A stretch of DNA of 63,810 bases, the filler included, from Collodictyon triciliatum (lineage: Eukaryota), in NCBI GenBank assembly GCA_043381765.1. It is 6 parts of 6 records of this genome, joined end to end, with 100 filler letters (N's around TTAATTAATTAA, not from the genome) between each part and the next. Parts side by side here need not be neighbours in the genome. Positions count along the whole stretch, not along the records: positions 48,475 to 60,541 come from JBHJMP010002258.1; 5 more parts are not named here. The stretch is one strand, 5' to 3'. Below, piece after piece: positions 1 through 63,810 of this stretch. Made by a program: the position numbers and the translations under genes. How positions within the stretch are numbered: position 1 is the stretch's first letter; each line of letters starts with the position of its first letter. Under the pieces are notes generated by a model. It saw only the letters and a program-made list of their open reading frames with translations. It had not been told where the DNA came from and searched no databases.

Positions 1-213
1 AGGCTGCCCAACGGAATATACTCTGCTTTCTTTAATGAGGTCAAGGCATCCTTAGTGACTTTTCTGAATGGAATCATGTCTGGTGGCGACCTACCGCAAG
101 GATTTACAGAGGCTACGGTGCGGCTGATACCAAAGAAAGGAAACTCGAGCAATCTTGCAGACTGGCGGCCAAATTTCACTGTTGAATAATGACTACAAGA
201 TATTTACGAAACG
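1..213 (+). pseudogene. Non-LTR retrotransposon (L1/Tx1-type) reverse transcriptase N-terminal fragment, frameshifted
   Basis: Frame 1 reads ...LPQGFTEATVRLIPKKGNSSNLADWRP, then after a 1-nt shift near 172 ISLLNNDYKIFTK. This is the canonical LIPKKG...WRPISLLNxDYKI RT region of L1/Tx1 elements. Confidence 0.85.
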
Positions 214-687
214 AAAACACGCTCCCTGAAACGATTGGAGCAAACGACAACCTTACATCTATCTAGTCATGTTTGCGCCATCCGGCGAAGGGTGTTTGTA
301 CCCTCAAGCCTCCGAATATTCCACGAATGTATTTAACCACAAATCAGAACAATCATAGAAAGCATCCTATATTATCCATATTTAATGAATCTCTATGGAA
401 TCGACCGTCGCTTCAAAGATATAAGAATAGCTGTCTTCACCACGCGATGGAGTCAAACATGACGTACGACTGCGAAGCCTGGAAGGGTCGGAATGCAGAA
501 GCGCTCCCGGGAATCTGGAAGAGAACAAGAACAGCAAACAAGGGGAAATGACAGGATATTTGACACAGCACGAACATACATTTTTTCCCCTTTGTTCGGT
601 TCAAACAATACATAAATTACAACACTGACATACAATACAGTCCACAGTACAGAAAGGGATCTCCATCTGCGCGCGTAGCCAGTGAGC

Positions 688-2808
688 ATGTCTGATCCTC
701 TGGAAGAGCTCGCGCTGTGGTCACCAATTTTCCAGCCCACCAGCTCCCTCCGCAACTGCACCTTTCTCAACCTTATGCCGATCTCTGGAGAAAAACTGAC
801 ACAGGTGCCTGCAGGAGTTTGGGAGTTGACAGGCCTGCTTCGTCTTGCTCTCGAGCAAAATATGTTCGTGTCGTTGCCTCCTAGAATATCGTGCCTGAGA
901 CTCCTACAAGAAATAGACGTTCACGGCAACCAACTCAGTGCACTACCTCCAGAAATAGGCTTCCTGACCAATTTGACATTCTTGCATGTCGGGTTTAATC
1001 AGCTGACCTCTCTGCCTTCTGCCATTTCCCTCTTGACAGCCTTGGAGCATCTCCAAGCTAGTGCAAACATGCTATCTTCGCTCCCTCCAGAGATATCCTG
1101 CTTGAGAAGACTTAAAATACTTTCCATAGGTGATAACTTGGTAGGAAATATGCGTTTCTTGCTTTTTTTATTTTAAAACATAATGACACATGATCAGTGT
1201 ATTGTGCCTCATTCCTGTACTGTGACTCGTTATTAATGCACAGTCTTTTTTTTTTTTGGTCCTGCACAAAAAGTTGAAAGGAAGAATAAAAAAAATGCAG
1301 TCTTTTTTTTTTTAATAAGAATTTATGAATACCCGTCGTCTAGATCACAGAATTACCAGTTGAAATCACGGAGCTTCGAAATCTAGAAATATTGAGATGG
1401 GGGGATATAAGTGCAAGTTCTATGCGAGCTCCGTATGGAATAACCTCACTCCCATTGTGGAGAAACCCTGAAGCCAGCCACATCCAACGATTTGAGCTTT
1501 ATGGGCAGGCATGTCACAATATCTATTATATGGTCTATGTAAATTAAAGATACTTGTACAATTCGAAAATGCAATTATTTATTATTATTATTATGCTTAA
1601 CTATGAATATTTCCTAACATTTTTTTTTTTTACTTAATGGTGAATATCAGAGGACAGAGACTGCCGGACCTACTGTCACTAATGATCCAATGGAGCAGGA
1701 GCTCTTCGCTAATGTTATAATAGGGACAAAAAAGCTAGGGAGCGGTAAGCAGGGGTCTGTCTATGAAGGATCCTACCATGGAAATCCTGTGGCCATCAAA
1801 AAAATTCAACCTGGCACCAAAAGAGAAGGCCTCAACGAAGTCTGGGTGACCAACAAAGTTGCTCATGATCACATCATACACATCATAGGAGTGTTTACCA
1901 GTGTGGACAACTGTCTTTGTATAGTCATGCCGTTGGCATCCGAATCGCTTATGAACTACATCCAAAGAACGGGTAAATTCGAAGTCAAGAGGGTTTTAGA
2001 ATATGCTCGACAAATTTGCGGTGCTTTGCTTCATTGTGCTAGTGCCATTCCTAATAATGCAGTTCACCACTGCGACCTCAAAACAGAGAATATATTGATT
2101 GTCAATGGAGTCATCAAACTTGCGGACTTTGGTCTAGCATTCATCGATGAGAACACCCGGGCATCGTCTGCAAACCCGCATACATATATCGTATCTGAAG
2201 ATCAAGCGACAGGTGGAACTCACCGCTGGCAAGCACCTGAAATCTTTTATGAGGTATGCAGAAGTGAATACAAAGCATTCACTGGATCAGACAACATTGG
2301 ATTCCGAGGCCAATCTAGCGATGTGTACTCTTTTGGCCTCATCGTCTGGTCGATGGCGATGGGGGAATACCCTTTCGCTGGCTTTCATCCATCCGATGTC
2401 ATCAGAAGAGTTACTGAAGGCCTGAGACCAGATATCCCACCAGATATCCCCTTTGGAATTAGCCGCCTGATACGCGCATGCTGGAGCCATAACTACAAGC
2501 AGCGGCCCGGGTATGAGAAAATCAACCACTTTATCATCACGTCACTGAGCGACTCGCAGCTGACGGTTACCGATGTCGAAAGACTTCTACCACTTCGGTA
2601 TTCGCAAATAGCAAATATGCTGCAAGGGGAGTTATTTGAGTATCTAACTGACAATGGCATCTCCAAAGACGAGGCGTGGAAGTTGGTTCGGGGAATAATG
2701 ACTGGTAGTCACCTCCTGACCATGACAGCTGGCGATTTAACAACGCGGTTTGGTATCCGAAGATTCATATCCGATGCCATAGTCTCTTTGGCTCGACAGG
2801 AGTTATAA
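688..2808 (+). CDS. LRR + tyrosine-kinase-like (TKL) kinase + SAM-like C-terminus; 3 exons (688-1140, 1344-~1508, 1651-2808)
   Basis: Exon 1 has LxxLxLxxNxLxxLPxxI repeats and exon 2 reads ITELPVEITELRNLEIL. Exon 3 has GSGKQGSVY, VAIKK, HCDLKTEN, DFG, GTHRWQAPE and SDVYSFG. The C-terminal MTGSHLLTMTAGDLTTRFGI resembles a SAM domain. Both introns are phase 0; the second donor position is uncertain. Confidence 0.88.
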
Positions 2809-3639
2809 CTTTGGGGCTCGGGTGCTCGAGAAAGGTTAACCGGTACTCATCCTATCGGTGCCATGGGTCGTATGTGGTGATTTGCTTCACACTCCCACCC
2901 CCAAACAAGCGGGGGCAAGGAAAGCTATGATAACGAAATAAAANNNNNNNNNNNNNNNNNNNNNNNNNNNNNNNNNNNNNNNNNNNNNNNNNNNNNNNNN
3001 NNNNNNNNNNNNNNNNNNNNNNNNNNNNNNNNNNNNNNNNNNNNNNNNNNNNNNNNNNNNNNNNNNNNNNNNNNNNNNNNNNNNNNNNNNNNNNNNNNNN
3101 NNNNNNNNNNNNNNNNNNNNNNNNNNNNNNNNNNNNNNNNNNNNNNNNNNNNNNNNNNNNNNNNNNNNNNNNNNNNNNNNNNNNNNNNNNNNNNNNNNNN
3201 NNNNNNNNNNNNNNNNNNNNNNNNNNNNNNNNNNNNNNNNNNNNNNNNNNNNNNNNNNNNNNNNNNNNNNNNNNNNNNNNNNNNNNNNNNNNNNNNNNNN
3301 NNNNNNNNNNNNNNNNNNNNNNNNNNNNNNNNNNNNNNNNNNNNNNNNNNNNNNNNNNNNNNNNNNNNNNNNNNNNNNNNNNNNNNNNNNNNNNNNNNNN
3401 NNNNNNNNNNNNNNNNNNNNNNNNNNNNNNNNNNNNNNNNNNNNNNNNNNNNNNNNNNNNNNNNNNNNNNNNNNNNNNNNNNNNNNNNNNNNNNNNNNNN
3501 NNNNNNNNNNNNNNNNNNNNNNNNNNNNNNNNNNNNNNNNNCTGCTGTGTGTAGGCGACGGAAATAAAGGACTACGAAATAATATACTCGTTTGGCTAAT
3601 ATGTAAAGCAGGTACTGGAGTTACTTTACCCATTCACAA

Positions 3640-5607
3640 GGCAGGAGACAGATTGTTGGGAGAATGAGCCTGAAAACCATGGTTAGTGTCGATCTTCTTC
3701 CTTTTCTTCTTCCAACAAATAGACTAGGCTTTATTCGACCGCTTTCTTGTTTATTGCTTGCTTTCACATACACAATATCCTTTATATTGTGAATATATCA
3801 TTCTATATTCTCTTATTTTCTGCTTTTAAAGGATTTTTTTTTCATTAACATCTTATATTCTAAACCATTCTATTCTAATAGGATCAGGTCAATCCAACAC
3901 CTAATGTTGTGATTATGAGCCAACTTAAGCTGCGACAGTCAAACGGTTCGACGATATATATATATATATATATATCGAATAAATCGCTTTTTTTCCATTT
4001 AATCCTTTCCTACACATAAAAAGAAAAATAGCAGGGGTTTTTTTTTTTACATTATAATATCAAATTATAGTGATTAATTCTTACTTAAACCCAGCCAAGG
4101 ACAAACCTATCGTGAGGCAACCTTACGATTCATGTTTTGCGCGCAGTGGGCATATCTTTTCCTCCACATCCAGAATATATGTGGTAAAACTTGACTGATG
4201 CACATACCCTATTATGAAGTAGCATTTGATGAATAAATGGGGGGAAAAAAAAGTAGCATTTGATACATACCCTACTACTTTATATTTATATATGGCCAAA
4301 ACACGCTTGCATTTCGAGACGAATGAAGCAACCTTACATATATGCCGCATGGTTTACCAACAAAAATCCTAATCAAGCGATACACAATGAATGATAATCT
4401 CAATGAACATAATTAATTGTTCATGTACTTTTTTTTTAGGGCGAAGCAGGCAACAGTTTTCACAGGAACGACTTGATCGAGGGCCGGGATCGAGATGATT
4501 ATGCAAAGAACCTGCATCCGCGCACGTTTATGCCTTCGTCCACACAACCAAGGACTTTTTCGTCCCCGTCATACGTCAGTCCGCAGACAAATCCCGAGTC
4601 CCCGCCCACACATCAGTCATCCAAACCCAACATAAAGACAAGGCCTCTATTGAAAGGGAGCTATGGTTGCACCGGAACTTTGCTACAAGGGAGCGAATAT
4701 CCATTTTATGATGAAGGATTTGACGAAACAGACAAGTTTGCTTTCAGATTGAGTCAAGAAGGGGTTCGGTATGCTAAGGTTGCGTTCCTTTTCTTTTATA
4801 AACATACCAGGAATTCATGGATTTTAGGACTCTTAAAAACATATCGTGTTTTTTTCTTTTCATCGTATATATATATATTATAATAACAACCTATAAATAT
4901 TGTAGGGAAATGAACGGTCAAAGAAATTCCCTCCTATGAAGCCCCCAAACTTAATCACTGGGAATCAACCATTCGAACATCACTCGGCTTTCCTATCCGG
5001 AGGTTTCCCCCACCAATCTTCATCTTTACCTATATAAGATTACATTATTCTGTTGTTTTCATATTATCTCACCCGTTATTATTGTTTTATTTCCTGCGAA
5101 CACGTATTACCATGAAGCTAATAAGCTGCATAACGTAACATGCAGGAGAGAGAAATGATTTTATGAAGCTGCGCCCATCCAGCGCTCCTATGGGCTGGAG
5201 ACCTCCGAACATGGCTTCACATGTTATTTTCATCACATAATCCGAACCAATCATACTATCATCGGTAGCTTCGTTTGCTGTTTTTGTTAGGTACATATTT
5301 ATTTATTTTTTTTTTTATTTTTTTCTTGTTCCCGCTTCTCTGTTCTCACTTTCAGCGCTACAACTATACGATCGGCGATGTGCCCTGCGGTCATCCGGAT
5401 GGCTACATCCTCCAAGAAAAAGAGCGTGAAATGACACAGTTGGGCATTAAAAGTGGCCACAGAAGAGACGTCGGGAACCCGGAGAAGGCTTTTGTTCGGC
5501 ATTCATCACCATTCAAGGGTGTTGCTTTTGGTAAAAGTCTTTATCCAGAGGGCGGTGTTCAGTTATTCGATATGAATGGCCTTCGTGATGTAGAGTCACC
5601 AAACTAA
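3640..5607 (+). CDS. Multi-exon hypothetical protein (5' end uncertain, next to a gap)
   Basis: GC-richer open segments bounded by AG/GT at about 3640-3681, 3882-3945, 4440-4778, 4906-5002, from 5146, and 5356-5607. Phases are mostly compatible. No domain recognised. Confidence 0.45.
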
Positions 5608-6459
5608 GTGAGTGGGTGAGAGAGTGGGTGTGAGAGAGAGAGAGAGAAAAAAAAGAAGTCAAAAATAAACCAAATGAAAATGAATCTTTTCTTCCGTTTC
5701 AACATAATGCCTCCTTCGTTGTTCCATCTCTCATTATTTTCTTTACAAAGAACTGGGAGAAATTGGCACATTTCAATGGTTCTCCAAACAAAAAGATATA
5801 TTCTGCTGCACAAGATACATAACCAACCAGAATACTGTTGGGTCGGGTGCTGGTCTGTCGGGGTATGTCAGGAATAAAAAAAAATCATATTTTTGAACAG
5901 CGCTTTCGTTCAGTCATCACCCGATATCATAAGGGTGGCGAAGGTCCTTACTTGTCGTTGTCCATGGTGTTGTAGTGGTGATTCAGCTATGAGAATTTAC
6001 ATAATAACAATCACAATCATAATCACGTGTGGCTGTTTCAATGATGCCAGTGCATTCAACAAGAATCACCAAATCCATGAATGTTTTGCCCTGCGCGTAA
6101 AAAAAATCACTCCAGGACGGTCGCGTCTGCGAGGGCGTTCCTTGTGTTCATTGAGAAAGATAGAGTTAAAGGACAGCCCCTGTCGCCGTCTTCAAAAACA
6201 AGGTATGATGTAAGCAGGATACGTGTTGCAGTTGGGGGGTGGCGTTTCCTCTCTTTGAATCGGAGAAAAAGACACAACAGGTGCAAATATAAGCTATACT
6301 TTACGCTTTGTGAGAGGTAGGCTTTTTAATATAGATGTTTTGCAAGGGGGTTAAAAGAAAGGGAGGAAAAAGATGACAGCGAAAAGATAGGTAGGCGAGG
6401 TGAGGCGAATATAGGAGCAAATGGTGAAGAAAGTGTCATCTTTTCTTCTGATGATTGGA

Positions 6460-8506
6460 TTATGCATCTGCCTGCTGGGACTCGGATTCGGCCTTGACAA
6501 CCAGGTAGGAGCGGATGCCTGAGGCCAACACAGTATCAAATCACATTCGTGGTTGATGTCTTACTACATGTATGTATGAATATATGTATATTATGGCTAT
6601 TTCGGTTTGCTGCTTGCATGCTACCTGACCGACAGATGGGGCATTTGTTTGTCTGCTTTCGAAAGTCTTCCACGCAGAGATCGCAGAGACACATATGACG
6701 GCAGGGAAGGACAGCGGTGGTGCGTTTGTTGGTCATGCAGACAACACACTCTTTCCCTGGGAGGTGCGGTGATATGCGGATGGTGAAATGAGGAGTATAA
6801 GAGTAGAAAATAGGAGAGTAACATGAAATTGGAGTGGCTCTGGAGTACGTATTGTCTGAAAAAAAAAGAAAAGAAAAAGAAGAGAATCATCGTGAATTTA
6901 CCGTCATCTGAATCAGGGGATGTGGGTGTTTGGTCTATGCCGTAAATCTCATGCAAAACATACACATTCTCTCCCACCTGTTACATGGGCGCATACACAG
7001 GGTGAGTGAGGGAATAGAATGGTTCAGTCAAGCTTTTTTTGGGTTCACTGCAATACATGAGCACAGAGTCATATTCGCCTTTTAAAAAAAAAAAAGTGGG
7101 AAAAAAGCCCGTGCGGCGATGTAAGGATATAGTCTCACGCGGATTTCTTGTTTCATAACTTTCGCATCATAGGGTCGCACTGTTCCTTGAACAAAACTGA
7201 TGAATGTTGTCTGTGAACGGACTGTTGTGCTCCTTTCCGATTCTGCCATATTTGCTTCGGGAGGAAGAAATGGAAAGTTAGTTAAATAAATAGAATGAAA
7301 TTAACGTAATATGTGGTATCGTACAAACAACCATTTGCGGTGGTATGGCATAGGTAAATTTGATTCGTGGAACATGCTTTTACAAATGCGACTACTGATG
7401 TTTGCATTCTAGCATGAGAGAGACAAAAAAAAAACCTGTCTCTAAGACAAAAATGACTGGAACCCACTCCCCTGCAACAGCTTTGGTTAGTTTTGATGAG
7501 TCAATGCTTGTTACATCTATTGCGTGCTCGAATGGAACGGTGAATTCTTGATTCAATCCAGCTTCCATATGATATTTGTGTACTTGTGATTCGTCTTCAG
7601 AGATGTACCTACAAGACATCATCTTGTTGAGTTTCATTGAATTATATTTTTTTCTTAAAAGATAACTGTGTGAATATATCTGCGGGTAGCGCGTAATTAG
7701 CGGCGTCGGTGTGTGAATATGAGGTTCCTTTTTTTACGTGACTGAATTCGGAGCAGAGTCTTCTTTGGCAAAATAATAAAGGGTCAAAACGGCGCTTGAA
7801 TTAAGATCCACAGTCAACCGAAAGGTCATGATGTTGGGATTATCGGGAGACTGCAAAACTCGGATCGAATCTTTCTTTAAATTTATGTCACTTTTGATGG
7901 TTTTGGTATTATGCACGCGGGGTTGCGGTTGTGGAGGCTGCCAGGGATATTGATAGATAAATTCAGTTTAATAAATAAGGCAAGATATTAATCAAGGGGA
8001 CAACCAACGAAGCCAACAATAAACCATTCAATTATGGCACGTTTCGAACACAGATAATAATATAATTACAATGGTGTTGATGATGATGAAGATGATAATG
8101 ATAAGTATAATCATGACAGAGTGTAGACAATGATTGATTTGGAAAATAATAAAGATAAATTTGTGATAGTTTTTAAATTTGTGCAGCGAACTTGTATTAC
8201 CCCGTAAGGATTCCCAAAGGGCAAATCACGTCCGAAGCCGCCCAGTGCAAAGGGATCATTGCCCATATAGAACGGCTGCCCACCAGGGATGAAGTGTGGG
8301 CCGTAATACATTCCAGCAGCCGGAACGAAGGGCATATTGGGAGGGCGATTTGCAGCAGAAGGGTTGGGTCGTGTGGCAGGATATGCATTCTGCGCCTGTG
8401 GTTGTTGTGGTTGTGGTTGCTGTTGTGGTTGTGGTTGTGGGTCGGCTGCTTCTTCGTCCAAGCGATCATGATTTCTGCGTGGCCTGCTGGAAGATACTCC
8501 CCCCAT
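6460..8506 (-). CDS. MGRN1: Mahogunin/RNF157/LOG2-type RING E3 ubiquitin ligase, multi-exon
   Basis: N-terminal MGGVSS (myristoylation-type Gly2), [20 protein letters not shown] (DAR2-like), YVLHEIYGI, and the [44 protein letters not shown]. Last exon [19 protein letters not shown] ends at 6460. Confidence 0.88.
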
Positions 8507-9412
8507 TTATGATTCAGCAGTTGTTGAGGATTTGTTGGAGGCTATTGTCCTTTTCGGGCCGTTGCCTGGCTGTGAGTTGATTGTTGGGTTTTTTTTTTGA
8601 CGGAAAACAAAACAAAAGAAAGAAGGATTAAGTATGGATAAAATAATGATCACTTTTTTTATATGCATTATATGAAGCGGACCGCGTGTTGTATTTGTAG
8701 TTGGGGTAGTTGAGGAAGGATAAAAATATGTCTGCAGTCATTCCCTTGGGGGAAAAACAAGAACGAAAAGCGATTCCCAGAGCGTGAGAATATATTAGAC
8801 AGCTGTACTTGTTTCTGGTTTTTTTATGCTTATTATTTTGTTTTTTTTTTAGAACAGCATCGCCTTACTGAGCTTTCCTATGAAACACTTTTTCTTTCTT
8901 TTTTTGGTCGAGAAAAGCGATCGCTTCTGGGTTTATACAAAAGAAACGAGGCAATCAAACGCATCTTCAAATAACATAGTTTAAAAAGTATTCATGACGC
9001 AGCCTCCTTGAAACATTATGTCTAATCAGACCAAGTTGGCCATTTGGATGGTCGTAACAACAGTTTCGCCTGCTCACAGAAAGAAGGGAGAGTGGGTGCG
9101 GCTCGTTGTTCTGGGAGGCAACCCAGAGACAAGCACATCTTGTTTTTTGCCACCATCCGCACACAGCCGCCTGTGCGATCTGTTCCAGCTTTGTATTGTC
9201 CCATATACGGAGCAAGATAATCGATGTTTTTCTAATCCGTGTCTCTATGCACACATATTGCGAATTATTAGAAAATTTCTTAAAAATATTACATTTATAG
9301 AAGTATTGTATAAATATCAGGCTCGTTCAAATATTTTTCACATTTTGCCCATTTTTGGATGAAGTATGTATTTGGAAATAGATCATCACACATATCCGGA
9401 TGAGTCGAGATC

Positions 9413-9442
9413 CTTCTAGACCATATAAGAATATTCTGGAAC
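9413..9442 (+). promoter_or_regulatory. Heat-shock element upstream of the DnaJ gene
   Basis: aGAAt-aTTCt-gGAAc (9428-9442) is a perfect three-unit nGAAn inverted array, with in-phase cTTCt-aGAcc at 9413-9422. TATATATA lies at 9499-9506 and the Hsp40 ATG at 9662. Confidence 0.75.
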
Positions 9443-9661
9443 TATCCACACACAAACACACACAAAAAAGCCACCCAAACAGAGGCGCTAAGCCCACGTA
9501 TATATAGTTCAGCTTCTAAATCCTATTGGACTTGCGCGTCTCTGTTTGCTTTAATCATCAATCTATATCACAACTATCCAGCAGTAGCAAAGAGGACAAA
9601 AAGTACAACAGCAAAGACATCCACCAGAACAGCAAAAGCAACAAGAACAAAAAGAGCAGCC

Positions 9662-10768
9662 ATGGGATTGGACTACTACAAGATACTTGGTGTGGAACGC
9701 AACTGCACCGAAGAAGACCTGAAGAAAGCATACCGCAAACTGGCGCTCAAGTGGCATCCGGACCGCAATCTTGACAACAAAGAGACTGCCGAGAAGAAGT
9801 TCAAGCAGATTGCCGAGGCGTATGACGTCCTGAGCGACAAAAACAAACGAGCCATCTACGACCAATACGGCGAAGAAGGCCTGAAAGGCGGGATTGGAGG
9901 AGATAGCGGGCCGAACGGGGGAGCAGGCTTCCACTCTTCATTCAGTGGGATGCCAAGTGGCGGAACTTACCACTTCGACTCGTCAGCCGCACAGCGGATA
10001 TTCCAGCAGTTTTTCGGAGGGAACGGCCTAGGTGGCTTCGGCGGCTTCGGCGGCTTTGGGCAGAGTTCCAGCTTCTTTGATGGCATGGAAGCAGACGACT
10101 TTGGTGGCTTTGGACATCAGACTCAGTTTCAGTCTGCAAACGGAGGCAGTCCATTTGCCAGCCACGGACCGAAAAGACATACCTCCGAGAGCGGCAGGAG
10201 AAAGGCTGAGCCTGTCACCAGGGACCTGATGTGCTCTCTGGAGGATTTATACACTGGGACGATAAAGAAGCTGAAAATCACTCGCCGTGTCTTTGACAAG
10301 GGCTCGCAGAAGCTGGTCAATCAGGAAAAGGTTCTGCAGGTGGAGATTCGCCCTGGGTTCAAGGCCGGAACAAAGATGACATTCGAGAACGAGGGAGACG
10401 ACGACGACCCGACAGGACAGACAATACCTGCCGATATCATATTTGTCATCCAAGAGAAGCCACACCAGCGCTTTTCCAGAGAGAAGGACGACCTTATTTA
10501 CACCCACGACATCACCCTTACGCAAGCCTTGTCCGGCTCGACTGCTTTCTCGGTAGTGACCTTGGACAACCGAACCATCACCCACAGAGCGAGTGAAGTC
10601 ATCACCCCAGAGACCAAGACTGTGATACCCAACGAAGGAATGCCCATATCAAAGATGCCTGGCAAGAAAGGAAACCTCATCGTTCGCTATCGCATCAAGT
10701 TCCCGTCACGCTTGACGCCAGAGCAGCATTCCGCCGTCTCTAAAGCCCTGGATGGTGCATACAAGTAA
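9662..10768 (+). CDS. Class B DnaJ/Hsp40 co-chaperone (Sis1/DNAJB1/4/5 type), intronless
   Basis: J domain DYYKILGV...KWHPDRN, G/F-rich linker, and DnaJ_C (CSLEDLYTG...[15 protein letters not shown]). No zinc finger. Confidence 0.96.
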
Positions 10769-12022
10769 CCAGCTATTTCCATCTGCACAGCCGCCTGCAT
10801 CACGCACACACTAACCAAAGCAAAAGAAAAAGAAAAAAAAAGAAGCTCTTCAAAGGTAGAAAGTAATTCCCTTCTTACTTTACTTTACAGCCATCCTCTT
10901 GCTCTCCTTTCCTTTCTCCCCATCCAATACCCATACAACAATGCGCCAACTTTTTCCCTCTGCCATAACAGCGCCCAATCGAAACACCTTTCCTGTGATA
11001 ATAAATTCCTCCATTCCACATGTTATCTACACGGCCCAACGAGAGGAACATCTCCAGTCAATCGCGTATCGCATCGCTTCCCCTTATATCTTTTCCCACC
11101 GTATTTTCTTTTTAATTCATACGGCGATGTCTGACGGGGCTGGGCGTGCCATTGCCACGACTGGATGACCCATGCGCGGCAACAAACAAAGAATGCGATG
11201 CCCCCTGAGTGGAGCTCAAGCGGGAGGAGAAAAAAACGTACTGATTGGGGGGTGAACTAAACAGAGGAAAGAGAACAAGGCAGAGACCCAGACAAAATTG
11301 GTATCAGCGAAAGGCCCGCCCCTGCCTGAGGAAGCGGGCAGCTGATGAATCCACTGGGTCGGCAGAGGAGTCGGCAACAATTATAGAGAAGAGATGCAAG
11401 GACTCAGAGAGGAGAAGGAACGAAGGAAAACGGAGAAAAAGAGACAAGAGAAAGCATGTCGGTCCAGAGAGGGAAAGAGAGAAGGAAGGAAAGAAAAATG
11501 TAGATATGGCACTTAGATGACAGATTAATCAACGGGACCAGCGAAGGGTCTTGAGTGATGTATATTTTTTCTCTCTCTGATTTTAAGCAGCAATATTTGT
11601 TAGGCTTTAACAAATGATATTGTTGTCGTGGTTGAAAAGGCAACAAGAAGAGTTGATATTTTCAAATAAAAAAAATAAAGTAGCCCGTGACGGTGCGCCC
11701 ATTCGATTGAAATCTGCCTCCTGTGATGTTTAATGGCGGTCTTGGAGATGGAGTCGGACGTCCTCAACCTATTAGGTTTCAAACACTCACTATTCATAAT
11801 GAAGCAAAATCCTTCGAGGATAAGTACAAGAAAAAAATAAATCTAGATTCGTATACTTCCATAAACATGTCAATATGAAAGGAAGAAAACAAATGATGTT
11901 AGATCAGATAATGGACAATAGATAATAGACAAGTGATAAAATATGGTTATGTGATTTCACAGGTTCGGCAAAAGCACCTCAGGAAGAGTCTGCAAAAACG
12001 GGAGCATTTCCATTAATTCGCA

Positions 12023-12122
12023 NNNNNNNNNNNNNNNNNNNNNNNNNNNNNNNNNNNNNNNNNNNNTTAATTAATTAANNNNNNNNNNNNNNNNNNNNNN
12101 NNNNNNNNNNNNNNNNNNNNNN
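12023..12122. other. Artificial scaffold linker (N-TTAATTAATTAA-N)
   Basis: TTAATTAATTAA at 12067-12078 between N runs; stops in all six frames; recurs about every 12.1 kb. Confidence 0.95.
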
Positions 12123-12374
12123 TTTTATTGTTTTTATTGTTTTTTATTGTTTTTTATTGATTATTATTTTTTATTATTTATTATTTATTATTTATTATTT
12201 ATTATTTATTATTTATTATTTATTATTTATTATTTATTATTTATTATTTATTATTTATTATTTATTATTTAATACAACTGCACAAAATTCTTGCAATAAA
12301 CTTTATCGCTGAAGTAAGCGTATATATTTAAGGTGTCGGACGATTCTGCAGCACCCTTATATCTTACTCAACAG

Positions 12375-12969
12375 TCAATCATGATACTTATGCAACCTTT
12401 GATTGACACTCAAACTGGACGATTTTGGGTCATCAGATTCATGAAATATATTTCCCCGGAGCACAAACATGCCTTGTAAGTATTTATGCACCGTAAATGT
12501 TACCATGTAATTGGAATAAGATTCACGCCATTCGTTTAGTCATGGTTTTATTTTTGTATGTAGTATCGAGGAATCAATGCAAATCAACGAAACATTTCAA
12601 AGGAAGGCATCCCTCCAAATATGCTGCGCTAATTTCATATCTCGTCTGGCTGCTTGTGTGACTTACATAATATTTGCCCATATATGCTACTACGGCCCAA
12701 ATAGACCGTATATTGTTCCATTTGAGCGTGTTACCACAGAAGAGTTTGATGCTAATATAAAATTTGTTGTCATATGTTTCGTAGTTACATTCGTCGAGAT
12801 GTTACTGGTCAGAAGGGTATTATTTGTCAAATATAAGCGCGATTTTCTAACAGACTATATCGAAATGGCAGCAAACAAAGCCATCATTATGAGTAGTCTT
12901 TACACTTCAGTCCTGGTGTTTACCCAACTTGCTGTGATAGCCCACGGAAATCTACTTCTTCGTTATTAA
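12375..12969 (+). CDS. 3' exons of a multi-pass membrane protein (5' end cut by the scaffold edge)
   Basis: ORF 12577-12969 has several hydrophobic segments and is preceded by an intron ending at 12563 and a short upstream exon. Family not recognised. Confidence 0.45.
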
Positions 12970-13584
12970 ACGCGAAAGGAAAATCGATGTCCTGATTCGT
13001 ATTTTTTAAAAATTATAATTGAAAGGTTGGATTTTTGGGACATGCCCTTTTTCAACCTTTATATTTTTGTTCACTTCCTTCTTTTATTAATTTTGCTGTA
13101 CGCAACCTCCAAAGACGAATTTAATAAAATAAAACCATCTGCAATCATTCCCCTTGGAAACCACATAACCAGCTTTTACCCTAAACGAAATAGATAAATC
13201 AGTCAATATCTCGAAAAATACCATTCTAATCTAAGCCACAAGTCCCTCATTCCTTCTTTCACTTATTCTGATGAAACCCAAACACCTCGGCACTGGAAAA
13301 GATGGAGAAAAAAATAGAAGCTCCTTAAACTATATTTGGTATGATTGAACTATTTCCCCTTATATCATAAATGAATAGGATCAAATTCAATCACAATCAC
13401 AATTCAAAAATCAAACCCCAGATCCAAAAGCCCCACAACACACAACACACAAAGCACAGTACCTTTACCTCAACTCCCAAAAGCGCATGGGTTGTGAAAG
13501 CCACTGAGGAAATCAGCCCGGGAACAAGAATAATCCAACTAGAGGCTCGATCAAAAACCCCGACTCACTTACACACTTGCATAG

Positions 13585-16554
13585 ATGCTCGCCTCCAACC
13601 CAGTCTACTACGCCCAACCCGGCTTTGCTCCTGCCGCCACTTTCCCAGCCAGCGGTTTGGCTGCTCGCACTTCGTATGTGGATTCGGCCCCGATCGCGCT
13701 TCCTGTTTCTGCAGCCCCGTCCCAGACACGCGGATTTGCCCAGCCGCAAAACCAGACTCTGCAGCCGCAGTCGTCGATCCCAGCAAGCATGACTCGCCTG
13801 ACCTCTTTTGCCCCAACCGAGGAGGAGAATCCTGCATACCTTGTCCTCAAGCCTGATCTCCGCACTGTTGTTTCGCCTTTCCGTAGAGTGCTCGTTCCTG
13901 AAACCCCGGTCTCGGAGCTCTTTCTGGAGCTGATCGAGCCCTACCACGAGCAAGTACGAGAAGACATTTATGATGAAGTCTTTTTACTCATAAACATTCG
14001 CATTTGTGTATTTGTTTGTGTATTTGTTTGTGTATTTGTTTGTGTATTATGTATGTTTTATTTATGTTTTATTTATGTTTTATTTATGTTTTATTTATGT
14101 TTTATTTATGTTTTATTTATGTTTTATTTATGTTTTATTTATGTTTTATTTATGTTTTATTTATGTTTTATTTATGTTTTATTTATGTTTTATTTATGTT
14201 TTATTTATGTTTTATTTATGTTTTATTTATGTTTTATTTATGTTTTATTTATGTTTTATTTATGTTTTATTTATGTTTTATTTATGTTTTATTTATGTTT
14301 TATTTATGTTTTATTTATGTTTTATGCATGTTTTATTTATGTTTTATGCATGTTTTATGCATGTTTTATGCATGTTTTATGCATGTTTTATGCATGTTTT
14401 ATGCATGTTTTATGCATGTTTTATGCATGTTTTATGCATGTTTTATGCATGTTTTATGCATGTTTTATGCATGTTTTATGCATGTTTTATGCATGTTTTA
14501 TGCATGTTTTATGCATGTTTTATGCATGTTTTATGCATGTTTTATGCATGTTTTATGCATGTTTTATGCATGTTTTATGCATGTTTTATGCATGTTTTAT
14601 GCATGTTTTATGTATGTTTTATGTATGTTTTATGTATGTTTTATGTATGTTTTATGTATGTTTTATGTATGTTTTATGTATCTTTTATGTATCTTTTATG
14701 TATGTTTTATGTATGTTTTATGTATGTTTTATGTATGTTTTATGTATGTTTTATGTATGTTTTATGTATCTTTCTATTCATTATTCACCATCCTGACGGA
14801 GATGAAAGCAATCTTAATGCATCTAAACCCCAACACAATTCACCATCTTCGCACAGAACCAGCAGCCCTAACCATTGCACTATATTCACACACAGCTGGC
14901 CATGGTAGACGCATCAACTGGCCACCAAGTCAAGTACGGACAACTGGCCAGCGGCATCCGCCGTGTTGCTTCCTCCCTCTTCAACCGCGGCGTCCGCCAA
15001 GGCGATGTCATCGCTATCCTTGCGCCAAACATCCCCGAATATCCTGTCGTGGCCCATGCGGCTTGGCTCTATGGCGCAGTTGCCACCACACTCGACCCGG
15101 AGTGGACGGACGACGAACTTCTGGCCCAACTGAGGGACCTCCAAGTCCGCTTTGTCTTCACCATCCCCGCCCAGGCCGACCGCATTTCCGCCCTTTGGTC
15201 CCGTCTCATCGCTGAGCCTGGAAGCTTCCCGCGCGAGTGGGCTAATATTTTTGTCTTTGGCCGTCCAGAAGCCGGCTCTGGGCATACCATGTTCTCAGAC
15301 CTGCTTAAGAGCGAGTCGCTGTTTCCCGACCACACCGTAGACCCGCATAATCAAGTTGCTGCCGTCTTCTACGTCAAGGATGCACAGGGAAGCATCCGCG
15401 GTATGGAGTTTACTCACTACAATCTGACAGCAGCCATCGTGCAGGCCTTGGCTTACGATGACATTAGCTCCCAAGACCATCTCTTTGCTACGATTCCATT
15501 CCACAGCATCGTGGGCCTCAACATTCAGCTGAATGTGGCTCTTGCCCGCGGTGTCACGGTAGTGGTGGTTTCTGGTATTTTGGGAAGCTCTCTTCGCTCT
15601 GTCTTGGACCAGTATCAGATCACCCGTCTCTATGCAAGCAAACTTGATCTGGTCCAGAATGTGCGCTCTGTGTTTGGCTCAGGGCTTTATCTCAAGTGTC
15701 TCGTCTTTGCCGGAGCCGAGGCAGCCTCGAAAGACGTCCAGCAGCTGGAGGATACGCTCGGCATTAATGTCCGCCAGCTCTTCGGTATCTCAGAGTCTAT
15801 TGTGACCCATGCGGTCTTGAAGGGCTCAGCCATCGACCATATTGCTAGCACCGGTGCTCCGGAAGGCTCAATAGGCCAACTTTTACCAAATGTTGAAGCC
15901 CTCGTTCTGGATAACCGCACCGGCTGCCCGTGCCCCGCCAACTTTATTGGAGGTTAAGCATCTATCCTTCTTTTTTTTTTCCGAAGCAAACAAATACTCA
16001 TTTTTCTTTGTATTAAAAAAATGCTTATTTTTCCAGAGAAATGTGTGATAATGGAATAGACATTTTACTAACCAGTTGTCTCTATAGAACTATTGATTCG
16101 TGCGCCGCAATGCTGCTCAGGTGTTTATCATAATTAAATTTATCCATTTCGTGTGAATAATTTGCTTTGAGTCTGCTCTGATATAATCTTGCCGAAGAAA
16201 CAATAAGCAGACGATAGAACCATTTGCATCGTTTTGGATTGAATTTCTCGATTTCAGTAATTCAGCTCTTATGTAATTCATGTTTTATCTGCCTCTAAAT
16301 GTGCAGGATATGTGAAGCCCGAAACAGCACCAAAGGTGGACCCTGATGGCTGGATTCGCACTGGATTGCTTGGTTAGATGTTAATTTATTTATTATTATT
16401 ATTTTAAGGAGAGAAATAAGACAAGGGTGGAGAAATGTATATAGACCTGTCAGTTTGCTTGTCTTAAAAAACAGCATTTTGAACTGACCCAAAATACTTT
16501 AATTCAGGATTCTACGACAAGAAGGGTTTCTTCTATGTACGCAAGGCAAACTAA
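13585..16554 (+). CDS. 4-coumarate-CoA ligase/luciferase-like AMP-binding (ANL) protein with degenerate catalytic motifs; 5 exons
   Basis: Exons 13585-13953 and 14896-15952 plus three short exons (ELLIRAPQCCS / GYVKPETAPKVDPDGWIRTGLL / GFYDKKGFFYVRKAN*). GVRQGDVIAILAPNIPEYPVV, IPFHSIVG and GSIGQLLPNVEA are 4CL-like. Confidence 0.82.
14046..14770 (+). repeat. Intronic 11-bp minisatellite in three variant blocks
   Basis: TTTATGTTTTA units, then TGCATGTTTTA units, then TGTATGTTTTA units, inside intron 13954-14895. Confidence 0.95.
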
Positions 16555-16929
16555 ACCCCAGAGACATCCGTTCCCTGGTTTTCATTCATCCGCTCATTGC
16601 TTGGAAGAAACGATTAAAAAAATAAAAAGGGGAAACCCCCAAGAACTTATAAAAACTGACGAGGAAACACTCATCCTTGGAGCTCATGATGTTTGCATCC
16701 AATTATCTTTGTTAATTGCTGGCACATCACTTTATGACAAGGCGCAGTTTTGTAGCAACACACCTTTGCGCGTCTGAAGTGGGAAAAAACTCAACCCCGT
16801 CAGTGAGAAACGTCATCATAAGTTCCACATTAAGATTTTATCCTGAAGTGTCTTTATTCATTGAATGCTCTGTGAATTCGGTCAGTCAGTTTCTGTCTTG
16901 ATCTGCCATTTGGGTCGTCAACAAAGAGT

Positions 16930-18421
16930 GCATGGAATGTCAAGTAAGCGGGACATCCCGCGCTATGATTTTCTACGACCTTGAGAAAGCATACGACTAT
17001 GTGAACCACGAAGCACTGGAAACCATCCTACACAAAAGAGGCTTCTGTACCGGATTCACCAGTCTTATCAAGAAACTGCACGACAATCCAACAGCAAGGG
17101 CACTCACAGCACACGGACCTACGGATGCAATTCAAAGACAGAGCGGTGTGTATCAAGGCTGCCCACTTGCACCACTGCTCTTCAACTTTGTCGCTGACTG
17201 TCTCGCAAACCACTTCCGAAACGAAAACAAGGCCCGCAACCAACTGCTACTTTAATACGCAGACGACACAGCATTCATCTTGCGGTATCCTGAAGGCGCC
17301 ACACTCGCCAACAAATGCATGCAAGAATACACACGAGCTGTCGGCGGGAAAATCAACTACGACAAGATAGATGGAATTCTTTTTGGGTTTCAGGATGGAC
17401 TTATGTTTCCAGAAACATTGTGTGGAAGTCACCGTCACATCCACTCAAGTATCTTGGTATCATATTCGGTCCACAATCGGATAGCAAATGGACAAGCCTG
17501 GTTGAGGACATCAAGTCGAAAATATCAGTGTGGAGCAACTTTCATCTCTCGGACGTGGGGAAAGTAACGTTGTGGAACCAAGTGATACTATCGACTCTTA
17601 TCTACAACATGATAGGCACTTTGCTGAATCTCAAGAGGCTGAAGGAGCTGGACGACATCTGCCGCAACTTCATCACTATGAATAATCAAAAAATATAAAG
17701 CTGGAAGCAAGCCCGCACATCTCAGCTACTACCGAAACACCGCGCCCTACTGCTCAATATCTCCAACAGGAACTGTGGATAAGTGTGCGCTTGTAGTCCG
17801 TGCAGCAACGACTTCTCCAGAATGCATCATGTGCCATAGTGGAGATGACTCTATCGAACACACATTTGTGAAGTGCTCCCTGGCTCAAAAAGTGACAGAG
17901 TCTACCCACAAGATGCTCTCTGAGCTTGATTATGCTCCCAGCTGTCTCAGTGCGTCTGACATTCTGTTTGGCCCACAATACCAAATGACCCACGACTCTA
18001 GAATACTCTGGACAGTCACAAGGGGACATATGCTGTGGTCCCTATGGAGTGTGCGCGCATTCTCTCGCTCTAATGATTCACCCGAACGAGAAATCAATGT
18101 ATCCATGCTTGAGAGCCTCGTACAATACAGCTTCCTGAACAGTCTGCTGAAACACGCCCGCATTCTTCGCTACTCTGACTGCAAGCGAAGAGAGATGTGG
18201 GAATGTGTCGTAAGATATCTCCCACAGCATATCCAATCACTACTACCCACACAACCAATCAACCAGTCGGGACACCCACCCGACCAACTCGCTATCACTG
18301 ATTTCTTTCCGGTGCTACCCTCTCCACAGTAGCATCTTCTCTTACTCACGTTTGCTCTTACTCACGTTTGCTCCCATCCCGCCCCTTTGTATGGCATAAC
18401 CTCGCTATACTTTGAATATAA
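16930..18421 (+). mobile_element. 5'-truncated, decayed L1/Tx1-type LINE (RT domains, C-terminal CCHC finger, 3' UTR)
   Basis: DLEKAYDYVNH, GVYQGCPLAPLLF, a TAA immediately before YADD, KYLGIIF after a frameshift, and CIMCHSGDDSIEHTFVKC. The 3' end matches 24249-24525. Confidence 0.92.
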
Positions 18422-18650
18422 TGGGCAAGGGTGGAGGATTATATTTGTGGCCGTCATGAATTAGACCCTTAACCTCCTTAAATGTCTTGGGTAGTGTCCT
18501 CTCCAAGTGTTATTCTGAATGCGTAGGTCAGTTTTTGAAGAAAAAATTATTACAATCAAACATGACAAAGAATAGCTTGCATTTATTTGTTTATGGGTCA
18601 TATGCAGATCTTAGTCATGGTTTCTATTGTGTTTGGTGTCGCACGAACGT

Positions 18651-19152
18651 CTAGAACATTAACCCAGCTTCATTCAGGATAGAGATGAGTAGGAACAGGA
18701 TATAGTATCCAACAAGGAAATATCCAAGATATTTTGGCGACTTCCATTTGTTGTACCAGACAACTGCCAAGGTGATGACCAGGCACACTGTTTGTGTTTC
18801 GATGATTTAAAATAATGATGTCTACCTTTTAATAATATTAAATGAATTAATAACGAATGAATGTGGAATCATACGAAACAAGGAGATGAATGTGATGATA
18901 TTTCCAGACGCCATACTGAAAGTGAACGGAGAATCCTGTAAGCAACCATCAGTTATATGTGAGAATAGAATTGGGCTGTGCATCATGTCATCTAAAACTT
19001 AATCAAGTGACATCGTATTCTAAATCTTACGTCAATTGTGGTGATAAGGAGGGTAATCCCCATTCCGAAGCATATGTCTTTATCGTGTTAAGGTGCAGGT
19101 TTTGAATTTGAAATATTATCTGAGCAAGACTTGAGTCTTAGGTTATTGCTGC

Positions 19153-19202
<50 letters not shown>

Positions 19203-22200
19203 NNNNNNNNNNNNNNNNNNNNNNNNTTATTATTATTATTATTATTATTAAAAAGTATACGCGAGAAAAGTTAATCATCGTTTAGGATACTAAATAAAGG
19301 TCCAGCGAAGCAAGCGGTGACTGAAATCTGGGTTTCTCCATTAAGAGCGACTGATATGTTGGAGACAAGGTCGCCTATGCTGTTTCCCCACGCAAGAACC
19401 GTAATTCCCAGAATAGCGTTGCTAATCCCAAGTGTCAATCCAAGAGCCTATGCAAAACATTGCATAAACTATCCTGCATGGGTGGATATATTGAAAAGCC
19501 ACAAAGACGAGATTGAAACAATTCTATGATTTGGGTAACCTGCAGTATGGACACAATCATGTTGGCGCTGATGTAAATCCACATAACAGACATGGCAAAT
19601 GCCCCAAAAATAAATACCTATTTCGTTTATATCGTTATTCGATGAAAGTATATGAAATTTGAATATCAAAAGAAATATTTATTTTCAGAGTTAAAATAAT
19701 GCTACTACCGATTGGTACATGGTTTTCTTGGGAACAGAATCCTTCGGCACAGTAAAGTAAACTATCGCTGACAGGATGGGTCCGATTATGATGACAAGGT
19801 AGATTGCCAGAAAATCTCCAGAAATGGGTGCGGTGAACATATTTTCCCCTGTAAAGAATATTATGTAAGCAATGAGGTGAATATGAGACACTGTTATGGT
19901 AAAATACCTTCTATTCCAAATAGAAAAAGCAAAGATCCGAATGTTGGGAATGCAGCAGCTCGGTTCCTGTCCCAGTCATATTTACGGCACGGAGGGATAG
20001 AATAGTTTCTTGCAAGGATCGTTGGGTACGTGAACACGAAAACTACGAGTGAAATAAAAAAAAACATGTGATAATTAGTTAAGTTCTAACAAAAAAAAAA
20101 ATTCGGTTTTATGATATCAAGAAGACAAAAAACAAAATGAATGAGAGGAAGGGAGTGAGAACCGGGGTATGAAAGAGGAAGGGTATATAAATAGCAAATT
20201 TTGGATTAAATAGTATGCACGGTCTGTTTTGACACTTATCCCACTTACTTATCTTCATAAGCAATGACTTTTCGCTCCATGGCTTGTCATCCTCATCCTC
20301 ATCTTCATCAAGATCGTATTCAGAGCTTGGGATATACATCACGATACAAATCAATACTTTGGCGAATCGCTTAAAAGAAATTACTTTTCACATAAATTAG
20401 TCAAGTATTTCAGTACCTTATTCTCTTTCCACTTTCTGAGCCTATATTTTTATTTTTGGTATGTGAGAGTTATGTAGTCGTTTTTTTTNNNNNNNNNNNN
20501 NNNNNNNNNNNNNNNNNNNNNNNNNNNNNNNNNNNNNNNNNNNNNNNNNNNNNNNNNNNNNNNNNNNNNNNNNNNNNNNNNNNNNNNNNNNNNNNNNNNN
20601 NNNNNNNNNNNNNNNNNNNNNNNNNNNNNNNNNNNNNNNNNNNNNNNNNNNNNNNNNNNNNNNNNNNNNNNNNNNNNNNNNNNNNNNNNNNNNNNNNNNN
20701 NNNNNNNNNNNNNNNNNNNNNNNNNNNNNNNNNNNNNNNNNNNNNNNNNNNNNNNNNNNNNNNNNNNNNNNNNNNNNNNNNNNNNNNNNNNNNNNNNNNN
20801 NNNNNNNNNNNNNNNNNNNNNNNNNNNNNNNNNNNNNNNNNNNNNNNNNNNNNNNNNNNNNNNNNNNNNNNNNNNNNNNNNNNNNNNNNNNNNNNNNNNN
20901 NNNNNNNNNNNNNNNNNNNNNNNNNNNNNNNNNNNNNNNNNNNNNNNNNNNNNNNNNNNNNNNNNNNNNNNNNNNNNNNNNNNNNNNNNNNNNNNNNNNN
21001 NNNNNNNNNNNNNNNNNNNNNNNNNNNNNNNNNNNNNNNNNNNNNNNNNNNNNNNNNNNNNNNNNNNNNNNNNNNNNNNNNNNNNNNNNNNNNNNNNNNN
21101 NNNNNNNNNNTTAAAACTTCCAAGTACGTTTGGCACAGTATAAATACCTTCTCGTTGATTGTAGAAATGAAAAGAGCCAGAACACCGACAATACACATGG
21201 AAATATCACGAACAAACGATTGGGGCGCTACATATAAGTCTGATACAATTGTGACGCCACCAAAAACAAGTGCGACCACAAAATGCCCGGCCCCTTAAAA
21301 AGAAATTTCATAAACTTGTCAGTGCAACTTAAAAAAAATAATCATCGAGATAAATAAAAGTTGTAATTCGTTTTTATCTTAGATTTTCGTTCGTATGTAC
21401 GTATAGACAAGGACCTAACAATCCCCCTAGAGCGATATCCATATCATCAGAAGAGAGTGATGCAAATATAGAGAAAATATTGGGGGCTCCGTTTCCAAAA
21501 GCCAAGAATGTCACACCCTAGGACAAAATGATGCGAGTTTTATCCAATAGAAATGATTACAATATTCACAACGCCATTAAAATTTTTACCATCACGTCAT
21601 ATGGAAGCTTTAGAAACTTGGAAATTCGTATTAGAGCTGGCGAGAAGTAGATGCCGCCGATTGTCCCAAGCACATAGAAAAGGATTCCCAGGAGGAAAAG
21701 CTAGTGATTATAATCAGAATGCAAGATCTAATTATGTAAGGGCGATATTTTTTTTTTATTATGAACAAGTGGAGACTCTGTTACGAAAACATGTGAGTTA
21801 GAGATTAATACATAGTTGAGTAGAATGGTATATTTGGAATTGACTGGGATCAAAGTTGACTGAGTTATAGAAAAGAAAAGGGTACCGCGAATATCATCAC
21901 GATGGGGTCAGGGATATCGCCCTTCATGTCGCAGTAATACAGCTCCAGAAAATCAACGGGCTTACCAATATCCCCACAAAACACCCGAACATACTCGCAT
22001 GGATCGTTCTGGTAATTGAAAGCAAGTTAATGAAAATAAGAGAACTAACCCCACGAAATAAGGCCCAACCTTCTAGCTGTTTGCTATGAAGCAAGATTAC
22101 AGCAAAAGCAAGAGGTATTGAAAGTATCATACGCCCTCCACGACCGAATCGTTTCAGTTGAGAGACTTTGGGGGTTGACAAAAGAAGGAGAGGCTGAGTA

Positions 22201-22645
22201 CAAACCGATCCGTTGGGGTTGTCGCACTCATCATTGTCATACTCGCCCATCTTTAGAATCCCTTTGAAAGAGCCGAATGAGTAAGTAAGAGAATATATCA
22301 ATAAGGCATGTCAATGGCAAAGGGTTGGCACATGGATCAGTGCTGTAAGAAGCATTCAGGCAGGACGAGGCAAGACACTCCCAAACCTGGAGCAACATGC
22401 TGCCAGGTGGACTGAGTTTCGTTCGTGTTCATTCTAACCGAGGACTTTGCCTTGTCCTTAAGATCGAAGGACAGCGGAGCAGCAGCAGTGTTTCTATGCT
22501 TCTCGGTGCGGGGTGCAAACATCAAAACCAGCGAGACAACGACGAGTATAGTAAAGACTTTCGTTGCGTGCCACTCCAACGAGCGTCGGGAGCGGCGAGT
22601 GCTTCCTTGCATCATTCCGGAGCCGGCTATTATTGGATGAGGCAT
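18651..22645 (-). CDS. Cation/Ca2+ exchanger, CCX/NCLX (SLC8B1-like) family; multi-exon, spans a gap
   Basis: Alpha-1 repeat GVTFLAFGNGAPNIFSIFAS (~21460-21520) and alpha-2 repeat LGITVLAWGNSIGDLVSNISVALNG (~19340-19430). C-terminus ...LISILNEAGLMF* at 18651. Start codon is tentative. Confidence 0.88.
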
Positions 22646-24148
22646 GTCAGTAACTTTGGGGCTTGAGAAAGTTGGATGCTCTGGTCTTTGTTGAGGGGCT
22701 ATGGAGTTTAGTAGAAGGAAGTAAAAAAAAATTGTGAATAGAAGCAACATTCCAGCGTTGGGTGGTGATAAGAAGACCAATAGTACTGACAGATCATGAG
22801 GAAAGAGTGAGGGATTTTTGTTGAAGAGGAGAGAAGATGATCGGGACTAGTGGTAGGTAGTTCTGATGTCTTGTGTATGGGGTATAGCTGTTTGAGCGTT
22901 CTGTTTCAATAAATGCCATCCAGTGACTTGGACTTTGGTTCCATCCTCCCTCAATACTATTTTTTCGTTTCCCTGTCTAAAAATAGAGGGAGGGAAAAAG
23001 AAAAAAGGCGAAACGAAAGACTTTGTTGCCCCCAGGTGGTTTGCTCTCAATGGGTCCCCTCCCAGACACTATGGGCATACTGGCTTTGAGTGCCTCAGAG
23101 TGTACCATGTCTCATTTCCACACTTTTCTTTTAAAAATAGTTATATACTAAAAAAAAAAAAAAATTATTGCTCTTCAAAGGTGAAAGCAGGCATTTTCTT
23201 TTCCTTTTTTCCTGCTCTTTCATGAAAGAACCCGTGAATCTTTGTCATTGCGTTGGGCTTTCTCCCAGTGGCACTATAAGCCTCGGGTCACAATGTCAAC
23301 TGCACTTGGTTGACAGCGACGTTGCGCCAAAAAGCATGGCATTCTGGTGTGGGAAACTTGGTCGAGTATGGAAATGAGCCACAAGTGGGTTCTTGCAAGT
23401 GCATTTGACGTAAAATCTCCTAAATTGTAAAAGGGCGGAACTGACGTGCTCCCCAACCAGAATCTGCAGACAGGCGATTGTGTGTCGGTGTGACGCCACG
23501 CGACGCAAGTCTTGCTGTTTGAAAAAGGGCGAGAAGCACCGCATGCGTGGCGTATCGCAATTGTTGTGGGAAATTGGTGTCTTTCATTAATTCTGGTTTG
23601 GGTGCGTTCCGTTTCTTTTCTTTTTTGTTTTCTTTTATAGTTTTTTGTAATTTTTTGTTTTGATCTGTTTTGTTATGTTTTGATCTGGTCTTCTGTTGCT
23701 GGTTAGTTTGTTTATTTCTGGGCTAGTCTTCATCTTTCCAAGGCTGAGGCACGGCGACAAACTACATGTAAGACGGCGCAGTGGGTTGGACACCATAAAA
23801 GTTTCCTGGAGCAGGATTCCCTTGACCTCGGTACTATTTGTGTATTTTTAAATGCATATAATTGTTGATAAAAAAAAAAAAAAGGGAGGGCGAGCTATGT
23901 CGCAAGAATAAAATGTGATTGACATAAACGAGGATATTTAACATTCATTACTTCATTGTATTCATTTGGTTTCTATGTATGTGTCTTTTTTTTATTTTGA
24001 TTATGATTGTTGTTTGTTGTTTGTTTGTTGTTTGTTTGTTGTTTGTTTGTTGTTTGTTTGTTGTTTGTTTGTTGTTTGTTTGTTTCTTTGTTTGTTTTTT
24101 TTTTGTTTGTTTTTTTTTTTGTTTTTTTTTTTGTTTTTTTTTTTTTTT

Positions 24149-24248
24149 NNNNNNNNNNNNNNNNNNNNNNNNNNNNNNNNNNNNNNNNNNNNTTAATTAA
24201 TTAANNNNNNNNNNNNNNNNNNNNNNNNNNNNNNNNNNNNNNNNNNNN
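24149..24248. other. Artificial scaffold linker
   Basis: TTAATTAATTAA at 24193-24204 between N runs. Confidence 0.95.
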
Positions 24249-24525
24249 TCGCATTCTTCGCTACTCTGACCGCAAGCGAAGAGAGATTTGGGAATGTGTC
24301 GTGCGATATCTCCCACAGCATATCCAACCCCTGCTACCCACGCAACCAATCTACCAGTTGGGACGCCCACCTGACCAACCCGCTATCACTGATTTCTTTC
24401 CAGTGCTAGCCTCTCCACGGTAGTGTCTTCTCTTACTCACGTTTGCTCTCTCCCATGCGCTCCCATCCCGCCCCTTTGTATGGCATAACCTCGCTACACT
24501 TTGAATCGAATAAGGGAAAAAAAAA
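24249..24525 (+). mobile_element. 3' end of a second copy of the same LINE family, with A-rich tail
   Basis: Near-identical to ~18159-18417 (cgcattcttcgctactctgac...cccgcccctttgtatggcataacctcgcta) and ends ttgaatcgaataagggaaaaaaaaa. Confidence 0.93.
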
Positions 24526-25102
24526 TCCTCATGGGGTATCCAAATGAAAGATAGTGCGAAAAAAAGACGGGGTTGTGTTGAGATATGCAGAGAAGATGAT
24601 GGTTTCACAAACAATAAAATAACGTAAAAAAAGATTTATTAACCGGCTGCAAACATGAACTCAGTCACGTCATTTTGATGTAAAAAAAAAAAAAGGACAT
24701 TGATGACGCTTGCAAGGATTTCATCGCATATAAACCACCGTTTTGGCATGTATGAAGTGAACCATATAATACAATCATTTAGAAACGTTGATATGTACAC
24801 TAAAAATAACTGCCATGATTATTACTCCTATGAGTTAAACCGGTTCATTCTCACAAATCACATTTTTTTTGTTATATTTTACAGGTTTACAATCCAACGA
24901 CACATTAATGAATCAGCTTTTTGATTACTTTCAACGACTAGTTCACTGACTTTTGCTTATATTCGATTGGTTTTGTATTCATCTGGTTCATGGGAAGTCG
25001 CATTTTTTTTGTAAATGTTGTTTTGCTAGATCAGTAAAAGAAAAGAAAAGAAAAGAAAAGAAAAGAAAAGAAAAGAAAAGAAAAGAAAAGAAAAGAAAAA
25101 AG

Positions 25103-37501: not shown

Positions 37502-39905
37502 TACTTCGTCAACACGCAACAACCGGCCCGAGCCGCAGCAGCAACGCCGGCACCAAAGTCACCGCCGCCGCCCATGCATTCGAGTCGCTTTCGCAACCGG
37601 GCCAAAGCAGCTGCCGCAAAGGCCAGGAAGGAGATTCTGTTGCCGCCGATGATCACTGCGCGCGAACTGGCCAGTCAGATGTCTGTCCGCGTTGTGGATG
37701 TGCTCAAGGTCATGATCCGCATGGGCGAGAAGCCAAAGACTGCCAATGAGATGATCCCGGTGGATCTTGCAGAGCTCATTCTCATGGAGAAGCAGTATCC
37801 TTGGAAGCGGATTACGCAGCGGCAGGTCGATATTGAGCCGCAGACCCACTTTGATGACGAATCGGCCCATCCTGACCATGAGTTTGTCACTCGCCCGCCA
37901 ATCGCCACCATCATGGGCCACGTCGACCATGGCAAAACAACGCTGCTGGATGCTTTGCGGGAAACTAGTGTTGCTGCAAAGGAGGCGGGTGGGATTACCC
38001 AGCACGTAGGCGCTTTTGCAGGTTTGATGACCTCATTCTTTCCTATCTTGATTTTAATTTGTATTTTATTAGAGATGTTTTTTTTTTACATTTTTTTTTT
38101 TACATTTTGTTTGTAATTTTCAAATGCTTGATTAATAAATGTTGGGTTTTTAATTTTCTTATGATTCGTGTTGCTACGCTACGTTTACTTTATTTTAAAA
38201 TATTTTCCTGTGGATTTCTAGTTGAATTAGACTCTGGCTCGAAGATTACTTTTCTGGATACTCCGGGGCATGCTGCGTTTTCGTCCATGAGAGAGCGTGG
38301 GGCGCGATTGACTGATATGATTGTGCTAGTTGTTTCAGCAGAAGACAGTGTGAAACCTCAAACAATAGAGGTTATCAAGCATGCAGAGGTATGAGTTCTT
38401 CGTCGATATCAATAATCGAAAGAGCAATTATTTAATTTATATGGCATTTCTCAGATATTTTGAAAAGTGTGAATTTTTTTTTAAAAAAAAAGAAATTCAT
38501 CAAAATACTATAATTTACTGGATTTATATTTATCTTTCATCCTTGAGATGATTCTATACTAATAATATATTGAAATTTTTACCTTAAATTTACTGAATTA
38601 TAGAAAACTGAGGCGCCTTTAATTGTTGCAATCAATAAATGTGATAAGCCAGCGGCAAGACCTCAAAAAGTCAAAGAAGATCTTGTTGAATATGGAGTCC
38701 TGACAGAAGACTATGGTGGAGATGTGCAAAGTGTGCAAATATCTGCCCTGAAGAAAACAAACCTGGATAAACTTGAGGAGGCTATTATGCTGCAATCACA
38801 GTTTCTTCATATGAGAGCAAACATATCATGCCCACCCGAGGCGGTTGTTGTGGAATCCAGACTTTCTCATGGACAAGGACCTGTTTGTGTGGCTATTGTA
38901 AAACGTGGGACTCTGAAGAACGGACTGATGGTTGTTGCTGGAGAGCATTACGGAAAAATCCGGTCTTTAAAGACTCATGATGGCAAGATTTTAAAAGAGG
39001 TTTTCCCAGGCCATCCCGTCGAGGTAATGGGAATCAAAGGATTGCCAAGCCCAGGAGACTACATACTGACCGTTGAATCTGAAGAGCGTGCAAAGGAGAT
39101 TTGTGAATTCCGCGTTCAAAAGTCTAACGAACAGCGGGAGCAGATGCGTGCCAAAGAAATTCTTCGCGAGAGAGATACCGAAGAAGAGACTGCTATTCCG
39201 ACGCTTCCTTTGGTTATCAAAGCCGATGTAGCAGGAAGTATCGAGGCCATCACATCGACTCTGCATTACATTCCTGATAACCAGGTGCGCATCAAAGTCT
39301 TGGATGCGTCGGTGGGAAATGTGTCTGAATCTGATGTTATGGTCGCCGCCGCCGCAAAAGCAACAATATTGGCATTCAATTCCCGAGTAAACGCCGAAGT
39401 CACAGCCTGTGCTAAGCAGAATTATGTGACCATTCATCCATACCGCATTATATATCAGCTTCTCGATGGTATCCGAGACCTTATGTCTTCGCTGCTGCCA
39501 CCAGTAATCATTGAAACAGTTGTTGGGGAGGCCGAGGTTTTGCAAGTGTTTGAAATCAACGTCAAGAAGAAAGACCAAGACAGTGTTAAAGTTGCTGGCT
39601 GTCGTGTGTCCAATGGCCGTCTGCGCAGAGCTGAGAAGTTCCGTGTAATGCGAGAGGGAGAAGTTATTTTCACGGGGGATGCAGAGTCTCTTCGTCATTT
39701 AAAAGACAATGTGTCAGAAGTGAAGGTTGGCTCTGAGTGTGGTGTGTTATTAAATGGCTTTAGTGATATCCGAGGAGGAGATAAGATTCAGTGCATTACA
39801 CAACACAAGGAGAAGCAAGCAATCCCAGAAATCACGCCTGACTTCCTTGAAAGAAAAAAGCGTGAGGAAGAATACCGAAAGAATGCCGCAGAATCAAAAT
39901 TGTAA
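37502..39905 (+). CDS. MTIF2: Mitochondrial translation initiation factor IF-2 (5' end in gap); exons 37502-38021, 38222-38388, 38604-39905
   Basis: [73 protein letters not shown] and [19 protein letters not shown]; the spliceosomal introns show it is nuclear-encoded. Confidence 0.96.
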
Positions 39906-40586
39906 TGAACATCACGTGACAAAAATGAAGCAATAATAAAAGAAAGGTCAAAATGAAAAAAAAATAATAATTCCGGCCTTCTCACTTTCTGCATGGATTC
40001 ATAATTTGCTAATTAAGAAATAAATAAAATAAAATCTAAAGAAGAGGAAAAGTGTGAATCCAACTTTGTTTAATGGAACTAATACTATTAAATAAATAAT
40101 TCGTGCTGAGACCCTTCCAAATAGATGTGTTTTGCAATAGATTGCTGTTGGATTATCTTTTCATCTTTATTTTCCTTCCTTTTTGTTTTCCAGGTTGGGG
40201 GTGTATGCGTATTAGTGTTTGTCTATTGGCTATTTCTTTATTTATTCAAGCACAACTCAGCAAATAAACAGGAAATTAAAAAAAAGGAGCATATATGAGA
40301 TGCTTTTTTCGCACATAGAAGCTGAAATGGGGTGGAAAATAATCATGTAATATATAGGGGCATAATACAAAGTAAATCGCTCTTAAAGGACACAGCTTTT
40401 ATCGCAACTTTTGGCGGCGAAGCGAAGTGGGCTCTCTCAGACGCATGGCAGATACGGCCAAGTTTTGTTTTCTTTCATTTTATTCAGCTTGATGTTCGGG
40501 AGGTCCTTCGGGCTGGCATTTACGAGAGAGCCGCTGCGACTTGGGAGCCTGATGGCTGAAAGTAAGCGGCTATTATATAGTTATAA

Positions 40587-41038
40587 TTATTTGCCAGAAA
40601 GGCTCTTGAGCTCTATATCCCTTGCTGCAAACTTAGGGTTAGGATAGGGTTGCAACTCTGGGATACTTGACCTTGTTATTGGCTGAGACAATCCTGGGGT
40701 ATTGGATTGGGGTGAAGCGGAGCGAAACGTTCCCACAAAAATCGGAAGCGAAACATTGAGATTTAGGGACCGTGGCGGCATGATGGCCGACACCACCAAC
40801 CAGTATTTAAATCTAATGTATGGGTGATTCTCCATAGTTGGGGCTACATCCAAAGGTATGGTTAGTTTGGGATTGAAAAGTATATTTTGTGCACCAGGGT
40901 GGACGGATTTGGTTTCGATGAAAAGTTGACGGTCATGAAAGTTTGTGTCTGTGTGGCCTCTGGCTGTGTAAGACTCTTCTCGTCTGAGAAGAACTTCAAT
41001 CCCCCTAATCTCACTACTTGAACCATCAGAGATGGTAA
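40587..41038 (-). CDS. Last exon of an alpha-arrestin-like gene (arrestin C-terminal domain); upstream exons not found on this scaffold
   Basis: After a CAG acceptor: TISDGSSSEIRGIEVLLRREESYTARGH...LTIPLDVAPTMENHPYIRFKYWLVVSAIMPPRSLNLNVSLPIFVGTFRS, an Arrestin_C-like pattern. Confidence 0.7.
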
Positions 41039-41051
41039 CTGTTGGACATAA

Positions 41052-41093
41052 TGATACTTTTATATTCTATATACCTAGAATATAAAAGTATCA
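41052..41093. terminator. Perfect 18-bp-stem hairpin; candidate viral 3'-end signal or junction structure
   Basis: TGATACTTTTATATTCTA-tatacc-TAGAATATAAAAGTATCA, about 105 bp downstream of the last minus-strand viral ORF. Confidence 0.55.
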
Positions 41094-41198
41094 GTTTATT
41101 CCATCCTTTAATTAATTTCGCCTTTATATACCCCTAAATCCATCTATATATGGTAATTCCACATTAGGCAAGGAATGTTTGAGAAGGTTCCAGAACTT

Positions 41199-41507
41199 TT
41201 ATTCAAATGTGAAGGCAGTTCCATATTTGCGGATGATGACTGTGAAGGCTAGCAGCTGAAGTTCTTCGTCGTCTCCGTCTTCTTCAGAATAGTTTTTTTG
41301 CTGTCCTAGCAATTCATCGTGTAGTTCTTCTTCATCCATCTCGGGGTATGCTTTGCTCAGTCGCTGCATAGTCACACATCGAAGTTTGTAATTTGTATAC
41401 TGAATAGTTCCCTCATAATCCTTGGTCCAAATTTTTAGTTTACGGGTATTCGAGTCAAATTCAATTTGGCAATCGTGGCTTTCGACGTAGTAAGCAGTGT
41501 ACAACAT
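41199..41507 (-). CDS. Viral hypothetical protein, 102 aa, acidic C-terminal half
   Basis: MLYTAYYVESHDCQIEFDSNTRKLKIW...YGTAFTFE*; AAAATTGA lies on the same strand at 41574-41581. Confidence 0.6.
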   Translation of the reverse strand: MLYTAYYVESHDCQIEFDSNTRKLKIWTKDYEGTIQYTNYKLRCVTMQRLSKAYPEMDEEELHDELLGQQKNYSEEDGDDEELQLLAFTVIIRKYGTAFTFE

Positions 41508-41579
41508 TCTACAAAATTTCAAATTAGTATATGCGCTAGGTTTTGATATGTGGTATGAAATATATACAACATTTCAATT

Positions 41580-41735
41580 TTATACCGACGAATGTAATAA
41601 ATCTTTTTCACTTTTAAATTCAACTGTCCCACCACAGCAGCTCGACCTTTTCAAATGATCGACTGTGTATTTCCACAGTCTCTCTAAAACTAACACACAA
41701 GTCATAAGTAATGAAATTATTGTAATCGGTTCCAT
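41580..41735 (-). CDS. Viral 51-aa membrane microprotein (not in the ORF track)
   Basis: MEPITIISLLMTCVLVLERLWKYTVDHLKRSSCCGGTVEFKSEKDLLHSSV*. It starts 16 nt after the capsid stop and is preceded by the same TGTATAAT motif as the capsid gene. Confidence 0.65.
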   Translation of the reverse strand: MEPITIISLLMTCVLVLERLWKYTVDHLKRSSCCGGTVEFKSEKDLLHSSV

Positions 41736-41751
41736 TAATTATACAAATATT

Positions 41752-43386
41752 TTATTCTACTCTGAAGGTCTGCTGGTTGGATTGAATTTCAAGGACGGCG
41801 TCATACAAAGATGCAACAATAATATTATATGGCCCATCAGTGGCACCAATGGGAGCATTGAAGTTTAATCTTAGCGACATTAGCCCTGACCCGCTACTCT
41901 GGATATCTGTACCGACTATTTCCCCTTCGACCGCATCGAGTACTTTGCGGAGATTGAAGCCGATTAGGAATTCACTGGCAGGTCCTTGGAAGCTGCCTTG
42001 ATAAAATCGTCTAATGGCATCAGCTGCTGCTATTTGAGTTGTACTTTGTTGGGTACCCACACTATGTGTTATTGTAGAGTGGTTAGCATTAACTACAATG
42101 GAACAAGCAGTACCCGCTGTACCTTGAGCTGCACCTGCATTTACTTTTAATAAAGCTTGATTCACTGCCACGGAATTATCAGAAAATGCTATTGGTGGAG
42201 CAGTTACGGCAGGTTGATTAGCACCTGCAATTGCCTGAATGCTATACCCAGTCTCTAAATTCTGTAATTGATTCAAATAATTGCCTACAAAGTTTCGGCC
42301 ATCAAACCCAAACGGCCCGGTGTATTCACTTCACACGTGAGTGAGACCAAGCGCCTTTTGCAACTCCAAGAATGCTTGGGGCGCATTTCCTTCACAGTCC
42401 ATTGGCTGTAAGGGGTAGTAGAATGAGCCGAGTTGAAGTTGGGCATCAACAAGTGTTGGGGGTTTGTGCTTTCTATCTTTGCCAGGAACCATGAAAGTAG
42501 ACTGCTCTCGCTGCTTGAAAAATGCAATAAACACACTATTCAAACTTTTAACTGTATCATTAATATTAAAAACGTGCAATGTTTGTTGACCAGCAGGTAA
42601 GCTGTACATTGATGTCCTCCATGTCTTGTACGGAATTTGCAGGGGAATGCCTCGTTGAATACTTGATTGCAATTGCTGATGATACTCTGGAGCCATACGA
42701 ACAACATCGTAAGTCAAATAACATGAACTAATTTCGTATGTTGCTGTGGTTGGAGGAGCACCAGTAGTATTTAAATTTATTTGACAAGCGTCATTAGCAG
42801 GTGCCAATTCTATTTCAATCTGGAATGCTGAAACTGAATCAATCATAGATGTACTAATGAGACCTGAATAATTGCTAATGCCAGACAATCTAAAAGGAAC
42901 ACAATATTTTCGTGAAGTGGTGAATCCAGCATCGGCTGCTGCACTTGCAACTACAGATTGCATTCTTGTATAATAAGGACCTATACCCAAGACAGCTTGG
43001 CCAACACAATCATTATAATCTTTCGATAAGTAATTCATAAACATTGATTCCAAATAGGCATACCGTTGAATATCCTCTAAAAGGAAACTAGATCCTTTCC
43101 TAATGCGGAGATTTCCAATTACAGATTCAATGCTATTACAAAAAGTTGCGTGATAAGTTCCAGCAGGAGCAGAAACTTTAATTCGTGCTGAAAAATGAAG
43201 CATCAATGTATCCATATCAATCTCCATTCCAGTTTCGGAAGGTATGTTAAACAGTATTCGGTCAATTGACGTCGGTCCAAAGATTGAACCATTAAACGGA
43301 CTGATTCTAGTTGTGTGTCTCGCTAGAACTTTGTCATTGTAGTTTTTCACTCGCATGTACTTTGCTTCAGTAGGAAAATCGGCCAT
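41752..43386 (-). CDS. Major capsid protein (double jelly-roll, PLV type), 544 codons with one in-frame TGA at 42331-42333
   Basis: ORFs 42331-43386 and 41752-42276 share one frame (…GLTHV*SEYTGPFG…). Motifs ISPFNGSIFGP...ILFNIP...IDMDTLMLHF, SIESVIGNLRIRKG...LEDIQRY, QLGSFYYPLQP...AFLELQKALG, FLIGFNL and LYDAVLEI follow the PLV MCP pattern as I recall it. Confidence 0.8.
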
Positions 43387-43438
43387 ACTATTATACAGAA
43401 AATAATTTCAACATACATTGCGTTTAAAATGAATCCGG

Positions 43439-43656
43439 CCCCTCCAACAACTTTCCGCCTCCAAATGTTGAGGTTGATGGTTAGTGGCTAAGAATTTTTC
43501 CTGCCCAAATCCTTTATATATTTCTTCTTTTTTTATTTTAAAATTTTAAAATTTTAAAAAAATAAAATAGAAAAATATAGGCGATTGGAGCCCGGGGTTT
43601 TTGCCTCCAGCTCCACCAACCGATCATCAAGCGGAGGCGGAAAGTTGTTGGAGGGG
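43439..43656. repeat. ~220-bp imperfect palindrome with perfect 24-bp GC-rich outer arms and an AT-rich core
   Basis: CCCCTCCAACAACTTTCCGCCTCC (43439-43462) is the exact reverse complement of 43633-43656. The core includes TTTTAAAATTTTAAAATTTTAAAA. Confidence 0.92.
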
Positions 43657-43666
43657 GCGGCGGCGA

Positions 43667-44026
43667 TTATGTCATAGGCCGAAAACCTCGACCTGTTGAT
43701 GCCAAGACATAAGCCTGACCGAGGTCTTGAATTCCTGAACCTAGTGCCCGGGCATTTGTTAATTTAAATTCAGTATTTCCCAAGGTTGAAAGACCACGGC
43801 CCAAATAATTGGCTGCGGTAATTGTGCTGACCAAAGGATTGGCTATTGTTTGAAAAGCTGGTTTGATTCCTGTGCTTTGCAAGCCCAACTCGACTAAGCC
43901 ACCGGATGCTCGATTCAAATCTGAATATGCGTCGTCCAATCGTTTCAGTTTTTGTAATGCGCCTTCTGTATGTCTTGTTAGGAATCGACCGACACCTCTT
44001 GCACCTTTTCGTACGTCTACAATCAT
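43667..44026 (-). CDS. Viral 119-aa basic, Gly/Ala-rich hypothetical protein
   Basis: ATG at 44026: MIVDVRKGARGVGRFLTRHTEGALQKLKRL...GRGFRPMT*. Divergent from the large ORF with a 32-bp spacer. Confidence 0.65.
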   Translation of the reverse strand: MIVDVRKGARGVGRFLTRHTEGALQKLKRLDDAYSDLNRASGGLVELGLQSTGIKPAFQTIANPLVSTITAANYLGRGLSTLGNTEFKLTNARALGSGIQDLGQAYVLASTGRGFRPMT

Positions 44027-44058
44027 ATTATGGCCAAGAAAATTATATAAACTAAAGT

Positions 44059-47000
44059 ATGAGCGGAAAACAACCAACTCGTGAAGAAATTATTAAAATA
44101 TATGAAAAAGAGATGGCAAAAAAAGGATTTGATTTAACAACCTGGAGGGAAATTGGTAGGACACAATTTGGAATAGATACTTCCAGAATGCTTGCTCAAC
44201 GTCAAATTATAGAAGCTATTGCAGTAATTAAAGCAGATAAAGATATAAAAGAACAACAAGAAAAAGCAAAAAAACCTCAAACTACAACACCACGACCTCC
44301 AGCACAATCACCACGACCTACAGCACAATCACCTCTACCACAAGCAGAACCAGAACCAGAAACTGTTGAAATTGTAACAGAAAAAACTTTAAAAAGGTTA
44401 TATGCAAATTTTCCAAGGAAAGAGTTTGAAGATAAATTATATAAAGATTTTAAGCGTAGACTCCCCAAAGACTATAAAGAAGCAGATGCTGTAGATTTTT
44501 ATTTGAAATTACAAAAAGAAAATTATGTTAAAGTGATGGCAGAAAAATTTGCAAAAGCTGCCAAGACAAAAAACGATGTATTAAGATTTTATAAATTTTT
44601 TATTGATACAGCGGCAGGACTTGATGAATATGCCACATATGAACATCCATTAATGCAAGACATAGTAAACCATTCTAATACAACAGGAGTTAATATACAA
44701 AAGTTAGCTGAATTTGCACTTAATGATTATTATGACCAAATGTACAAAGTTACAGAATTTTTACAATTGTTGAAATCTGACAGTGTGGTTGATCAAAGAA
44801 AAGCCAAAAAAATGCAAGATGACGGAGAAGAACCAGGTGAGCCGTATGACTTGGAGGATTATATTGACCAATTGTTTAAAAAATATGTAAATGGATTGGT
44901 TGAAATAAAAGATGTAAAAAATTATCAAACATATTTAGAATGGTTCAAACAGCAACACCAACCGTATATTGTAAATGAATTTTTTTATGGGCAAGACGAA
45001 GAAAATCCAGATTGGAGAAATGAACGAAGCGAAATAAATTATTTACGGCAAGCTTTATTTGAAACTTTTAATCAAAAGAGTGTTGCAGAATATGAAGATT
45101 TGGTTTATAAATATGTTTACAACCCTGATGACACTGTTGACGACGTACTACAAAAATATGCAGATAGATTACTCGTATTGCAACCCGGTGCAGCTGTTAA
45201 TGCTAAATTTACTAAATGGCCAGCAAGTAAACTAGCAGAGACTATAGAAACACGTGAGGAAAAAAGTAGAAACCCATTTAAAGGTAAAGACTTGAATTTT
45301 GTTATCGGTGGACATGATTCTAAAACATTTTATTCTTATGTACCATATACAATAGAAGATACAGATGAACCACTAGGTGTAGCAGATCCAACACCGCAAA
45401 GACAATTAATAATGAGTCCTAAATCTTCAAAGTTTTTCTTTAGAATGCAAAAAGATAAACCTACAGAAGATACACCTACACAAGAAGAGACTGCAACTCC
45501 CATCCCTGAAACCAGAGAACAAAAAAGAGAAAGGATACAAAAAGAATTGCAAGAAAGACAACGGCGTGAATCTACCGCTATTACATCAAATGTTAGAGGA
45601 GCCGAAAATGTTGTAGAAGCAACTAAAAGTATAAGAGATCTTGAAAGAGTATTTGAACGAGAAGAACCTGTAGTTATTGATGATGATGAACCTGTTTTTA
45701 CACCAGATAAATCTATGATTTCTGCTCAATCAGGTGAAGAATCATTTGGCTCTTTTGAATCTGCTTCATCAGCTACATTTCAAAAGCCAACGACGCCCTA
45801 TGCTTTTTCACCAAGTTTGCTAGCTCCAGTGTCTATGTCTGGAGGAGCAGGCCAGCCAGGTAGAAGAACTTCAGTTCCAGCTATAACAACAAAAGCAACT
45901 GATGTATCACAAGCAAAATTTGGTACACCAACAGAAGGCACATTTGATACAAGTCAGCTTATACCAGGTCCCAGAAGCCATCAGGGCGGTACAATAACAC
46001 CAGAAGACCTAAAACCTATTACATTTGCAGATACTCCCGTTCCACAACCTCAGACACAATTAAGCGGTAGATTTGTAACAGACGCACCCGCACCACCTCC
46101 ACCAGACCTAACAAATGAATTGAAAGCGGCTAATGAAAATATTTTACAGTTACAAAGTGAAAAAGAACAATTACTAGAAACATACAAAATATCGGCAGAA
46201 AAAAATAAAAGTCTAAAAAGAGATAATGATAATTTGTCAAAATTATATGAAGGAACTAAGAGAACAAAAGACGGTTTGGAAAAAGAGGTGGAAAAACTAA
46301 AAAGTGTTGAAGTTACTTTAAAAACTAAAGAATCAGAATTGGCAGCACTTCAAGATACATACAGCTCATTAGTAACAGCACAAAAAGCTTCTAAAACTAG
46401 AAATGATAATTTAACTTCTGAAATTGCAGGCTATAAAGAACGAGAAGCAGGATTGATTAGAGCTAATGAAACATTAAAACAAGAATATGCTAGTCTAGAA
46501 GTTAATTACAAACTTTTAGAAAAAAAAAATACAACAGGTGCAGAAAATGTAGAAGCAATTAAAAAAGCTACTGAAACACTCAATGCACAATTAGCAACGG
46601 CAAATTCAAGATTAACTGAATTCGAAAGAAATTCAAGTGTAGTAGTTGCTGAAAGAAATAGACTCAGAGAAGATTTAAAAATTGCACAAGAACAGCTTAC
46701 GGATATAGATAGAGCAAAACAGCAAACAGATAGCCGCAATGTAGATTTAAATGCCCAAAATATTAGATTACAACAAAAAGTTGATGAATTACAATTAACA
46801 ATTCAACAAAATGAGCAAGATATTCAAGCATATAATCAACAAATAACGGAATTAACTGAAACTAACGCAACTGATACAGAACGATATAATGAATTAATTG
46901 AAAATTATATGGTGTTGCTTAAAAAATCTAATGTTGCTATGGCAGATGAACAAGTAGGCACTGAAATTGTAATGCGAGAAATGGGGGTAGGTAGTAGTAT

Positions 47001-48162
47001 TAGGTATGCAACTACTGGAGTAGGCACACCAAAAATTGTAATGCGACAAATGGGTGTAGGTAGTGGTAATGTGTATGCAACTACTAGGAGTCAAAATATA
47101 CAAACTGATAATATACAAACTGAAAATAAAAATATCAGTGATTATATGCAAAGTAACCCAAGTCAAGCAGAAAGTAGTAAATCCAAAAAATATGCTAGAG
47201 TGAGTATAACTAGAGGTGGTGACCCAATGACACCAGGAACAAAGTCTAGGACTCTTGGTGTACTAAAACGGTCCGAAAGATCAAGTGCGCCAGGAGTTTA
47301 TTTAGACCCCGAATTTGATGACCTACCCCGTGACGAAACGGGAGCAGTGCAAGTAACTCAAAATGTTCTAGCCGAATATCCTTCAAGAATGAACTTTGTA
47401 AATTTCGGTGCCATAAATGCTGAGACACAGGCAATAGTTGCACGGCCCGCATTTAACGAAAATCTTAAAACAAACATTGATAGATTTGTAAGTGACTTAA
47501 ATTTTGCTATTGTTAACATTGCTTGTATCAAAAAGAAAAAGAAAGATGCTCAAATTATTCCACCAAATCTAGACCCAGAAAATCCTATTGAAGTTGAGGA
47601 TGACCCTGATGAAATTATTCAACCACAAAGACCTATTTATATAAATGGTGAAGAAGTTTACAGTTACGATAATATTTTAAAACTGCTACAACAATACGAC
47701 ATAAGGTGGGAAGAAATTACAAAAGAACCTGCCCTTGCAAAAAAAATATGTCAGTATGCGTTTGGCACTGCAGATCTCCAATATACAAATTACGATAAAT
47801 TAAATACGAATCTGAAATATGCTATGAAAATTGGAGCTTTCCCATTCAAATACGAGCGCAAGGAAGGCGAAAAGCGCGAAGCCAAACTTCAAAATGTGGC
47901 ATATCTCCCCAATCAAGGAATGGGCCGCGTCGTCAATTCTGACCTCGGCACAATTATTATTCCAGGCCAATCCAAGTATTCCATCAGACGCGAGGGCCTC
48001 AATTACGTCGTCCACGGCGGCGGCCAGAAACGCGCATTCGGGTCTGCCAAGGACGCCCAGTATTTCGTATCCTCCGGTGCATTCGGCCGCAAATCTTACG
48101 GGCCAATTACCGAGCGAATCTTTGGCACACCTATGAAGAATCTTTCACAGGCTATTTATTAA
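44059..48162 (+). CDS. Viral 1367-aa protein with a long central coiled coil; function unknown
   Basis: Uninterrupted 4.1-kb ORF with A/T-biased codons, a heptad-rich region at ~46110-46920 and Pro/Thr-rich linkers. Confidence 0.88.
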   Translation: MSGKQPTREEIIKIYEKEMAKKGFDLTTWREIGRTQFGIDTSRMLAQRQIIEAIAVIKADKDIKEQQEKAKKPQTTTPRPPAQSPRPTAQSPLPQAEPEPETVEIVTEKTLKRLYANFPRKEFEDKLYKDFKRRLPKDYKEADAVDFYLKLQKENYVKVMAEKFAKAAKTKNDVLRFYKFFIDTAAGLDEYATYEHPLMQDIVNHSNTTGVNIQKLAEFALNDYYDQMYKVTEFLQLLKSDSVVDQRKAKKMQDDGEEPGEPYDLEDYIDQLFKKYVNGLVEIKDVKNYQTYLEWFKQQHQPYIVNEFFYGQDEENPDWRNERSEINYLRQALFETFNQKSVAEYEDLVYKYVYNPDDTVDDVLQKYADRLLVLQPGAAVNAKFTKWPASKLAETIETREEKSRNPFKGKDLNFVIGGHDSKTFYSYVPYTIEDTDEPLGVADPTPQRQLIMSPKSSKFFFRMQKDKPTEDTPTQEETATPIPETREQKRERIQKELQERQRRESTAITSNVRGAENVVEATKSIRDLERVFEREEPVVIDDDEPVFTPDKSMISAQSGEESFGSFESASSATFQKPTTPYAFSPSLLAPVSMSGGAGQPGRRTSVPAITTKATDVSQAKFGTPTEGTFDTSQLIPGPRSHQGGTITPEDLKPITFADTPVPQPQTQLSGRFVTDAPAPPPPDLTNELKAANENILQLQSEKEQLLETYKISAEKNKSLKRDNDNLSKLYEGTKRTKDGLEKEVEKLKSVEVTLKTKESELAALQDTYSSLVTAQKASKTRNDNLTSEIAGYKEREAGLIRANETLKQEYASLEVNYKLLEKKNTTGAENVEAIKKATETLNAQLATANSRLTEFERNSSVVVAERNRLREDLKIAQEQLTDIDRAKQQTDSRNVDLNAQNIRLQQKVDELQLTIQQNEQDIQAYNQQITELTETNATDTERYNELIENYMVLLKKSNVAMADEQVGTEIVMREMGVGSSIRYATTGVGTPKIVMRQMGVGSGNVYATTRSQNIQTDNIQTENKNISDYMQSNPSQAESSKSKKYARVSITRGGDPMTPGTKSRTLGVLKRSERSSAPGVYLDPEFDDLPRDETGAVQVTQNVLAEYPSRMNFVNFGAINAETQAIVARPAFNENLKTNIDRFVSDLNFAIVNIACIKKKKKDAQIIPPNLDPENPIEVEDDPDEIIQPQRPIYINGEEVYSYDNILKLLQQYDIRWEEITKEPALAKKICQYAFGTADLQYTNYDKLNTNLKYAMKIGAFPFKYERKEGEKREAKLQNVAYLPNQGMGRVVNSDLGTIIIPGQSKYSIRREGLNYVVHGGGQKRAFGSAKDAQYFVSSGAFGRKSYGPITERIFGTPMKNLSQAIY

Positions 48163-48192
48163 ACAATTCTTATTATTCATAAAAATTGTTTA
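48160..48192. terminator. Bidirectional hairpin spanning the stop codons of two convergent viral genes
   Basis: TAAACAATTcTTAT-tattc-ATAAaAATTGTTTA: 14-bp stem with one mismatch (G-U on the minus transcript) and a 5-nt loop. Confidence 0.65.
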
Positions 48193-48372
48193 CGCGGATG
48201 TTAAAGCAGGAGTACAGTTAAATCGAGTTGAATCAACCATCCAGCGTCCTATAGTGGTACGGAAATTAGTAGCTGTAAAATTGGTTCCTTCTGTTACAGT
48301 GTAAGTTGTTCCTCCAAGTGCGATACCTGTGCCACTAGACCCGAGCACAAAGGCGTTATTTGTTGGACTAAC
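48190..48372 (-). CDS. C-terminal fragment of a further viral ORF (Thr/Gly-rich, beta-strand-like)
   Basis: ...VSPTNNAFVLGSSGTGIALGGTTYTVTEGTNFTATNFRTTIGRWMVDSTRFNCTPALTSA*; the frame is open to the scaffold edge. Confidence 0.55.
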   Translation of the reverse strand, partial: VSPTNNAFVLGSSGTGIALGGTTYTVTEGTNFTATNFRTTIGRWMVDSTRFNCTPALTSA

Positions 48373-48374
48373 TG

Positions 48375-48474
48375 NNNNNNNNNNNNNNNNNNNNNNNNNN
48401 NNNNNNNNNNNNNNNNNNTTAATTAATTAANNNNNNNNNNNNNNNNNNNNNNNNNNNNNNNNNNNNNNNNNNNN
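48375..48474. other. Artificial scaffold linker
   Basis: TTAATTAATTAA at 48419-48430 between N runs. Confidence 0.95.
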
Positions 48475-48519
48475 TTTTATAAAAAAAAAAAAAAAAAAAA
48501 AAAAACTTTTTTATAACGT

Positions 48520-51500
48520 ACTTCAGTTGGCGGAATAAAAATGAAGACTCGATTTTTCGTGGGGTCTTTGTGGTATTTGGCTTGAGACCTTAAAAAAATG
48601 TTCATTACATACGTTCGTTAGTGCTGCCGAAGGAAAGATTACGAAATGAAGAGAAAAGGGTAAAACATTCTGCCAATTTCATAAAGAATAGTGTAGGTCC
48701 AACAACTTGAAAAAATTAGAAGCGTGAATTGAATAGAAAAATATTGACTTTACATCTGACATAGTGTGGCTGCGTTGCGTTGAGAGTTGTCATTAGGGAC
48801 GTAAGTTGTTCCTATGGAATAAGTAATAATGTCAACTCCAGAGAGAAATGTTGAGGTAGGGCTCATTCTCTGTTAACATAGCTGGCCAGTAATTTTTGAA
48901 TTATCTATGAATTAATAATAATGGGGGAAACCTTGAAGTATATGGCAATAGTCTGCTTTGTTGCCGGGGCTCTTTTCCTTTCCTTTTCTTTTGACTAATA
49001 TTTCATATCGGAGAAAATGTTATAGACTAGGAATCCCGTGAAAAAAAAAACTAGACACTTTTACGTGTTTTCATGACGAGTGAGAATGCTCAAGATTATG
49101 GTTCAATCGGTCGAAACAGGGAGACTAAAATAAAAAACATATAAAAATAAAAATAAAAAGATTATACTAGCCTTGGGATTATCCTCTGGAAACAATGCAC
49201 GAATGGTCTCTGATTTGGAATTTTGCATAGCTTCGATGTAGTCAAAATATAGAGTATCTTTGTTTTTATCAGTAAATCCTTCAATATTGTATGTAACCTA
49301 AAATACGCTGCTGGTTATTAATGAACGTATTTCACTCGCAATACAAACTCCTTTTGAGACCATCCTTGACTAAAGATATCAGCTGCGTATATATCGCGAT
49401 ATGAAAAAATTTTTTTTGTGTAAGTTGATATTGTACAGATCCAGCATAGTGCTTCACGCCGAAAGTCCCGTTATTAACTCGAGGCTTTTCATAGTACGGG
49501 TTCTTTTCATGATTTTTGTGGAACTAAATTGATGTATGAAATAAAAAAAATGCATCAATTCTACTTGGGTCTAATTTCATTTCAAAACCATTCTATACCA
49601 TTTCTTTACATTTTGAATTGGTGATCAATCAAAAGAGTGCATATACATAAAACATGTGAAAATGGTGGAAAGATTAGAAAAGCTACCTTTTCTAACATCA
49701 TTTGGTCCCCTCCTTTCGGGGCCTTGCATATTTCGTCGATTAAAGATACGATTCCCAGAGGTTTCTAATTATATATAAGTGAGGGACATTTTGCGAATGA
49801 GGTTTTAATTTATGGTAAAGTGCGAAAGTCAAGATTGACATCTTTAAAGCAATACCTTCTCTACAAGGTCTATGCAGTCTTGATTATCGACAAAATCGAT
49901 ATTTGACCAGGAAATTTTTTCTTTCATGTATTCCTATGGATGTTTATTTAAAGTAGAATAGTTATACAATGTTGATAAAATTTCGTCTGAATTAAAAAAA
50001 AAGGCGTAGTGTAATTTTGTTATCTTGTGTAAGTAATTCTAATCATATGGAAGACCTCTTGTTCTGTTTTAAATATGAATTGATTGAAATGTTGCTGCAG
50101 CTTTTCATTTGCAAAGTTAATGCAGAGCTGCTCGAATGAATTGTGCTGTTGTATATATGTGATCAGTCAATATGCGAATGAATTTGATATTTATAACGTT
50201 TGTTCTGCTAAATCGAAGTTGGAAAATAAAATGTCCTGCTCTTCTTTTTGGGGATAATACCTTGAATATCTCAAATCCAAAGATATCAAGAACTCCGATC
50301 AGATTCTTTTTCTTTCCTTGACGAATGCTATTGAAAAATATTTTCAAAGAATTTATCTCCATCGTTACAAGCCTTATAAGTAATTTCATGAGAATATATA
50401 TTATAAAGCTACATCACATATTGTGATGTTTTTTTTTCGAGAAAATATTATTGTATAGACCTGTCGTTGATTCTAGAAACAATCCAGTCAAACATTCTTC
50501 CGTATATGGACTTCGCAAAGGCATCTCTCCCTTCAACAGCCTATGACAATTAGATTATGAACCTCCACAAATTTAAAGAAATAAATTAATGCATATTTTC
50601 AGATATTAAAAAAAGTCTACTTCTGTGTGCTTAAGAGGCACAGTAATCACGCTTCCTGCGATAACATTGGTTCTGTTGACCATTGCGTTTGAAAGCAACT
50701 CGACTGTGGTTCCGAATATCGATGCAGCCTTGCTAACCACTAGATTATTTAAATTTTCAATGAATAACATGCCAAGATACACCGTGATTTTTTTTCATTA
50801 TGAAAAAGTACTCTTGCTTTCAAGGATAGCTTCACAATGACATCACATGCAAATTTCAGAAGCCTTGACAATTTCAACGTTTTTGGTGCATAAAACTTTT
50901 CATTAAAAGAATAAACGAGTGTCATTTAATATGATAACCTTCTGGATTTTCAACTGTGCTACTTTCGCCGTCAGCTGACCCTTGAAATTTTATGTTTCCT
51001 ATCATCAAAATTCCAGACAATATACGAAAGATTGCGTCGATTTCATCGTCGCTCATGTTAAGGACTGACAAGGCCATCTAATTGTTACAGCAAAAGAATA
51101 TATTAAGCTAAATAAGTTGGATTTTGCATTTGTGTCATGACACGTCTAAACACACTCAATTACGCTTGCTCTTTACTTTGACTCGATCGAACTCTTCGGC
51201 ATCGTTAATGTGTGGAATTCGCATGCATCCACTTTGATTCAGATAGTGATAATCCTCGGGTGACATAATGCCATACTTTTCTATTTTAATTATACTCGAC
51301 TTAGCTTTCATATGCTATGGGTATTTAATGGCATCCGTGGTACCTCGTTCCTCTGGGGTAGCTCCCAGAGTAATCTGATAGAAAATGTGATAATTTCTCT
51401 CATCTGCTGCTTGGGAGACTATTCGAGACTGCTCATGAACGTTAGTAATCCCGATAAAAAATAATATTAAAAAAAAAAGAGGAAATAGAATCATCAATGA

Positions 51501-53299
51501 CTGAGCAATTCGAATTTCAAAGAAGCTATAAAGTTGCTCAAAATCATTGCAACATCATTTAGAATTAAGTAGAACCTTTTCAAGGAGATCTATAAGAATT
51601 TTTTGTGGTTTAGTCAAAACATCAGTATAATTGAGCTCTTGAATAAAAATAATTAAAAAAATACATGAAAGCCCAGTCATTTTAATGACACTACAAGGTG
51701 AACTATTTTGTCCATTCTCTATTTTGTTTTAAAATTATTATAAAACCACCAGATATTAAGCCATACTTACAATTAATGATGCTTGCACCGCATATTCTAT
51801 TATCCTGATCAAAGTGAATCTCGATGAATTTCCCCTGCGTGGTTTGTTTGTTTGTTTGTTTGTTTGTTTGTTTGTTTGTTTGTTTGTTTGTTTGTTTGTT
51901 TGTTTGTTTGTTTGTTTGTTTGTTTGTTTGTTTGTTTGTTTGCGAAATTAAGGGCAGATGAAACTTCTTTAAACATTATCTGTCCATCATGTTTTACGAC
52001 AGGGTTTTTTCTATTCAAAAGATATTAATTTATATAAAAAATTGCACTACGAACTGCTCATGAATGTTTGGACTTACAAATCGGGATGAATTATCATTTC
52101 TTATTGTTTTTGCATTTCCAAAGGCCTCAAGAACAGGAGACGAGTCGAGAATCTGCTGTTCAACCCATGAATGATGCCCACTGACAGCTGCCAAATACTG
52201 CAAGATAAGCTTGGTCGCCTCCGTCTTGCCTGCACCAGATTCCCCACTGAATTTGATTTTACAATTATCAAACCAATTAGATTAACGATTTTAATTCAGC
52301 ATATATGATTTCTTAGCTGTCAATTTTCGAATACAAAACAACACGATATTCATAAAAGTGTCAATCTGCAAGTTTGACTGATTTAGCAGGGTCGCAGGTG
52401 ATATATTAATTGCGAAAGTACCTGATGATTATGGACTGATCAAGAGAATTATCACACATATTTCTATATGCGTTGTCAGCAATCGCGAATATATGAGGCG
52501 GAAGCGCACCGATTCTTTCGTTTCGATAAGAGTGCATAATTTCGTTTGTGTAGATCGGTAGCGTCTATGTTATTTTGTTTTGAACTAACTTGAAAAAAAG
52601 ATAATGATAGAAAGAGACACCATGCAGAAATAGTGTTTATTTTCGCAGTTGCATTTGACGAGTATCGTTGTTGAATCATGAAAATCTTGGAATTATTATA
52701 GACGCGGACAAAGCTCTACTCAGACGAAAGTAGTAGATTATCACCTGATAAGGATTTACAGATACGAGAATGGCGCCAGTGTACGTGTATATCTTATCGT
52801 TCTCAAATCTATCTCTGATTGTGTGGAGCAACCCTGCCTCATGCAAGTCTCCAAGATGAACCTTTAATATGGAAACGTTTAGGATATTATACATGGACTT
52901 TTTTTTTATAGAGTACAACCGCGGTGGAAATATATTATAAATACACCGATAAAAATCAGCATATGTATTTTCGCATGAGTTTCCTCTCCTTTTTTTTTGA
53001 ACGGAGTGGTCGTGTTAATATACTAAAACCAAAAGAATTGAATGCATAACGAAATAACTTCATCAACCATAATTTATTATGAATGAAAGCAAACCATGTC
53101 GTCTAGTCCTTTCATGCAGGTTGGGTGGACAACTTGGAGAGATGCAAGCTTCCCCTTTTCGACAGTCGTTGTCTGAGTGAAGAGAAACGTTAGTGTGATA
53201 GGTTTCTATAATTTGAATTAAAAAAAAAGATGTGTTCTAATGGAGCGATGATAATAAGCCGTTAAGAAATTATGAGCTCGTCGCACAACTTAAGCGTTC

Positions 53300-53398
<99 letters not shown>

Positions 53399-53743
53399 GA
53401 AAGTAAAGTGTAAAGGATAATAAGACATACCTTTCCTGAGGGCGACGTCAAGACTGCGTTCTCTCCTTCAAACTCATCCAGTTTGTAAGGAAACCAAGAC
53501 TCATCTTCTGTAGTAATCCAAAAATATGTTCCCTATTGACGCGTACAGGATATTATTCGTCATGTATTCTATTTGTCAACTCCTTTGTGCAGTAAAAAAA
53601 AAAAAAAAAAAGAAACAATCATACTAGAAGACAGAATTATGTATTATCCACTTCCTATGAAAATAAAACAAATGTATATATAACCGCGAAGGAAAGTATC
53701 CACGGAGCCAGAAAAGTGCACCCACCAACTCTGGGAGCGCCAT
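48520..53743 (-). CDS. Myosin motor domain, myosin-VII/MyTH4-FERM-like; intron-rich, 3' part missing
   Basis: [72 protein letters not shown] (52080-52248), [24 protein letters not shown] and [14 protein letters not shown]. Start exon MALPEL at 53743 is tentative. Confidence 0.93.
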
Positions 53744-54278
53744 CGTCCGTCTTTTCTCCCTCCTTTTTCCTGCCAAAGAAGACAAAGCCAATAGCAAAAC
53801 AAAGAATCAATCAGGGCCCCCAAACAAGCGGATAAGCGACACAGGAGCTCAAACACGCGTCGATTAGTTCCGAGAGACAGAGAGAGCGAGCGACTAATCG
53901 AAGGAAGCAGCTTGCCTTCCCATTGGGCACCGATCAAGCGCCCAGCCAAGCAGTCTTTATATACACAAAACGCCCAAACATCCGCTTTGACACATGATAA
54001 CCGCAAAGCTGTGAAGCTTACTTTGTCACCTGTCTCGCCTCGAAATGACATGAAACCCTGGCCAGTGCACCAGGGTATTGGTGTCACATCTATTTCCTTT
54101 TTAAATGATTCCGAGATGGAATCTATTTAAGGTATGATAACCTGAAGCTCTGTCAAAACAGGCGTCACAAACACAATCTTGCGCGTGGATCTGTGGAGGC
54201 GGAAACGGAGCTCGCGTGGGGGTTTCCTTGGTTGGCGCTTTTCTTCAACTCACAAGAGCTTTTCGCCAAGTGGCAACC

Positions 54279-57200
54279 ATGTTATGGGAGGACGACAGTG
54301 ACGATTTTCTTGGGGAGGACTTTTCATCGAATCCGCACAATGAGCCAGACATCTACGCGAGTTTGCAGACGAGCTCGGATGAGGACGATGTGGCTGGGTC
54401 GGCGGGTTCCTCAGAGTTGGGGCAGGCTTCGCATCCGCGACTCGTGAAGAGATATCCGGATGAAAAGATCATGCGTACTCTTTCGTATATTCTCAGGCAT
54501 GGCTCTCTGCGGCATTCCATAGCTATAGACGAAGCTGGTCTGTGATGTGGGCTCTTTTTACCATTTGTTTTTTTTTATTACTGTTTTTTATTACTGTTTT
54601 TTATTACTGTTTTTTATTACTGTTTTTTATTACTGTTTTTTATTGCTGTTTTTTTATTACTGTTTTTTATTACTGTTTTTTTATTACTGTTTTTTATTAC
54701 TGTTTTTTTATTACTGTTTTTTTATTACTGTTTTTTTATTACTGTTTTTTTATTATTGTTTTTTTATTACTGTTTTTTTATTACTGTTTTTTTATTACTG
54801 TTTTTATTACTGTTTTTATTACTGTTTTTTTATTACTGTTTTTTATTACTGTTTTTTATTACTGTTTTTTATTACTGTTTTTTTATTGCTGTTTTTTATT
54901 ACTGTTTTTTTATTACTGTTTTTTATTACTGTTTTTTTATTACTGTTTTTTTATTACTGTTTTTTTATTACTGTTTTTTTATTACTGTTTTTTTATTACT
55001 GTTTTTTTATTACTGTTTTTTTATTACTTTTTTACTGCTTTTTTTTTTATTGCTGTAATGATTTTCCTGGCAATAAGTACACTAAAAAATATTTTTACTT
55101 GGTGACCGCCTTTTCTTATTCTAATTAATTGTTTGTCTAAAAAAAAAGGCTTCATGAAAATGACTGATGTTGCAGCTTTTGTGGAGACCAGACACCCAGA
55201 TGTTGAGCGGAAGCAAATCGAAAGGGTGGCAAAATCATCAGTGTCTTTGGAACAGGGTCTGATGTTGTTTGAAAGTAAGCTCATTGATGGTGAAAAGTAC
55301 ATTCGTGCGAGATTTGGGCTCACAGAGAAAGTAAAAAAAATTGCGCCGATATATGTTTCGTTTTTTCTTTTTTACTCTTTTGCGTTTTTTTCTACTTTTT
55401 TTTGCTCAATTTATGCAAAATTTTATGTCTAACTTGTTGCGTAACAATTAATTGTTAATCAAATTAGTATGTCTTTTCCGCTAGGATAGCTCTCCTCCAA
55501 TCAAAATAAAGCTCATGTTAACTAATTACCTATTTAAAAAGGGAGATACTGTGAAGAAATTATCAAAAGTGCGCAGCTTGCTTGGGATATGTTTGGACTA
55601 CATTTCGTCGCATATGTCCCTTTTTCGGGGATACGATGTGCCTAATTTTCTTCAACCTGCAATGACCGAAGTCTGATGTGAATCAATTATAAGGCGATTT
55701 AACATGCTTCTATTTCAAAAACGATATTAAATATCAATATGGATATATATGGATAATAGCCCCATTTTTCCTTCTCATGATATGAACACTTTTTTACTTC
55801 GTAAAGAAAAAAGGAAATTGATGCATGAAATAACTGCAAAAATGAAATACACGAAGGTTCTGATGCAAACGCTCAAATCCAAGAATTTTTTGACAAATAA
55901 AGTTCTGAAAGAACATTTCATAACACCTGAGGTTTAGTTTTGATTCCTTCGACCATATTCGTTCTGTGAGCTATCTAAGTTTGCTTTTAAGGACCTCCAT
56001 AATTTTTGAAATGGATTCAAAAATAATTTTAGATTGTTTCCTTTGATTTCTCCGGTACGTTTGTCACAGACTCGGCTCTTCGAGATATTGGGAAAACTTG
56101 TGTTTCTGTTCGAAAACTTGTCCTTGCTAAGCAGGTCTGAAATATTACTCATTATTACTATTTTTAAAAAAAATGATAAACTAGAAATCCATCGTCATTT
56201 TTTTCGGAAATTGCATGATTTTATCACTTAACAACGCTCTCCGTTGCTGTTTTCAATGGGAAAAAAAAAAGGCATCCATCACGGATAATACTCTGTCTCT
56301 GGCTGTAAAGTGGTACTTTATTATTTTAGATTGAATGAAATCTTTCCTGGCCACTTAATCTTACTATTATTATGTCATATTTAATACTTTATTGCCCCGG
56401 TATTGTGTGTTTCGATTAATTCTGTAGATGAATATTTATCGACAGCATTACTATTTTAATTTGGTTTTATTTATATTTATTTATATTATTTTTTATTTAT
56501 TTTTATTTATTTTTATTTATTTTTATTTATTTTTATTTATTTTTATTTATTTTTATTTATTTTTATTTATTTTTATATATTTAAATAGCATGGAAAATCT
56601 ACATACGCTTATATTATCCGAGTGCTCCAATATCACCTCAAAAGGCATTTTGAGCTCCAGTAAAAAATGGCTCAATATGACCCATTTGAACTTATCTAAG
56701 TGAATTTTTAAAATGATGTGTCGTCTCACCAAATATGACTCACTATATTTTATTCTGATGATTATATCATAATAATTTCCTGATGTATCTGTATTATTAG
56801 ATGCTCCCGAATAGGGGATAGTGGGATTATTCAAATAGCAAATGTGTGCAAGAATCTGGAAAGCTTAGATGTTTCCTTTCTTCATCAGGTATCTACAATA
56901 CTTTGTATGTTTTTAGAAAAAAAATTATATGAATGCATGTTAAAATTAACCATTTGTAATGTGTAATCATCAGGTCACAGACAAAGGCTTGGTTGCAATC
57001 GCTGCTATGTGCACCAATATCACATCTCTCAACTGCATCCAAGTCCCGCTCGTATCTGACACATTTTTGCAAACTGTTTCATCGAATCTTCACCGCTTAG
57101 AAAAACTTCTCCTCAAAATGAATTCGAATGTGATTCTTGTTTTGTTTCCTAATTTTTGATTCGATTATTTATTATATGAGTATTTAATACTGTTGGAACT

Positions 57201-57890
57201 TATCTTCTCATATACCATATATCTATAGATAACTTCCTTTGAAAATATAGGTGACTGATGATGGTGTTACGATGGTTCTCCAAAGCTGTCCACGTCTCCG
57301 TTTTCTTAGTGTGGCTCAGTGTGATAAAGTAACCACGGCATCGGTGGCCTACTTGCAAAATGTAACTCCTATAAACGCTATTAAAATATTTACAGNNNNN
57401 NNNNNNNNNNNNNNNNNNNNNNNNNNNNNNNNNNNNNNNNNNNNNNNNNNNNNNNNNNNNNNNNNNNNNNNNNNNNNNNNNNNNNNNNNNNNNNNNNNNN
57501 NNNNNNNNNNNNNNNNNNNNNNNNNNNNNNNNNNNNNNNNNNNNNNNNNNNNNNNNNNNNNNNNNNNNNNNNNNNNNNNNNNNNNNNNNNNNNNNNNNNN
57601 NNNNNNNNNNNNNNNNNNNNNNNNNNNNNNNNNNNNNNNNNNNNNNNNNNNNNNNNNNNNNNNNNNNNNNNNNNNNNNNNNNNNNNNNNNNNNNNNNNNN
57701 NNNNNNNNNNNNNNNNNNNNNNNNNNNNNNNNNNNNNNNNNNNNNNNNNNNNNNNNNNNNNNNNNNNNNNNNNNNNNNNNNNNNNNNNNNNNNNNNNNNN
57801 NNNNNNNNNNNNNNNNNNNNNNNNNNNNNNNNNNNNNNNNNNNNNNNNNNNNNNNNNNNNCTCGAAATTATCGCAGAAACCATCGAATAA
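54279..57890 (+). CDS. Fusion of a degenerate Tpt1/KptA N-terminal lobe, a BC-box-like motif and Cys-containing (RNI/Rad7/FBXL-type) LRRs; multi-exon, spans a gap
   Basis: Exon 54279-54537 has RTLSYILRHGSLRHSIAIDEAG; exon 55149-55330 has FMKMTDV...YIRARFGLT; exon from 55485 has VRSLLGICLDYISSH. Later exons read LILSECSNITSKGI, VTDKGLVAIAAMCTNITSLN and VTDDGVTMVLQSCPRLRFLSVAQCDKVT. Probable end LEIIAETIE* at 57890. Confidence 0.72.
54565..55050 (+). repeat. Intronic (TTATTACTGTTTT)n array
   Basis: Visible 12-14-bp units with a variable T tract inside intron 54538-55148. Confidence 0.92.
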
Positions 57891-58489
57891 ATCATCTCAT
57901 TTCATTCATGTGGATTTTTGGGCTTTGTGCAATATAATTAAATGAACTTTATATGAAGCACTTCTGCAAAATAGGCCGGACTTAATGCGTTTCCACCAAC
58001 ATCTCGATTTCTGTGCGACCGCCTAACTATACTGTCTTTTCATTCTTTTTTCTTTCTTTCGTTGTGTAGTAGGCCTCTGATTTTTCCTGGTATTGCTTAT
58101 CCAAGCCCTTCTTAGTCCGCTTTGTCTTCGAGGAAACATCATTCCTGACGTTTGATGCCCACTGTCACCCGCGACGATTGGTAATTTCGGTGCGTCTTTC
58201 GGGGGATTTCCAGGAAGTTGTCCGCAGAGCGCCCGGAACAAAACAAGAAACCAGGAAACCCTCTCACTATTTTAACATATGTTTTCGCCCCAGGCCATTT
58301 ATTACGGCCTGTTCTCTTTCCATGCTCTTCCGCTTCCCTGGAGTTTTTTTTCTTTTTTTTCTTTCTTTTTTTGCATTTTTTTTTTAAAAGCAAGATATAT
58401 TTTCAGAAAACAAAAACAGCATCAAAGCCGCCAACAAAAGTACACCAACTGGGAAACTCATTTGTATCGTGCATATACCAGTCCAGGAC

Positions 58490-63810: not shown

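Follow-up and report, generated by a model that had tools for sequence, protein, structure and literature searches.

The window, i.e., the whole 63.8 kb of DNA that we analyzed, consists of six pieces of ~12 kb joined by linkers of the form N44-TTAATTAATTAA-N44, and its fourth piece contains, from ~41050 to the end of the contig at 48374, part of an integrated polinton-like virus (PLV). Intron-bearing host genes (IF-2 and an arrestin gene) are located on the same gap-free stretch as this element, which is probably the left part of the virus, integrated beside or within the host arrestin-domain gene. The element is cut off at the end of piece 4, 180 bp from the hairpin with which this study is mainly concerned. 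By PLV we mean an element of ~15-25 kb with a double-jelly-roll capsid gene, often accompanied by Tlr6F, that occurs both free and integrated in protist genomes; at this locus we identified a double-jelly-roll capsid gene, homologous contigs of up to 17.2 kb, and host genes on the same contig. The gene order of the element (ORF119, the capsid gene, and ORF51, with a large gene of 1367 aa diverging from them) is also that of its relatives, which are known as metagenomic contigs. Tlr6F/DUF5754 adjoins the capsid gene in a distant relative, L010 (E = 4.5e-21), and is described in the available part of one source as conserved across PLVs and NCLDVs (PMC12220804). Among the matches listed for sequencing runs that share 6-41% of sampled words (11 studies, 20 rows), each is either a metagenome or carries no label, and no RNA run is listed. 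The features of the element and its host flank are collected in Table 1.

Table 1. Features of the integrated element and of the adjoining host DNA (window coordinates).
Feature	Coordinates	Strand	Remarks
Host exon, arrestin C-terminal domain	40590..41038	-	Pfam PF02752, E = 6.5e-8; flanking host DNA, outside the element
Junction palindrome, perfect, 18 bp with 6-nt loop	41052..41093	.	Virus/host junction; fold -21.5 kcal/mol, z -7.7
Non-coding block conserved with L004 (6128-6253)	41096..41185	-	Includes GGGGTATATAAAGG
ORF102, last ORF before the junction	41199..41507	-	Without detectable relatives
ORF51, conserved small hydrophobic protein	41580..41735	-	Just 3' of the capsid gene; tblastx and alignment against L001, L003, L004, and L006
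Double-jelly-roll major capsid protein gene, 543 codons	41752..43386	-	One in-frame TGA at 42331-42333
Long palindrome, imperfect, 225 nt	43435..43660	.	Between ORF119 and the capsid gene; GC-rich 37-nt arms, AT-rich palindromic core 43533-43562
ORF119, conserved small protein	43667..44026	-	Directly upstream of the capsid gene; stop codon 43667-43669
1367-aa ORF	44059..48162	+	Coiled-coil, low-complexity middle; conserved C-terminal domain of ~210 aa; ends in the hairpin
Stop-to-stop hairpin	48160..48192	.	14-position stem, 5-nt loop; common to two convergent genes
Convergent ORF, C-terminal 60 codons	48190..48374	-	Cut where the contig piece ends; the hairpin's last three bases form its stop codon

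The initial annotation had suggested that this element may act as a provirophage, and in this respect it has to be amended, since the element groups with polinton-like viruses and not with recognized virophages. In the 7.3 kb of element present we see no hallmark gene of virophages, and of the virophage module (MCP, penton, FtsK-HerA ATPase, and cysteine protease) these 7.3 kb show only the double-jelly-roll capsid gene; penton, ATPase, and replication genes are not seen in them, the rest of the element lying beyond the contig end. A Pfam scan of the window returned host genes only, and no giant-virus sequence linked to the element was present in the window. The capsid ORF has 38 full-length homologs, the best of them 85% identical, with no match to a Pfam family and no relative of the protein found in IMG/VR. 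Homologs with 85% and 67-70% identity to the capsid protein are located on contigs of 17.2, 17.2, and 16.9 kb. Its AF2 model (pLDDT 75.6) gave Foldseek matches with E values of 1e-18 to 1e-8 to double-jelly-roll capsid proteins of NCLDV, PLV-like, adintovirus, and virophage origin; the best structural matches were unnamed, NCLDV, and adintovirus proteins, with virophage capsids at ranks 26, 28, and 44 in BFVD (the last being mavirus) and Sputnik 18th in the PDB. All 25 aligned relatives read through at the position of the in-frame TGA. A reassignment of TGA to a sense codon was ruled out, because six of six element ORFs end in TAA, long ORFs of the host stay open when read with the standard code, and only one position is affected. 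A possible host-protective role as a provirophage, like that of integrated mavirus, had also been suggested for this locus; in the present copy the capsid gene is interrupted by this in-frame stop.

Homologs of ORF119 are present in L002 (83% identity), L004, L006, L005, and L008; neither ORF119 nor ORF102 belongs to a Pfam family, and ORF102 has no similarity to the gene that occupies the corresponding position in L004. The adjoining non-coding block common with L004 contains TATATAAA at 41130-41123 on the minus strand. On the other side of the element, the 1367-aa ORF is homologous to a 1015-aa ORF in L004 (E = 2e-65) and to a 467-aa ORF in L006, and only 16 cluster representatives among 1.84 billion are homologs of its protein, which has no Pfam match. 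The C-terminal domain found no usable match in the ESM Atlas, and its AF2 model, of middling quality (pLDDT 68.8, pTM 0.46), has no recognized fold (best VIA-align Z 4.9 over 55 residues). A reading of this domain as a penton, i.e., a single jelly roll, was dropped because the model is alpha/beta with long helices. The fragment of the convergent ORF likewise has no Pfam match.

The hairpin between these two convergent genes has the sequence TAAACAATTCTTAT / loop TATTC / ATAAAAATTGTTTA, with one C-A mismatch in the stem, at which the minus-sense RNA can form a G-U pair. The hairpin opens with the TAA stop codon of the 1367-aa ORF and closes with TTA (48190-48192), the stop codon of the minus-strand ORF, which is open to the contig end. 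Because the stem runs from one TAA to the convergent TTA, a single DNA palindrome would put a hairpin at the 3' ends of both transcripts. The plus-sense RNA folds at -6.3 kcal/mol (z -4.6) and the minus-sense RNA at -11.6 kcal/mol (z -6.3), with 0 of 200 shuffles as good in either case. Orthologous hairpins, each again extending from the TAA of the gene to the convergent TTA, are located at 88-122 in L004 and 2208-2242 in L006, and both fold better than their own shuffles (z -5.1 and -3.5, respectively); the plus-sense energies in this set of three are weak (-5 to -9 kcal/mol).

The stem of L006 has a sequence unlike that of the window, with both sides of five pairs changed and pairing kept, and one stem pair is C-G, U-G, and U-A across the three sequences. 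We read these covarying pairs by eye from three separate folds, because MAFFT, when given the three orthologous hairpins, places L006 out of register. The check for compensatory changes in other copies that the initial annotation proposed gives five such pairs, in a comparison that comprises three orthologous sequences (window, L004, and L006) and a nearly pure A/T alphabet, in which pairing is cheap. Conservation of structure and not of sequence, as in the hairpin rule of giant viruses, was therefore observed at an orthologous gene end. Judged from the sequence, the stop-to-stop hairpin is a candidate bidirectional transcript 3'-end signal, and it is the strong case among the three palindromes.

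We scanned the element (41040-48374) for hairpins in which 12 or more bp are matched, no more than one is mismatched, and the loop is 3-12, these stem and loop thresholds being set for the present analysis, and compared the result with 300 dinucleotide shuffles. The 7.3-kb element contains 3 such hairpins against a mean of 0.09 expected, and 0 of 300 shuffles reach 3. Only 4 hairpins of at least 12 bp are present in the whole window, i.e., 3 in the 7,335 bp of the element and 1 in the 53,783 bp elsewhere (Fisher p = 0.006). All three palindromes of the initial annotation are where it had placed them, and they are non-random. The higher hairpin frequency for which it proposed a test holds against composition-matched sequence at 12 bp or more but not against the rest of the window at a threshold of at least 10 bp, where 3 hairpins in the element compare with 8 (p = 0.14, not significant).

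Taking the window together with the related contigs L001-L011, we counted 19 hairpins of at least 10 bp in 5,488 bp of intergenic DNA and 9 in 33,146 bp of coding DNA (odds ratio 12.8, p = 1.5e-10). With the intergenic DNA padded by 15 nt and the threshold at 12 bp or more, 12 were observed and 0.60 expected, and 0 of 200 shuffles reached 12. Of the convergent spacers 4 of 5 contain a hairpin and of the tandem spacers 7 of 15, whereas none of the 6 divergent spacers (832 bp) does, i.e., hairpins are located in intergenic DNA with gene 3' ends and never between divergent starts. For example, a hairpin follows ORF51 in L001 (1826), L003 (1666), L004 (5597), and L006 (5767), although the same site in the window has none. 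No short hairpin of at least 10 bp is present at the ends of the capsid gene, ORF51, or ORF119 in the window; gene by gene, the two convergent genes share one hairpin, ORF102 has one at 106 nt, and ORF119 has the large insertion only. Across 44 Tlr6F-bearing loci of IMG/VR, hairpins of at least 11 bp were found in 17 of 117 convergent, 17 of 121 divergent, and 41 of 368 tandem spacers, a weak association with gene 3' ends, and their spread among Tlr6F-bearing contigs is uneven: L013 has a hairpin at 8 of 10 gene ends, and 17 of the 44 loci have none.

Our search for promoter motifs found the Mimiviridae early promoter AAAATTGA in 0 of 31 gene upstream regions (-30 to -1); the motif has 3 occurrences in 77.4 kb on both strands, one of which overlaps the ORF51 stop codon. 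A different motif, ATTTTCT(A/G/T), precedes the ATG of the core genes by 10-22 nt in the window and in L002, L004, L005, and L006, and within the divergent spacer of L006, which measures 33 nt, it makes up a palindromic TAGAAATATTTCTA; we regard it as a putative compact virus-type promoter. The conserved, canonical TATA-like box GGGGTATATAAAGG in the non-coding block might indicate that the element is transcribed, at least in part, by host RNA polymerase II.

Taken together, we regard it as somewhat probable that the element is an integrated PLV whose transcription units end in palindromes of the hairpin-rule type and are read in a giant-virus factory. In giant viruses that follow this rule, the viral RNase III nicks the hairpin and the viral poly(A) polymerase extends the end. 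According to this proposal, the PLV family would end its transcription units in AT-rich palindromes of which the structure, and not the sequence, is conserved, and the hairpin in the nascent RNA would serve as both a termination and a 3'-processing signal. The signal would be of the same kind as the hairpin rule of cytoplasmic giant viruses, which virophages and transpovirons copy. If so, the genes of the element would be read in a giant-virus factory and not by the host nuclear machinery, and the virus would behave like a virophage. RNA ending at the hairpins, the supply of enzymes by a giant virus, and the identity of a helper are what we infer from the DNA, and by analogy with the known cases giant-virus dependence of the element is plausible. 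The narrower attribution to a Mimiviridae-type factory is not supported, given the count of 0 of 31 for AAAATTGA and the reported presence of such hairpins in Pithovirus, Marseilleviridae, and most Pimascovirales as well.

The positional and conservation evidence is the same for genuine transcript-end signals that work without a giant virus, through host nuclear or virus-encoded factors, for instance by acting as terminators in both directions and so preventing read-through from one tightly packed convergent gene into the next, with the element an autonomous PLV or a transposon-like resident. The conserved TATA-like box in the non-coding DNA common with L004 is consistent with such signals, as is the failure to find the giant-virus-specific motif upstream of any of the 31 genes, and how most PLVs replicate is described as unknown in the abstract of one preprint (bioRxiv 10.64898/2026.07.28.741278). 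We nevertheless consider signals of this type rather unlikely, since palindromic 3'-end signals are described, in the portions of the literature available to us, only for cytoplasmic giant viruses and their dependants, and the hairpin signal is absent from amoeba transcripts according to the accessible text of PMC6723459. In addition, promoter-like motifs 10-22 nt from the ATG and spacers of down to 32 nt are unlike typical nuclear genes.

The two longer palindromes differ from the stop-to-stop hairpin in ways that bear on whether these structures act as DNA, i.e., in replication, resolution, packaging, recombination, or integration. In such a case the junction palindrome in particular would belong to the viral genome as a structure of its terminus or junction, and the long palindrome would be a foldback (MITE-like) mobile insertion. 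The junction palindrome is located exactly between the last L004-homologous base and the host arrestin-C exon, which starts ~13 nt beyond it, and the end of the L004 contig coincides exactly with the beginning of this palindrome. In length and stability it far exceeds the other hairpins, and it begins 106 nt downstream of the ORF102 stop, beyond the conserved non-coding block, and therefore follows ORF102 only loosely; it may be either a last terminator or a terminal/junction structure, and its role is ambiguous.

The arms of the long palindrome (43435-43471 and 43624-43660) are 86% complementary over 37 nt, stand 152 nt apart, and are GC-rich, unlike the AT-rich element; 6 nt separate the end of the right arm from the stop codon of ORF119, and the entire structure folds at -103 kcal/mol. 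The spacer between ORF119 and the capsid gene is just 19-48 nt in relatives, with 5 of 5 lacking the long palindrome, which by this comparison appears to be a lineage-specific (or copy-specific) foldback insertion. Rfam returned sub-threshold matches to miRNA precursors for the two long palindromes (44 bits against a gathering threshold of 230, and 32 against 80), and these reflect generic long hairpins. A 22-mer of the arm has no second copy in the window besides its own partner and no match in IMG/VR, so that mobility of the insertion is not shown, and a target-site duplication is not evident by eye. Thus, of the structures that the initial annotation had read as gene-end hairpins, the conserved stop-to-stop hairpin stands as such, while the long palindrome is an insertion and the perfect palindrome marks the host junction. 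A DNA-level role for the palindromes as a whole is improbable in our judgment, because it would not account for the repeated occurrence of short palindromes at many gene ends, where they begin at stop codons, or for their avoidance of divergent spacers.

That the palindromes are functionless by-products of AT-rich, low-complexity intergenic DNA and two facing TAA stops, as their almost wholly A/T stems, the simple TTTTAAAA-type repeat in the core of the long palindrome, and the lack of distinction between the element and the rest of the window at the 10-bp threshold might suggest, is highly improbable and largely refuted by the dinucleotide-preserving shuffles, which never reach the observed counts (0 of 300 and 0 of 200), with single hairpins at z -4.6 to -7.7, structure kept at the orthologous site despite a different sequence, and no hairpin in any of the 6 divergent spacers although these are equally AT-rich.

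A broader claim, which we advance tentatively and consider possible but doubtful, is that a PLV family known from metagenomes and the present copy ends its units with hairpin-rule palindromes, including the stop-to-stop form, and that these palindromes mark a giant-virus-read element and the class of its helper. If true, gene-end hairpins would be a sequence-only marker separating virophage-like from autonomous PLVs, one that points to the helper class (hairpin-rule giant viruses) independently of promoter motifs, and the uneven spread of hairpins among Tlr6F-bearing contigs would reflect different helpers. The matching of helpers has to date relied on promoter motifs, and a gene-end signal would make dependence predictable from sequence. 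The host, if it can be grown and infected, would be a system for asking whether a giant virus switches on integrated PLVs. The importance of the finding is limited by the present copy, which is partial and damaged, and by the textbook status that hairpin signals of virophages and transpovirons already have.

Several known systems resemble the one described here. Like bacterial rho-independent terminators, the stop-to-stop hairpin is a stem-loop with which a transcription unit ends and which can serve both strands between convergent genes; unlike them, it has an AT-rich stem with no T-run after it and stop codons inside the stem, in a eukaryotic/viral context. The PLVs PgVV/Gezel-14T of Phaeocystis and those of Tetraselmis share with the element their PLV type, Tlr6F (here in distant relatives), and a possible dependence on giant viruses. 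PgVV and its helper share the AAAATTGA early promoter, according to the available text, whereas this motif is absent upstream of the element genes, and the accessible parts of the corresponding literature do not mention gene-end hairpins for PgVV/Gezel-14T or the Tetraselmis PLVs. [quoted passage not shown] Helper matching for EMALEs came from promoter motifs and experiments and not from hairpins, and, unlike mavirus, the element has an interrupted capsid gene and a capsid that is not closest to virophage capsids.

Palindromes concentrated between ORFs and tied to stop codons are likewise found among the Pimascovirales: in viruses of the Marseilleviridae/Pithovirus type, 67% of palindromes are located in the 10% of the genome between ORFs and are tied to stop codons (PMC5413956, from the available portion), and a preprint, in its accessible part, proposes intergenic hairpins as ancestral in this order. 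Those giant viruses encode their own RNase III, unlike the visible 7.3 kb here, where none is present. The initial annotation was right that Mimivirus and Sputnik transcripts end at hairpins: the available parts of PMC4402537 and PMC6723459 report that Mimivirus transcripts do so and that 16 genes of Sputnik have a detected hairpin signal at their ends, and virophage and transpoviron genes are described as flanked by a late promoter and a terminator hairpin in the accessible text of PMC7031253. The element differs from Sputnik in being an integrated PLV and not a lavidavirus, in the absence of AAAATTGA upstream, and in having several gene ends without a hairpin, and, compared with the Mimivirus hairpin rule, its hairpins are candidate signals read from DNA. 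Like Sputnik and the transpovirons, it is a small element of DNA; its capsid module is virophage-like, and, as in the rule common to Mimivirus, Megavirus, Sputnik, and the transpovirons, its AT-rich palindromes are located at gene 3' ends, are conserved in structure, and are common to convergent genes.

The 63,810 bases comprise six pieces, each roughly 12 kb long, with linkers of the form N44-TTAATTAATTAA-N44 between them; adjoining pieces need not be genome neighbours, and the six are not mutual copies, with only low-complexity repeats in common. Among the 140 stop-to-stop ORFs in the window that reach 90 aa, all scanned, Pfam identified eukaryotic genes, with matches to LRR-kinase, DnaJ, RING/NHL, myosin, Ras, BTB, reverse transcriptase and IF-2, the last in a gene split by introns. 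We also observed a long tandem array at 13900-14800 (piece 2, local 1880-2659; unit of about 55 bp, copies 84-93% alike) within long ORFs. Reverse transcriptase fragments (RVT_1, zf-RVT) in several frames at 16902-18329 (+) point to a decayed non-LTR retrotransposon, and a GC-rich island at 33000-35400 (0.60 versus about 0.40 around it), where long ORFs overlap on both strands and 33682-34854 (minus) matches a GNAT acetyltransferase, may have been acquired horizontally or be contamination.

We read the element at approximately 41050-48374 as the left-hand portion of a polinton-like virus (PLV) that has integrated and is cut off by the assembly, based on the identity of its capsid, a relative encoding Tlr6F, a common gene order, and the presence of host DNA (an arrestin exon and the IF-2 gene) on the same gap-free stretch. 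The capsid protein, with X at the single in-frame TGA, identified 38 full-length homologs of 428-597 aa, the best 85% identical, on contigs of up to 17.2 kb; none of the 38 has a Pfam family, and IMG/VR contained no relative of this protein. The TGA position is a sense codon in 25 of 25 aligned relatives, and the TGA itself could reflect either a genuine nonsense mutation or an error in sequencing. The closest capsid relative was modelled with AlphaFold (pLDDT 75.6), and Foldseek matched the model to double-jelly-roll major capsid proteins (E 1e-18 to 1e-8), i.e., those of NCLDVs, unnamed BFVD entries, an adintovirus, adomaviruses and virophages, with SGIV, PBCV-1, Faustovirus and Sputnik capsids as the PDB matches. 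A metagenome collection yielded 11 related contigs (L001-L011), and in the most distant of these, L010, Tlr6F/DUF5754 lies directly after the capsid gene (E 4.5e-21); Tlr6F is described as conserved across PLVs and NCLDVs (PMC12220804). A large gene divergent from ORF119-capsid is present in the window, L004 and L006 alike. ORF51, which falls below the usual ORF length cut-offs, is hydrophobic in its N-terminal half and contains CCGG as a motif. The C-terminal domain of the 1367-aa protein (about 210 aa; 47446-48159, +) is always found at the extreme C-terminus of its proteins, which range from 94 to 1448 aa and have N-terminal parts unrelated to each other; only 16 cluster representatives of this domain were found among 1.84 billion, and a fold search gave it no match (best Z 4.9). 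The present copy has an interrupted capsid gene, an insertion and a partial assembly.

Coordinates of features in the window and in related metagenomic contigs
Feature	Position	Strand	Description
Joints/linkers	12023-12122, 24149-24248, 36265-36364, 48375-48474, 60542-60641		features not to be read across
Arrestin C domain exon	40590 to ~41038	minus	host DNA left of the element
Junction palindrome	41052-41093		perfect 18-bp stem, 6-nt loop; -21.5 kcal/mol, z -7.7
Conserved non-coding block	41096-41185; L004 6128-6253	minus (window)	capsid proteins of these elements only 56% identical
ORF51	41580-41735	minus	small hydrophobic, 51 codons; after capsid gene in window, L001, L003, L004, L006
ORF51 counterparts	L001 ~1640-1795, L003 ~1515-1669, L004 ~5390-5541, L006 ~5622-5745
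Capsid frame	41755-43386	minus	543-residue protein, one in-frame TGA
In-frame TGA	42331-42333	minus	only break in otherwise full-length capsid gene
Promoter-like ATTTTCT[A/G/T]	43396-43403, 44036-44043	minus
Imperfect palindrome	arms 43435-43471, 43624-43660		225 nt, 3' of ORF119; -103 kcal/mol
Stop-to-stop hairpin	48160-48192		14-position stem, one C-A mismatch, 5-nt loop
Orthologous hairpins	L004 88-122; L006 2208-2242		each 15-position stem, 5-nt loop

The initial annotation described a stem with a 5-nt loop across the stop codons of two convergent genes, and this hairpin is present, with one mismatched position, in piece 4 (36365-48374), 180 bp from the right end of that piece. It opens with the TAA of the plus-strand ORF encoding the 1367-aa protein and closes with the stop codon of a minus-strand ORF running off the contig. 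As RNA, the plus sense has a folding energy of -6.3 kcal/mol (z -4.6) and the minus sense, in which the mismatch becomes G-U, one of -11.6 kcal/mol (z -6.3); 0 of 200 shuffles were as good in either case. Homologs of the 1367-aa gene in L004 (E 2e-65, with the last 170 residues highly similar) and L006 also have a terminal hairpin, running from their own TAA to the TTA of the convergent gene (z -5.1 and z -3.5 when folded separately), and this conservation in relatives strengthens the observation. With the stop codon as register, the stems of the window and L004 have the outer nine pairs in common; the fifth pair is C-G in the window, U-G in L004 and U-A in L006, and five further pairs in the L006 stem are changed on both sides with pairing kept. 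The paired double changes in L006 are suggestive of compensatory change, as the initial annotation had proposed to look for in other copies, but fall short of statistical proof, this being a comparison of three sequences with an A/U-rich alphabet and separate folds set side by side (MAFFT mis-registered L006).

Using a definition of at least 12 matched bp, no more than one mismatch and a loop of 3-12 nt, the element (41040-48374) contains three hairpins versus 0.09 expected, a count reached by 0 of 300 dinucleotide shuffles. The whole window contains four of this class, i.e., 3 in 7,335 bp of the element versus 1 in 53,783 bp elsewhere (p 0.006). With the threshold lowered to 10 bp, the element and the rest of the window do not differ significantly (3 versus 8, p 0.14). 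All three structures reported initially are confirmed.

In the family set (the window from 41094 plus L001-L011, with a minimum ORF length of 70 aa), we assigned hairpins of 10 bp or more by their centre: the 5,488 bp of intergenic DNA contain 19, and the 33,146 bp of coding DNA contain 9 (odds ratio 12.8, p 1.5e-10). With intergenic segments padded by 15 nt, we count 12 of at least 12 bp versus 0.60 expected, and 0 of 200 shuffles reach 12. Hairpins are found in 4 of the 5 convergent spacers, in 7 of the 15 tandem ones and in none of the 6 divergent ones. Four distantly related contigs (L007, L009, L010 and L011) have one common hairpin directly 3' of the capsid stop; these are not independent, and only that of L011 is in the 12-bp class. 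The presence of a hairpin 3' of ORF51 in L001, L003, L004 and L006 suggests that ORF119, capsid and ORF51 form one unit closed by a hairpin; in the window itself, neither ORF51 nor the capsid gene is followed by a hairpin that reaches 10 bp.

Searching with the Tlr6F protein of L010 gave a wider set of 44 IMG/VR loci, comprising PLV-sized contigs and giant-virus bins. A gene end was scored as positive if a hairpin of 11 bp or more lay no further than 80 nt away; the share of positive gene ends ranges from zero, in 17 of the 44 loci, to 8 of 10 (L013), and is at least 25% in 9 of 44. Pooled spacers with hairpins (17 of 117 convergent, 17 of 121 divergent, 41 of 368 tandem) show a weak tie to 3' ends. 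In L013 (9.2 kb of a 15.2-kb contig seen), nearly every spacer is a single 27-39-nt AT-rich palindrome, a layout far denser than that of the window element. A second locus, L012, has a TAA...TTA palindrome between convergent genes. Gene-end hairpins are thus a lineage-specific trait, carried by other small viral contigs too, which argues against a new kind.

The most likely reading, in which we place moderate confidence, is that the hairpins are transcript-end signals of an integrated PLV, of the type following the hairpin rule, i.e., transcripts ending at palindromic hairpins; if so, reading by giant-virus machinery is implied. A helper-independent terminator role would also place hairpins at gene ends, and we regard it as a less likely alternative.

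The two larger palindromes fit a gene-end role less well. The long palindrome noted initially after the ORF119 stop is present but lies outside the gene-end plan of the family, since the ORF119-capsid spacer is only 19-48 nt in 5 of 5 relatives (L002, L004, L005, L006 and L008), and holds none of 10 bp or longer, although a 9-bp hairpin is present in L005. The same spacer in the window is longer by about 250 bases, which include GC-rich arms, and keeps the promoter-like sequence beside the capsid ATG; from this arrangement we read the palindrome as a probable foldback insertion; no second copy was found in the window or in IMG/VR, and mobility is thus unsupported. The stem placed after the last minus-strand ORF is indeed perfect over 18 bp, but a non-coding block conserved with L004 separates it from the ORF102 stop. 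This block includes GGGGTATATAAAGG, a canonical TATA-like sequence situated some 30 nt ahead of the palindrome. The point at which this palindrome begins in the window is exactly where the L004 contig ends, and the host arrestin exon starts about 13 nt beyond the palindrome. This structure could terminate the last unit, form a viral genome terminal structure, or be an assembly-breaking feature. We give DNA-level roles for these two palindromes a lower likelihood still than a helper-independent terminator role.

As to transcript-end signals of the hairpin-rule type, the proposed link to a Mimiviridae-type factory is too narrow. Pithovirus is said to obey the hairpin rule, Marseilleviridae are reported to have the same hairpin bias (PMC5413956), and a 2026 preprint reports intergenic hairpins in most Pimascovirales, so the signal marks several cytoplasmic giant-virus lineages and their dependants, not Mimiviridae alone; in addition, across the element and its relatives, none of 31 genes has AAAATTGA upstream. 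Within the element, only one exact AAAATTGA lies near a gene start: it overlaps the ORF51 stop at 41574-41581 (minus), with the ORF102 ATG 67 nt downstream, and a single such copy is compatible with chance. The initial interpretation is partly supported, with a host-protective provirophage as a hypothesis for this element. The accessible literature on the hairpin rule, virophages and PLVs yielded no description of gene-end hairpins in any polinton-like virus, which leaves their absence unproven. In virophages and transpovirons, genes are described as flanked by a terminator hairpin and a late promoter (PMC7031253). The motif ATTTTCT[A/G/T] lies 10-22 nt before the ATG of core genes in the window, L002, L004, L005 and L006. 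Within the 33-nt divergent spacer of L006, the palindromic TAGAAATATTTCTA gives this motif on both strands. The TTTCTA forms of the element motif recall the TCTA late motif reported for CroV and mavirus (PMC8547959).

Follow-up and report, generated by a model that had tools for sequence, protein, structure and literature searches.

Does a locus of Collodictyon triciliatum encode a protein in which the RNA lobe of Tpt1/KptA, deprived of its NAD+ lobe, has been joined to LRRs, and could such a protein act as a substrate receptor of a cullin-RING ubiquitin ligase? This architecture was put forward in the original prediction, according to which a non-catalytic Tpt1-like module is followed by an Elongin BC-box-like string and by Cys-containing LRRs. 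The locus lies in a window, i.e. the whole stretch of DNA that was analysed, of 63,810 nucleotides made of six parts of assembly GCA_043381765.1 and of the filler letters between them, positions 48,475 to 60,541 coming from record JBHJMP010002258.1.

Gene model and transcription of the locus

Ten exons can be delimited on the + strand between positions 54279 and 57361, all of them using GT..AG splice sites and agreeing in phase, and their splicing yields 1311 nt, i.e. 437 codons free of stops (Table 1). At its N-terminus the predicted protein bears an acidic tail (aa 1-55). By codon score, the model frame ranks first among the six in seven exons out of ten (one tie), clearly so in exons 1-3, with a value of +8.0 in exon 1, where the other five frames range from -10 to -34, and of +10.6 in exon 2; in three of the ten exons it is outscored by an antisense frame. 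Exon 3 contains an in-frame alternative acceptor at 55542, whose use would remove 19 aa. Downstream of exon 10, the TAA that had originally been taken as the end of the gene cannot be assigned to the frame because the assembly gap intervenes. A search of the window against Rfam returned no family. These features are consistent with one + strand gene of at least ten exons encoding 437 aa or more, which is part of the overall reading given below and is held at the same, slightly better than even, confidence.

Table 1. Coordinates of the gene model and associated features (positions along the window)
Feature	Position	Strand	Remarks
Exon 1	54279..54537	+	ATG at 54279; acidic tail and lobe helix 1 with LSxxLRH (Arg73-His74); ends in phase 1; donor GTCTGT
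Tpt1/KptA RNA-lobe-like winged-helix domain	54444..55330	+	aa 56-148; HMM, hhalign, reciprocal phmmer; split by intron 1
Intron 1	54538..55148	+	611 nt; 14-nt microsatellite TTTTTTTATTACTG, ~34 copies, 54570-55033
Exon 2	55149..55330	+	remainder of Tpt1-like lobe, aa 87-147; donor GTAAAA
Exon 3	55485..55670	+	helical linker with BC-box-like and Cul2-box-like motifs
BC-box-like motif SLLGICLDYI	55575-55604	+	aa 178-187; consensus match, exon 3
Cul2-box-like motif VPNFLQPAM	55635-55661	+	aa 198-206; 11 residues after BC-box-like motif
Exon 4	55857..55931	+	pre-LRR helical region, second part, 25 aa
Exons 5-7	56033-56134, 56272-56312, 56589-56699	+	Cys-containing LRRs
Exons 8-10	56801-56888, 56974-57129, 57251-57361	+	Cys-containing LRRs
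Assembly gap	57397..57860		464 N; conceals C-terminus/gene end
Nine open codons and TAA (57888-57890)	57861..57890	+	just past the gap; originally taken as gene end
Spliced antisense transcript	55130..57353	-	seen in contigs from X1 and X2; seven introns, each GT..AG on the minus strand; no long ORF

The single + strand transcript on which the original prediction relied was not recovered. None of the RNA contigs of runs X1 and X2 that overlap the gene carries a + strand splice junction, these contigs being either antisense-spliced or unspliced, and the only spliced RNA is the antisense transcript of Table 1. This antisense RNA may form the leader of a myosin gene on the minus strand. Run X16 contributed no contig to the locus. 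Exon 4 is without cover in the contigs, the 27-nt loose end of one X1 contig is absent from the window, and the microsatellite of intron 1 blocked read placement across the exon 1/2 junction. As each of the seven joints observed corresponds to a minus-strand intron and none to the + strand, it could be argued that the + strand gene is silent or in decay and that the spliced antisense RNA is the sole product of the locus. Against this very unlikely explanation, 437 codons remain open over nine introns in AT-rich DNA, and the contigs, which stem from two informative runs of one study, show presence, not absence.

The same lack of RNA support at the junction 55330^55485 would suit a locus made of two genes or cistrons, in which exons 1-2, read on to a stop at 55433, would give a small protein consisting of the RNA lobe only, and an LRR protein would start from a Met of exon 3. 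Past its donor, exon 2 indeed stays open for 34 further codons before that stop, and the Met within exon 3 is in frame. However, the two products would be separated by just ~85 nt, and intron 2, with 154 nt, is not long enough to be an intergenic spacer, those towards the neighbouring genes measuring ~600-700 nt here. The donor of this 154-nt stretch is GTAAAA, its body is rich in pyrimidines, its TAG acceptor is in phase 0 and no AATAAA occurs in it, all of which makes the division into two genes unlikely.

Relationship with the Tpt1/KptA RNA lobe

The strings from which a Tpt1 N-lobe pattern had been recognized are present at their expected places, LSYILRHG in exon 1, the next one across the exon 1/2 junction and IRARFGL in exon 2, followed by VRSLLGICLDYI in exon 3. 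The likeness proved to be far above chance, both for the whole spliced model and for the segment of aa ~55-150 that had been singled out for profile comparison. With an N-lobe HMM built from 54 Tpt1 sequences, the former scores 33.9 bits (E 1.5e-12, single target) and residues 55-150 alone 37.0 bits, while none of 5000 shuffles reaches such a score (best shuffle, 8.9); this diverse profile replaced a narrow, KptA-only one that gave 12.6-18.3 bits and 70% in hhalign. In the same line, hhalign against the diverse Tpt1 profile gives 95.6% (P 1.3e-8) over 86 columns. When the 1771 six-frame ORFs of the window are compared with the N-lobe HMM, those that contain exons 1 and 2 come out as the top two, with 16.5 and 8.1 bits, respectively, each of them below the spliced score, and the Tpt1 alignment passes ungapped through the exon 1/2 junction (54537^55149). 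Besides, a reciprocal phmmer search among 3402 sequences retrieves 13 Tpt1 matches and 0 decoys at E<=0.01. In Pfam scans of single exons, PTS_2-RNA (PF01885) is the only family listed for exon 1 at E<=10 (aa 61-85, E 0.14, 12.6 bits, the gathering cut-off being 26), and nothing is reported for this family on exon 2. An AlphaFold2 model of exon 2 alone consists entirely of helices (pLDDT 59.3, pTM 0.31) and is too poor for a fold comparison.

One may wonder whether this likeness reflects the convergence of a generic winged helix rather than common descent, the Tpt1 RNA lobe being a common fold that, according to PMC6333775, comes structurally closest to the winged helix of La, and the wing half of the present lobe being aligned by hhalign only with gaps. 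Such convergence appears extremely unlikely, as the score of 33.9-37 bits includes the family LSxxLRH signature, the D..G[WF] turn and IRA, PTS_2-RNA is the sole Pfam family listed for exon 1 at E<=10, and the reciprocal search returns Tpt1 proteins only. On the strength of these profile comparisons, residues 56-148 of the predicted protein are genuinely related to the RNA lobe of Tpt1/KptA.

Residues kept and lost by the lobe

Arg73-His74 align with the invariant Arg-His of the Tpt1 tetrad, so that this dyad is retained, and Arg66, Tyr70, Arg73, and His74 match Lys7, Tyr11, Arg14, and His15 of PhoTpt1, respectively, for which PMC12170183 describes contacts to the flanking riboses and to the 3'- and 2'-PO4. 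In the wing, Phe127 and Ile138-Arg139-Ala140 are also retained. The loss of the KxRF arginine and of QGHS noticed at the outset is real: non-basic residues stand in place of the KxRF Lys and Arg, no Lys or Arg is found among the 12 residues before Phe127 in any alignment, and the QGHS position reads FGLT. As described in PMC6333775 and PMC12170183, the second tetrad Arg, which belongs to KxRF, and the adjacent Lys clamp the 2'-PO4, and the counterparts of these PhoTpt1 residues, Lys60 and Arg62, are gone in the lobe. Since both 2'-PO4-clamping residues of the wing are lost, a specific reading of 2'-phosphate is argued against, and RNA binding by the lobe itself becomes uncertain.

No NAD+ lobe, which in Tpt1 carries HGT and the fourth tetrad Arg, follows either, as had been claimed: compared with the C-lobe HMM, the model obtains 0.5 bits, and the best of the 1771 ORFs of the window reaches 6.1 bits (E=1). 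The lobe is catalytically dead and the predicted protein cannot be a phosphotransferase.

Searches for relatives

A word-index search of longer proteins with exons 2 and 3 as queries returned nothing, the ESM Atlas gave best scores of 0.84 and 0.85 for these two exons and no family, and metagenome contigs contained no match to exons 2 and 9. HMMER comparison of exon 2 with 1.84 billion representatives yielded three matches at E<=0.001. P0122 (PAS/HAMP/MCP) and P0123 (NB-ARC/TPR) match via helical repeats and were taken as spurious, and P0121 (5807 aa, 13 stretches) was presumed to be so too. In the PDB, the sequence of exon 1 finds nothing and that of exon 2 designed repeat proteins only, which were set aside. 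A 116-aa bacterial ORF restricted to the N-lobe (L139:1132-1482) has the appearance of a full gene broken by a frameshift and was dropped as a precedent. Because the searches of protein collections and metagenome contigs used single exons of 52-62 aa, distant orthologues would escape them; as no relative of the exons searched was found, nothing shows conservation. With neither relatives nor a sense transcript found, the case may prove to be a lineage-specific oddity.

The linker and the LRR body

Eight 26-residue Cys-containing LRRs can be read from the translation of exons 5-10, which bears out the repeats announced in the original prediction. In the PDB, exon 9 matches only four sequences, which belong to FBXL17 (E 0.0012), FBXL2 (E 0.02), and FBXL3 (E 1), and Pfam LRR_6 is matched with E-values of 0.012 and 0.12, under the family cut-off. 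The assignment of the predicted LRR body to the FBXL-type Cys-containing class is thus supported.

Ahead of these repeats, SLLGICLDYI fits the BC-box consensus of PMC4878042, (S,T,P)LxxxCxxx-phi with a cullin box after it. In shuffles of the predicted protein, the strict BC pattern arises in 9% and the combined BC and Cul2 pattern in 3.2%. As an intron splits the pre-LRR region, exons 3 and 4 were scanned piecewise, and neither F-box (PF00646/PF12937) nor SOCS nor any other docking profile of Pfam was matched at E<=10 by either exon scanned separately; within this limit, exon 3 matches no Pfam family of any kind and no PDB chain. With a chance rate of 3-9% in shuffles, the BC-box reading is a motif-level one and is weakly supported. 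What stands of the cullin-RING adaptor architecture first proposed is therefore the non-catalytic Tpt1 lobe and the Cys-containing LRRs, while its docking element stays at the level of a motif.

These last results leave room for a fused protein that is real and unrelated to cullin-RING ligases, the LRR arc being a plain protein-binding scaffold (RNI-/AMN1-like) and the BC-like string the first amphipathic pre-repeat helix. The absence of any docking profile on exons 3 and 4 and of a PDB chain for exon 3 speaks for such a scaffold, and so does the recurrence of the strict BC pattern, not only in the shuffles but also inside an LRR of the protein itself (aa 277). However, the nearest solved LRRs all belong to F-box proteins, and the BC and Cul2 pattern is placed exactly as in ZYG11B and PRAME, so that a plain scaffold seems somewhat unlikely.

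Proposed function

The reading that we favour, with a confidence only slightly above even, is that of a fused protein in which a dead Tpt1 lobe, a BC/Cul2-like linker and FBXL-type LRRs form a putative cullin-RING substrate receptor or adaptor. From its N-terminus, this protein would consist of the acidic tail, the dead stand-alone Tpt1/KptA lobe, a helical linker with the BC/Cul2-like motif and at least eight FBXL-type Cys-containing LRRs. The linker would dock the protein on the ligase, slightly more probably through Elongin BC than through Skp1, and a protein target would be held by the LRR arc. Through the Arg, Tyr, and Arg-His of helix 1, with which it would keep the RNA-backbone contacts, the former Tpt1 lobe could anchor the complex on RNA or some other phosphorylated ligand, no 2'-phosphate specificity being expected of it. 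While the domain combination is probably real and new, the ubiquitin-ligase and nucleic-acid-sensing functions are those that we infer for it.

A further step would make the lobe a reader recruiting a cullin-RING ligase to RNAs whose break or splice junction is phosphorylated (3'-, 2'-, or 5'-phosphate), which we consider decidedly unlikely. If true, ubiquitination would target proteins that are stuck on incomplete intermediates of tRNA splicing or RNA repair, and the predicted protein would be an RNA-end-guided E3 receptor without described counterpart.

Comparison with known systems

With Tpt1/KptA (PF01885), the predicted protein shares the winged helix, the LSxxLRH helix bearing Arg and His of the R-H-R-R tetrad, a D..G-aromatic turn, and, in the wing, Phe and Ile-Arg-Ala, whereas it has no NAD+ (ADP-ribosyltransferase) lobe, has lost the KxRF Lys/Arg and QGHS, and carries fused LRRs instead. 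PMC6333775 presents Tpt1 as a two-lobe enzyme born of a fusion between a specialised winged helix and an NAD+ lobe. A eukaryotic protein with the RNA lobe only would show that this lobe is reusable as a separate module, and the small, defined domain of aa 56-148 is available for assays of binding to phosphorylated RNA ends.

KDM2A, KDM2B, and FBXL19 possess a nucleic-acid-binding CxxC domain ahead of the F-box docking helix and the FBXL-type LRR. The protein described here would likewise have a nucleic-acid module before a putative docking helix and LRRs, the module being a DNA-binding zinc finger in those proteins and an RNA-enzyme lobe in this one. Its 26-residue Cys-containing LRRs, with the pattern xTDxGL..ia..C..L, resemble those of FBXL17, FBXL2, and FBXL3 (PDB 8uah, 6o60, and 4i6j), from which it differs by the lack of an F-box profile match before the LRRs (exons scanned singly) and by the additional N-terminal Tpt1-like domain. 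Reuse of an ADP-ribosyltransferase-type part beside LRRs is also described, in PMC7955679, for the ART-like domain of LRRC9. LRRC9 nevertheless retains the NAD+-binding half, whereas the present protein retains the RNA-binding half.

As for the VHL-/SOCS-box LRR receptors, i.e. ZYG11B/ZER1, PRAME, and LRR-1, which work with Cul2, and the yeast Rad7, which works with Elc1-Cul3, the likeness is a motif match. The whole pre-LRR region may resemble Rad7 and ZYG11 in sequence. The L-x3-C helix is found as at L168/C172 of Rad7 and L18/C22 of ZYG11B, and phi-P-x-x-phi stands just before the LRR arc. The VHL box precedes the LRRs in ZYG11B and PRAME (PMC4878042 and bioRxiv 10.1101/2024.06.24.600508), and Rad7 appears in PMC4551923 as a SOCS-box LRR protein working with Elongin C and Cul3. 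The spacing from the BC box to the Pro is of 16 residues here, compared to 29 in ZYG11B (bioRxiv 10.1101/2024.06.24.600508). Placed on such an FBXL-/Rad7-like LRR body, the lobe would constitute a testable candidate for the coupling of ubiquitination to RNA.

Gene structure and genomic context

The DNA of the window is eukaryotic chromosomal, and its large ORFs encode kinase, DnaJ, NHL, IF-2 and BTB domains. On the plus strand, splicing of positions 54279-57361 can yield a single open reading frame, 437 codons long and spread over ten exons, with all introns of this LRR gene model being of the GT..AG type and with phases that agree throughout. The original prediction let the gene end at 57888-57890: a stop codon is indeed present at this site, but it lies behind a run of 464 N and therefore could not be attached to the 437-codon frame.

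Coordinates of the spliced model, of the gap that follows it and of window ORFs that match no Pfam family
Feature	Position	Strand	Remark
Exon 1	54279-54537	+	spliced model
Exon 2	55149-55330	+	spliced model
Exon 3	55485-55670	+	spliced model; in-frame alternative acceptor at 55542
Exon 4	55857-55931	+	spliced model
Exon 5	56033-56134	+	spliced model
Exon 6	56272-56312	+	spliced model
Exon 7	56589-56699	+	spliced model
Exon 8	56801-56888	+	spliced model
Exon 9	56974-57129	+	spliced model
Exon 10	57251-57361	+	spliced model
Run of 464 N	57397-57860		3' of exon 10
ORF without Pfam family at E<=0.001	44056-48159	+	1368 aa, longest ORF of the window
ORF without Pfam family at E<=0.001	33851-35362	+	504 aa
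ORF without Pfam family at E<=0.001	42334-43407	-	358 aa
ORF without Pfam family at E<=0.001	13977-15212	+	412 aa

With a codon-usage table trained on six Pfam-supported ORFs from the window itself, the frame of the model scored highest among the six frames in seven of the ten exons (tied in one), with a clear lead in exons 1-3; an antisense frame came out slightly ahead of it in exons 5, 7 and 10. A single gene is the more likely reading, held with good confidence, because intron 2 combines a 154-nt spacing, a good donor and acceptor, and a phase-0 fit.

T-rich microsatellites fill intron 1 (54570-55033, 14-nt unit, about 34 copies) and intron 6 (56466-56582, 10-nt unit, about 12 copies). Just upstream, the minus strand carries myosin head exons (52676-53532), identified from translation alone, with one ORF of this region containing a particular 18-residue stretch and another an N-terminal SH3-like stretch; an ATA/AAT repeat of 32 copies (53300-53396) lies inside or adjoining these exons. 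Just downstream, the plus-strand translation of 58388-59419 reads as exons of a Rab-like small GTPase with the G1 GDxxxGKT/S and DxAGQ motifs, broken by a second N gap and by poly-T/GT repeats at about 59020-59230.

A Tpt1 RNA lobe at the N-terminus

When the gene was scanned against Pfam exon by exon, six of the nine exon pieces matched no family, exon 2 scanned alone being without a match, while residues 61-85 of exon 1 matched positions 3-27 of PTS_2-RNA (PF01885, the Tpt1/KptA RNA 2'-phosphotransferase family) with an E of 0.14 and 12.6 bits, for a cut-off of 26. Since this exon-wise scan gave only one weak match, our own Tpt1 profiles were built. The first one was seeded with the E. coli kptA (NC_000913), whose best 120 relatives all share 59% identity or more, and used the 98 full-length sequences among them; the spliced protein scored 12.6 bits against it, and hhalign assigned a probability of 70%. 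For a wider profile, PF01885 was sought in sets of 5, 201 and 301 prokaryotic genomes, and was present in 5, 38 and 21 of them, respectively. From the 56 matching ORFs in 56 loci (L083-L138), the 49 covering the N lobe were kept and 7 partial ones left out; together with 5 of the 98 KptA sequences, they yielded an N-lobe HMM of 89 positions from 54 sequences.

Against this HMM, the whole 437-aa model scored 33.9 bits (E 1.5e-12, single target) and residues 55-150 scored 37.0 bits, the top score among 5000 shuffles of these residues being 8.9 bits. When all 1771 ORFs in the six frames of the window were ranked, the one containing exon 1 came first (16.5 bits, E 7e-4) and the one containing exon 2 second (8.1 bits, E 0.31). 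The alignment runs ungapped across the exon 1/2 junction, and the spliced score exceeds that of either exon ORF alone, thereby supporting this splice. With the 54-sequence alignment, hhalign returned a probability of 95.6% (P 1.3e-8) over 86 columns, which span the entire lobe. A reverse phmmer search of residues 55-150, run on 3402 sequences made up of the Tpt1 sets and about 3250 decoy ORFs, retrieved, apart from self ORFs, 13 Tpt1 proteins at E<=0.01 but not a single decoy. The predicted Tpt1 match is thus borne out, and the N-terminal domain is, judging by these profiles, very probably homologous to the Tpt1 RNA lobe.

This lobe is a winged helix built from three helices and one sheet of three strands (excerpts of PMC6333775). 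In PhoTpt1, according to excerpts of PMC12170183 and PMC6333775, Ser6, Lys7, Tyr11, Arg14 and His15 of helix 1 contact the junction base, the flanking riboses, the 3'-PO4 and the 2'-PO4; the 2'-PO4 is clamped by the wing residues Lys60 and Arg62 with Tyr74, and the R-H-R-R tetrad is completed by Arg115 of the NAD+ lobe. In the hhalign alignment, Ser6 corresponds to Met65 of the window protein, Lys7 to Arg66, Tyr11 to Tyr70, and Arg14-His15 to Arg73-His74. The D..G-aromatic turn, the wing Phe127 and Ile138-Arg139-Ala140 are retained as well. None of the 12 positions ahead of Phe127 is basic, so that KxRF has lost its Lys as well as its Arg, and FGLT replaces QGHS. Against a C-lobe HMM, the protein scored 0.5 bits and no part of the window more than 6.1 bits (E=1); on these sequence grounds, the domain is the RNA lobe of Tpt1, and the enzyme is missing. 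The original prediction had described precisely such a lobe, deprived of the KxRF arginine, of QGHS and of the NAD-binding part, and the HMM, hhalign and the spliced frame indicate that the feature it noticed is real and was correctly observed.

Two bacterial observations can be added. A 116-aa ORF (L139:1132-1482, plus strand, from a prokaryotic locus with a PF01885 match) has the Tpt1 N lobe only (Pfam positions 2-85, 36.2 bits), followed by a Pro/Ser/Arg-rich, out-of-frame-looking tail, and is probably a frame-shifted Tpt1 gene. In one bacterial phylum, PF01885 occurs within very long open frames of 769 to 2852 aa (G182:C138, G157:C1:2344077-2344541 and G187:C9, among others), which suggests Tpt1 domains fused to large proteins.

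LRRs and pre-LRR region

From residue 241 or so onward, the translation shows eight 26-residue repeats of the LRR type that had been proposed, with Cys. The sole PDB matches of exon 9 (four distinct sequences) are FBXL17 (E 0.0012), FBXL2 (0.02) and FBXL3 (1), and Pfam LRR_6 on exons 7 and 8 stays below its cut-off. The lobe and the LRRs are separated by a helical stretch some 70 residues long. Exons 3 and 4, each scanned alone, showed no F-box or other Pfam profile, and exon 3 matched no PDB chain.

A BC-box had been predicted in this region. SLLGICLDYI (aa 178-187) agrees with the consensus for a BC box given in excerpts of PMC4878042, and VPNFLQPAM (aa 198-206) with the one given there for a Cul2 box. 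While this fit and the position ahead of the LRRs favour the assignment, the evidence is weak: 9% of 20000 protein shuffles contain the strict BC pattern and 3.2% the combined BC and Cul2 pattern, and another strict BC match falls within an LRR. Among 1144 window ORFs, the combined pattern matched five times, including the site at aa 178-206.

Transcripts over the gene

None of the runs recorded as RNA contains the region. Two small sequencing runs, X1 and X2, come from one study and carry the tentative label 'RNA?'; they contain 0.24 and 0.22 of the words of the region, and their contigs were compared over 55060-57390. Seven joints were found (55258>55530, 55654>55925, 56136>56228, 56302>56607, 56695>56780, 56900>56983 and 57147>57270), and the skipped parts have CT..AC ends in six cases and CT..TC ends in one, so that they represent minus-strand GT..AG introns. 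The introns of this antisense transcript, which spans 55130-57353, roughly overlie the sense ones, with borders never shared; the joined 1000 nt contain stops in all six frames, and one antisense contig extends beyond 57353 into 27 nt absent from the window. The remaining contigs are unspliced, none of the contigs over 55060-57390 has a plus-strand junction, and none covers exon 4. A spliced, apparently non-coding antisense RNA hence overlaps the gene, the sense message being unseen in X1 and X2; this RNA could represent either an antisense lncRNA or a long leader belonging to the adjacent myosin gene on the minus strand. As contigs show presence and not absence, the lack of plus-strand junctions does not refute the gene.

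In X3, a run labelled metagenome, five 151-nt DNA contigs match 55163-55494 and 56588-56868 unspliced with 0-4 differences, and the organism or a near-identical strain was therefore present in that sample.

Proposed function and comparison with known systems

In its domain order, the protein joins a dead RNA lobe to LRRs of the FBXL class. It would work as a cullin-RING ligase receptor or adaptor docked via the pre-LRR helices, with Elongin BC slightly more likely than Skp1 as partner; we give this cullin-RING role about an even chance. The LRR arc would hold a protein target, and the former Tpt1 lobe could strengthen binding to RNA or to some other phosphorylated ligand by way of Arg66, Tyr70, Arg73 and His74 of helix 1. 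Because the 2'-PO4 clamp is lost, backbone or terminal-phosphate binding is expected at best, devoid of 2'-phosphate specificity. This overall reading, a cullin-RING receptor or adaptor with a target-binding arc and a ligand-binding lobe, is modestly favoured.

Searches with exons 2, 3 and 9, single-exon queries of at most 62 residues able to find only close orthologues, returned no relative from the word-indexed collection, the 1.84-billion representative library, the Atlas or metagenome contigs. Among the papers listed in the literature searches, supplementary files aside, none describes an LRR protein that carries the RNA lobe of Tpt1, and the window protein is in this respect a putative LRR receptor whose accessory domain is unreported. 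Its entire pre-LRR region may resemble those of Rad7 and ZYG11. In ZYG11B, the VHL box (L18, C22), with a Cul2 box at F50, P51 and V54, directly precedes the LRRs (bioRxiv 10.1101/2024.06.24.600508, in part), as do the BC/Cul2-like motifs here, and Rad7 is a SOCS-box (L168, C172) LRR protein partnering with Elongin C and Cul3 (PMC4551923, in part), comparable to the BC-box-like motif and LRRs of the window protein. For the lobe, the nearest case in the literature searched, according to excerpts of PMC7955679, is the ART-like domain of LRRC9, which corresponds to the NAD side whereas the window protein carries the RNA lobe; the fission yeast Tpt1-Yae1 fusion retains the entire enzyme (PMC12810181, in part), in contrast to the RNA lobe alone in the window protein.
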